A stretch of DNA of 64,000 bases. Origin: Gracilinanus agilis (taxonomy: Eukaryota). Numbering within the stretch: the stretch's first letter is position 1; each line of letters starts with the position of its first letter. Below the pieces are notes generated by a model. It saw only the letters and a list, made by a program, of their open reading frames with translations. It did not search any database and was not told where the DNA came from. Positions 1 through 64,000 of this stretch are shown one piece after another. The translations under genes were made by a program, and so were the position numbers. The stretch covers positions 227,811,352 through 227,875,351 of the forward strand of contig NC_058135.1 of the NCBI RefSeq assembly GCF_016433145.1, read 5' to 3'.

Positions 1-3000
1 CCAGCCCCGATCCACAGGGTGTGGAAGCTCCACTCCTTGGGGGAAGATGCCAATCTATAGAGCAGCTGCTACCATCAGCTCCAAAGAGCCCTAAGGCTGC
101 CTGATTAGTCCCCAGACTATTCCACCTGCTATTAGGCCATCACACCACCATAAACCTCTTCTTCAAATAAAATTCTTTTCTTACTTCGGAGTGAACAGAG
201 TTTGAGTCTCCCATTCTTGGGGCAAGACCATGCTACAACCTTGGATGTGTTTCTCCCACATCAGTTGGACTCAAAGAGCTCTAAGGTTCCTTACAACTTT
301 AAATCTCTGTTCCTATCATCTGGTTGGGTCAGAATAGACCCTTCCTCCACAGACTCCTTTACATGAAGGATTCAGGGATTCTTCGCTAATCTCCAACAAA
401 GCAGGTGGCCTGTTCCCAAGCTATGACACAGGGACTTATGAGACCCCAGAGTTTGGGTCTACCCTATCCTTCCTTCCTCCCAAGTGCCCAGTCCTAGGAG
501 TGCCCATGTGAGAAGTGTAAGTGTGGGGCTGGCTAGAGCCTTTTCTCCACACCTTGGAGGAAAATGGAGGAGGTGAAGATGATTTAGGGAAACATGAGAG
601 GCTTCCTGAGGTCTTGGGATGAGGGCTAGAAGGGAAGAGGAGCCTGGCTTATCCCCCCACTCCACCCTAAAGAGGAGAATGAGGAAGGAAATGGGCAGCT
701 AAGATCTCACCTCTGCAACAGGGAAGAGATGGAGAGGGGTGAGAAGGCTCACTCAACCTCCGGAGAAGGAAACAAGCAGAAGGGCAAGTAAGAGATGAAA
801 AGAAGGGAGACAGGAAGAGAATTATGCATAAATTGGCCAGTGTTTACCCCTCCCCATGTCTGGCTCTTCATTATTGTAACCTAATGCAGATTAGTGCCTG
901 GCTGTGTCTGGAATTCTAAGAGGGGAATGATGGGCCTGTGCCAGCCCCTTGAGGGCCCACAAAGGTTAATGGAAACATTGGGTGAGTTAGCATTGAGGAA
1001 GGCACTACCCCACATCACTTAGTGCAATCAGGCCCCAGAAAGCAGGTGGGGGCTCCCTTGGGCAGATCCAGCTCTCAGAGATGTAGAGGCCTAGGATCTG
1101 TACTTTTTTGGTAGTAAAAGGGTATGAATAGTTCTAGAACAGGAGAAAGGCAGGAGATAAGCAACTAGTGTACCAACAAGGAAGAACAATCTGTCTTGGA
1201 CTTCTTGGCCCTTCCAGATTCAGGACTGTTCCTGAAGGATGAAAAGAGGGAGTTTGGCCATTGCCATGACACCAAGTGTCCCCACCCCATCTGAGCTCTG
1301 AGCAGTGAGGTCACGGTCTCCCTGGGCCAGGATTCCAGGCCCTGCTCCCTCTGCCACTAAAACATAGGTGCCCCTTCCTTCTGTCCTGAGTATGAAGCCC
1401 AAGGGTTCCTCAGGCTCTGTCTGCTCTGATCCTCCTCCTTCCTATCCCTGTCATGCAATTGTATATCCTGCCTTTACCTTGGGAACTGAGGAAGTCATCA
1501 AGCCTAGCTCTGTCCATCTGGCCTTAGCTTGTTCTGATCCAGTCCCTTCTTGAGCTGAGTCTATTGTCCTTTTTGGGACAGAATAGAGATCAGGTAATCT
1601 TGCTTCTGTGATGATCCAGTTGGATATTAATAAAGTGCTGTACTAGGGTGATGCCAATGGGAAAGAATAAAGAGAAAGAAATGGGGGGCTGAGTACTTGC
1701 TAAGCACAAGAGGGTTAGTAGATGAGAACTGGGGCCTCACTGATGTGGAGAGGATAAACTGAGAGTTGTCCTACCTCTCCCTATATTCTCGGGCCCACTT
1801 CCAGTCTTGGTGTTTCTCAAAAAAGGGGTCCTGGTTTCTGAGACTGAGTTACAGACTGCCTAAATAAGTTAAGGGGCTGCAGTTCCCATTTGCTGTTAAA
1901 CAGGTTGGCCCCAGCACTGGTCACTTGAAGGCTGGTGGAAAGCAGATAAGGGTGAGCCAAGGCAAGAGAATGGAGAGATTGCTTTATCAGATATCAGACA
2001 TCATGGAGCTTATGCTCCTGACTCTCTCAGCCCCAGCCATGCTCTGGGCTTGGAGGTTTACTCCTCTTCCCTTCCAATTTTCATTTATTATTGTTGACTC
2101 CCCTTGCTTCACCCAACTTCCACAGATTGGAGGTACCTTGACCCACTAATTCCAACCAGGCTTCCTAGCCCTTGGTCATTAATTATAATCTGGAATGCTG
2201 TGCAGCAGCTCATGGTAGAGTGTGTGCCCAAGCTCCTTTACCACTCACTTCTGACCAAACAAGTCCCCTACATTGTCCCTGTCCTGCAGGAGAGCTCCTT
2301 TCTCATCTTGGTCTCTCCCCTAGGCAGCTGTCTATACCTCAATGATCTAGCCAAAGAGGTCTTCCCCATACTAAATATTCTGTTGGGAGCTATTAAGAAA
2401 AATTAGAATCTCAAGTAGATATTTTTATCTGGACCCCCTCAAAAGATCAATAAAGACCAGCAGAGCCGTGTATTGACTTTCCTCCCTATCAGGACTACGG
2501 GACAAGACAGGTGTGGGATATCTAAGATAAAAATCTGAGATTCCTCTTTTGATTCCTTTCATAATTCTCACCTTCCTTCAAAATGCATTATAGTCTTATT
2601 GAAAAAGCTTTGGGCTCTCAGCAATCCAGCAGGAGGGGGGCTAACTCTGTTCCCCTTTGCCTGAGAACACAGATGGCTGGTACGGCCAAGGTCACACCCT
2701 TGGCAGGGCATTTTGCCCAGAATTAAAGTAAAATAATGAGGTTCAAAAAATAGTTTAATACCATCAAGGCTGAGAAACTGACGGGGCTTTCCGACCTAAC
2801 AGAGATGTCCCAGGATTCATTTAAAGATAACACATATAGTTGATAGTTTAGCATAGGTTTTTTTTGTCTACGCCTGGAGGCTTCTAAGACTTTTGTTTTG
2901 ACTATAGTAAAAATCTTGCTCTCTGTAACTGTGGGAAACTTTCTTGGGCTTTTGGGGGAAAGGGATCTTTAATTTCCTTTATAATAAAGTGGCTACTTCA

Positions 3001-5340
3001 GTATTTTTTTGAAGTACTATGAGCTAACAAGCCGTGCTTCCAATCTGTTTCATTCTTTGCGTCTGACGACTACCCTAGGCCACTCAGATTAGTCTCTGGT
3101 TATAGAGCAGGATCTCTATAATATTCCAGCCATTTCCATGTCATTGAATTTGACCATTTTCTAGACTGTTAACTTTTAGATCCTAATTTTGTTGTCCAGG
3201 AAATCTGAATTCTAATTTACAACTCTTACTAGATTTTTCTCCTTAAAATTTCACAATTTAATTTTGTATTTCACATTTAAGACTTCATCTTGATTATTCA
3301 TTTTTTAAAATCTCAAACAACAGAGAACCAAGGAGAAGGCCATATGTCATCCATCAAATATCTACTTTCAAGGTAGTGATCTATGATATCTTGGATGGAG
3401 GCTACTGTCAAATTTCCTTCAATCCACTTTGGATATATTTGGTATAGCTTCAAAGATGCAAAGTACCACCTCCCAATCCTCTACCTGGATAACCCAGACA
3501 CCAAAGCTCAGAAGAGTCTAGCATCTGCCTGCCCTCCCCAAGAAGGCTAGGATGTGGAGGATATTTTACTGAGTGCAAGTTTCCTAATTTTGTTGTTCAG
3601 GGACTCCGAATGCTAATTTATGACTACCTACACACCTACCACCTCCTTCTCCTCATCTCTCATAATCTCTTCTAACAATTTCATTCACATACTAGTTTTT
3701 CTCCTTGAAATTCCATGGTTTAATTCTGCATTTCACATTTTCCTAGTGAGCAGTTCCTGAAGAATTTGGAATGCTAAATGCAAGATCTGACAATAAGTGA
3801 CTCCTTGGGTCTAAGGGCATTTATAGAATCTTGAAGGTCTATAGTCCCAAGAAGACACATGCAATTGCAAATTGCATTGTTTTTCTAGAAAGTCAAGATA
3901 TCCAGCTTCTGGTTCCCTTGCTTATTGTAAGTCAACTAATACTTCTCTGTGCAAATGTAGAAAGTCTATACAAAACTTGCTCCTGAGACGTCAACCTCAG
4001 ACTCTCTCCTTGCAATTCTTCATGATAAATGGCTCATTCCTCACTTTGCAATGCAGTCACCCTTGTGGACTATTACCTTGTCATTTGGTCTCAGAAGCAG
4101 GATGACAAAACTCAGCTGAGGATCCAGCTGGTGAGTGCATTTGGGGTGTTTTCAAATTTTAGTTGGTCTATTCCTCATGTCCCATTCATGGCTCTCTCCT
4201 GTGGCTGTAGTTCCATAAGTCTTCTGTTTCAGATTCTGAAGAACATATTGGGGACAACTTAGCAATGCTGTCACGGACCTCTATTTTTTTTAAATTATAG
4301 GCTCCATCCCTTCCGAAACCTCCAATCCATCTTTTCTAAAAAGGGACTCCAGAGCCAATTTAAATGTAATAATACAGCTCCCATTCCACTTGTGATTTAG
4401 GAAACAATAAAGCTCTTTTACTGGAGATAATAACTTGCTGCAGTTTCCCTTGATAATGGAATTCTCAAACACCTTCCTAAGACCTGAGATGGTTCCTATC
4501 CTTAGCTGATGGAGGCAAGAATTCTGTGGAAGGCAGTCGGAAAGAAGACCACAAAGTATTATTGCAAGTCTCTGTAATGATAAGGAATTGACATTGAAGC
4601 AAGAGTCAGGTTCTCACCCTACAATCCCCCTTTGCCACCTCTTCCACCTTCTACTGCAGGCTGTGCTCCCTCTTGGATTTCTGGTCCTCAGCAGCACTGG
4701 CTTCTCTGGTGGCTACCCAGTTAGAGATTTAGAGTGAATCTTTTACTGTTGGACCAAGGGTACAATTAGAGTATGCTTGTGAACACCTCTAAGGTTCCTT
4801 ACAACTTTAAATCTGTTCCCATCATCTGGTTGGGTCAGAATAGGCAAAGAAATGGAAGTTGTCAATTGTGACTGTGACTCCTAAAATATATAATAGCTAA
4901 CACCTATATAGTGCTTTAAGGTTTACAAAGTACTTTACAAATATTTTAACCATACAACACTGGGATGTAGGTGCTATTATTGTCCCCATTTTACAGGTGA
5001 TAATAGTTATCATATAGAGGTTAAATGATTTGTTTAGGGCCCACAACTAGTAAAGGTTTGAGGCTGGATTTGAACTTTGGTTGTCCTGACTCCAGGTCCA
5101 GCACCCTATCCTCTGCACAATCTTCTACCTCTGGTGATAGAATTCCAAGGGAATTCTAAAGTTCTGAGTCACATGAACAAGATGGTAGACTATACAGTTC
5201 TCTCCAAACTCCATGACCTCTCAAACCTCTCCAAAACAAATAATGCATCAAAGATAAGCAACTTCAGCTGTCCCTGTGATCTGGGACCCTCAGAATCCAA
5301 AAGAATGGTTATGGTAGCCAAACAAAGGCCATTTTTTTTT

Positions 5341-5535
5341 AAAACCCTTACCTTCCATCTTGGAGTCATTACTGTGTATTGGCTCCAAGGCAGAAGAGTG
5401 GTAAGGGCTAGGCAATGGGGGTTAAGTGACTTGTCCAGGGTCACACAGCTGAAAAGTGTCTGAGGCCAGATTTGAACCTAGGACCTCCTATCTCTAGGCC
5501 TGACTCTCAATCCACTGAGCTACCCAGCTGCCCCC
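5341..5535 (-). mobile_element. SINE1_Mdo-type SINE
   Basis: tRNA-derived head (ggggcagctgggtagctcagtggattgagag...ggttcaaatc on minus), CORE and tail; flanked by a TSD. Confidence 0.9.
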
Positions 5536-5552
5536 TAAACAAGGGCCATTTT

Positions 5553-5756
5553 AAATTTTTTTTTTTTTTTTTTGTATTTTAAACCCTTAACTTCTGTGTA
5601 TTGACTGATAGGTGGAAGAGTGGTAAGGGTAGGCAATGGGGGTCAAGTGACCTGCCCAGGGTCACACAGCTGGGAAGTGTATGAGGCTGGATTTGAACCT
5701 AGGACCTCCCGTCTCTAGGCCTGGCTCTCAATCCACTGAGCTACCCAGCTGCCCCC
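5553..5756 (-). mobile_element. Young SINE1_Mdo-type SINE with long poly(A)
   Basis: Full-length copy with a long T run, flanked by AACAAGGGCCATTTT on both sides. Confidence 0.92.
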
Positions 5757-5889
5757 TAACAAGGGCCATTTTAATAGAAGGCCAAGACCATAAAGACTAG
5801 GTACTAAGGCTTGAATGTGTTGAGCCCAACAGTAGATCTAATGCTGCCTCTTAAGAGATGTAAGCCTTTTTACCACCTCACACCTAGCA

Positions 5890-6705
5890 GATTGGCTAAA
5901 ATGACAGCAAAGTAATGAATGTTGGAGAGGATGTGGCAAAATTGGGACATTGATGCATTGCTGGTGGAGTTGTGAACTGATCCAACCATTCTGGATGGCA
6001 ATTTGGAACTATGCTAAAAGACTGCCTGCCCTTTGATTCAGCCATAGCATTGCTGGGTTTATATCTTAAAGAGTTAATAAGGAAAAAGACTTGTATGAAA
6101 ATATTTATAGCTGCACTTTGTAGTGGCAAAAAATTGGAAAATGAGGGGATGCCCTTCGATTGGGGAATGGCTGAACAAATTGTGGTATCTTTTGGTGATG
6201 GAATACTATTGTGCTCAAAGGAATAAAGAACTGGAGGAATTCCATGTGAACTGGAAGGACCTCCAGGAACTGATGCAGAGTGAAAGGAGCAGAACCAGGA
6301 GAACATTATACACAGAAACGGATACACTGTGGTACAATTGAACGTAATGGACTTGTGTACTAGCAGCAATGCAATGACCCAGGACTGAGGGACTTTTGAG
6401 AAAGAAAACTACCCACATTCAGAGAAATAACTGTGGAAGTAGAAACACAGAAGAAAAACAACTGCTTGATCACATGGGTCAATGGGGATATGATTGGGAA
6501 TGTAGACTCTAAATGATCACCCTAATGCACATATCAATAATATGGAAACAGGTCTTGATCAAAGACACATGTAAAACCCAGTGGAATTGTGTATCAGCTA
6601 TGGGAGGGGGGTGGAGGGAAGGAAGAGAAAGAACAAGAATCATATAACCATGGAAAAATATTCTAAACTAATTAAATACAAATTTTCAGTTAAAAAAATA
6701 AGAGA
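5890..6705 (+). mobile_element. L1 3' end (ORF2 C-terminus and 3' UTR)
   Basis: CWRGCGKIGTLMHCWWSCELIQPFW and WKMRGCPSIGEWLNKLWY motifs, marsupial L1 3' UTR and A-rich end. Confidence 0.92.
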
Positions 6706-7009
6706 GATGTAAGCCTTTTGAACTGGAAGGAGACAAAAAGAGGAAAAACCAAGTGATTCCAGTTCCAAGCGTCACCTTTTTAAATGTTCTTAAAAACAAA
6801 ATATTGAAGCTATATCATATTGAGGGTCCTTGGTCTCACATTTGCTGTTTTGTAAAGGAAAAATGCTTGAGTAATCCAAGCCCCATATTATGAGGCTTTT
6901 CCCATGTGGAAAAAGTTAATTCATGCCTGAAAATGTAGCTGGCAATATAACTTTCATCAGATGCTAACTCAGAGTTAAATGTGCTTTTGGAAGCAAGCTA
7001 TCAAGTTTC

Positions 7010-7260
7010 TGGGGCAGTTAGGTGATGCAGTAGATAAGAGTGCCAAGCCTGGAGTCAGGAAGCCTAGAGTCAAGAAGACCCAAGTTCAAATCTGGCCCCA
7101 GAGAGCTGCTAGCTGTATGAACTTGGGCAAGTCACAACCCCATTTACCTCCAAATGAGCTGGAGAAGGAAATAGCAGAACATTCCAGTATCTTTATCAAA
7201 AACCCTAAATGGGGTGACATTTTGATATGGCTGAAACAACTTAATGACAAGAAATAAATC
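7010..7260 (+). mobile_element. MAR1-like CORE-SINE with RTE-type tail
   Basis: tRNA-like head and CORE followed by ctggagaaggaaatagcagaacattccagtatcttt. A similar tail occurs at about 60705-60915. Confidence 0.7.
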
Positions 7261-10200
7261 AATTCAAAATCTTGTCATTTGGGAAGCCCAAGGAGGAGAG
7301 CCTTAGAGTTGGAGGTTACTGTTCTTGGCAGTTACTGAAAGGCTATAATCCCAGGCAAATTGGGTGTGTGGAACATGGACACAGTAACAGGCCGTTTACG
7401 GGGCTCGCACTATCCTGCAGAGCAGTCATATTGGCGGTCAGCCATTCCCTTCAGAGGCTGCTCAGTTCAAAGTATTAGCTAGATGAAGTGGCTGTTTCCA
7501 CATCCATTCTGGCTGGGAATCCTCTGTAAACAATGACATAATAGTCATCAGAAATACCTGGTTGCTAAAGGGGTGGCCAGTTAATTGAAAATTACCAATT
7601 CTAATTATGTGATAAGTGAAAGACTTGTATGGAAGTCACTGATTCTATGGTGTTAGCTGTATTTTATACAGTAGTAATGGTAGATAGTAGTACTGTTAGA
7701 CATATACTAGGTAGTGAGCTCTCTGAGGGCAAGAGATTGTCTTAACCTCTGGTGCTCTTAACATGAGGTACTTAATAAATGTTTGAGTCTTGCTTAAAAA
7801 AAATAAAAAAGAATTCATTAAGGTAAATCTTTTCTGTCACAGTCCACCTGGCTGCAGTTAACTAATTATTCAATGACTTTCTGATTTGCCACCCAATAAA
7901 CATCCTCTCAGTCCTCTTTGTGACTTCAAATTGGCCAAGCACACCCTACCCTGAAATGGACTTCCAACCTGTGTGACCTTGGGCAAGTCACTTAATCCCA
8001 ATCCCTGCCAATCTTCTGCTTTAGAACTGATACTTAGTATAGATTCTAAGACAGAAGGCAATAAACCCTTACTTAAAAAAAAAAAAAAAGGCTTCTAAGA
8101 CTGCCGACATCTTCATGGAATCATGTGGGCAGCCCCCCCTCCAAACAGATAAGAAGCCATCAGTAAAAAGCTTGATGAATGCCCTTTTGACTATTATAGC
8201 AGACTGCTTGCCATTTTCAAAAAGCATTCTGGCAACCCTGACCAGAAAATTCGTTACAATCAAAGCTGTCACGAAGTATCGTCAGTCACTGGCTTCCAAA
8301 TAACTGTCTCCCACAGTGTTCAGAATACCATGATGGTGGTGGCGAAGAGGGAAGCAAGGCCATCATTGAGGTCACTGAAGCAGCAGCCTCACTTTACAAT
8401 AAACAAGGGGAAGGAAAAAAGAAAAAAGGGAAACAAGGAGAGGGAAAGAGAGGGAAGGAGAGGGGGAGGAAGATGAAGAAAGGGCAGGCATAATACTAAA
8501 AAGTCACCATTTTTTAAAAAAAGAGAAAAAGGAAGAAAAGTACTTGAAAAAGATTGCTTGGCTCATCTTCAGTGACCCAACACATAACAGTGACAAGGGA
8601 CCCATTTGATTTTTGCTTTCCCTCCTGGTCCCTTGACAACCCTCTGTGCTCCACCCCCATTGCTACCATTGTTCTGGGGGTACCAAGTTTTCTGATATTG
8701 GGCAATTCATTATGTGCTTTCTTGATGCTTGCCTATGGAGGCCCTGACACAGCAGACAAGATGTGGACTATAGATATCAAGAGGACAATTTCCAGCTCCC
8801 TTCTTTCCTACTGTCTCTGTATAAATGGGGTCCCCTAAAACCAAACATGCTTTTTTCTTTGGCCATCTTGGGAAAGGATTTCCTGGGCAAAGTAGATGCT
8901 CTGATACCATGCAATGCTAAAGGTGCCTTCCTTGGTTTACCAAATTCTGATATTCCTACCTTGATGGCTATTACTCTGAGTGGACCTCAACTATAGCTCT
9001 TGTTGCTGTTAGGCCCTGTTTTTTCTGGCCAGGTTCCAATTTTTTTCTCTTTCCCTAACTTCTCCACTGTTCCCCTTACCACTTTCTCCCTTCTCTTCTC
9101 TAGCTTTATTCCATATGCATCTCATACCAAGGCCTTTTGGTCCATATTGGGAGCTATCTTTCACCCATATTCCTCCTGAAAATCCTTTGATTTTCCCCAG
9201 TGAACCCTAATTCACTCCTGCCCACTTTGGCGTTTGCTGTTTATTGTTGCACACGTAGTCAAAGAAGGACAAGCTCAGTAACATTAACAGATATTCATCT
9301 GCCCCTGATTTTTCTTCTTTGGTGGCAAAAATCTTCTCTGTTGCTGTTACCTGCCAGCAGTAAGCCTTGGAAAACCCATATATGCCTAAGTAACTGGCCT
9401 TTTTCCCATCTCCAAATACTTTGTTGATCTGATCCCAGCTGATCAATATAATGATGTGCCAGCTCCACCTGGCTCTCTAGTAGGTGGCCTGAAATGTTCC
9501 CTTGCTGGAAAGCAGATGCCACTATGGTGACCAAGGACTTTTCCTTCTCCAACTTCCAGGTGATCGAGTGGGGCTCTCTAACCATTTCATTCCTGCAGTC
9601 CTCCATGGCAATAACCAGATCTGTGAGCTCCATGTTTATCTAGCTCAGAAAAGCATTTCCTTCCCACCATGATTTTCCACTCCCCGTGGATTGGATTCTG
9701 CTTTCCTCTTTGGCAAGGGAAGGGTCCAAGACTGCTTCCTGGATTTGTGCTTCCCACACTACTTCTTGTGAGTGATGCCTGGGGAGCAGTGGGTGCACTG
9801 ACTCTTCCTTTTGATTGGCTGATGCCCTAAACAAATGGATTAATCTCAGAGTATCCCTGACTACCTTATTAATGAACAACCGCCCAACTCTGGTAAACTA
9901 CTGACATAAATAAAGCCTCTTATTTTGGGATATGTGTTCAAATGTTCCTAATACAAACTGATGCTTTCAGTAGGGATATTGTGACAATCCCCAGATTTCT
10001 GGTGGCCCAGGCTGTCCTAGATACAAAAAACGTCTCAATATAAAGCCTGTGATCTTTGGGAAACCAAAACAATGTCTAAGGAACTTTCCTTTCATGAGCT
10101 AGCCACCAACTGCACCATTCCCATATTGATATGTTAAGATGGTCTTCTGTGTTAAGACAATGGCATAGGCCTAAAAGTTGTTAGAGTAAGTGGAAATAGA

Positions 10201-10298
10201 TCACTATAAGACTTCAGAATGTGATCTGCAAGAGAATTCTTTACTGTCTATCCTGATTAACAATAATTTAAGTACCCCTACTTAGTACCTCACTAGAT

Positions 10299-11033
10299 TG
10301 TAAAGACAGGAATAACTCTCCATTGTCTACTTTTGAATTGAATCAACAAAAGATTAAATATCCTACTTACTACTAGGTGAGAAGCTAGTAAGGTACCTAG
10401 AGAATTCACACCCTTAGAAATTCAATCAGCAGGGAATCTGTGAATCTTTTTGATGAGAACTTAACCTTCAGAAGGTGAGAAGTCGATCAGTGTCTGGACA
10501 ATTGGGAAACTGTGATTGGCCCCTGGGAAGAGGGGAGGGGACAAGAAGTCACCCTAAAAAGCAAGCCCCAAACTCCTTCAGAGCAGATTGTCTTTGAGAA
10601 GATAGTCTGAAGAGATTGTCTTCTGGAGATAGTCTTAGATAGTCTTCGAGGGAGCTTCATTGGAGACTACAGACTGAATTGTGGACTCGGAGCTCAGCTT
10701 CTACTTGGACTCTGACTTTTGGACTGCTTCATTGGGTGAGTGAAAGGCTGACCCCTTTCCTAGCTTCTGGAGAGACCAGCTTCCATCTTGGAGGAGGCAA
10801 TGTGGTTACTCACTACCAGCCTTCCTGGTTGAGAGCTAATTAATCTCTCCCTGGATTAAACAGACCTGGAGTAAAAACATTTAGGTTGATAAGATAGATA
10901 ACTTCTCTATCCCCCTCACATTTTTTTATTGTTTCCTCTCTATTTGTAAATAAATTTCTGATTCAAGATATAATAAATACTGGCAATCACATAATTTCAT
11001 ATAATCAATCAACCATTAATTTTAACCTTTACA
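10299..11033 (+). mobile_element. Solo LTR related to the 37270 LTR
   Basis: TGTAAAG...TTTACA termini, AATAAA at 10949-54. Shares blocks with the 37270 LTR (ggtgagt..aaag.ctga, ctccctggattaa, ttgtaaataaattt). The TSD is not clean (AGAT vs GATC). Confidence 0.75.
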
Positions 11034-12067
11034 GATCATGGAGGGTATCTGCTATTCCCTTCCACCTCAACTATATGGAACCCTCATCTAGCTGCTTTAA
11101 CAGTATGAGACAGAGTTTAATAAAAATTCTGGGGTTTCAAAAAACAACTAACATGTAGAAAAAATGATGTGGCTTCCCTAAAGTGGCCTGGCCTATGCTC
11201 TAATGAGATAATACACCCTCTAGGGCTATGTGTAGAAAGGATTGGACAAAAAGATGGATAAGAAGAGAGCTATCCCAGATAGCTACTTCTTGGAAGCTTC
11301 CTTGAATGAGACCCAGAGCCTCCAGGAGAGTCTTTCCCATATATGGGGGTGCTGCAAGCACTGAGGCCTTCATGTCCTGAGCAACAAAGGCCTTTGGAGA
11401 AATTCCCTTATGGTCTGGGCTGGTCTTGTGAGATAGCCCTGTGACACTTTTCATACTACAAAATCAGCTCTTCAGAGCCATATAAGCCTAGCTATGATGC
11501 AAGCCTCCAAAAAGGGAGGGCTGGAGTGATTTACTTCTCTTCTTTCAAGTTTAAATAAAAAATCTTAAGATCCAGAAAGCAAAGCAAGTCACAGCTCTCC
11601 CAAGATCACATACATAATCTAGCCTCTAAGGCAAAACTTGCCTCCCAAGCTCTGTATCTTGACCAATAGCCTGTTCCTGACAAGCATATAGGAAAAGGAG
11701 AGCTGGGAACATTTCTGACCTATCCTTCTCGACAATAATTATGAGCCCCTTTCACCAGGTCTACCTCCCCCCATTAATTTTCCAAGATTTCTAGAAAACA
11801 CAATTCCTAGTGTTTTCAGAGCTATTATTCCCAGAAAAATGACTGTTCATGAGGGACAACCCTAGGCAGTGAGATTTTTAGCATTTTAAAATCTGGATTA
11901 GGAAACTGAGGCCCAGAGAGTTTAAGCAATTCCCCAAGGGTCAAACAAGTGGTAGGGTCAGGATTTGAACCAAGGTCTTCATTTCCCTGGCCCTGTGCAG
12001 ACCAGCATCTTTGGGAAGGTCACAGAACATTTTGTCTCCATTAGGTATTTTTAGAAGACAAAGGAGA

Positions 12068-12262
12068 GGGGCAGCTAAATGGCATAATGGATAGAATGCC
12101 AGGCCTGGAGTGGGGAGGACCTAGGTTTAAATCTAACCTCAGATACATAATAGCTGTGTGACCCTGAGTAAGTCACTTAGCCCTGTTTGCCTAGCCCTAA
12201 CCCTTCTCGATTAGAGCTATTAGGAGGACAGAAAGTAAGGGTTAAAAAAAAAAAAAAAAGAC
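12068..12262 (+). mobile_element. Older SINE1-type SINE
   Basis: ggggcagctaaatggc head, aggtttaaatct B-box-like motif, cagaaagtaagggttaaaa tail. Confidence 0.8.
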
Positions 12263-12585
12263 AATAAAAGCTGATTTCTGGGAGAGCTTGCTAAGGAAAC
12301 AGAAGGCAGGTCCAAGCTCGGTCTTCCTCCCATGTTTTCCTACTATCACAAGCTTGTCTTATCTAAGCGAAATGACTCAGAAATTGCCGCCCTCACTTCC
12401 CTCCTGGACCACTTACACACATTACCAAATGGACTCTCTAGGTTGCAGTGACCACTTTGAGGCAGGAAGCCCCACTACTCAGGGTGGACGTGTCCTCCAT
12501 GTTCCTAGGAGAAGCTGTAGCTGCAGAACAGGTGAGGGCATAGGCAAAATAAGACAGTGCAACCCCAGGCAGCCCAAACCATCCC

Positions 12586-12591
12586 TTTATT
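12586..12591 (-). terminator. Candidate UBOX5 polyadenylation signal AATAAA
   Basis: Canonical hexamer about 690 nt after the stop in a repeat-free stretch. More distal hexamers exist (e.g. near 9240), so the true 3' end is uncertain. Confidence 0.35.
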
Positions 12592-13274
12592 AAGGCTTGA
12601 AGTTTCTCAGATAGACAGACAAGAACCTGTTTGTTCTCACCAAAGAATTCCCAGCTCCCCTCCCAAACCAGCCCACCCTCCCCCTGATTTAATGCCACTT
12701 TGTTCCCTGGGAGAGATGGTTCCTCCACCATCCAGAGGCCACATGCTTACTTACTTCTGCCAAACTAGGCCACTGGGAATGCCAGCTTTTGTCCCTTTGG
12801 AGGAAGGGGCTGGTGGGAGAGGGAAAGAGGAAGGAAGGGCCTGTTAGAGGAGTCAGGCTGCTCTTGGCTTCTCAGTCAACCCAAAGGAAGACTTGCCCGG
12901 AACAGAGACCTATGGCAGAGGGGGAGTCTGGCCCAGGCATGCCCACAGCTGATAAAGGTTTGACTCACAGGGTGCCTGGCCCAGGGAGTGATGGGTGGGG
13001 GTGGGAGGGTGGCCCCAGCAGTTCACAAACTCCTGCCCTGGAAACATATGGCTTGGTTATCCTATTACCACTTCAGGTGGGGTGCAGAGGGATGGACCCT
13101 TGTTATACTCAGTTTGAGCAAAGCCCTTGGAGAGAGAAGGCTGGCTACAGAGCCCAACCCCACCTAGCAGACTGACCAAGAGTGCTCTGGCCCAGGCCAC
13201 CCTGAGGGAACTCCACTTGTGCTCTTTCCCCCCAGCTCTCCTCAGATCCTCCCCTTACTCCACGGAGCACAGCC

Positions 13275-13483
13275 TTAGAGGTGGACTCTCAGCACATCCT
13301 GGCTGGCAACAGGCTTCTTGCAGCTCCCGCAAAGGATGGACAGTGCCCTCTGCCTCTCAGCTAAGCAGGAGCGGCATATCAGGTGGCCACAGGGAAGCTG
13401 ATAAACAGGCTCAGTTTTGAAGTAAGGAGAAAACGTTCTGCTACAAGAGGTGCATCCGGGACCAAGGCTGCTCCAGGTCTGTT
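13275..13483 (-). CDS. UBOX5: UBOX5 last coding exon with C3HC4-type RING finger
   Basis: Acceptor tttttctccccatttcccag|AA CAG, reading (E)QTWSSLGPGCTSCSRTFSPYFKTEPVYQLPCGHLICRSCLAERQRALSILCGSCKKPVASQDVLRVHL, TAA at 13277-13275. Spliced CDS 54+1207+165+209 = 1635 nt = 544 aa plus stop. Confidence 0.95.
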
Positions 13484-15344
13484 CTGGGAAATGGGGAGAA
13501 AAACAGAGGCCAGGATTAGTACACACATGCTCCATGCTGGGGGCCTGGGAAGCAGGGCCCAGAGCAGCAGTTTAAAGGAACATTTTTCTGCAACCCCTGC
13601 TGAGCATTTATGGCAGCTCACAGGTATCACACCCAAGGAAAAAGCCTCACTTATCTGGGTCTACAGAAAGGAGGCCCTAGAAGTCAGGTCCATCTGTCCC
13701 AGGCCTACAGACGAGTGCAGGCTTTCTACATGGAGCGCCTGGCACACCAGAAAGCAAGGATCAATAGTTCACAAAGTCATAGGATTCAATCAGGCAAAGG
13801 ACCTTAGAAATCCTCATTCTATAGACTAGGAAAGGGAGGCTCAAAAAGGTTGGCGAACATGTTCCTAGATCCCACAGGTATTCAAGCAAATTCTGCTCAC
13901 AAAGAATTCTTAGAATTATGGTGGGAGTAATCTGAGAATGTCTGTAATATACAAACAAAACACAGAAATAAAATTTTAGAAGTACAAAATAAACAGAATT
14001 TTTAAAACCCTGGCAGCTTCTGGTTCAGCTCCACATAAATGAATGGGCCTAGTGAGCATCAAGCAACTCTGAGGAGCAAAGCAGTAGCAAAGGGGATGAA
14101 ATACCAAGTGGCAGCCACAGTGGTGGGAAACAGCAATGGGTGGGTGGGCCAGGAGAGAGGCCTGGGAGAGCTCCAGGCACAGGCAACTGGACTGTGACTT
14201 CAGGAAGCCATGGGGGCAATGGCCTAACCCTGCCTCCATCAGGGACTTTCTATGTGAGCTCAGCTTGTGCCAAGTCCTTTCTGCTTCTCAAGTTACCTCT
14301 CCTTCAAGCCAGACCAGCAATGATTCTTGAGTGTTTTTAGGGAACGTAGACAGTCCCATGAATTTTGCTTTGAGAATTTCAGGCCCTATGTTGAATAGCT
14401 GGAGGAATCATGGGGTACCCCAAACTAGAGGAAGGAATTGGGTTCAAATGGGCTCTAAGCTCCTCAAAAGAAAAGTGCTATCTGCCTACAAATCAAGAAA
14501 TCAGAATCTTCTCTTACTCTATGTCTTCCTGGGGATCCTGAGAGCAGCAGGACCTTATAACATTTTCATGCCTTAGGCCAGTCATAGAAGATGTTAATGC
14601 TATCTATGGACTTGGTTAGATGACCTCTATCTTTGTGGCTTTGGGAAGCAGGAACTGTGAAGATGGGATTAACTCTCCCCTGCCCATTTTTAGACTTAAT
14701 CACTGTAGCAGTATATCTTCTAAAAATGGGCAGGGGAGAGTTAATCATATGCTTGGATTTTCTTTTTAGTCATACCTTTCACTAAATCTCTTCAGGACCA
14801 GGGTCCTAAGATCTTTTCTTACATAGTGGCCCCAATTCCAGGATTTTCAGAAGCTCTAAATTGGCTTTGTAAGCTAAAAAAATTACCTTCTCCAGAGCCC
14901 CTAAGATTACTAACGTTTCTCCACTAACTACAGTCCTTATCACAGGAGAATAAGCCCCTCTACTGGTAAGAATGTGCTCCACGTTCCTGAGACCAAACCA
15001 GGGCAGATCTAAAGGAAGCTTATTAGATACATCTCGCCATGGGAAATATCTAGTGAAAAGAAGCTCTTAGTCAATGATATCCCAACTGGCAGAAGACAGT
15101 GTCCTATACCCACCAAGACTGCAGGTTGCTTTATAAGTTGATTCAACCCAAATATTAACATAGTAAAATCTAATTTGCTACAATTCGACTAATTTAAACT
15201 TTGAATATCCAAATTAGGGCTGTCCAGGCCCAAGTTTTTTTTAGAAGAGATGTAAAATATTAAACACTTTCAGACAAAGAACTGATAGATTCGGAGTGCA
15301 GAATGAAGCATGCATTTTCCTTTATCTTTCTTTTCTTTTAAAAA

Positions 15345-15542
15345 AAAAAACCTTTACTTTCTGTCTTAGAATTGATACTAAGTATCAGTTCCAAGACAGA
15401 AGTGTGGTAATAGCTAGGCAAATGAGGGTTAAGTAACTTGCCCAGGGTCACACGGTTAGAAAGTATCTGAGGCCACATTGGAACCCAAGACCTCCTACCT
15501 CCAAGCCTGACTCTCCATCCATTAAGTCATCTAGCTGTCCCC
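15345..15542 (-). mobile_element. SINE1-type SINE in UBOX5 intron 4
   Basis: Reverse-complement SINE1 tail (aaaacctttactttctgtcttagaattg), CORE and head. Confidence 0.82.
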
Positions 15543-17234
15543 TTTGTTTCTTTTATTATTTTTTTTTCTGGATCATGGCTAATGTGGAAATGTGTTTTGT
15601 ATAACTTCATATGTATAATGGGTATTCTATCTCTTGTCTTCTCAACTGGTAGGGGAGAGGAAAGAATTTAGAAATAAAAATAAAAAGTTTAATTTAAAAG
15701 TAAATAAATAAAACATTTACATCTATTTTTAAAAAGTCAAGTTTTCTTTGCAGGATAAAAACATAATCTCTAAGCAAATAGTGTCAACAAAATGCCAAAG
15801 GAATGTCCAACCTCTATAATCTTTGTGAGTGATCAGAGAGGCCCTTTAACACACAAATGACAGATGTAATCATTAACACATCTGTCTTAGACATTTGACC
15901 ATAGCTAATATGTGGTCCCTTTGTAGGAAGAAATATATATTTTTTTAAACTGAGAAAGTAAGGTCATTCTCCTTGCAGACTCCCAGAACCTTGCTGCAAA
16001 GCCTACCTACCTTTAGCATTCCTTGCATTTCCCTATCTATATGAAAAAGTTGGTGTTCTGGAAATTGCCTTCAGGTAATATTCCTACTTTTAAGGCAGGG
16101 AATCATGAACTCTTATCACCTTAGAACTTTGAGAGACTAAATGAAGACCCTCTACTACATCCTCAACAAGAGGCCATGCAGGCTCTGCTTGAATAACTCC
16201 AATGAAAAGGAACTCATTACCTAACGAACTCATTCAAAGGCTAAGCCACTCCGCCTGGAAAGCTCTTTCTTACAGAGTACGAGGTACCTCCTTCCGGTTT
16301 TCCCTAACGCTTTTACTTTTGACTTCTCAGCCCAAGCAAAGCCAGTCCACTCTGTCTTCCCTATGTCAGTCATGTAGATGCTTGAAGCCCACAATTATAT
16401 CCCCCTGATTTTCTCTCAGTCAGATTTACCTTCATTTCTAAATCTTCTCAAATGCCCCACAGTCTCCCCATAGACCTTGGGAACTTGGCATTGTGGGGAA
16501 GCCTTCTCTTCTACACATGGACAGCTAAGTCAGCACTGCGCTAACTATCTTCTACAAAGTCAGAATTCTCTGGGCCTATCAAGCTTTGTGACCTAATTTT
16601 TCATTTAAGCAAAGTGAAGCATGCAGGCTAAGAAATCTGTCCATGACCACTGGGCCAGCTAAGGACTGGGAAAGAGCCTGTGACTGAGGCTCCAAGGTTC
16701 AGACTACAGCCAGGTGGAGGTGTATACATGCAAGGAGCCCTACTAGACTGAGACCCACCAAAGTGGCCATAGAGGAAACCTACTATAGGTTCTCTGGTCC
16801 AAGCTCTTCTAGTCTCTCTCCTTGGACACTGAGCTTGCCCCCTAGACCTCATAGACCTTTCCTGTTAGCAGATATCTAAAACTCATGCAAAGAGGTCAAA
16901 GACTCAGGGAGACAGTCTGACAACTAGCAAACACAAGAAACATTTGCCAGAACCTAGCAGGCTTCTGTCAGAACATGGAGGCCAGGTTGTCAGACACTGC
17001 CAAAACCCTACGTACAGCCCCTAGCTCTAAAGAAAGGGTGACTCAGTCAGTCAAGAGACCTTTCTTTGAAGATCCTATCTGCTTTAAAGAGTCAAACTCT
17101 GCCGGTGAGGCACAGTGACAAGCATCCTCTCTGGCTTCCAGGCACAGCAGCAGAGCCTGGGCAGAGAAATCCTGGGTTAGGAGACGAGGGGTGTCAGGAG
17201 GGGCCTGGCAGGAAATGGGCAGGGCTTACAGTAC

Positions 17235-17399
17235 CAGACCCACTGCTTGAACTCCAGGAGCTGCTGCTGGGGCTCCCTGCACTGAGGAGTTGAGGCTGAG
17301 CCTTCATCAGGCGGCCTGTAAAGGACGGCAAAGTGCTGAGGGCCGAAGTCAAGGCAACATCCAAGCTTTCTGACAATCTCTGCTCATGGGAGATGGCAC
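17235..17399 (-). CDS. UBOX5: UBOX5 exon 4 (165 nt, phase 1-1)
   Basis: Acceptor tctctctgtttctctcagcag|GT GCC ATC TCC CAT GAG CAG, reading (G)AISHEQRLSESLDVALTSALSTLPSFTGRL, similar to mammalian UBOX5 GPLSHEQKLSQSLEIAL. The frame-preserving donor is CTG|GTACTG at 17234; a competing donor lies 5 nt further on. Confidence 0.9.
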
Positions 17400-17466
17400 C
17401 TGCTGAGAGAAACAGAGAGAGCTGTATCTAAGGAGAAATGGATGGTCAGCAAAAAGGGAAGCCATC

Positions 17467-18190
17467 AAAAAAAAAAAAAGTCTAGACATCATACTACAGG
17501 AAATTATTCAAGAAAACTGCCCTGATATTCTTGAATAAGAGAGTAAAATAGATTGAAAGAATCCAAGGATCACCTCCTGCATTAAATCCCCAAATGACAA
17601 CTCCCAGGAATGTATAGCCAAGTTCAAGAGCTCCAAGGTCAAGGAGAAAATACTATAAGCAGCAAGAAACAAACAATTCAGATATCAAGGCACCCCAGTC
17701 AGGATCACACAGGACCTGGTAGCTTCCACACTGAAGGACCAGAAGGCTTGGGATATGATACTCCAGAGGGAAAGAGAAGTGGGTTTACAATCAAGAATCA
17801 CCCAGGAAAACTGACTATATTCTTTCAGGGAACATATGGTCATTTAGTAAAATAGATTTCCAAGCATTCCTGAATAAAAGACCAGACTTAAACAAAAATT
17901 TGATGTCCAAATACAAAATTCAAAAGAAGCATAAAAAGGTAAATAAGAGAGAACAAAATTTAAGGGAGGTCAAATGGTTTATATTCCTATACAGGAAGAT
18001 GATACCTTTAACTCTTAAAAATTGTTATCATTATCATAGTAGTTAGAAGTATACATAGAAGGTGTGGCAGTAAGCTGTTTAAGATGATATATCAAAAAAA
18101 AAAAATAAAGCTAGGGGTGAAAAAGAGGACAATACTAAGAGAAATGGGAAAAGAGAAGTAAAATGGGATAAATTATATCACATAAATCAC
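17467..18190 (+). mobile_element. L1 ORF1 3' part and inter-ORF region, antisense to UBOX5, about 70 bp from the exon 4 acceptor
   Basis: KKKSLDIILQEIIQENCPDIL-type ORF1 sequence (gaaattattcaagaaaactgccctgatattc) continuing to an AT-rich spacer. Confidence 0.85.
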
Positions 18191-19408
18191 CAAACATGAG
18201 GACAGGACTGAGGAAGACTGTAAATAAATGCAAGAAAACTAAGAATTACTTGAAGGCTATACTTTGGAGAAACATACCATTGGGACACCAGTGGAGCATG
18301 CATATGGACATGGACAAATATATCAGAACAGCAAAATTCAACCAGGGAGAGAGGGTCTACTTTTGTAGCCAGGATAGTTGGGCATATTCAAACCAGAAAA
18401 GCATTTTCTATATTCAATTCAATGCATATTTTCTAAGCACCTAGAGCATACCAGGCTTTGTCGTTGGTGCTGAAGAAATTCAATATTTAGCCTTGTATTC
18501 AAGGAGCTCTCAGTCTAGCCAAAGCACTGCACACCAGGAGTTATGATACAAAATGGATATATCAGAGAGGTACATGGTGTTCTGGAAGACTTGAAGAAGG
18601 AGAAATTTCATTTGCAGGGAGAGAAAGAGGGGCATAGGTAAAGCCTAATAGAAGATATTATTGGAGCTAGGTCATAAAGGATGGGAAGATAAAAGGGCAT
18701 TCTAGACATGGAACACAGATAATATGACCAAATGCAAAGAGATAGAATAAAAGGTTAGGATAATGTGAAGGGCAATGAGCTGTCCATCAGGATCACAGAA
18801 TGAGAATAAATAAGACTGGAAAGGTAGAAAATATAGAATAAAAATGTGAAAGATACTAAAGGCCAGGCTAAAGAAATTGAACTATCCTGTAGATAAGAGG
18901 AGCCACTGAATGTTTAAGGGAAAGGGATTAGACTTATTCTACAAAGAAGCAAATTTAGACTTTACAGAAAGAAAAACTTCTAAGTAGACCTAGATGTTTA
19001 ATTGCTGCCTGGAGACAGTGAACTTCATCTCACTGAGGGAAACGGGACTGGATAAGCATCTGTTAAGGCTCCTTATACCTCAGATTCTACAAATTCTGAA
19101 AATACAAAATGCCACTTTTATATTGTGAGGGGAAAGGCAACTATAGGCTATAAGAAGAGATCCTTTTTCTCTGTTGGTAGCCAGCCTGCACTACTAACTG
19201 TTAAAGCAGCCCATCCATTAGTGCTAGGCATTTACATAACCAAGAGGTTCTTTAATGAAGCAATCTTCTCCCAAGAAGGGGTGGTCCTTCTCTTTGCCAA
19301 GGCAAACTCCTCTGCATGCACAAGTGATCTTTCTTTCCATCTTCTCCAGGAGATTGCTTCCTTCATTCTCTCTACTCTTCCATTCACCTTCACTCTATCT
19401 CCATCTCC

Positions 19409-19434
19409 CCACACACACACACACACACACACAC
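19409..19434. repeat. (CA)n microsatellite
   Basis: Perfect AC run of about 13 units. Confidence 0.95.
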
Positions 19435-20554
19435 AAAGTCCAGCTTCCAACCTCAACAATCAATTGCAACTGCAGTCTCCAAAGATCTAGTCAAACCTGA
19501 CTGCCTACTCTCAGTCCTCATCTTTCTTAACATCTCTGCAGGCTCTCCCTACTTCTCTGCTCTTCTCATGATGCTGTTTTCATCTGGTTCTTCTACCTGT
19601 CTGCTCCATCTTGTTCTCTTTTGCTGGATCCTCTTCCAGGGCAGGCCCACTAACTGTGAGCATCCCTGAAGGTTCCATCGTGGGCTCTTTTCTCCCCTAT
19701 GCTATTTCATTTGGTGACCTCATTTATTTAGCCCTAGTCTCTCTGCTGACCTCCAGGTGAGCATCTACAAACCCAGATTATCTGAAGCTTGGCATATCCC
19801 AACCTGCACTCTTTATCTTTTCCCCAAATTCTCCCCTCTTCCTAGATTCTCAATCATCCCTGAGGATGCCATTCTACTCCTGGTCATATCCTTATTGCCA
19901 TCCTCACCTCTTCCCTTTCTCTCACTCTGCCTCATCTAATCAGAAGCCAAGTCTTGCCCATTCTGCCTTCCTCACAGGTCTCCTACGCCCTACTCCAAGT
20001 CTTCATCACCACCTCCTGGCCCAAGACACCACCTGCCTCAGGTTCTCTCTCACTGCAGTCCGTTCTCTCCTCAGCTGTCAAACATCTTCCTAAAGTACAG
20101 TTCTGGCGTGGCCACTCCCCACCCCATAAACCCCAGTGGTTCCTTATGATCTCCTGTATCAAACAGGAAAGCTTCTATTTGGATCAAATGAGTTATTAGC
20201 AGAGTGCCTGGCTTAATAAAGGCAGCTAAGCAATACCATACATAAAGCACTGGACCTAGAAAAACCTGAATTCAAATCTGACCTCACACACTAGCTGTGT
20301 GACCTTAGGTAAGTCATTTAACTTGTCTGCCTCAGGTTCTTCAACTGTAAGATGGGGATAATAATGGCACCTACCTCCCAAGGTTGTGATGAAGATTAAG
20401 TGAAAAAGTATCTGTGAAAGTATTTAACAATTACTTATTCCCTTTCCCCCTTTAAAAACTCTTCCTAATCTGCCTCTTTTCCACCTTTTCGGTCTTCCTT
20501 TCTCCATGACACCTTGTACTTACAATCCAGCCTCCTTGCTGTTCTTACTTAAGA

Positions 20555-20935
20555 CTCAAGTCACCCAAAATTGAATGTAATGGACTTCTCTACTAGGAGC
20601 AATGCAATAACCCAGGACAATTCTGAGGGACTTATGAGAAAGAACACTATCCACATCCAGAGAAAGAACAGTGGGAGCAGAAACACAGAAGAAAAATATA
20701 TGATTGATCACATGGTTTGATGAGTACATAATTGGGGATGTAGACTCTAAATGATCACTCTTTTGCAAATATTAATAATACGGAAATAGGTCTTGATCAA
20801 TGATACATGTAAAACCCAGTTGAACTGCTCGTTGGCTATGGGAGGGAGAAGTCAGGAGGGGATAGAAAGAACATGAATCATGTTAACTATGGAAAAATAT
20901 TCTAAATTAATCAAATAAATAACTTTTTTAAAAAA
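20555..20935 (-). mobile_element. L1 3' UTR fragment
   Basis: Reverse-strand reading matches the L1 3' UTR family seen at 6360-6700 (gtagactctaaatgatcac, aaaacccagt, atggaaaaatattctaa); orientation call tentative. Confidence 0.6.
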
Positions 20936-22924
20936 GACCCAAGCCACTCCATTTCCTGACTCCAGGCCTTTTCTCTGGCTGGCCCCATGTCTGGAACTCT
21001 TTCCTTCCTTATCTCCACTTCCTGGCTTTCTCTGGCTCCCTCCAAGTCTCACTTTCTGCAAGAAGCCTCTGAAACCACCTACCACTTGTCCAGTCTAGCT
21101 GTTTACATGCTGTCTCCCCCATTAGACTGTGAGCTCCTCCAGAATAGGGACTGTTTTTTTCTTGGTGTTCTTCCTTTGTGTGCCAGCTCTTAGCTCAATG
21201 CCTTGCATATAGCAGGCATTTAATAAATGCTTGGTGAGTTGATTATAACTGGGTGGCAAATGCCAGAGTCGGTAATACCACAAGGGTGAGGGCTGCTGAC
21301 ATTTTGCTGCAAAGGGACCAGTCCCTGAGCAGGTCCAGTACCAAAGTAGCCACCGAAAAGCAATGGTCCAGTCTAGGAAGCAGCAGCAGAGAGCTGTGGT
21401 GGTGTCTGGTCTCTGCATCCAGAAACCCGACAGGATGTCTGCCTCAGATCTCCTTATTTTAGTCCCCAACATCTCCTGCAGCTCTACTTCAGGCAGCCAA
21501 AGGAGGCTGTTCCTCCACTGTGTTCATCCAGCCAAGCTTCTCATCCGCCTTCTGCTTGCCTCCATGAGGCCAGCCTGGCTTTATAATAAACATAGCTACA
21601 ACTCTAGTCCTGTGGATTTGTGGGCAATTTCTCCCAACAGGCTATAATTACAGTCTATGTGGCAAGGCCAAGGAAATCTTATTCAACAGGCTGGTCACTC
21701 TAAACATTCACTTTTCCAGATGATCTAGGATGGCACCAACTCACATCTGTTTAGTGGCTTATGGTTCATAGAACACTTTTTAACCCAAATAAGGTAGGAA
21801 GGACAGGTATTAGTTCCTTTATACAGCTGAGGAAACTGAAGTTCCTTGGAGAAGTTGTTAGAAGGCAGCCACTGAATTATGCAGAGAATCAGCCTCTACA
21901 CAGTAATCTAAAGTCTGTTATTTATCTCTTGTATTCCAATACAAGGCAAATCACTTAAATTCTTTGGGTCCATTTCTTTACCTGGGAAAGAAAGTTAGAC
22001 TAGATGACCTTTAAGGTCCACTCCCTATACCTAGAATGCCCCCTTCCCACATCACTGCTAGCCAAAATCTCATTCTCCTAAGAGTTACAGAAATGTATCT
22101 TCCTCCCTTCTTTGAAAAGATGGGATTCTGTGGGTGGGGAATACTACATGTCACTCATGCCTAATAATACTGAATGGCTTTGTTGAACTACTTTTTGGCT
22201 TTCTTTTTTATTCTCCACTACAAGAGATTGTTCTGTGGGTAGATAAGGCTGGGAGGATAGATTAAAAAATTTAAAAAAAATTTTTTAAGTATTAACAAAA
22301 GAATTTGTGTTTCTGTGTGTGCATTAAAGGAAAATAAATAAATGATCTCCTCCTGTCAAGGCCCCCACAAAGGTGCCACTTTATCCATCAAACCACCTTC
22401 TCAGATGAAAAATATTCTTTTTTTATGGCACAATCTGCTTTTTATATATCTATATATCTTATTTTTTCCCTTGAGTAGACTATGGGCTCCTTGATGTTCA
22501 AGGACAGATTTTATTTTTCTGTATTTTATTCTGTATTTACTGTATTTCCTCTCATTGTCTTATAAATAAGAAATACTTAATATTTCTTGAATTAAAAAGA
22601 ATTTTTCTCCAGGCCCCAAAAGTTCTAGAAAAATGACTAACCTTTGGGACACAGTATCCAAATCAGAGAGGAATTTATTAACCCCTAACTAGACCTTTAA
22701 AGTACAAGACAAGGTGTAAATGGAAAAATAACAGGGAGAATATCCTGAATATCACTGAGTAGAGCCAAAACTCAGGTTTTGGGTGCCGGCAGCAGCCCAG
22801 ATAGGCGCTCAGAGAATTAACCCAGCAACATACAATGCTGCATAAATGGATGCAAGCCCAGACACTCCATGGCAACCAAGCCTTGTGGCAGAAGCCACCC
22901 CTATTTAAAGATCAGGGAAACTAC

Positions 22925-24131
22925 CTGATGAGCAATCCATATGTGTCAGGCCTGGCTCCACATCGAGTTTCATTTTCTTAGTGTTGTGCTCCGAGGTAGA
23001 AGATGTGACTGGTGAGTCTGTGGTAGAAAAACAGGAAGGCTCAACAGGAGGGCTGTCATTTGGCGACTGCTCCATGAAATCCCCCTTTCTCTTGCGAGAA
23101 GTCACGGCAATGGAAGAGGGAACTGCCACCCCAGGAATCTGGGCTCTTCCAAGAAGGTTGCAGCCAGGAGCAGTGTGCTGTAACAGGAAATAGTCTATCC
23201 TGGCCTTCAGAGAAGCATGGGGCAGTGGCTGGGAGTGTTGGCTGAAGGCCACCCCTGTAAAGGGGTCACTGGGGACTCGGCCCCAAGCCGCTTCACTCCG
23301 GTTACATTTCTCCAAGGTGCTCTGGTCAATGACCTTGCCAGAGGGAAGCAGCATGGGGAAGGGCATGATCTCCAGAGTGATTGGATCCAGGAATTCCTCA
23401 GGCACATCCTGGATCACATCTGCCAGTTCCTGAAGCCCTGGTGGCTGCTGGCTCTGGGCATGGCCACAGGGCTCACAGTCACTCTCCATTGGCAATGCCG
23501 GGGTAGGGACAGAGGCCGTAGGATTAAAGCCTCGAGGAAGGCTCTGAGAGGCTACCAGCATGATGCTCTCTATGACCTCCTGGGGGCAGGTTTTGGCTGG
23601 TTGGCCCCACACTTCCACCTTCTTAATGCAAGTGACCCCACTGCCAGCGACATGGGTGATACAGATCTTTAAGTGGGATACATGACTAAGAGAGGAGGGG
23701 CCTTTACTCCAGAGCTCCTGAGTTACAGTTCCAGGAGAGGAGAGGGTAGCTTCCAACTGATGGAAAGGTGGCCTGGCCTTGAAGCCCCTGTGGCTGAACG
23801 TCACTCGACTCTGGTTTTTTAATAAGACTCTCCCTACCAAGGTGAAAGCCTCTTTGTCAGTGGTGGCCTGCTCCAAGAGTGAGGGCTGAAACTCCAGGCT
23901 GTTCCAAGAGGCTTTACCTGATGAGGCAGACGTGTACATTTCCAGGCCAGTGATATTTTGGACTCCCCCTGCTGTGAGGTCCACATTAATCTTGCCGATT
24001 TCCACATTAAAGGGAAAGGACACAGTCACGTGGACTGGTGGTTTAATGAAATACTCAGTGCGGAAGCCACGGCTTCTCTTCACGAGGTCTTCAGAGATGA
24101 GATTTTCTACTTCATAGCCATCTGCTGAGAT
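22925..24131 (-). CDS. UBOX5: UBOX5 exon 3 (1207 nt) containing the U-box domain (about 23175-23405)
   Basis: Acceptor tgtttgttgttaaatccag|ATC TCA GCA GAT (ISADGYEVENLISEDL...), in frame with ORF 22905..24083. U-box VPEEFLDPITLEIMPFPMLLPSGKVIDQSTLEKC...SDPFTG...LKARIDYFL. Donor TCAG|GTAGTT, phase 1. Confidence 0.96.
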
Positions 24132-25220
24132 CTGGATTTAACAACAAACAGGAAACATGCTGGTTTGAGCTGACCCAAGGCAGACAGGCTAGATTTTAAG
24201 AAATTACCATTTTAAAGAAAAACTGTTTTAAGAAAACCTATGTGGTTGTTGCTTAGAATTAATTCACAAGTCACGAAGCTTGGGTTCCCCCTTACTCAGG
24301 CAGGTAAGTCTGCAAAGGCAGAATTGCCATAAATAAGCAAGAGCATCTGTCTGGATTTAATAACATTTCTGAGCCTTAGCTCAGATAGGTACAAACTCTC
24401 ATAGTTCAAAGGGTACAAACTTCCAAATTATAAATAAATGTCACTGAAAGGTTACCCACAGGAGTTACCCCTTGTACAACTTCAAGGTACATAGCTTTGG
24501 GAAAACTGTCCTTCCTTGAACTTTCCCACATTTGTATTTGGGTCTTACCAACAATGACAATTCTCTTAGAAAGGCATCCTAGACACAGAATGAGAGAGGT
24601 GTGTCTACTAAGTGTCCATACTTGCCATCCTCAGTGTTCCTCTTCTGAATCCCTGACTGGGATTCACAATGAGCCACACTCGGGAGCCCAGACAGAGCTT
24701 AATTCTTAACCAGACAGAGCTTAATTCTTAATCGTAGGTGGGACTATGTGATCTACCAAGTACTTTACAAAGGTCTCATTTGAGCTTTATTGGAATGGAG
24801 TGTGGAGTTGAAAAGGAAATGGAATTTTTGTTTGACAGGCACTTCTTGCTGGTTAAGCCAAAGTCAGGACTAATAAAGGAGTCTCCAGACTAAGCATGAT
24901 TAGCAGAATTTCTACCTTAGTTATGCCTTTGAACCACATTTTAACTTACCATTTAAGAAGAGAAAATATGGAGGAATCTGATTAGGACTCCACAATAAAA
25001 TCAGTCCCATCTATCTTACAAATCAGTTTACTTTGACCAGTTCAACACAATTAGAGGATTGTTCTTTTAGACAAAGATCGTTTAATTGGTTTTGGAGGAA
25101 ATGGGGGAGTGGAAGTCAAGAAATATAAACTAGAAAAATTTACAATATATTTAAACTTGAACAGTGGATCTGCTCACTTGCCATAAGTTGGAAAGAACAA
25201 TCATTTAACTATTTTTTTAC

Positions 25221-25274
25221 CTTGTTGCAGTGAATTCTTGGTCTGAACTGTGGTAGGCAAAGGTTTATTACCAT
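25221..25274 (-). CDS. UBOX5: UBOX5/RNF37 first coding part (exon 2; whole exon 25221-25315 including 41 nt of 5' UTR)
   Basis: Minus strand reads ATG GTA ATA AAC CTT TGC CTA CCA CAG TTC AGA CCA AGA ATT CAC TGC AAC AAG = MVINLCLPQFRPRIHCNK, the known UBOX5 N-terminus. Donor AAG|GTAAAA (GT at 25220-25219), acceptor tttgtttttccttcaag| at 25316. Phase 0. Too short for the ORF track. Confidence 0.95.
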
Positions 25275-25597
25275 CTTTGCAGATGAAAGGGCAGCATCCA
25301 AGCATCAGAAGTAGCCTTGAAGGAAAAACAAAACCTGGGATTACTGAGGTGGTGTAACTTGATAATTAACTTTCTGAGTTTAACTTAACAGTTCATATGA
25401 AATCTCCAAGAACAGATCAACACAACCAAAACAGTCTCTTAATGCTTAAAGCCTCGGCTTCTTATAAATTACCACAAAGGAACTTTCCTAAGCTAGGCAG
25501 GCAACAGAGCATTGCAATTTTTTTTCCTCTCCCAAAGACTCTGTAATTTTCTCTAATTCTTTTCCCGACTCCCCTTCCACTTTCTTAACAACATTTT

Positions 25598-25804
25598 TTT
25601 ATTTTTTTATTATTTTTATTTTATTTTTAAACCCTTAACTTCTGTGTATTGGTTCATAGGTGGAAGAGAGGTAAGGGTGGGCAATGGGGGTCAAGTGACT
25701 TGCCCAGGGTCACACAGCTTGGAAGTGTCTGAGGCCGGATTTGAACCTAGGACCTCCCATCTCTAGGCCTGACTCTCAATCCACTGAGCTACCCAGCTGC
25801 CCCC
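25598..25804 (-). mobile_element. Young SINE1_Mdo-type SINE
   Basis: TSD CTTAACAACATTTT at 25584-97 and 25806-19. Confidence 0.92.
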
Positions 25805-25830
25805 TCTTAACAACATTTTAATAGACTGAT

Positions 25831-26003
25831 GGGACAACTAGGTAGTACAGTGAACAGAGCGCTAGGCCTAGAGTTGGGAGGATCTGGGTTCAAATCTGTC
25901 TTCAGACACTTCCTAGCTGTATATCCCTGGACAAGTCACTTAACCCCCAATTGCTTAGCCCTTATAGTATTGATTCTAAGACAGCAGGTAAGGGTTTTAA
26001 AAA
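25831..26003 (+). mobile_element. Older SINE1-type SINE, head-to-head with the previous copy
   Basis: gggacaactaggtag head, ggttcaaatct, aagggttttaaaa tail. Confidence 0.8.
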
Positions 26004-26480
26004 CAATACATTAAGACTGATATTGTACAGGCAAGGTAGGAAATTTCAAATATTCCCATTTTAAAACTCTTTGCAGTTGAGAAATGGATAAAGAAATCAT
26101 GGTACATGAAAGTACTGGAATAACTCCACATCCTAAAAAAAAGTTACAAATGATTCAGAGAAACATGAAAGGATTTTATGATTGATACATAGTGAAGTAA
26201 GAAAAATCAGAACTACACTAATGTTGATGGAAAGAATAATAATGAACAAGCATGGTCCCAGAGGAGAAGTACACAATTCTTCCTTTACTATAGAATTTGA
26301 GGACTATGGGTATGAAATATTGCAGATACTGTCAGATGTAATCAACAAATAGAGTGGTTTTGCTAAACTTTTATTTTTCCCTTTCAAGATAGGCTTATTG
26401 GGAAGGGAGAGGTTCATTCAAATATATCCATTCAGAAATGGATATATTTTTTAAAAAGGCATGGAAAAAAATCTCTAAGG

Positions 26481-26768
26481 CAGTGATAGTGAACCTATGG
26501 CACACAGCTCCCCTGCCCACTTGACCCCTTTCATTACCAGAAAGGCAGAGAGATTCAGGCAGAGCTGCTCTCCTCCCTTCTCCCTCATGCCTGATAACAT
26601 TTTTTCATTACGCCCTCTGCCCAGCAGCCCAAAGGGAGCACTTCCTCCCACCCCTGTGTGGGGTAAGTGGGGGTGGGGGAAAGACAGGGCATGCCCAACA
26701 CTTGAAGGGGAGAAGCACAGGGGTAGGGGGAGTGCATGACACTGTCTCTAAAAGGTTCCCTATCATTG
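26481..26768. mobile_element. Non-autonomous hAT-Charlie MITE (OC1-like), 288 bp
   Basis: Degenerate TIRs CAGTGATAGTGAACCT / AGGTTCCCTATCATTG and perfect 8-bp TSD CTCTAAGG (26473-80 and 26769-76). Confidence 0.85.
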
Positions 26769-28113
26769 CTCTAAGGGCTACCTAATTCCTTCACTGATCA
26801 GTCTGTAAGCATCAATCTTCAAAGAAACCTCCAAGTCAGACCAGTGGTCTATTCTACAAAGAAGCAAAAGTAGAGTGTGGATAGAGGGAAAGAGAGAGGA
26901 ACTATTTCTTTTCACACTTCTCTCTCTTCTGGACAGAATACAGGAATTCCCTAAGAGTTGTTATATCCCAGTTCTAGATAAAAGACAAGCCAAAAGGATG
27001 ACTCCCCTCCTCCCCCTATGGGCCTTTTTTTCTCTTTTCTTTTGTCCTTTTATTTTTCTCACAAGCAAGTTCTAAGAAATAGTACTGAAAGGGCAGCTAA
27101 ATGGCTCAGTGGATTGAAAGCCAGGCCAAGAGACAAGAGGTCTTTGATTCTAAGACAGAAGGCAAGGGTTTAAAAAAAAGAAGAAATTGCACTGAATTAA
27201 GCTTAGTAAATATTTTTGGCAGAAATGGTGTTTGCATAGGGAATCATCGGATTTACCTGTGGCTTGGAAGGAGGAAGAAAAGAATCCACCAACTCAGCAA
27301 TTGATTTTAGGAAAATGCTTCTTTCATACTGACTCAGCTGAAGTCTGGTCAAAAAGTACAATGGACTGATCCATTCAATTCATTCCAATTTAATAAACAT
27401 TTTTAAAGTCCCAACTTTGCTATGCTAGATACTGGTTATGCAAAAGTAAAATGAAAAACAGTCCAGTCTTCAAAGAACTTACATTGTTGGGAGAATTGAA
27501 CATCTACATATACAGTGCAAGTGGAGTACAAGATAACTTGAGAAAGAAGAGAGCATTAACAAGTAGGGAAACAACATCTTTAAGAGGTGACCCCTGAGTG
27601 GAGTCCAAAGCTATGGATTCTAAGAGGAGGGAGCCCATTCCATACATGTGAGACAGCATGTGCAAAGGGAAAGAGGTGGGAGATAGATGCCAAATCTGAG
27701 AAATAGCAAGTCAATTAGCTTGGCTGGAGCTACAGAGGGAGGATCTGGAAGGAAGGGATGTGAAATGAGTCTGAAAGCAGATTATGAAGGGTAGAGAAGT
27801 GGCAACAGGGAATCGCCAAGATTCTCTAATAGGACAGTGAAAGGTCAGACGTGCTTTAGGAAGATGATTTGTGTAGCTCTGTGAAGTGTGAATTGCAGAG
27901 AGACTAGGAGGGGGCCAATGAGGAGGCATTACTAAGCTAAGGTAGCATCAGTGTGAATTCTGCACAGGAGGTAGATGGAGAGGCTTCTGCATTTTAGAAA
28001 TACATTCAGAAAACAAAGCCAGAAACTCATATAATAATAGGGGGATAACAGATAAAAAGACTCAGCTGCAGAGCAGGCACACTTAGGACAGTGATAAGGC
28101 AAATAGCAATTGC

Positions 28114-28185
28114 CTCTTTTGTGTCATTTCTAGGGATAAAACCACATGTGTTTCCAATGTTGAACCATCTTACAGTGCCTAAGAC
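28114..28185 (-). pseudogene. Y-box protein (YBX1/2/3 family) cold-shock-domain fragment, probably mRNA-derived
   Basis: VLGTVRWFNIGNTCGFIPRNDTKE vs Y-box CSD [24 protein letters not shown], 18/24 identical. Homology stops after TKE. Paralog not assignable by eye. Confidence 0.8.
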
Positions 28186-28320
28186 TAGTGGGAAACCCAC
28201 CACCACCACCACCAGGAGTCTTCAGCAGCTGATAAGGAGGAAGTGTTAATTGTTAGGTCAGGTCCCCAAGGGATGACTGGGAGAGTTAAACTGGAAATCC
28301 AGATGCTGGTGGAGGAGTAG

Positions 28321-28462
28321 GAAGGCCAGCTCCCCAACAGTGTAGAAGGATGTTCTAAGCTGCCTCCTCTTCATGCTGCACAGCCCAAAGCAACAACTAT
28401 TTGTCACCTGAATGGCCAACTTTGACACACCTGCCTTTGGACCTGAACACAGACCACTTCTG
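28321..28462 (-). pseudogene. Decayed partial copy of the FASTKD5 RAP-domain coding sequence
   Basis: Aligns by eye to 47680-47856. Core 28398-28445 vs 47781-47828 matches at 44/48 nt. Translation GPKAGVSKLAIQVTNSCCFGLCSMKRRQLRTSFYTVGELAF vs parent GPQAGVSKLAIQVTNRNQYCFGTRHLLGLHNMKRRQLKRMGYTVVELAF, with internal deletions. Confidence 0.9.
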
Positions 28463-29679
28463 GACCCCCTATCCTGGGCATTTGCTCTACTGAAACAAAA
28501 AATTCTTCCCAATTTGGATCCAATTTCCCTCTCCATCTTTTTTCCCCTTCACTGTAATACACACCATTCCATTCAGGCATCCCTTGAACACATCATACTC
28601 AGTCTCACATCTGAAATTTTGCTCATGTCAAATCTGGAATGTTCTACCTACTGCTTCTCATCCCCTATCTCAGACCTATTTACCCCTCAAGGGCCAGCTC
28701 ATACACCACCTTAATTAACTGAATGCATATTTGTGCCCACTATCCTATTCCACACACTGTTAGGCCCTAGAAATGGAAAGACAAAAATGTAAAAATGTCT
28801 GTTGTCAAAGAGTTAATATTCTATGGTGGGGAGACATACATGTGGAAGCATGCAAAATAAATACAAGGAATTGTTGGAGGTATGGGGGAACAGGGTGGGA
28901 GGACGTTGCTCCTCTAGAACCAAGATGTATAAACTTCTGAGGCCTGAAAGATATCTGGGTAGTTCTGATCTATGATTGTTGAAAGGAAGCAAATCATAAA
29001 TCTTTCCCCTTTATTTCTCAGCTCCCTGAACTCCTTGCATCTCTGTAGAATTAATAACCAAACAGGGCATTAAAAGTGTACAAACACACTTCTTTTTGAC
29101 ACAACATCTTTTCCTCTCTACAGAGGCCCTAAGTTCTAAAATCTAGCTTCAAGTCTGCCAGCAATTCAAAGAAAAGGAATGTAGATAGCAAACTTGGCTC
29201 AAGCATGTTAAGTAAGAAGAAAGAAAAAAATATTCCCTTTCAAATAAGAGAAAAGCATTTAACCTCCAAGGAGGGGTGGGGGGTGAGCAATGGAAGCGTT
29301 AGCACATCATTTAGGTAAGTCAGCACTTTAGCTTTGAAAGAGCACAACTATTCTGGGCCCTTCCAAATGGTATTACTTATCCATCTTGGGAGAAAACTGG
29401 CCTTTTGTGAGCATTTTCATGGCAGCAAGTATAAGCAGAACTTATTCTAATTACCCAGTGGCTCCACCACAGAAAAGAGGGATCCTTAGGGGGATTGGCT
29501 GTCTTGGTTCCTAGGACTGAAATCAATGAAAACCCATTCCAAGGAAAAGTCCTTAGATGAAAAAGGACCTGTTTGCCTCAAACTTTTGGCTTTTGTCCTT
29601 CAAACCAATGACTAGTCTTTTACTTAATGACTTCCTGGAGTGATGAGGGATGAATAACTTAATTAGTGATTAGCTACAT

Positions 29680-29960
29680 CAAATCTAAAGGCAAACTAAT
29701 CAGAAACAAAAGGATTCTTCTCATTATCATTACAGAGACTTGGTGGAATGGAACAGGTGACTGGAATATGACCCTGGGAAAATATGCTTCATCCAAAATT
29801 AAAAGAAAGAATGGTGTTGTGTGGAGGGGAAACTTCAATTATCTAGTTACTGGGGATCATTCTTTGCCAAAAGCAGAAAAACTGAACAATTCCTGAGTAG
29901 TCCATTTCCTAATTTTTCCTTTAAAAGATGAAAAAAGCAACAAGGAAAACTAGCTATTAA
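29680..29960 (+). mobile_element. CR1/L3 LINE endonuclease fossil
   Basis: IIITETWWNGTGDWN and VVWRGNFNY resemble the CR1 ORF2 APE motifs GITETWW..HDWN and VVMGDFNY. Confidence 0.65.
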
Positions 29961-29999
29961 AGTAGAATCTGACATAGACCAAATTCTGAGAAGATATTT

Positions 30000-32760
30000 C
30001 AAAGCATGCAGAGAAAGAATAGTTAGGATTGAAACACTAGTAATGGGATAAATGCAAATTAAACCAAGCCTAAGAGGCTAATCTAGGCCATGTAAAAACA
30101 AAATACATGAATAAAAATCAATAAAAGAAAAGTTATTAGGTAATCTGACGTTAGGAAAAAAGGAATTCAGATCTAGCATCAGACACTTCTAGCTACTTGA
30201 CCTTGAGCAAGTCACTTAATCCCAATTGCCTAGTCCTTGCCACTCTTATGCTTTGGAACAGATAATTAGTATGGACCTTAAGACAGAGAGTAAGGATTTC
30301 TAAAAAAAGAAAAAGAAAAACCAAATTATCAGTATCAAACTAAAAATGGAGAAATCACAAATAAATAAAAAGAAAGGAAAATTATCAAACACTATTTTAC
30401 CCAATTATTTGCTCCACAAATTACGATGTAATCAAATGGATAACTATCTATCAAAATATAAAAACTTAGATTAGCAGAATAAGGAAGAACTTAAATGACC
30501 AAATTACAGAAAAAGCAAATGAATAAGCCAAAATTGAACTTGCAATGAAGAAAAAAATCTACCTCGGATCAAATAGATTTACATGTGAATTTTATCAAAT
30601 ACTCAAAGAATAACGAAGTCCAACATTATATAAATTATTCATAAAAATTAGGAAAAATAATCCCACCAAATTCCTTCTAGATATAAATATTTTCTGGGTA
30701 CTGAAATCAAGGAAAGGCAATACCAAGAAAGAAACCTATATATCAATAACCATAATTTAGAGAGGTTTTTAACTTTTTTGTGCCATGGACACTTTTGACA
30801 GTTTGGTAAAACCTATAAACTCCTTATTAAAATAAGTGTGGCCTATAGTTATAATTAAAGGAAATGCCAATTTTCAGTTAGGAGTGTGAAAATAAAAATG
30901 ATACACATTTTTTCCCATCTAAATGCTTTGATTCCAGGATAAATGAATATCAATACCAAAAAAAAAATATTTCTAAATCTTTACCTTCTGTCTTAAAATC
31001 AATACTGTGTATTGGTTCTAAGGCAGCAAAGCATCTGCAGCAGACATCCTAGCAAACACAGCCAGGAAGTATCTAAGGCCACATTTGAACCCAGGACCTC
31101 TTGTCTCTGGGCCTGGCTCTCAATCCATTGAGCCACCCAGCTGACCTCCAATGCAAAAATGTTTAATAAAATAATTAGCAAAAAAGCTACAGCAGGGGCA
31201 GTTGGGTGGCTCAAGAGATAAAGAACCAGGTCAGGAGTTGGGAGGATCTCGGGCAGACAATTCCTAGCTATGTGACCCCCCATGGGCAAGTCATTTAACC
31301 CCAATTGGCTCTTGCAACTCTTCTACCTTGAAACAGATACTCAGTATTGATTCTAAGACAGAATCTGATAAGAGTTTAAAAAAAGCTATAGCAAAATACC
31401 AAAACAACTGCACATTATGAACAAGTAGACTTTATAACAGGAACACAAGCCTGACTAGGTATTAGAAAACTAAAAACATGATAAACCAAATTAATAACAA
31501 CAATCAAAATCATGATTATATGGAGATGCAGAAAATGCTTCTGACAAAATATAACAATATTAGGCATTGGCTAAAAAAATATAAAAATTGGAATGGATTA
31601 GAAACACAACATACTAAAGCAAATAACATAATAATGTGGTGTTTGATAAACCCAAAGAACACAAATATTAGGTTAAGGACTCTACATGCAACAAAAACTG
31701 CTGGGAAAACTAGAATGCAATCTGGTAGGAATTAAGCAACACTAAGATTTCAAACTACTTATCTCAATAAGCTTCAAATGGATATACAACCTATATATAA
31801 AAGGTCATAACATAGACAAATTAGAAAAGGAAGAAAATATATTTTGCAACTATGGGTAGAGAAAGATTTTTTCCCAAACAAGAAATGGGGGGGGGGGTGT
31901 CACAGAACATAAAATAGACAATTTAGATTACTTAAAACATAAAATGTTTCATACAAACAAAATAAACATAGTTAAAATTAAAAGTGAAACAGTTAATTGT
32001 GAAAACCTTCAGAGCAAGTTTCTTTGGTAAAAGTGAAATATCCAAAATAAGAAAAAGAACTGATTCAAACATAAGAATGGCAACCATTACTCCAATAGAT
32101 AAATGGTCAAAGAATATAGGCAAGTAGTTGTCAAAGGAAGTAATGAAATGAACAGAGAAATGAAAGTGACAATAACTCTGAAATTTTACCTCAAAGCTAT
32201 TAGAATGTCAAAGATGACAAAAATGAAAAATGCCTGTCGATGGAGAGGCTTGAAGAGGTCAGGAGAACTGTTGGTAGAGTTGTGAATTGGTCCAACTATC
32301 TTAAAAAGCAATTTGGAGGGGCAGCTGGGTAGCTCAGTGGATTGAGAGCCAAGCCTAGAGACGGGAGGTCCTAGGTTCAAATCCGGCCTCAGACACTTCC
32401 CAGCTGTGTGACCCTGGGCAAGTCACTTGACCCCCATTGCCTACCCTTACCACTCTTCCACCTATAAGTCAATACACAGAAGTTAAGGGTTTAAAATAAA
32501 ATTAAAAAAAAAAAAAAAGCAATTTGGAACTATGTCCCCCAAAATCACCAATCTATGCATATCCTCTGATCCACTGAAATCACCCAAAATGATCAAAGAA
32601 AGAAAAAGATTCAAAAGTATCAAACTATTAGTAGCAGTCCCTTTAGTTCTTGCAAAGAACTAGAAACAAAAGAGGTACCCACCAAATGGGGAATGGCTGG
32701 ACAAATTATGGGATAGAAAATTAATGGAGTATTAATTTGCCATGAGAAATGATGGAACTG
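30000..32760 (+). mobile_element. Old fragmented L1 ORF2/3' region with nested SINEs (30150-30320 +, 30985-31150 -, 31195-31385 +, 32318-32513 +) and a hAT fragment
   Basis: A-rich decayed ORF2 blocks (gatgcagaaaatgcttctgacaaaat, ACRWRGLKRSG, ggggaatggctggacaaattatgg). The SINE at 32318 has TSD AAAAAGCAATTTGGA. Confidence 0.75.
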
Positions 32761-33101
32761 GGGTTGTTAGGTGGCTCAATGGATTAAGAGCCAGAGCTAG
32801 AGATAGGAGGTTCTGGGTTCAAATTTGACCTCAAACACTTTCTACTTGTGTAATCCTGGGCAAATCCATTTTAAAAAATTATTTGTTACAAAGATTATGA
32901 TTTTCTTCCTTTTTAAAAAAATTGTATTGATGGCTCTCCATTGCCAATAAGATAAGGTCCAGACTGCTTAGTTTATCATTTAAGGCCCTTAACAATTTGG
33001 CTTCTATATTACCTTTCTAGTCTTATTTTCCTTCCTCTCCATTTCAGAAAAAGTGGGCTCCTGGTTCTCTCAAAACATCCTCTCCCTCCCACCTGAAATG
33101 A

Positions 33102-33106
<5 letters not shown>

Positions 33107-33135
<29 letters not shown>
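33107..33135. repeat. (CT)n microsatellite
   Basis: Perfect TC run of about 14 units. Confidence 0.95.
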
Positions 33136-33140
<5 letters not shown>

Positions 33141-33519
33141 CAGTCTTCCTTCAAGATTCAGGTGCTATGTGCTCTTGAAAACATTCTCTGAGAGCTGAGT
33201 TGGGGCTCTTTTAATCTTTCTTGTACTATCCCTGTGCACCTATTATTTCACTCCAGCAGAAAACAAGCTTCTTGAGTACAGGAATTTAATTTTTGCTTTC
33301 TTAATCAATATATATTGAAGTAAATTTACCCTGAAGGTAGCTAGAGCAAATACTAGTTATACTGCTGTATAGAGGAAAAGATCGAAATTCAGTTTCAGAG
33401 ATTTGTCCATGGTCTTTCAGTTCATATCAACAACCAGGACATGAATCCAGATCTCCAAACTTGAATTAAGTACTTTTTCCACTATTTCATGCTGCTTATA
33501 ACAAGGTGACTTATTTTTA

Positions 33520-33520
<1 letters not shown>

Positions 33521-33558
<38 letters not shown>
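33521..33558. repeat. Pure poly(A) tract, 38 nt
   Basis: Uninterrupted A run with no obvious retroelement body next to it. Confidence 0.95.
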
Positions 33559-33560
<2 letters not shown>

Positions 33561-36344
33561 TTTGGAGAAATATATATTAGTATATTAAGAAGATCTTTCT
33601 TTATTATAATAAATGCTGTATTTGGGGAATTCGACCATGATGTTTTAGGGCAGGATTTGAAGTCTATATTTTAAAGTACTATAGTATGGAGCACAGTTGA
33701 AAACAGTGTTTGAGATGTAGATAAATACTTCAATCAATGAATGAATGCTAGAGATATGTCTGTATCTAGAAATGACTTCTCAAAACTCTACTGCCCTTCT
33801 GCACCATCTCTGCATCTTCCCTGTGAAGTAACTCAAGGAGGAAAAAGATGAGATCGAAAATGAATGTTAGAACCTATCAAATCCAACATGTATCTTCACA
33901 TCTACTTTCTTACACACTTAAGTGGTCTACCAGCCCCTAAAACAATACATTCCATTTCTGAAGAGCTTTTAATTGTCCAGAAGTTTTTTACATAAAATCT
34001 AAATCTGGTTTTCCATAACTTTACCCATTTTTCCTGTCCCAGAAGACAAACATAGTAAAGTCTAATTAATTCCTCTCTCCCCTAACAGCTCTTCATATAT
34101 TTGAAGCACAATATCATTTGACTACTAAATCTTTCCTTTAGGATAAACTTCTTCAGCTCCTTTAACCAGTCCTTTATGGCACACTCTCCAGTTCTGACAT
34201 TCTTGTGAAGCTTCATTTTGTCTGTTCCTTTCTTAAAAACTGAACATAAGTTCTCCAGATACAGCCTTGCTGGAACACAGTGGATAAAATGATGGTCTTA
34301 GAGTCAAGAAAACTTAAGTCTCAACACTAAATCTGGGAGACCCTGTTAAGTAACTTTAAGCTCTTTTTGCTTTAACTTCCTCATCTGTAAAATAAGGGAG
34401 ATTATAGATCACAGTACTGAGAATAAGGTCTGATTTGCATCTTAAGAAAATTATTTTGGCTGCTGGAAAGACTGTCAGTACAATTAGGTGGCTATTTCAA
34501 AATGGAGGGTAAAGAAGAAAGAATGATGAAAAGATATTATGGAAGTCATGAAAGACTTTGAATTGATATGGGATGTGAAATGGAAAAGTCTTGGTCAAAA
34601 TTCAAAAGCCTGAGTGACTGGGAAACTCTCAATTTCTATTGAAACAGGTCATTTTGGAGGCAGGGGTAGAGAATGAGTAAAGAGCTTGAAAAACCTTCAA
34701 ATGTTAATGATGACATTAATAGAAGCAACTACATAGGTGACTTTGGGAAAATCAAATTCCCTCTGCATTAATGTGAAATAAGGTGGATTAAGACCTTTCC
34801 TAGATCTAAAGTTCTAAGATTCCTTGGGCTTAATAATTACTGGGCTTTTCTCATTTTTATGAATTGTAGTGGTTCCAGTGCTACCTTGAGAAGGGTGGCT
34901 AAATCTGAGACTAGAATAGATCATGAGGACAATGCTGATGCCAGAAGGCAGAGAAACCCCCAGGCAAGAAAGGTGCCCACCCCACCCCCACCTTCTCTTC
35001 TGTTCTCTAGCTCCTTCTTCTTGTTAATACAAGCAGTCGTGCTATTTTAGCAGCAGGGGTAGACAGAGTGAATACATAGATAAACCCAGAATTTTCGTTT
35101 ATACAGTATTGGAGAACCAACAGTAGGAAGAGATAGGTAGGTGTCCACTATTCCAGAAGCCTCCCACTAACTCGCACCACTCTTTCTTCACCTGAATGCG
35201 CGTACAAATCAGATGCCTCAAATTCTTCCCTTGGAATTAGAAATAGGCCTTAACAAGTGATTCATTTACTGTTCAAGCACAGGAGAGCCACCAAGGGGCT
35301 GTTTACAAATCACCTAAGTTTAACAAGAGTAATACCTAATGCTTGGAGATGCTAATTTTCTTTTGCTTTGTTTTTAGATTAACAAGCATTTATTTTCTCT
35401 CCTTTCAACCTCTCCCTTCCACATCATTCCTATATTAGTAGCAAACTTCTACCAGCTATATCCTACTGAATTCAGTCTTCAAGGCTCTGCCAGCGCACAC
35501 TGTTATGGCCACATTCTTTGGGACTATAAAATCCTGAATGGCTAGCTGCTCTCTGATGGATAGAGCCAAAAGGCTCTAATGCATTTATCTCCCAATTCTA
35601 CAACCTAAGTATCTTCCAAAAGGGATCAAAAGGGTTCACAGAAAGGGGCAACCAGGTGGTTCACTGGACAGAGTCAGGCCTGGAAAGGGGAGGTCCTGGG
35701 TCAAAGCTGACATCAGATACTTTCTAGCTGTGTGATGGACAAGTCATTTAATCTCCATTGCCTTGCCTTTATCACCCTTCTGCCTTGGAACCAATACACA
35801 GTATTCATTATAAGACAGAAAGTAAAAGTTAAAAAGAAAAGAGTTACAGGAACAATGAGTCTCTCTTCAAAAGATAAAGCCTAATGTTGGATCAGTGAGG
35901 GCACTGATTTCACTATGATTATTATTTGCCTCTGTATTTACCCATTCTATAATTTACACATAAACTTACTATTTCCTTTCTTTGCTATACCACAATGATT
36001 TGGGGAATAAAAACAAATACTATTTTGTATCAATAAAATCCCTTCCACACCCCTAACATCTCTGTAACCATCTATCCAGGTAGCCCTAGTGCCTGGATCA
36101 CAGAGAGCTCAAAGGCTGGCATAGCTCATCTCTCCCATTTCTCAGAAATTTTGATTGAGGCAGCAAATAAGGCCTTATTAGTGAGGTGGCTCAAGCCACG
36201 AGGGCAGACCATGTCTGGAGGGGCAGACTGAGTAGATCTGCCTCTCTTGTGTTTTCTGGGACAAGAAAAGAAATAGAGGGGCCAAACTTGGCCCAGAAAG
36301 TACCTGCTCAAATCAGGGGAAGGAGCACAGAATAATGTTCTTTT

Positions 36345-36543
36345 TTTTTTTTTTTTTTTACATTTTTAAACCCTTAACTTCTGTGTATTGGCTCCTAGGT
36401 GGAACAGTGGTAAGGGTGGGCAATGGGGGTCAAGTGACTTGCTCAGGGTCACACAGCTGGGAAGTGTCTGAGGTCAAATTTGAACCTAGGACCTCCTGTC
36501 TCTAGGCCTGGCTCTCAATCCACTGAGCTACCCAGCTGCCCCC
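36345..36543 (-). mobile_element. Young SINE1_Mdo-type SINE
   Basis: Long poly(T), TSD AATGTTCTTTT at 36334-44 and 36544-54. Confidence 0.9.
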
Positions 36544-37269
36544 AATGTTCTTTTAATTAACATTTTTTTCTACAACTTGGAAAAAACACAGAGAGCCTGA
36601 TGATCAAATGTATAGATGACACAAAACTGAAATAGTTAACAGATTGAAACTTCTGGACATGATTAACGGGAACATTTGTTTTCTGTGACTACACGTGTCT
36701 ATAATGGGTTTTGATTTTCTTTCTTTCTCAATGGAGACAGAGGGAAGAGGTGAAAGGAAAAGAAGGTGGATTTCCATTGGAAAAAAATTTTAATTAAAAA
36801 TATTTTAAGTAAAGACAACTAATACAATTAACCTTGTCTTTAAATCTGCACAATATTCTGCCTTCATTTTTTCCAGTCTTTGCCAGGAAAAAGGAAGTGT
36901 GTTTCATTATCCATTTCCAAAGCAATTCTTTCAATTAATTCCTGTTTGCTATGATTTTGAGAAATCTTTTCACCATTCTGACCAATTATACTCCAGCTTT
37001 TCAGTGGTGTTGAGAACAATACATGATGCTTTGACGTAAACAAATCACTCCAGCTGTGGCATAAGCAGGGAGGAATGCAGCAAGGGTATCATCTCCTCCC
37101 TCATTCTAGAACAGAAACATGATAGCTCTTAGAAAGGTTCAAATGTCACCTTTTCTGTGATGCCCTCTGTGCCCCAGCTCTCAGACTCACATAACATCTT
37201 CTTTGGGGCCTCTTATGCTCTGTTTTAGTTTATATACCAGTTATCTGTCTGCAGGTCACATTTTCCCTA

Positions 37270-37934
37270 TGTTGTGATTGGACACGCAAACTAGGAGGGA
37301 GGCACAGGAAGTGACGCATATAAGTGACCCCTTTAAAAAGAGAGTTGAGTGAGTCAGGAGGTCTTTTGGAGAAGAAGGTCTTCTGCTAGAAACTAGGAAG
37401 GAGGCACAGGAAGTGACGCATATAAATGACCCCTTTAAAAAGAGAGAGTTGAGAGAGTCAGGAGGTCTTCTGGAGAAGAAGGATTCTGGAGAAGGAGGTC
37501 TTCGACTAGAGAAGGAGCTCTTCTGGTTCGTGGAGGAGAGCTGGCTGGGACTCTGAAACCTTGGCAAGACTGTTCTTAAAATCTTCCTTTGGAATTCCAC
37601 GTGGTGAGTTTAAAGACTGAATCTTCCTGAACTTCTCTTAAAGAAATTCCCTTTAATAGAGACTCTGTGACCGAAGCTTTTGCTTCATTCACCTCTGGGC
37701 CTCTGGCCCTCTGACTCTCAGCTTGGTTTAATTAGATCTCCCTGGATTAACTAGGGGATTGTAGCAATTTAACTACTGTGTTAGATTCTTATTTCCTTAT
37801 TTCTTCTACCTCTTCTGAATTGTAAATAAATTTACATAAAAGTCAATTTTGACTTGAGGTTATTCCTTAATTAGGGAATTTGGCGACCAAATCTTTAATA
37901 TATTTGACCCCAAACCCCTTTTTTCCCCATTACA
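37270..37934 (+). mobile_element. Solo LTR (ERV1-like), family B, with an internal tandem duplication of about 102 bp
   Basis: TG...CA termini, perfect TSD CCTA (37266-69 and 37935-38), AATAAA at 37825-30, duplicated unit starting at 37288 and 37390. Confidence 0.88.
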
Positions 37935-40900
37935 CCTACAAGATCCTAAATTTCACCAGGGAATAAATAATGCCTCATTAATAATCTGCTCTGGCATGGG
38001 GCAGTGTTTGTTCTCTACATAGCAGGTAACTAACAATAGCTGTAGAACTGAATAAAATTTTCATCTTAAGGTTCTGAACTTCAAGTTCACCATGACTAAA
38101 ATCCAATTCATTCTCTTTCCTCTAAAATATGCTCCTCCTTGACTTCCCTACTTCGATTAATAGTATTCTTCTTAGTCATTTATGTTCATAACCTCACAAT
38201 AGTTGTTGAAGCTTCCTCTTTTCTGTCCTCTCCCCTTGCCTGATCTTGCCTTCCTCCACCCTCAACCAACAATCATCTAGTCATCAAGTGGCAATTCTAC
38301 CTCAGGGACACAATGAATCTTCTCTCTCTCCCACTGCCACTACACTAATTCAGGTTGTTGCCATATGCCTAGACTACTGCACAAGCCCCTTAGCCAATCT
38401 CTGTTCCCACGCTTATCCTCTTCAATCCATTCCCTGGTTATGAAATTAATCTTAATGCACAGCTCTGATCACTTCACTGCTTTGCTCTAAAGTTTCCCAT
38501 GGCTTCCTGTTGCCAAAAAGAATAATAAAGTAATTGCAGTGAAGTAACCTACTTTACAATCCCACTTCCTCAGAATCATAGATTCTGAGTTAGAAGGGAC
38601 CAAGAGCCCGCCTACCTCAATCTGTACCTGAATAGAAGGAAAATAAAATTTATACTTATCCTCTAGATATCTCCTATCAAAATCAATATAAAGGCATTTA
38701 AAAAAAACCTAAACTAACCTCCATTTTGTACCCCTAAACTATATGGTTTTATTCTTAGGACAGAAAAATGTTCTTCCTAAACTTCTTTCCTAGTGAAAAA
38801 TAATTCCAAGAAGAAAGTCATCAAAAGAAGACAACGTATATAAAAACCTAAGGCAATCTCACCATTCTGAAATACCTGATGAAGACACCTGAAAAATAAA
38901 GGGCTCTAAGCCTTCCCTTCATTTTCCACTGAAGCCAAGACCTTTCCTATGGGGAAAATCTTTAAATCTGAAATTTTCACAAGTCTGTCCTGTAGTCTTT
39001 AAACATCACCAGGCTGGAGTCACAAATGGCCCTTGTCATTCTCCACACTGCACAAGTCTCAAGTTTTCTATGTCTAGGACACCATCTATGAGATTCAAAA
39101 AGAGCTTTTAGGTTGGAAACTTTCATAGAAGGGAAAGCTTTGGGGGACCTAAGGCAACACTAACAATTCCTGTTTTCAACCAAATATTAAGTAAGTAGGC
39201 AGTAGATGCACAGCAGAGTAGAATATCATTAGCTCAGACCAGTGTTCTTGCCAATTGGCCTTAACTCTTTTATCTGTAAAATGAGAGGATGAAACTAGAT
39301 GACTTCTGAGGTTCCTCCTAGCTTTAAATCTATGAACTTCTGATCTCTGTCTCTGGTAATGACAGTACTCTTATAGAGAGAAACTCTCTTCTGGCAAGTA
39401 GAAATCTGATCTCAATGGGAAACTGTAGATTGTTGGGTAGACAAGGTTCTGATTTCATCTGAAAACCTACAATTTTGTTTTACTTTATATATCTATAGTA
39501 ACCCCCTTCACATCATTCCACCAATACTTGGAAAACAAGAAAGAGATGAACATCAGGTATATTAGCACAGATATATTTTTGATGGTGTGTGACAAAACCA
39601 AGAAGTGGATGATCATACAATTAACTGGTAAATTGGGACATGAAGATAAACCACTTATATAGATCAGATCTGGATCAACATTTTTGTTTTCCTCACCAGC
39701 AGGAACTTGGCAGTGGGGGAAGGGGTGGAGTGGGGTGGGAGAAGATTTGGATTTATTCAATGGAGCTAGATAACTATCCAAGCCCTCCATATAAAAACTA
39801 GCTGGTGAAATTACTATTTTCTTTAAAATATTGTGGATTGTGGAAACATTCTGGCTTCATATGACCAAGGGTCTTGGAAATGTGATCTTCCTTTCCCTGC
39901 ACATTGAACCTCATCACATGAACACAGATTAAATGTGTCCCACTAACAGGCAGAAATGAGGAAAGAATGTCTAACAGAAGAGCTTTGAAGTAAGGTGGAG
40001 GACCTCCCAACACCAAGGCTTGCCCTAAATGGATCACCATAACGTAAGCACTGCCATGTGACACTTGACAATGAGCACACCAGGACCGCAAAAAAGAATG
40101 GCTTCAGAATGCATATAGCTATGTTTATTTAAGGATCCATTAAGTACAGAAGCAAAAACCAAAGCAGTTTCCCAGGCATACTCATGGATCAGGTCCTACT
40201 AAGGAACACCTTCTCATGAACTCTAGGCTCCAACCAAAGTGGACTCAGGCCTGATGCAAGGAGAAGCTTCCTAACAATTAGAGGAGAAACTTCCTAACAA
40301 TTAGAGCTGATAGAGCGTGCATTGTCTACCAGTGGTAAAGGGTTTCTCCTAATTGGAAGTCTTTAACACAAAGACAAAGTGAACACTGCTGGGCATGTTA
40401 TAGAGGAGATTCCATTCATATATGTTTGGGAAGTGGCTACTAAGATCCCTTCCAACTCTCCAATACTGACTGCTTGTTCAGGGTATAACAAGTTTCAGTT
40501 TCCTGCCTATGTACTTTAGTTCATAATGGTCCCTAATGCCTAGAATGACCAAACTCCTTCCTTTTTGCCTAATGCATTCCTACCCAACCTTTTACATCCT
40601 ATGCCATAATAATACATGTATAACCCAGCCCAAATCACTTGCCAACATCGGGAGGGAGAAGGGAAAGGGGGGAGGGAGAGAGATAAGTTTGATCATATGA
40701 TTTAGGAAAACTTGTGTGGAAATTTATTACAAGTAACTAGTAAAAAATACATACATATAAAGTTGCATGTTAATAACATGAAAAAATAAAATAAAGGAAT
40801 TACACTAGGCAAAAATTAAAAAATTAAAAAAAAAAAGTCCTATGCCAGTATCACCTTCTCCATGATGGATCTCCCTGAGGGCTGGAAGGGAGATCTTATT

Positions 40901-41636
40901 CTTTCAGATCTTACCTAACACTTTCATTGCATGTTCATTTATATTTAAGCCATATTACTAATATTATGTTATAGTTATGTCATCTTTCTCCTCTAGTCAA
41001 AAATTCAGTGAGAGGGCATTGTCCCAAACCTAGCTCCCTTAGGGGCTTAACAGTATTCTGCATGTCTTAGATAATAATAGCAGCTTTCACTAATACAATG
41101 ATTTAAGGTTTACAAAGTACATGATACCCATTATTTTCAGATTCTCACACACAGGCAGATAGTAGGTACTACCATATTAGCCTGAATATAATACGACCCT
41201 GAATATAATGCAATCCCAAGTATTTTGAAGGGTAACTCAAAAAGAGGAAACTTATTTTCTCCTTTTAAATTACAACTTTTTCTTAACTTGTGAATAATAC
41301 AAGGTCCTGAAAACAGATTAGTTTTAATGGCAACATTTTTATTAAATATGTATTACTTTATATATAGATACTTGTGAGAAACTACCTTCCAATATTTAAT
41401 CATGTTCTCCTTCCTCTTTTATTTCCTCATCTCCTGAAGTGGAAATGTCATTGCAGTCACCCTCTTCCCACAAAACACCATCTTCACTACCATCTCTACT
41501 GTTTGATATACAACATTTTTAAAATCCAAGCACAATGGACTGGGTGGAGATATTGTCCCAAGCAGTTTTCATCCAGTTCCCTAATACAGTGACTGACAGT
41601 TTATTTTTCCCAATGGAGTAAATTCATGGTTTCTGG

Positions 41637-42504
41637 TGTTATAATAAAAGGAGGCTACTACTATCTATTAGATGTAGACGAAGATGGAATATAGAGAGAG
41701 GGTAGGATGACACCTCTCTCCTTTATAACAGTTGCCCAGGCAGGATCCTTTAGGTCAATGGATGATATCCCTTCAGGACCCAACTGGGGTTAATTGGTAT
41801 TATTTATGGGGTTCTTCAGCTGGGTAACGTAATCTGACTGCATGACTCCCTTCCCAAATAAACTCTGAATAATCAATTCAGGAAGGTACTTTAAAACTTT
41901 GAATATATTTGGCAAAGAAGGATGATGGCATAGGATAGAGGTATTGGAGACCCTAAATTAAACTGATAGTAATGAATCTCTAAACTGCAGGCAAATGAAG
42001 GAATCAAGATGATAGCTTCTCTCTGGTACAGCCTGGCCAGGGTCACACCAGAGCAGGCAAACTGCTGTGTAATCTTTCAGCTTCTTCTTCAGTAGATATT
42101 AGCCTAATCAGTTTGAGATATCCACCCTTTTTTTCCACCCTTTTCTTCTTCTCCTGCCCACTTCCTGGATCCCTCCCAGGCCCTGAGAGACCTAGATGAC
42201 TAAGATGATTGACTTCCTAATATCTGGGGGCAGAAGAATCAGAGATGGTGGTCTGATACAGGTTGATGATGATACAGACAACACAGGAGAAGCTTGCAGG
42301 GTTGAGTTTGCAAGTCTTAATTTCCCCAAAGACCAGGATCCACTGATCTCCCGCCTCAGGGACAGGTAAAGAACCAAGAACCTCTGCCAGGGCTACCAAC
42401 TGCCCTCTCCTGTCCGCATGCCTCTCTGGGAACATTCCAACATCCAACTGATCCACCTGTCAATCACCGAGTGAACTCCTAGCTCCCAGAGATTCAATAT
42501 AACA
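41637..42504 (-). mobile_element. Solo LTR (ERV1-like), family A copy 1
   Basis: TGTTATA...TATAACA termini, near-TSD CTGG/TTGG. It is the reverse complement of copies 2 and 3 over most of its length. Confidence 0.85.
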
Positions 42505-42646
42505 TTGGTCAACATCTACTCGTTATATTCTTTCTTCAAATGATCTTTGAATGGCTTATTAATTACTATATCTAACACTTGTAATTGCAACATCATTCCT
42601 CCTCACATTTCAGCAATTCTCTTCACATTCTCAGTCAGGTGACCCT

Positions 42647-43619
42647 TGTTATATTGAATCTCTGGGAGCCAGGAATCCACACTGTTGATTGACAGGTGGG
42701 TCCGTTGGATATTGGAATGTTCCCAGAGGGCCGTGAGGAAAGGGGAGAGAGCAGTTGGCCCAGGGTGGTATAAATTCCCTGGTAGCCCTGACTGAGGGGT
42801 CCTTTCCTTCCCGTGGACTGGAGATCTGTGGATCCTGGTCTTGTGGGATTGAGACTTGCTGAGCTCAACCTTGCAAGATCCTCCTGTCTTGTTCCTGATA
42901 ACATCATCAACCTGTTCCCAGACCATCATCTTCTGATTCTATTGCCCCTATATATTAGGAAATCAATCATCTATAGTTATCTAGGTTTCCCAGGGCCCAG
43001 GAGGGATCCGGGAAGTGGGCAGGAGAAGAAGAAGTGGGTGGAAAGGGGTGGATATCCTGAAGACTGGTTAGGCATATCATCGAGCAAAAGAAGAAGAAGC
43101 TGAAACAGCAGCAGTTTGCCTACTCTGGTTTGGCTGTGGCCAGGCTGGACCAGAGAAGCTAACCATCCTGAGTCAATACCTGCCTACGGATCTGAGGGTT
43201 TATCATCATCCAAGTAGATAGGGTTTCCCAATCCCTCTTTCCTGTCCCAATATCCCATCTTTACTAAATACAGTCAAAGCCTTTTAAGTACCTTCCTGAA
43301 GTGGTTATTTATAGCTTCTCTGGAAAGGGAGATACGCAGTCAGAGACAAACCATTACCAAGCTAATAGAGCCCAATACACACTATCAATCAACCCCAGGT
43401 GGGACCTGAAGGGATATCATCCATTGACCTGAAGGATCCTGCCTGGGCACTGTTATAAAGGAGGGAGGTGTCATATCATCTAGCTAGGGCAAGCCTCAGT
43501 TGATCTTGCCCTAGCCACCTATCTGGGCTATCACTTTTGTCACACAATTTCCAGTGGTAGTATCCAGTTTGGGTTTCTCTCCTCTCTTATTTACATCATC
43601 TACATTTATTTTTATAACA
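42647..43619 (+). mobile_element. Solo LTR (ERV1-like), family A copy 2
   Basis: TGTTATA...TATAACA termini, perfect 4-bp TSD CCCT (42643-46 and 43620-23), TATAAA at 42769-74. Strand inferred from the TATA box. Confidence 0.88.
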
Positions 43620-44662
43620 CCCTTGAACACATCCAGTACAAGCACTTCTCTCTGACACAGTAACACACCTGGATGCCTACCCCAGACCACATTTACCAAT
43701 CTAACACAAGTTCTTCATTCATCCTTTTCCTGCACATGAAAGATCATTTCTGATGGTAAATTTTCCTTTGGTTCTGTTTTTTGCCTTAAAATTACATAAG
43801 GAGTCAGTTTTCACCTGTCAGCTATGACTGCAAGCATCACAGTCATTCTAGTTTTCTCATTTCCAGTAGTTTTAATCAACACTGATTTGGTGCTTTTAGT
43901 ATTAATGGTGACGTTTGATGGAATATCAAAGCAAACAGGGATTTGATCAGCATGTCCCATCTGCTCCAGGAGACAGCCATGTTTTTTTACGTATGCTGAG
44001 GTACACGATACACAACTTATGGTTTCAAAGCTGGAAGTGCTCAAATATAGTGCAAATGTAACTTTCAAAGGTACATATTGGGGGAAAAAAACATCACACT
44101 ATATTCCTACTAAAAAGGTACAAGTATTATTCCCATTTTACAGAGGACAAACATGAGATCCATAGGATAAATGATTTGCCCAACATCAAAATAAGTGGCA
44201 AAGCCAGGATTGAAACCCAGTTCTCATCTTGCTAAGCTCATGGTTCTTACCATACTTGGTACTGTAGTATGCTTCTCAAACACTAGTAAGTGGAAATAAT
44301 TTATTTCAACTTACTATATATAGCTTAATCTTTTGCATGTTATCTCTCTGTTAGTCTTTGAGAGCAGGGATTGTCTTTGTATCCCCAATGTTTAGTGCAA
44401 TGTCTGGTATGGCTTGGTCATACCTCTCTTAGGTACTTAATGCATTCTAGTTTATATGTAGTATTATTATGGCTGGTTATTGTCCTTTGTACTCAAAGAG
44501 GACCAAAATATCATTATGTCAGGGTCAATGTAGTGTGGTCAAAGTATTATATTTATTTATACAATGCCTCTTCTCCCATACTAAGCCTGAAGGGTCTTAT
44601 CTGTGGTCTCTTACTTGTCTTCTCAAATGTCTGCCCAGTATAGGAAGTTATGTAGAGCAAAA

Positions 44663-44840
44663 TTTTTTTTTAATCTCTTACCTTCCATCTTAGAATTAAT
44701 ACTACGTATTGGTTCCAAAGCAGAAGAGTGGTAAGGGCTAAGCAGTGGGGGTGACTTGCTCAGGGTCACACAGCTGGGAAGTGTCTGAGACCTCCCGTCT
44801 CTAGGCCTGGCTCTCAATCCACTGAGCCACCCAGCTGCCC
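44663..44840 (-). mobile_element. SINE1-type SINE with internal deletion
   Basis: SINE1 tail, CORE and head on the reverse strand. Confidence 0.8.
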
Positions 44841-44886
44841 TCTAGAGCAAATTCTTAAGGGGTATTATGGGCAGTATGGTATAGCA

Positions 44887-45393
44887 CAGTGATGGTGAAC
44901 TTTTTAGAGATGGAGTGCTGGGCCCTGCCCCAACCCCCCCTAAATGAGTGCTATGCTGCCCCCGACCCCCCATGGCATGATATGCTTCTTACTCCCATCA
45001 AATGTTGGGTGTGCCCTGTCCCCACCCTTACCCCACACAGGGGAGGGAAGAAGCTCTCTGATTGGGCTGCTGGGCCGAGGGGTAGGTAAAATGAGGAATG
45101 TCCTCCACAAGTGTAGAGAGGGGAAGGGAGTGGCCTGAGCACTCTGCTCCCCTCCAGCTCTGCTGCCGGTGAGTCTCCGACTTTACCCACTGTCCACTCC
45201 CACTGGCTGCTGGGCAAAGGGTGGGGGATGTGAAAAAATGTCCTTGGGCATGGTGGAGAGGGGGAGGGGAGCAGCTCAGCTCAAGTCCCTCTGCCTTTCT
45301 AGTAACAAACTGGGGGGGCCAGGGTACCACATGCCCACAGAGAGCACTTTTCACACCATCTTTGGAATCCATTCCATAGGTTCACCATCACTG
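44887..45393. mobile_element. Non-autonomous hAT-Charlie MITE (OposCharlie1/OC1-like), 507 bp
   Basis: 14-bp TIRs CAGTGATGGTGAAC / GTTCACCATCACTG and perfect 8-bp TSD GTATAGCA with central TA. Inserted into a MIR-like head. The family name rests on my recollection of the OC1 TIR. Confidence 0.88.
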
Positions 45394-45454
45394 GTATAGC
45401 AGATAAAGTGCTTGGCCTTGTGTCAAACTTTACCTCTAACACTGGTATAACCAT

Positions 45455-46481
45455 TGTCATAATTAGACTCTGGGAGTTGAGAGTCTCACCTTGATTGACA
45501 GATGAAGACAGTTGGAGACATCAGAATGTTCCCAGAGGCCATGAGGACAGGAGGAAAGGCAGTTGGCCAGAAAGGATATAAATACCCTGGCCACCCTCTA
45601 ACAGAGACCCTTGGACCCCTTTGTCTTTTGGGAACCCTTGGCTTGGCTTTGGCTGAGCTTTGTTTAAACTCTTGCCTTGGACATTTGATCTTGAACATAG
45701 ATTGACCTGTGGGTCAGACTGTGGATCCTCTGATTCTCTCTGAATCCCTAGATATTTAGACACCTAAACCATCTCTAGATATTTAGGTATCCCGGGCCCG
45801 GGAGGGAGGGGGATTCAGGAAGTGTGTAGGAGAAGAAGAAGAGGGTGGTAAGCGTGGTATTTCCTGAAGGCAGTTGGGCTGGCAAACAACTAGCAGTAAG
45901 AAGCTGCGAGAAACCATCATCAATATTTGTGACATCCAAACGGATTACTTACTCTGGTTTGGCAGTGACCAGGCTGAGCCAGAGGAGGTGAAGAACAAGC
46001 CAGCATTACTGAACAGCCTACAGTCCTGAGGGATTATTGTCATAGATTTAGTGATAAAGTCTCCTATTCCCCAACCCATTCCTGATCATTTCTTTCCCTG
46101 GTATACAACATAGATAAAAGTCATTAAGTACCTTCCTGGAGTAGTTATTCCATCACCACTCTGGGGAGGGAGCAACACAGTCAGATGAACGTTATCCAAG
46201 GCTGATAGAGCCCAGTACCAATAATCAATCAACCCCAGGTGGGACCTGAAAAGGTTACCCATCCATTGACCTTTAGGGATCCTGCCTGGGCACTGTTATA
46301 AAGAAGGGCAGTTATTATAACATCCAGCTGGGTGGCAGGACTCGGGTGCCCCTGCACCAGCCATCTGGGAACCAAACCAAAGCTTCCTCAGATTATATAC
46401 AGATTAATAACAACTATAATAATTAGCCATAATAATATTAGTAGCAATATAGAGATTATCCTCTCCCTTCTTTTTATAACA
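45455..46481 (+). mobile_element. Solo LTR (ERV1-like), family A copy 3
   Basis: TGTCATA...TATAACA termini, perfect TSD CCAT (45451-54 and 46482-85), TATAAA at 45577-82, colinear with copy 2. Confidence 0.88.
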
Positions 46482-46764
46482 CCATGGACAAGCAATTTAA
46501 TCTGAGTCTGTTTCCTCATCTGTAAATGAGAATATTTGTGGTGCTAACCTTCCCAGAATTGTTATGAAGTTCAATGAGATATGTATGCAAAGTGCTCTGC
46601 AAACTTCAAATGCCATATGTCAGTTATTGTTGTTAAAAATATGATTCCATGATTCTAGAAATAAATTCCTGGTCACACATTTAACAAAAGGCTACTGGAA
46701 CTGCTAACGTTGCTCCTAGAGGATGCTGGAGGCCAGATGTGTTTCTCATGAGAGCAGGGGTTCC

Positions 46765-47145
46765 TAAACTGGAATCTATTGATATTTTTCAAAGGATGTA
46801 TGAATCCAGGGCAGCTAAGTGGCTCAAGGCCAGAAAGTCAGACCTGGAGTCAGGAGACCCTATTCAAATTTGAACTCAGACACATCCTAGGCTATGTGAC
46901 CCCAGGCAATTGTCTAGCCCTAATTGCTCTTCTGCCTTGGAATTGATATATCAATTCTAAGATAGAAGGTAAAAGTCAAAAAAAAAATCAATGATTCTGA
47001 ATAGGAAAATATTTCAGTATGTTTTCTTTCTAATCCTATGTATTTTATTTGATGCATTTAAAAACATTATTCTGCTGAGGGGTCCATAGGTTTCATCAGA
47101 CTTTTAAAGAGTTCCAAAAACATAAGAAAGCTTGGGAAATTAGGA
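46765..47145. mobile_element. Old hAT-Charlie-type MITE interrupted by a SINE (about 46808-46985); related fragment at about 30760-30940
   Basis: Starts CAGGGGTTCCTAAAC and carries the block aaaacattattctg..gaggggtccataggtttcatcagac typical of MER-type hAT MITEs. Ends approximate. Confidence 0.55.
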
Positions 47146-47326
47146 TCATGCTTACATTTTAAAATGAATTATTTGCAAGCCAAAATAAACTGAATCTGAA
47201 CAGTAGTGATTTTTCATTATGTTTTCATTCTGAAAATTCAGAAACAAGTCCAAGCAGGTGAGAAAGCACAACACACCTAACCTACATGAAAGAAATAGGT
47301 TTTGACAGATGGATAACTTCAAATCA

Positions 47327-47332
47327 TTTATT
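47327..47332 (-). terminator. Candidate FASTKD5 polyadenylation signal AATAAA
   Basis: First canonical AATAAA I found on the minus strand after the stop (about 265 nt downstream), followed by a U-rich tract (ctatttctttc). Confidence 0.5.
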
Positions 47333-47595
47333 TATGTAATAGTAACATCATCAAGCAAGCATCCACTCTTGTAATCAGATAGTATCATACTAACTCTGGT
47401 TACCATGTTTTCCTAGCCTTTTTAAGGGAAGTTAACATGGATAGTGTAGTCCATTATTTCTTCTTTGCTATAAGCTACTTGGTTTTCTATAATGCCTCAT
47501 TTCCACTTTGGCTCCAACAATCATTCCAAAGTGCTAAGGACAGTGTGCTCCTTATTAACTGGCATGGGAGGACAATGGGTTTATCCCCTGATGCT

Positions 47596-50031
47596 TCATA
47601 AGCCAGAATTGAATACTTTCTCATGGAGATAGGAAAGCTTTTCTGAACGTGTCCGTCTGAATAAAGGAAACCATTCCCAGAAGGCCAGCTCCACCACAGT
47701 GTAGCCCATCCTTTTTAGCTGCCTTCTCTTCATGTTATGCAGCCCCAGCAGGTGCCTGGTACCAAAGCAATACTGGTTCCTATTTGTTACCTGAATGGCC
47801 AACTTTGATACTCCTGCCTGTGGACCTGTTAAGGAACACAAGCTGGCCACTTCTGAGGTTCCAACACTGGGCAAACAGCCAGCTAAAGGCAGTAGCTTCT
47901 TCTCTACCGCTCCTGGTTTCTCATTGGCCTCTGCCTTAGCCTGATGATGTCTGTTTGATTTTCCCTTTAACAGCCGAGTCATCAAATCATCTGTAAGACT
48001 AACTCCCATATGTTTCAGGTGAGTGTCAGTCATATCGGTCAGTATGACTTCTTGGTTAAAAGGGAGTGGTTTATTATTGACATCAAGATGAACTTCTAAA
48101 TCAGATGATCGTGTATGAGGCAAAATCATATGATGTTTGATATACTGAGGACCACCTAAAATAATCTGAAGTAAAGAGAAAGCTTCTAGGAATTCTGGTT
48201 TGGAGGTCATATCTTGTCTTGCTAAATTCCAGAGAAGTCCTGCCCCCTCTTGCCGTAGCTCAGCATTAAGACGATTGCCTCTGTAATCTGGGCACTCAAT
48301 CCCCACAGCACCATCAAGCGTGAACAATTCTTTGGTGAGCTCAAACTTACTTCTCTCCTGAGCTAGCCTGACAAATTCTGGACTTAAGGCAAAATTAAGA
48401 AGATCTAGTGGAAAGCGTTCAGCAAATGCCAAGCCTAGCAAACTGGTGAACAAGTGGTCAGGGAACTTTCTGAACTCGGGCATCTTTCTGTGAATCTCAA
48501 CTATCAGACTAGAATAAAATTCTTCTACATTAGGTGGCTCATAATTCAAAGTTCCAAAAGACCACAAAATTTTGGCCACATCTTTGCTCCGACAATATGC
48601 CATCCTGGGAGGCAATGAAGCAGCTACAGCATTCAGGAATCTTTCATCCAGAAAGCGTAAAGCTGAGCAGGCTAGAGTTAAGTGCATGACACCCTGGACC
48701 CCCATAGAAGGGATACGCTGAGGGGCAATCTGTCCAAACTGCTTCATGAAATCTAGGTGATCAACATGAGTAAATCGAAACATTTTAAGTATATTCACTA
48801 GGGCATAGTTGCTCAAATGTTCCATCTGAGCACAAACTTTATCCCCAATTTTGCGCATGACATACTCAGAAAGGCTGCTACTCGATTTGAAGAATCCTAA
48901 ACAGACTGTGCCAGCCTCTTCTAAACTAAGTGAATCCAAATACTTGAGAACCAAAGATTCTAGTTTCTGCATTAAATCCTGGGGCACTTGCCGACCTTCA
49001 CCAATAATATAAATTAAGTGTACCAGCTGGGACAAGGACAGATCTTTCCAATGCAAGTTAAGGTAACTGTAAAATATCTTTAAAAAGCATGGTACATTGT
49101 AGCCTAAGCACCGCCACAGGTCAGCCACCAATAAAAGCTCATTTAGGTTCATATCCCATACCCGACGACAAAATTCTCCTTCATATTTAGCTAGTATTGG
49201 GTGGGAATAAGGAATCCTCAATCGAACAAATGCTTTCAAAATACCTATTAGGTCCAAAGTATCAAAGAGTTTTATGTTATTCAGGCTTAAACGGCACAGT
49301 ATTGTAAACTTGATATTGGACAAGAGTGCAGAATGCTGCTCCAAGGGCAAAGAGCTCAATTTGCCAAAATAGTCAGTGATGGTTTGGGGCTGAAGATTAC
49401 TTCGCAATACTGTCACTTTGTGCAAAATCAGTTCACCCTCTTTAATGGACAGGACCTGCCCAGCCTCAGATGTATTATAACTGTGATGCTGGTACTCAGG
49501 TCTGAGCTTGAGGAAAACTCTAGGGTCTTCGAAGGAGTCAAAAGTTTCTACACCAACTTCTTGATCATCATCTTTCATAACCTCCAGGCTGCCAGGATGT
49601 ACCACACTAGGCTGAGGAACCGAAGGCTCACTGGTCTCCAAATCCAAGAAAGCATTTTTGATCGTTGGCATTATTCGAGAAGAAGGGACACAATAAGTAT
49701 TCTGGATTTGTTTTTCAGTAATGTTGGTACTGTCCTTTTCTGGAGGATCTTGTTCACCATGTCTTGTGCTGCTATCTCTGTTCCTATAGGCCACTCTTTT
49801 AGTACCAGTATAAGCGAAAGGATTGTACAATACTTGGTAACCTGGAGGAGTCAAGAGTTTTAGAGTGGCAGAAGCTTTGGGTTTAACGTTGATCTCTTCA
49901 GGGTTCTGAACACAATCCTGTGGGGTCTGAGTGGGCCATTTGTCCCTGGTTTGGTTCTCAGCTGTGGTTGAGAATGTAGATATCCTGCAGATCTTGCTTG
50001 GAAATCTTCGGCATATTATCACAGTAGCCAT
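47596..50031 (-). CDS. FASTKD5: FAST kinase domain-containing protein 5 (mitochondrial RNA-processing factor), single coding exon, 811 aa
   Basis: Uninterrupted ORF. First ATG at 50031 (gatccATGG); the ORF track start at 50040 is a TTG. Recognisable FASTKD5 motifs include LRPEY..HSYN, YLNLHWKDLSLSQLVHLIY, CRSKDVAKILWSFGTLNY, HHMILPHTRSSDLEV and a C-terminal RAP domain (about 47614-47804, KLAIQVTNRNQYC...KRRQL...YTVVELAFWEW). Acceptor ctacccttttttcag| at 50069, exon starts at 50068. Confidence 0.97.
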   Translation of the reverse strand: MATVIICRRFPSKICRISTFSTTAENQTRDKWPTQTPQDCVQNPEEINVKPKASATLKLLTPPGYQVLYNPFAYTGTKRVAYRNRDSSTRHGEQDPPEKDSTNITEKQIQNTYCVPSSRIMPTIKNAFLDLETSEPSVPQPSVVHPGSLEVMKDDDQEVGVETFDSFEDPRVFLKLRPEYQHHSYNTSEAGQVLSIKEGELILHKVTVLRSNLQPQTITDYFGKLSSLPLEQHSALLSNIKFTILCRLSLNNIKLFDTLDLIGILKAFVRLRIPYSHPILAKYEGEFCRRVWDMNLNELLLVADLWRCLGYNVPCFLKIFYSYLNLHWKDLSLSQLVHLIYIIGEGRQVPQDLMQKLESLVLKYLDSLSLEEAGTVCLGFFKSSSSLSEYVMRKIGDKVCAQMEHLSNYALVNILKMFRFTHVDHLDFMKQFGQIAPQRIPSMGVQGVMHLTLACSALRFLDERFLNAVAASLPPRMAYCRSKDVAKILWSFGTLNYEPPNVEEFYSSLIVEIHRKMPEFRKFPDHLFTSLLGLAFAERFPLDLLNFALSPEFVRLAQERSKFELTKELFTLDGAVGIECPDYRGNRLNAELRQEGAGLLWNLARQDMTSKPEFLEAFSLLQIILGGPQYIKHHMILPHTRSSDLEVHLDVNNKPLPFNQEVILTDMTDTHLKHMGVSLTDDLMTRLLKGKSNRHHQAKAEANEKPGAVEKKLLPLAGCLPSVGTSEVASLCSLTGPQAGVSKLAIQVTNRNQYCFGTRHLLGLHNMKRRQLKRMGYTVVELAFWEWFPLFRRTRSEKLSYLHEKVFNSGL

Positions 50032-53000
50032 GGATCCCAAGTAACTGGGCCAGAATTGGTGTCAGGTACTGAAAAAAGGGTAGATGAAGAATGAGTGGCT
50101 TCCACCTATTGTGGTGGACTTAAAAAAAAAACAAAACACAGAAACCAACCCACAAAAAGTGTTTCAATTACAACAAATCTGGCTGAAAGTAAACCACCAC
50201 CCAATCAATTGGCAATAATGTTAAGTTTTATTTAACTTCTGCACCAGCTTGTAAAAAGGATGACATAAAAATACTCTGTACAAAGTCATGGTAGATCCCA
50301 AAGGAAAATGATAGATGAATTTACAGAAGGAAATTCTGAAGAATTCAGGAAAGGAGATGGAGGGGAAAGAAGAATGGTTCCGACTCTCCTCATTCAAAGA
50401 AAGAAGTAATGTCTGACCAAAACAAAACTTCTTAACTTCAAGCCCAGAGAACAAGTATGAAACCAAACTTCCTCTCAGACATGTGAGAACAAAACAGCTG
50501 CCAATTCCATGTTTGGAAAGATGTAAAAAGGTGCTATTTGGGGATAAAAAAAGTTGTCTCAGGAGCAACACAAACTAGAAAGTAGAATACAGCACAGTAT
50601 TTGACTACCCTACCAATGTGGTAGTCACAGTGCCTTGCACAGGGTAAGTGCTCAATAAATAATAAAGTGCTCACTGACTGACCAGAGATCTCTGTTCTTG
50701 GAAGTCAAGGAGGTCCTTTTCTTTAAGGAAAACAATTTATTCTAGAGGGTCATTGTTCCAACGCTCCAGGATGCTCTTCACCAATCCAGGTGAGCTGTGA
50801 CAGCATCTGAACATCCAATGAGGAAATATGTAACTGTCACCTGGGCTCCAATTCCACTAAGTCACAGGGCACGAGTACTCTCAGTCTTATTTCCCAGAAT
50901 CAAGCTCTGTTCCCAATGGAGAATGTCTGTCACATCTTTGTTTCAAAGAGCAGGGGCTGTTCAGCTATCCCAGTGGAAGAGGTGGAATATGTCTGCTTAC
51001 AGCAAGTCAGATGTCGATCAATTACCACTTTTCCTTAGCATAATTCTCATTCCCAGGAAAACCTGTTGCACTCTAGGCTTTCCTTAAAAGCTCCTCCTCC
51101 TTCTTCTTCCACTGAAGAAACTCTATATGAGAGCCATATGACATCCAGTAGTCAGACAGGCCAAAGCCAAGAAACGAAAGCTATTAAACAGCAAGAAGTA
51201 TTCACCTTAGTGGGGAAGAGTGAATCTGTTATAGACTTAGTGGGAGGGAGGTTGCTTACAAATGACACTCTTTGAAATCTGAAAGTAAAAAGGACCTTGG
51301 TCTGGAATATTCCTCTTTTAAGGGTCATGTACACATGACCCCATAAGTCAGGAGAAGGCAAACTCTTGGCTTTATGCAACAAGTCCCTGCTGGTGTGAGA
51401 CAGTATTACAGGGGATGCAGATTATGGCAGACAATCCTGCTGTTCTATCACTAAAATAGAATTCTTCCCCACAACATTCTTGTTGTACCTATTCTAGATC
51501 CTGGTATTCTTAGTCTGTGCAGAATCTGTGGGAATAGGCATTGTATCCAGGTAAATCTTAAGCACAAATAAGCTACCTATTATTTGGCAAGTTTGAGGTA
51601 TGACATGTCCTAGTTATTCAAATCATCTGAGTTACCACATATACTATACCTAATTTTCAAAAAAATTAGAATATAGCACCCATCACACTAAAATTACATT
51701 GAACATAACTGAATTTTTGATAATGCAAATGGCTCTTGGACCTTGCAATGGCTAAAAAATCCAGGAATACTAAAGATGAACAGAAGGACCACGCAGGAGA
51801 TATCCAGGTGACAGAAGGCCAGAAAACCAACTGTTATTTAACTATCCACACATGACCGCACTTTATTGCTGACCAAATTTATTACAGTGAGATTCTGGAA
51901 GTTGAGTGGCTTCAGGAAAAGCATAGTCACTTTTAGTGGTCAAGAAAACATCCCAGAGAGCAGGATTATCAGAGTTGGAAGGTTTGCTGCTTACCTCAGT
52001 TCTTACTTTCCTGTTAAAAGGCAACACAACATATTAGACAATCAACCAAAGTTAGCTCTTGCCTTATTGTTTCTGAAAAGGTGAAGGGAAGTCTCAAAGC
52101 GTCATATTCTCAGTCTCCAGACCGAATGTTTCACAGTTTAGAAAATAAAAAAAAAGAAAGTTCATGGGCATCTATTTATTTTTAGACACATACAAGAAGA
52201 CAGACTAATTCACAAAACATTTGAAACTTGAATTTCTAGTCATGAAAAATCTGGTGCTTAATAGAATATAATAATTAATAATATAATAATTCAAAATGAG
52301 AGAACATATACTTTGTTCCACAATGCCATATTTACAAAGCAACTTATCAGCAAATGGAAAGGAATATAATAACCCCACAATCTTGCTTCCCTCTTGCCCC
52401 TTTGGATCTCTACCTATACTTTGGGGCATTGCAAAATTTACACCTCTATCATAAAATATTTTCTAATTATTCTATTTTCAATCTTTTCAGTTTCCTTTGA
52501 ATTAAAAAAAAAACAAAACAAAGAAACAAAACATGTACTCTAAATTTTTCTACCACGCAGTCTGGATACTAACGAGTGGTAAAATACACAAGTGTACTGG
52601 CCTGCATCTGTGGATATGTATAGTCAGAAAGATCCAAAAGGATGTATCCTAGCTGATGAAATGTTATGAAATAAGGTATTCAGCAATCCTGCTTGATTTT
52701 CTCTAATCAGAAAAAGGAAGACTGAAATTTAAATTGGTTCTTTATATTTTATTTTTTTTGAGGGAGGGTTTGATCAGATCACTGTAAAGTTACAGTGCCA
52801 TTTTTTTAAAAGCATCAATAAATTATGAATTTTTAAATGCAGTGTGCAGAATGGTACATGAATATGATGAAATATTACTTTTCTATTAGAAACAATGATT
52901 AGGGGGTTGCTAGGTGGCAGTCAGGAGGACCTGGATTCAAATCTAGCCCCATAAACTTCCAAGCTGTGTGATCCTGTGCAAGTCACTTAACTCCAATTGC

Positions 53001-54276
53001 CTAGTCCTTACCACTCCACTATCTAGGAATCAATTCTTAGTATACTTAGTATCAATTCTAAGACAGAAACTAAGGGTGAAAAAAAAGAAAAAAGAAACAT
53101 CGAATAGCAAGGATTCAGAAGCAAAGTTAAGACTTACTATATAATGATGCAGAGAAAACAAGGAAGATTAGGAAAACAATATAGATAATCACGATAAGAG
53201 TATAAGGAAAAAAACAAAAACCAAAACTGAATAGGCTATTTAATTCCAGTGACCAGGCTGGGGGCCCTGAGGAAGAGATGAGAAGATGCATCTCACCCTC
53301 CTTTGTAGAGGTAAGGGACCATGACTGTGGCCTATTTCATCTACTGTCAGATTAGGGTGGTTCATTTTGCTAAACTGTTTTTTTTTTTAATTCTTTGATA
53401 TAAAGGATAGATGGTTTGGGTAGGGAAGGAAGAGTGATTATTTATGAAAATAAAAATAAAATTTTTGATATAAAAGCAATGATATTACTATTTTTTAAAA
53501 TGCAGTGTTGTAAAACTAAATTCAATTCTCCAAGCATGAAATATTGAAGGGAGAGGACAGCAGGACTACCACTTTCCTCATTCTACCCTTTATATCTCTG
53601 TTAATGCCTCCTGAGATCATATTAGATTTTTGGTAGCTAGGTCCAAATGAGCTCAAAGCCCATTAAAAGTGGGGGTTTTTTGCATTAACTTCTATCCAGC
53701 TATTTAAAAAAAGTTTTTTAAGCATAAAAGGGGCAGCTAGGTAGTAGAATAAATAGAGTGCCAGGCCTGAAGTCAGGAGGTTCTGGGTTCAAATATGACC
53801 TCAGACATTTCTTAGCTATGTGACCCTGGGCAAATCACTTAGGCCCAATTGCCTAGTACTTGCTATTCTTCTGCCTTAGAATTGATATTTAATATCAATC
53901 CTAAAACAAACAATAAGGATTTAAAAAACAAAATCTAAGCATAAAGCTTTATATTCAATAAGTTTCACTTTGTTTTGTCTTATAGTTCTAGCATATTGAG
54001 AGATTTTTTTGACCCCACTTTGTCAGGCTTTCCTTCATAGTCTGGTGTTATCAGCAAATCTGATTAACAAGTCATTTATGTCTTTATCCAAATCAATGAT
54101 AAAAGTACTGAATGGAATAGAACTATGGATAGATTCTGAAGCACTCCACTACAGACTTAGACTTTTGTTGATACAGCTCGCCTTTCTGGATCCACATTGG
54201 GAAATATATTGAAAATATATTAACAATTCACATCTATACAGTACTTTAAGATTTCCTCACAAAAACCCTGTAAAGG

Positions 54277-54478
54277 GGGCAGCTGGGTAGCTCAGTGGAT
54301 TGAAAGCCAGGCCTAGAGACAGGAGGTCCTAGGTTCAAATCTGGCCTCAGACACTTCCCAGCTGTGTGACCCTGGGCAAGTCACTTGACCCCCACTGCCT
54401 ACCCTTACCACTCTTCTGCCTTGGAGCCAATACACAGTATTGACTCCAAGATGGAAGGTAAGGGTTTAAAAAAAAAAA
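54277..54478 (+). mobile_element. SINE1_Mdo-type SINE (related older copies at about 35645-35840, 52905-53095, 53730-53930 and 59085-59235)
   Basis: ggggcagctgggtagctcagtggattgaaagcc head, A tail, TSD-like aaaaacc(c)tgt on both sides. Confidence 0.88.
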
Positions 54479-57400
54479 CCTGTGAGATATACAATGGAAA
54501 TAAGATTATCTCTCCTTTATACACAAGGAAATCTAGACCACAAGAAATAAGGTGGTTTGTCTACAGTCTAGGAAATGTCTATCAAGTTCTGAACTCAGAT
54601 CTCCTGACACCTCCAAGTTCTGCTCTCTATCTACTATCTTAAGTTGCCTCTGACAAGGAAACTGGGTTATAATTAACTTAACATTCTGATTCTGCAGTTC
54701 CAATCTTCTGTGAAAGGCTGTCAGGGACACTCCTCTGCACCCAAGCAGGTGGGGGCACTTGACTTTTGTTCTCCATTCTAAACATCTGCTGAGGGGTCTG
54801 ACTTAGACCTTTCTTCTGGACAAGGATACAGTCAGCAAGTTACCGGGGTCTAGAAGGATCTATTTCTAGAGCTACATTTTCAAAATGAATTTGGCTACAA
54901 AGCATTTTAGGAATTGAAATACAGCTAAGGCCCCACCGTTGTTGGTTGGCACAAACTGGTGGTAGGAAATAAAACAGATAATGAGGAGCACTTGGGGTTT
55001 TAAAGCAAAAATAGAAAACTAAATCTATTTTCATACAAAAAATGAGGCATGCATCTTTTAATGAATGCATTACTTATTTTTAATGCATTCAATTTCATAG
55101 TTCATAATCTGGAGGGGGAAAATATTACTTACACCACTATTTTTCTCATTAAACCTATGTTCTCTCTATCAGAAATGCTTTCCTAGAGCAACTAAATGAG
55201 CATTACTTCTTTATGTTTCAGTGGGAAATGCATCCCTATGTCCAGGCTTCTCAATTGTGACCTGAATACTGTTGAAAAAACAGAGGTGAGAAAAGGGAAT
55301 AAGTAGAAGCCAAGCAAGATGTGACAAATGGTTAAGGTGAAACAGTGGAGAAAGAGTATGATGGAGAAGAGACCACAAAAAAAAGAAAATCTCTTGAGCT
55401 GTTTGGTGACAAAAAAATCTCAAGCACAGAACTTTGGAAGCAAAACAATCAGTGCCTTCATTTTTTCCGATCTCTGGAACCTGACATTTGGCTAAGCTTC
55501 ACAGGACCCTCTCACCTTTACCCAACATCTACCTGCACTGCTCACTCAGAACAACTTCCTCAGTCAAAGTTCCCCCCCTCCCCCTTCATTCTACTAATGT
55601 CCATCTCATTCCCTAGGGACCTTTACAAGAGCCATCCTCCAGGATCTGGACATCACACTATTTGGTGAAGTCACTTTGTAAGTCATTTGGGAATATGGTG
55701 ATTTCATGAAAATAAATGCTTCTTCCCTCTCAGCAAGAATGCTGCTAGTCTGAGCAAAGTGTAGCTGCTTCTTTCATACTGTCAAGGAGAAGGCCGGAGT
55801 AGGGCAGGGAGGCAATACTGACTGACTAAACTGCCTATATTACACTATCAATATAGTCACTATATGATCACCAGGAGATCTTAAATTGCTCTAACTCTGG
55901 TATTTGATGTTTCTAGGAGAAAGGCTTGCCTCTCCCCTTACTCAGATGAAAATTATTTAGAGATGCTAAAAGGTTTGGCACTTTACATTTTCCTGAAAAC
56001 AATGAACTAGGAACAGAACCAAAAAAATGGGTCTCTATTTTTGACTCTGCAAGTATTTTATCATGGAATGGTGGGGTCAGATACTAGGTTTTATTTAAGC
56101 TTCTCCAGCTACAATGTTAACCCTACTTTGAATACACACCATGGATACTTAAACAGCAATTGTCTTGGAGAGTCAAACGCCAATGAAGAGAATTTTGGGC
56201 AAGAAATCTTCTCTCCTCCTTGGGCTTCACTGTTGGGCACAGTAAAACACGAACACTTCTGCCTAGAAGGTCAAATTATATAGCCAGGAAGTTTTCCAAA
56301 TTTGTCCAAGCTAATTAGACAATCACCTAAAAAGTTGGGTCAAGCAAAAAAATTGGGCAGCAGGTCCTCTTCTCTCTACTCCCTTTTTGAAGAGTTTAAA
56401 AAATATCTGGACAATAGAAGTTTTCTCTTATGTAAAATGAAGATGATCATTCAAGTTCCTTCTAGCTCTAACATTCTCTGAGTCTATGTGTAAGAATACT
56501 TCATACATCATCTTAATAGAGTGGGACAGGGAGGTCATAATTAAAAGATTTAAGAGTGCCATCTACTTATGCTGCTACAGGTCACTGAAAATTTGGGAAG
56601 CTTGTCCTAACACTAAGAAAATCCCTGGTGAGATCAAAGATATCAGTTATCACTTTTCAAACAGATATTCATTTATTCTTCCCTGATTTTCCAACAGTGA
56701 GGATGTCATTGCAACAACTAGCTCTCTTTTTCCCAGAATGAGCCATTTCAGTTATGGGATCAAGAGCTCTAATATACAAGATTTCTAGCACCACGTTTCC
56801 TTTGATACTAATGTGGTTTAACCTAAAAGCTTGCCATAATTTAATGGACTTACAAAGAAGAAGGGGAAAAAAAAAAGAAACTGATCAGAGGAAGAAAACT
56901 ATGCTGTAAAGGAAATAGAACTGCACTACTCTGAAAAGCTGGCTCATTTACAGTCACATAATATTCCAATTCCATTTTATGGCCACAAGGTGCCAGTAAT
57001 TCTCCTTACTCTCCCTCTTTTTATTCTCTATCTCCTTGCTGTTTACAGTATCATCACCTACATTTTACACAGAGAAAGAGGAACTGAAGGTCTAAGGAAT
57101 TATAAGGGGTTAGGTGGAAGGACAAAAAGAAACTCAGGCAATTAGAGCTTTATATTGTCAGGACCCTTATTCAGAGTCCCATTCAATAGCCCCAATATAC
57201 TTCACTAGTTATTCTAGATTGTTAGTCAACAGCTTTCAGAGCTGGGTGCAAAAATAAATTCACTTGAATCCACTTTAGTGTCCTATCAAAGGATGGGGTG
57301 AGGCATACTTACTTCCCCAAAGAGAGAGGAGAAAATAAATAATAGGGCAGCCCCTACACATAGGCATGGAAAGAACTGCCCAGGAAAGCCAGAACCCATC

Positions 57401-57829
57401 AGAAAGGAGGCTCCATCCCTCACCAGCACTGGTTCTGTGCTCAACCACAGGGAAAAAAACAAAAATCTTGGGAGAATAATGCAGACAGTTCTGCCAAAAA
57501 AGACCAGTATGTCAGATAAGCATGAAAACAGAGAGGAATGGTGAAGAGGTACAAGACATGATTATTCTACCAATTCTCAATTATTCCTATTATCTTTTTG
57601 TTAATTCTGAGATAAAAGGTCATATTGCCCAGCTAGGCTTTCCCCTCCCCTCAATAGGGCACTTGCTTTCTTCTTAGAATGGGATTTTGGGTTTTTAAAA
57701 AGAAAATTCGTCATTTCTACTAACTGTCAAAAGGGCGATGAGACATTAAAGCAACCTCACTCTGAAATTCTGCATCACGTGCCAACTAAGGACCAAGGTT
57801 TTGAGGGAGGGAGGATGGAGGGGAGTGGT

Positions 57830-58740
57830 TCCCTAGGGCCGCGCATAGGCCTGAAGAGGATAACTCAAGGCCAAAACGCCTAGCCAAGCCCGCACCCCAT
57901 TTCCCCAGGGTGCCAAGAAACTGGGCAGCTGCTTATATAAGAAAGCCAAAGGTGCCCCCGGGTGACTGGAGGGGGTTCTAAGACCCGAGCTGGGAGCAGG
58001 GGGAGGGAAGGGAAGTTGTCTCGATGAGCCAGACAATAGAGAAGGAGCCCTTTCCAACTCTGTCCCGGGAGTAGGGATCTCCAAGCCCCACGGTTTCCCG
58101 AGGGATTCTCAAGTTCACGCCCCGCCCACAGTAGCTTAGGTATCTCAGTGCACCGTACCACCTGAGGGAACGCAGGGAATCCCAGCCCCGCAACCCCGCT
58201 TCCCAGAGCCCAGAAACACGGCTGCCTCCATTCGCTACCCAGCGTCGGAATTCCCAAGCCTCGTCCACCGGAGCACCGGGGGCTCAATCTGCGCCGGGCC
58301 CGGGACCACGACGTCACCAGCTCCTACTAGCTCCGTGGCAGTTACAGGCAGCCAAGAGAGAAGGGTGTGCACCTCTCCGGAATCGGCCACGACACGACGT
58401 GACACCGGAGAACGAGGATCTGCCTCCACCTCCCACGCCCTGAGCACTCACCTGGGCCAGGCGGGCCGAAAGGGTCACATCAGTTCCCCGGGCGCGCGGG
58501 CGGGCGGTGGCAGCAATCAGACCTCAGGCGGAGCGGCTCAACCACTTCCGGCCAGGGGCGCCGCTCCACTTCCGCCTGGCGGGCGTTACGGAGGCTACAA
58601 AGGCTCAAATCTGGCCAAATTCTCCTTCGCGTTCTGGATCAATTTCTTTGCCGCTTCCGTTTGCTGCGCCAGAAGGTCCGCGAGGGGTCGTGGCCCTCTG
58701 CATTTTTTTTTTTTTTTATTAATTAAAGCAACGGGACCTA
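57830..58740 (-). promoter_or_regulatory. CpG-island, TATA-less promoter with tandem ETS/GABP-type motifs
   Basis: The only CpG-dense stretch in a CpG-depleted window. CCGGAAGT at 58551-58544 and GCGGAAGT at 58575-58568 (minus), GC-box-like GGGCGG near 58498-58507, CRE-like TGACGTC near 58311-58317. Confidence 0.85.
58452..58545 (-). other. UBOX5: Non-coding exon 1, probably shared by UBOX5 and FASTKD5 (5' boundary approximate)
   Basis: Consensus donor CAG|GTGAGT (intron starts at 58451) inside the only CpG island, just downstream of tandem ETS sites. A shared first exon is known for the human UBOX5/FASTKD5 locus. The TSS cannot be fixed from sequence alone. Confidence 0.75.
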
Positions 58741-58879
58741 GATGCTTAGGTCCAAGTTGGCATTTTGACTAGAAAAGGATGATGCGGCTGTCAAAGTAGG
58801 GCTGGAAGGAGGATGGAGAAGACAGATTTGTATCCACTGAATACTTAGCATTCCATCCATGCAAGGGCAGCCAAAGCTA

Positions 58880-59470
58880 GGAAGAGTAGCTGGATGGCAC
58901 TCAGGCTCCTAAAGACAGGCTCAAACATTGGGCCGAAGCTAATAAATGAAATTCAATAGAGATAATTGCAGTCTTACACTTGCGTTTGTTGTTGTTGTCT
59001 ACTTCCTAAGTACAAAACTGGGGAGGTTTTATTCCCTAGGGAATTCTGCCTGAAAACTATGCTAGGGCAACTAGGTAGCACAGTGGATAGAGCAGGTCTG
59101 GAGTTGGGAGCTCTCCGGTTCAAATGTGGCTTCTGACATTTCTTAGCTGTGTGACCCTGGCCAAGTCACTTAATTTACCTAGCCTCTGCCACTCTTCCTT
59201 CTTTGATACTAAGGCAGAAGGTAAGGATTAAAAACCCCCAACTATCTGATGATGTTAATGCTGTACAAGCTCAAAATGAGACAACACTGTGATATGGCAG
59301 CCCGCTAATGGGATCCCAGATTGGGTTGAGAGGTATCCATAGATAAGGAGGGAAATGTCTTTCTGTATTCTGCACTGGAGAAAACACACCTGGTATTTTC
59401 GGCTTGCTTCTGGGTGCCAGACTTTAGGAAGGTTACTGATAAAATGAAGAACGTCCAGAGGGAGTTAGCT
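58880..59470 (+). mobile_element. CR1/L3 RT 3' fragment interrupted by a SINE
   Basis: atgaaattcaatagagataattgc and ttctgggtgccagactttaggaagg...gtccagagg blocks typical of L3. Confidence 0.6.
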
Positions 59471-61999
59471 TTATGCCAACAAAGCTGAAAACCCCACTCA
59501 AAAACGGAAAAGGGAATTCTGGGTACATGGTAATAGCAAGTCAGTCAAAAATTAATAGGTGGCAGCAGAGATCCTTAGAGGAATTATAGAGACCAGACCA
59601 GACACAGATCAATGAGCAAAAAAAAAAAGAAAAGAAATAAAAAAAAAGAATAGCTCAATAGGACCACTCAGAAGTCCACAACTGGATGACACTTGCCAGG
59701 CTGTCCACATGATCCAAAGGGATGCCACCTTAGTACAATTTGCCTTGCCTGTGCATGTGTTTCCCATGTATATGACCTTTCCATGTGTGCTTCTTGGCTG
59801 TGTTTCCTATATAGATATTCCTTCTCCCACTGATAATAGGAGTCTACTCCCATGTGTGTATGTGGGGGTGGGGTGGGTCATTCATGCTATATTGTTTAAT
59901 TAAATGTCTTTAGCTTTGAAATAGTGTGTTTGGGGGCTAATCAGTTAAAAAGAAGGGTAGAAAGCTGACAAGGAGTTGTGTTTCTGAGTGGATGCTGTCT
60001 TATGAAGCCCACCTTGAACTTGAGCTAGTTTATTTGTTTTTGGTGGAGGGAAGGGAAGAGCAGCTCCAAACTGGGTTTGGTCTGGGATATATAGATCATT
60101 ACCCCACTCTTCTTAGATATCTCTTGATGTTTCCTTCTTCTCATGTTGAGAGATTGGTAGGGGAAACAACTACTTACACACATCCAGGCATTCCATAGCC
60201 TAAAAAATCCTGGCACTCCCTCAAGCTATCATCCTATGGCTCTTCTTTCCTTGCTGAACTCTTAGAAAGTCATCTATGCCACTGCCTCCTCCACTCTTTG
60301 CAGTCTGGTTTCTGACCTCACCCCTGAATTGAAATTCCTCCACTAAAAATCATGGGTTAACTCTTAACTGCCAAATCAGTTGGTCTTTTCTCAATCCTCT
60401 TCCTCCCTGACTTTTCTGAACCTTTCAACACCACTGCACATCCTCTCCTCAAAGCTCTCCCACCCTTGGCTTTCTATGATGCTACTATCCCCTATAACTG
60501 GTCTGACTGTTCTTTGTTATTTTCTTTCCCTGGGTCATCCTCCTCTTTATACTTCCTAAAAATACAGTTATCTTCCAAAGTCCTTTTCTAGGCCCTCTTC
60601 CTGGATGATCTCATCTACACCCTTGAGGCCAAATTATCTGAGAACACAGGATTTATAGCCCAAAGGGACCTTAAATCAACTACTTCAATGCCCTCATTTT
60701 TATAGATGCTAGGTGGTATAGTAGATAGTGTCAGACCTGGAGTCAAGAAGGCTTCTCTACCTCAATTCACTCTTTGCAGTCCTTACATACCATTTACCTC
60801 AGTTCCTCATCCCTAAAAATGAGTTGATTGAGGAAATGGCAAACCTTTCCAGTATCTTTTCCAAGAAAACCCCAAATGGAGTCAAGAAGATTCTGAAAAT
60901 GACTGAACACATAGATAAGAATGCTTGGTCTGTAGTCAGGAAGATCTGAGTAAAAATGTGACCTCAGACACTTGCTAGTTGCATGACCCTGGACAAGTCA
61001 CTTATCTGTCTCAGTTTCCTATCTATAAAATGGAGCTAATAACACCTACTTCACAGGGTTGTTGTGAAAACCAAATAACATTTGTTAAGCTTGCTCCATA
61101 AATGCTTTTTGCTTTCCCCTTTGCTTTATAGCTAAAGAAACTGAGGCCCAATGGCAATTAAAATTAAAGTGACCATATCTTCTCCCCAGATTCATCCCCT
61201 TCACACATACATCCCAACTGTCCCTTGGTTCTAATTTTCCTATGTTTGTTGATAGCATCACCATCTTCATAGTCTTTCAGGAGTCATTTTTTCCTTTTTT
61301 CTCTTACCTTCCATACCTGCCCCCCTCCCACCCCCATTGCCTGTCAATCCCAACTCTACAATATCTCTCATGGCCACCCCCTAATCTTAACCCTAAGTGA
61401 AGCTCTCATGGCTTCTCATCTGCACTATTATAATGACCTACTTTTAATTTGTCTCTTTCTGCATTCCTTCCCTTCTACAATGTGTCCTCACGCAGCTGCC
61501 AAAAGAATGTGCCTACTTCACAGAGCTGCCCGTATCACTTCAGTGGCTCCCTAATGCCTATGGAATAACTCCAGCCCAGTTTCATATAACCACCTCCATC
61601 TCTCCATGCATTTTGGCTAGTAGCCAAATTGGACAGTTAGATGTTTGCTTAACTCAAAATCACATAACTTTGTGTAGGCACACCCCCAAGCCTAGAAGGC
61701 ATTTTTCCTTTTGACCTTCAGGATCTTCTTCAAGGCTTAGCTCAGGGATCAGTTCTTCCTTGAATTGATCAGATTTTCTCCTTCAAATTTCCCTCCTGCT
61801 TTGTCTACTATTCCCCTTTGACTCCACTATACCCTATTCTGTACCTCCCCAAATATTTCAATGACTGTATGTACCTTATCACAGGTGTGTAGGAGCCATA
61901 CAATTGTAAAATTTTCTCTCAGCATCTATACCTAGGAAATCAAAAATTGCTATAAAGTCCAGGCTTGTTTTGATGGATTGTCTTAAGAAAATACATAGT

Positions 62000-64000
62000 A
62001 AAGCACACACATCTGCCTCCCCCCTTGTTAAAAATTTACCAACACCCCCTGCTTATTCCTCTCTACGGACTCATTGATGGCAAGAATTGATTGCTTTTTT
62101 TTAACTAGCAGTGAAGTGTTTAATAGAATTTGAAAATAACTATAATGTAGTGTTAGATTAGTGTCAAAGAGAGGACCCAGCAAAGACCCAGTGGGAACTT
62201 TGAAAAGGGACAAATCACTTTCACCTGAGGATAGGGTGAAGGTCAAGGAAGGAGTTATGGAGTGCAAACTGAGGAAGGCCTTCAAATTAGTCTCTTTCAT
62301 AAAGCTGAACAAGGAGAAGCCTTCAACTGGGTCTGGATGGGTAGGGTTCACTGGTGCCAGCAAAGAAAGTCTAACCCAATCCTTTGCTGAGGTCAGTATA
62401 GTAGGCTGAGCTGATTCCTAGCCTGGGAACCTCACTTGCCCTCCCGCTTAACAATCCGCCAAGTCCCAATAAAGACAGAGACCAGGGAAGGCCCCTTTAG
62501 AGGGGTTGGCCTTTCTCTTTTTTATTTCTTTGTGGAAACCCCAAAAGTCTTGCACAGTTGGAGAAACAGATAGACAAGGGTCATGTTCTTTTATGACCTG
62601 CTTCTGCCCAAAGGCCCAGGTCGCTCCTATTTTTATAGGCTGTGCAGCTTCAGGCTGGCCCTCATCCCAGGGCTTAGCTTTCCCAGTCCTGCCTACCCCA
62701 GGGCTTTTCTGGTCCTCTGCTCTCTTCCCAGGGGGCTGGCCCATCCATCTTGAGGGTCAGTTTGGCCATTGAGTAACTAGGGTGTGTCTCAAGGGTCTGA
62801 AAAATTTGTGTTGAATTTGGTTACTCAAGAACAGTCCTGGTTGGGCTGGGGCAGTCAGGGCTTAAGAGTTGTGGGGGCCCATTGGTTTGGGGTGGGTGGG
62901 CTTGGGAGGGCACAGGATTTACCAGCTCCCCCCAGGTCAGCTCTGGGATGGGGGGAGATGACGAAGCTGAACCTCCCTCTGTTATTGCTGGTGAATCCCA
63001 AGAAGGCCCCCACCTCTAGCCCCGTTATGGGAAGGCCTGGTGTAATTTCCCTAAAATAACCCAAACCCCAAAGGTGTGTATGTGTCAGAAATGCATCAGA
63101 GATCAAGCTTCTCCTCGTCCCAAGGGCAGGGGTGGGAAGGTGGCTAGGCTGGGGGCAGTGGTCAGCCATGGCAGGTTGGGAGAAGAGGAGGGAAGAGATA
63201 CTAGGACAGGGATTAAGAGACAGAGATTGGGGAGGGGATGGAACAGGTGGTGAGATGACAGGACCCAGACAAACTGAGAAACACTCAACTCCCACCTCCA
63301 TCCACACAGGAACTCCTAGGCTTGCAGCTGTCAACCCTGCTTCCTGCACCTCATCTACAATCCCAACCCCCAACTGCCCCAGAGAAGAGGGTGCTGGAGG
63401 GGTCCTTGCCACTACTGGAGGGTGTGTGTGGGAAGAGCCCTAGGGTCTTTGGTCATGCCGAGCTGATACCCCCAATTAGAGAGAAAGTGCACGGAGATGG
63501 GGTCTGGGGACTCGGCAAGGGCAAGGATAGGGAGATGCAGGAAGACACTGGTCCAAGATTTGCTTAAAGTGTGCTTTGGGATCATCGGTGGTCAGGGCCA
63601 GCCTCAGCTTCTCCTCCAAGTCCCACTCCACTCCCCGACTACTTATGACTCTTAGGTTCCCCTCTCCCCACCCCACCAGGGATCCTGAGCAGACTAGCCA
63701 GTGCCTTCCTCCCCCTCCAGGCAGGAGACTGGAATTGGAAGCCCAGAGGGCAGGAATGGAACATCTTGGGGCTGACACAGTGGGGACATGGTAGGGAGGG
63801 GAACGGTCACCGGAGCTTCGTGAACCTCTTTGGTCTGGGGACTCTGGGGAAGGGGTGTGGAAGCTGGGGTTCCCCAGGGCCAGGGGCCGGGGCCACGGAC
63901 CTAGATTCCGGACCAAAGGCCACCATAGGTCATTGGGGGAGGGGCCTCGGTCATCTTGTCCAAACTAGAAGAAAAAAAAAAAAAATGCGGAGCGAGTTCA
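62000..64000 (-). other. Probable 3' UTR of the neighbouring gene (LZTS3 by synteny)
   Basis: About 2 kb free of recognisable repeats, G/C-run rich, with a candidate ATTAAA at 62124-62119 (minus). In human LZTS3 lies just upstream of UBOX5 on the same strand. No LZTS3 coding sequence is visible, so this is inference. Confidence 0.4.

What the first reader, a model, noticed from the sequence alone, without database searches (positions are those of the whole stretch)
28114..28462. Chimeric patch joining FASTKD5 RAP sequence to a YBX cold-shock-domain fragment
Fragments of two unrelated RNA-binding genes lie on the same strand about 135 bp apart in UBOX5 intron 1, in the order RAP (28462-28321), GGT-rich linker, CSD (28185-28114). 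One is copied from a gene 19 kb away in the same intron and the other from a gene normally elsewhere in the genome. Independent chance insertion this close is unlikely. It suggests a single event such as L1 RT template switching or RNA-templated break repair that captured a local transcript and an abundant mRNA. No TSD, poly(A) or intact reading frame was seen, so it is probably non-functional.
Basis: partly seen in the sequence, partly recalled or inferred. Interest (0 to 1): 0.75.

Follow-up and report, generated by a model that had tools for sequence, protein, structure and literature searches.

The report
Old FASTKD5 plus Y-box fragment patch
A 370-base stretch in an opossum UBOX5 intron holds dead scraps of two unrelated genes side by side, a real but non-functional relic most likely left by a single DNA-break repair tens of millions of years ago.

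Summary
The window is the Gracilinanus agilis UBOX5/FASTKD5 locus, with all genes on the minus strand.

- **FASTKD5 piece:** 28321-28480(-) is a decayed copy of FASTKD5 codons ~724-787 from 19 kb upstream. 132 of 160 aligned bases are identical, 34 bases are deleted, and the blastn E-value is 9e-17.
- **Y-box piece:** 28111-28186(-) encodes VLGTVRWFNIGNTCGFIPRNDTKE, which matches the Y-box cold-shock domain at 18 of 24 residues (PDB YB-1, E 2e-8).
- **Spacer:** 134 bases of unknown origin, including a (GGT)6 run, separate the two pieces.

The patch is not a misassembly and not a multi-copy repeat. One contig of a relative about 10% diverged spans both pieces in the same order. A second relative has at least the FASTKD5 piece plus the spacer.

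The FASTKD5 copy is marsupial-type and about three times older than that species split. The two pieces have decayed equally. No test shows positively that one event made both pieces.

No target-site duplication, poly(A) tail, LTR or RNA-family match is present. Both pieces are internal gene fragments, which fits a break-repair patch better than classic L1 template switching. The patch evolves at the neutral rate, carries stop codons, and appears in no annotated protein isoform.

This is a new example of a known kind and of modest interest.

The parts
28321..28480 (-). Decayed copy of FASTKD5 codons ~724-787. It covers the 25 residues before the RAP domain plus the first two thirds of that domain.
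   Evidence: blastn and blastx against the parent. The nucleotide alignment gives 132/160 identical with 34 nt deleted in at least 4 gaps. The piece carries marsupial-specific FASTKD5 residues. Pfam RAP does not detect it.
28187..28320 (-). Spacer of unknown origin between the two pieces. It contains a perfect (GGT)6 run at 28197-28214.
   Evidence: No match elsewhere in the window. TRF finds the microsatellite. The spacer is single-copy, and it is present in relatives B (from 28215 up) and C.
28111..28186 (-). Fragment of a Y-box protein cold-shock domain, corresponding to YB-1 residues about 60-83.
   Evidence: PDB YB-1/YBX2 chains at E 2e-8 to 3e-7. Pfam CSD at E 0.0039. Six to eight other Y-box-like contigs per genome align to 28135-28183 or 28111-28170.
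47680..47873 (-). Parental segment inside the intact FASTKD5 coding exon.
   Evidence: The ORF 47596-50040 carries the FAST_1, FAST_2 and RAP domains and is 93% identical over its C-terminus to Monodelphis FASTKD5.
25215..25274 (-). First coding exon of UBOX5 (context). It places the patch in the upstream non-coding intron.
   Evidence: tblastn of G. agilis RNF37 (P0001) against the window.

Best explanation
One ancient germline repair event made the whole patch. A break in the UBOX5 intron was closed by stitching in short copied pieces. The first was 160-195 nt templated from the FASTKD5 coding region 19 kb upstream on the same transcription unit, either from the nascent transcript or from the DNA itself. 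Next came a stretch of unknown source. Last was about 75 nt of cDNA from an abundant Y-box mRNA.

This is a composite 'templated sequence insertion' of the class that lacks a target-site duplication and poly(A) tail. It happened after marsupials split from placentals and well before G. agilis split from the two relatives sampled. It has drifted neutrally since then.

Shown here:
- the identity and limits of the two pieces;
- their shared strand;
- single-copy status of the composite;
- orthology in relatives;
- equal decay of the two pieces;
- neutrality.

Inferred, not shown:
- that one event made both pieces;
- that a break was the cause;
- that RNA was the template.
For: (1) Local origin. 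The FASTKD5 piece sits 19 kb from its intact parent on the same strand. A free cDNA would land that close with probability about 1e-5, so the copy was made in cis.

(2) Piece sizes. Both pieces are internal fragments of 160 and about 75 nt, 370 nt in all. Experimental break-repair patches measure 73-414 bp and lack target-site duplications and poly(A) (PMC5110952).

(3) No target-site duplication, poly(A), LTR-like flanks or small-RNA part was found.

(4) Chance adjacency. A recognisable gene fragment would lie within 200 bp of a given site with probability about 1e-3 to 1e-2 (the fragment numbers are assumed).

(5) Equal decay. Amino-acid replacements are 6/24 against 12/46, Fisher p = 1. The best 49-nt cores show 5 against 4 mismatches.

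(6) Shared orthology. One contig of organism C covers 27851-28706 with only about 19 window bases missing, so both pieces and the spacer were already together before that split.

(7) Y-box retrocopies exist in these genomes. The consensus of seven organism-C contigs (0.77 agreement) reads ...EKKVLVTK|VLGTV upstream of 28186, which is mRNA-like.
Against: - No empty site was found, so the insertion limits and junction micro-features are unknown.
- At this age, target-site duplications and A-tails would have eroded, so their absence says little.
- The 134-nt spacer could simply be original intron lying between two separate insertions.
- The age comparison rests on 24 and 46 codons and could not detect even a two-fold difference.
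- Whether the Y-box piece crosses an exon junction (RNA origin) could not be tested with sequence in hand.
Confidence: 0.45

Rival explanations
1. Two unrelated events produced the patch. One was a small local DNA duplication of the FASTKD5 3' coding end. The other was a Y-box processed pseudogene, whole or partial, that landed about 135 bp away. Each was then eroded by deletions, and the spacer is original intron.
For: The pieces are not directly fused (134-nt spacer). All four or more gaps in the FASTKD5 piece are deletions, so erosion is active here. Y-box copies are moderately common, at about 6-8 per genome at 80% identity or better. Across a scan of very many windows, some chance adjacencies are expected (my estimate).
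Against: Chance adjacency on the same strand within 200 bp has probability about 1e-3 to 1e-2 per site. Decay of the two pieces is indistinguishable. Both were already together in the ancestor shared with organism C. No further Y-box or FASTKD5 remnant lies nearby.
Confidence: 0.33
2. A classic L1-driven chimeric retrocopy. Reverse transcriptase started on a Y-box mRNA at a nicked target, jumped to a FASTKD5/UBOX5 transcript and finished. A later deletion removed the Y-box 3' part and the A-tail.
For: Both parts are sense-oriented in the order expected for this model, with the second template lying 5'. The Y-box piece starts within about 12 nt of where exon 2 begins in human YBX1, whose exon 1 encodes 55 aa (PMC4130533). 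That position could reflect a jump at the 5' end of an exon-2-initiated transcript. Earlier scan notes record other chimeric retrocopies in this genome (unchecked).
Against: There is no poly(A), no target-site duplication and no direct fusion. Only about 75 nt of a roughly 1.5-kb mRNA remains, and it is the wrong end for a 3'-anchored copy. The model needs an extra, precisely placed deletion. A trans-acting cDNA would not be expected to carry a gene that lies 19 kb away.
Confidence: 0.12
3. The patch is a functional element, such as an alternative exon or a small ORF using RNA-binding domain remnants.
For: An ATG-initiated 92-codon ORF (28258-28536, minus strand) spans the FASTKD5 piece and lies in sense orientation within the host transcript.
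Against: Stop codons separate the two pieces in every frame. Pfam RAP does not detect the FASTKD5 piece, and Pfam CSD is below its cutoff. The ORF has no relative among 5.8 billion proteins. No annotated G. agilis or Monodelphis RNF37 isoform contains patch peptides. Substitutions between species run at about 10% in the FASTKD5 piece, spacer and flank alike.
Confidence: 0.03
4. The patch is an assembly artefact, or part of a multi-copy repeat consensus.
For: None found.
Against: A Logan contig from run X1 covers 27301-29100 with no differences, although that run may be the source sample. Orthologous contigs from other species span the junctions. Only the Y-box core (28135-28183) and the FASTKD5 core (28397-28445) attract other contigs. 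Those are Y-box copies and the single FASTKD5 parent.
Confidence: 0.01

Closest known systems
Class 2 templated sequence insertions: break-repair patches of reverse-transcribed RNA (Onozawa et al.; review PMC5110952)
   Same: Short pieces (73-414 bp in experiments) are copied from transcribed sequence elsewhere. They lack target-site duplications and poly(A), and the donor stays intact.
   Different: This case has two, possibly three, donors in one patch, and one donor is local rather than distant. It is tens of millions of years old, so junction microhomology and the empty site cannot be seen. An RNA origin is not shown.
Chimeric retrocopies made by L1 reverse-transcriptase template switching (U6-L1 and mRNA-mRNA chimeras; PMC4476161, PMC2104539, bioRxiv 10.1101/2025.02.02.635956; titles and abstracts only were seen)
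   Same: Copies of two different transcripts lie in the same orientation at one site.
   Different: Those chimeras are directly fused, end in poly(A) and carry target-site duplications. None of these features is seen here, and both parts here are internal fragments.
Replicative template switching (FoSTeS/MMBIR) complex insertions (from my own knowledge)
   Same: Short segments are copied from templates tens of kb away in cis, and several templates can contribute to one event.
   Different: A Y-box template would have to lie nearby as DNA. No other Y-box copy is in the 64-kb window.
Ordinary Y-box processed pseudogenes
   Same: The CSD piece resembles Y-box mRNA-derived copies, of which several exist per didelphid genome.
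   Different: Only about 75 nt survives. There is no 3' end, and the piece adjoins a copy of a neighbouring gene.

Membership tests
L1 template-switch chimeric retrocopy | Two parts from different RNAs, in the same orientation and directly fused | tested here: not met
   The orientation is shared, but 134 nt of unassigned sequence lies between the parts.
L1 template-switch chimeric retrocopy | The 3' part ends in a poly(A) tail | tested here: not met
   No A-rich tract lies downstream of 28111. Age could have erased one.
L1 template-switch chimeric retrocopy | Flanking target-site duplication | tested here: not met
   Only short repeats at chance level were found. Age could have erased one.
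Class 2 templated sequence insertion (break-repair patch) | An insert of tens to hundreds of bp copied from elsewhere, with the donor left intact | tested here: met
   The pieces are 160 nt and about 75 nt. The FASTKD5 donor ORF is intact with all its domains.
Class 2 templated sequence insertion (break-repair patch) | No target-site duplication, poly(A) signal or tail | tested here: met
   This is weak evidence at this age.
Class 2 templated sequence insertion (break-repair patch) | End-joining junctions (microhomology, filler) seen against an empty site | not testable with these tools
   No empty-site orthologue could be fetched. Chromosome-scale marsupial assemblies return no DNA. The single read-laying run gave only relatives that already carry the patch.
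Class 2 templated sequence insertion (break-repair patch) | RNA-derived, with spliced exons in the insert | tested here: inconclusive
   The FASTKD5 coding region is one exon, so it gives no signal. For YBX1, papers place [10 protein letters not shown] in exon 2, give exon 1 as 55 aa, and place part of the CSD in exon 3. The exon 2/3 boundary, which I recall as falling after ...GFI, was not verified, so whether the piece crosses it is unproven.
Functional RAP-domain or cold-shock-domain protein | A complete domain in an open frame that passes the Pfam threshold | tested here: not met
   Pfam RAP gives no hit. Pfam CSD scores 17.5 bits against a cutoff of 27, covering profile positions 2-25 of 66. 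Stop codons flank the piece.

The most novel reading that the evidence does not exclude
The patch is a germline-fixed fossil of multi-template, RNA-templated break repair in a mammal. On this reading the break was bridged first by the locus's own nascent FASTKD5/UBOX5 transcript and then by an abundant Y-box mRNA. That would be natural evidence for the nascent-RNA-templated repair so far shown mainly in cell-culture reporters (PMC12065846, PMC10011834; abstracts only).
Probability: 0.2. Interest if true: 0.6.

Novelty: new member of a known kind. Interest (0 to 1): 0.3.

Why it matters
If one event made the patch, it is a dated natural example of a break repaired with copies from more than one template, one of them the broken gene's own neighbourhood. 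The dating bracket is after the marsupial-placental split and before a split among didelphid opossums. Cases like this help estimate how often repair of this kind reshuffles gene fragments in germlines. On its own the patch has no detectable function and does not alter UBOX5 or FASTKD5 coding sequence.

Tried and rejected
- **Orthologous introns through UBOX5 proteins.** For Monodelphis the tool returns no DNA because the file is too large, and the gene range covers the coding region only. The Dromiciops protein is not on record.
- **Relatives' contigs through the 92-aa ORF over the FASTKD5 piece.** No protein relatives were found.
- **More FASTKD5 remnants.** tblastn of the whole protein against the window found only the known piece. 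A weak hit at 9727-9897 is chance.
- **More Y-box remnants.** Three-frame reading of 27400-28200 shows nothing convincing past ...NDTKE. By eye there is a possible ragged continuation to about 28075 (GTATTTG, ACTG-CC-TAAG). I had no tool-derived Y-box cDNA to score it against, so I do not claim it.
- **Flanking repeats.** No target-site duplication or inverted repeats. No LTR-like direct repeats within 18 kb, only scattered SINE copies. The flanks and the spacer have no other copy in the window.
- **Small-RNA partners.** No Rfam or tRNA match in or near the patch.
- **Expression.** No RNA run holds the stretch, so exonisation is untested.
- **Earlier scan notes.** Searches by sequence and for YBX came back blank.
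- **YBX exon limits in the literature.** Recovered only in part.
- A full-length Y-box protein or cDNA was therefore never in hand.
- **Restrictions.** The window holds no N.

Full report
**Locus**

The window comes from the agile gracile opossum, Gracilinanus agilis. The large open exon at 22905-24083(-) carries the DUF5918 and U-box domains. It is 99% identical to G. agilis RING finger protein 37 (UBOX5).

UBOX5 coding exons lie at 25274-25215, 24134-22917, 17406-17236 and 13484-13278 on the minus strand. The 814-codon ORF at 47596-50040(-) is FASTKD5, with FAST_1, FAST_2 and RAP domains. Its C-terminus is 93% identical to Monodelphis FASTKD5.

The patch at 28.1-28.5 kb lies between FASTKD5 and the first coding exon of UBOX5, on the same strand as both. 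I did not locate the non-coding first exon. That the two genes share a 5' exon in other mammals is from my own knowledge.

**The FASTKD5 piece**

- blastn of 27900-28700 against the window gives one significant hit besides itself. It pairs 28321-28445 with 47680-47828 at 71% identity over 149 columns, E 9e-17.
- blastx gives 34 of 56 columns against FASTKD5 residues 732-787, E 9e-13.
- A gentler alignment extends the homology to 28480. It pairs 160 fragment bases with 194 parental bases (47680-47873). Of the aligned bases, 132 are identical, and 34 parental bases are missing in at least four gaps.
- The homology stops abruptly at ...GAGCTGGCCTTC (28321). This is 27 codons before the FASTKD5 stop.
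- The piece is therefore an internal fragment. It covers about 25 residues before the RAP domain and the first two thirds of that domain (Pfam places RAP at residues 749-808).
- No other part of FASTKD5 is detectable anywhere else in the window.

**The Y-box piece**

- The minus-strand frame reads VLGTVRWFNIGNTCGFIPRNDTKE at 28185-28114.
- A 41-residue query around it hits eight solved Y-box protein chains (YB-1, YBX2, zebrafish YB-1) at E 2e-8 to 3e-7. It aligns to [25 protein letters not shown], with 18 of 24 residues identical.
- Bacterial cold-shock proteins score only E > 0.3, so the source is a vertebrate Y-box gene.
- Pfam CSD matches profile positions 2-25 of 66 at E 0.0039, below the family cutoff.
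- Correcting the PDB E-value for a six-frame scan of the whole window leaves about 7e-5 (my arithmetic).
- Nothing recognisable follows ...TKE in any frame. A possible ragged continuation seen by eye is not claimed.

**Spacer and junctions**

The 134 nt between the pieces (28187-28320) match nothing else in the window. They contain a perfect (GGT)6 run.

I found none of the following:
- a target-site duplication, terminal inverted repeat or A-tail;
- LTR-like direct repeats within 18 kb, where only dispersed SINE copies appear;
- an Rfam or tRNA match.

**Not an artefact, not a repeat, and shared with relatives**

One run holds 95% of the sampled words of 26001-31000 and is probably the source animal. 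Runs of two coded organisms, B and C, hold 5-6%, as expected for about 9-10% divergence.

Contigs of four runs were laid on 27301-29100 at 80% likeness or better:

- **Organism A (X1).** One contig covers the whole stretch without a difference.
- **Organism C (X6).** One 914-nt contig lies colinearly on 27851-28706, with 83 mismatches and 81 gap letters. Its span is 899 nt against 856 in the window. That implies about 62 inserted and only about 19 missing window bases. Both pieces and the spacer are therefore present.
- **Organism B (X2).** One contig lies on 28215-29067, covering the FASTKD5 piece plus the spacer. The contig ends about where the Y-box piece begins, so that piece is unknown in B.
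- **Organism D (X11, more distant).** Its only orthologous contig aligns at 28480-28539 and 28909-29051. It stops exactly at the 5' edge of the FASTKD5 piece. A further 225 nt of that contig match nothing in the stretch. This could be an empty site or plain divergence, and I could not resolve it.

Extra contigs pile up at only two places inside the patch:

- **28397-28445.** Exactly one more contig per genome aligns here. This is the FASTKD5 parent, with 4 mismatches in 49.
- **28135-28183 and 28111-28170.** About 6-8 contigs per genome align here. In organism C their upstream consensus reads ...EKKVLVTK|VLGTV. These are Y-box genes and retrocopies.

The composite itself is single-copy.

**Age**

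The fragment carries residues found only in marsupial FASTKD5 (GPxAGVSKLAIQVT and YTVxELAF). Placentals have LQAPxVKLAIQLT and YRVVELxH at the same positions. The copy therefore postdates the marsupial-placental split.

Two residues place the copy before the Gracilinanus-Monodelphis split:

- It has R where both didelphid parents (Gracilinanus and Monodelphis) have K and all Australasian marsupials have R.
- It has S where the G. agilis parent has N and Monodelphis has S.

This is weak evidence, because each is a single-base change.

I polarised the A-versus-B/C differences inside the piece using the parent as outgroup. Five or six are changes on the G. agilis line and nine or ten are on the B line.

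| Comparison | Jukes-Cantor distance K |
|---|---|
| FASTKD5 piece vs parent | 0.20-0.26 |
| A-C and A-B orthologous patch (contig-wide mismatch totals) | 0.11 |

I allowed a slower clock on the coding parent. My assumption was about 0.4 of the neutral rate. On that basis the copy is roughly three times older than that split. Absolute dates would rest on remembered divergence times, so I give none.

The Y-box piece has no parent sequence in hand. The comparable measures are:

| Measure | Y-box piece | FASTKD5 piece |
|---|---|---|
| Codons with replaced amino acid | 6 of 24 | 12 of 46 (Fisher p = 1) |
| Mismatches in best 49-nt core | 5 | 4 |

The ages are compatible, but the test is weak.

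**Function**

- Stop codons interrupt every frame between the pieces.
- The RAP remnant fails Pfam, and the CSD remnant is below the cutoff.
- The 92-codon ATG ORF over the FASTKD5 piece has no relatives.
- No annotated RNF37 isoform of G. agilis or Monodelphis contains patch peptides.
- Differences between A and B run at 10.6% in the FASTKD5 piece, about 14% in the spacer and about 8% in the adjoining flank. The contig-wide figure is 10%. This is neutral drift.
- No RNA run was available.

**Mechanism**

A FASTKD5 copy lies 19 kb from its parent on the same strand. That argues strongly for copying in cis. A free cDNA would land there with probability near 1e-5 (inference). This counts against any purely trans retroposition of that piece.

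Both pieces are internal fragments without 3' ends, which standard target-primed reverse transcription does not produce without later deletion. Their sizes fall within the 73-414 bp range of experimental break-repair patches. Those patches lack target-site duplications and poly(A) and derive mostly from transcribed sequence (PMC5110952).

I estimate the chance of a recognisable gene fragment lying within 200 bp of a given site at 1e-3 to 1e-2 (the fragment numbers are assumed). Earlier scan notes list other chimeric retrocopies in this genome (unchecked). Composite events therefore do not seem rarer than chance adjacency.

I favour one composite repair event (0.45) over two separate events (0.33) and over an L1 template-switch chimera that later lost its 3' end (0.12).

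**The Y-box piece and exon limits**

Papers give the following for YBX1:

- Exon 1 of human YBX1 encodes the 55-residue N-terminal domain, and [10 protein letters not shown] lies in exon 2 (PMC4130533).
- Mouse exon 3 encodes part of the cold-shock domain, and its removal shifts the frame (PMC13441540).

The piece therefore begins within about 12 nt of the start of exon 2. From memory, exon 2 is 64 nt long and ends just after ...GFI. If so, the piece would cross the exon 2/3 junction and be RNA-derived. I could not verify this, and it is the first item to check.

- Orthologous DNA from named marsupial assemblies could not be fetched.
- The single read-laying run showed only part of its difference tables.
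- Organisms B, C and D are coded. I take B and C for other didelphids by inference only.

Noticed in passing
window 28336-28352: Five substitutions within 17 nt (28336, 28347, 28348, 28349, 28352) separate G. agilis from both relatives, and four of them move away from the FASTKD5 parent state. This is a clustered multi-base mutation on the G. agilis line, and it accounts for the odd 'RTSFY' stretch in the fragment.
   Followed up: partly
window 28480 (organism D contig): The only orthologous contig of the most distant run (X11) stops aligning exactly at the 5' edge of the FASTKD5 piece. A further 225 nt of the contig match nothing in 27301-28479 at 80% likeness or better. This is either a possible empty site or mere divergence.
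   Followed up: no
window 28258-28536 (-): An ATG-initiated 92-codon ORF spans the FASTKD5 piece. It has no relatives in the protein collection and no Pfam hit.
   Followed up: yes
window 28197-28214: A perfect (CCA)6/(GGT)6 microsatellite sits just upstream of the Y-box piece. Its purity contrasts with the age of the surrounding patch.
   Followed up: no
window 37288-37482: Two adjoining direct-repeat pairs, 57 nt and 44 nt long, recur about 102-104 nt downstream at 96% and 93% identity. Together they indicate a young local tandem duplication of a roughly 100-nt unit (families D6 and D7).
   Followed up: no
window 25588-25949, 27086-27153, 30191-30232, 31056-31146, 31270-31311, 32314-32443, 32756-32878, 36327-36543: Many copies of the common tRNA-like marsupial SINE (GGGCAGCTAGGTGGCTCAGTGG...) are scattered through the intron. 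None is arranged as a flank of the patch.
   Followed up: partly
window 9727-9897 (-): A weak tblastn match to FASTKD5 residues 245-304 (30% identity, E 0.011) has no Pfam support and looks like chance.
   Followed up: yes
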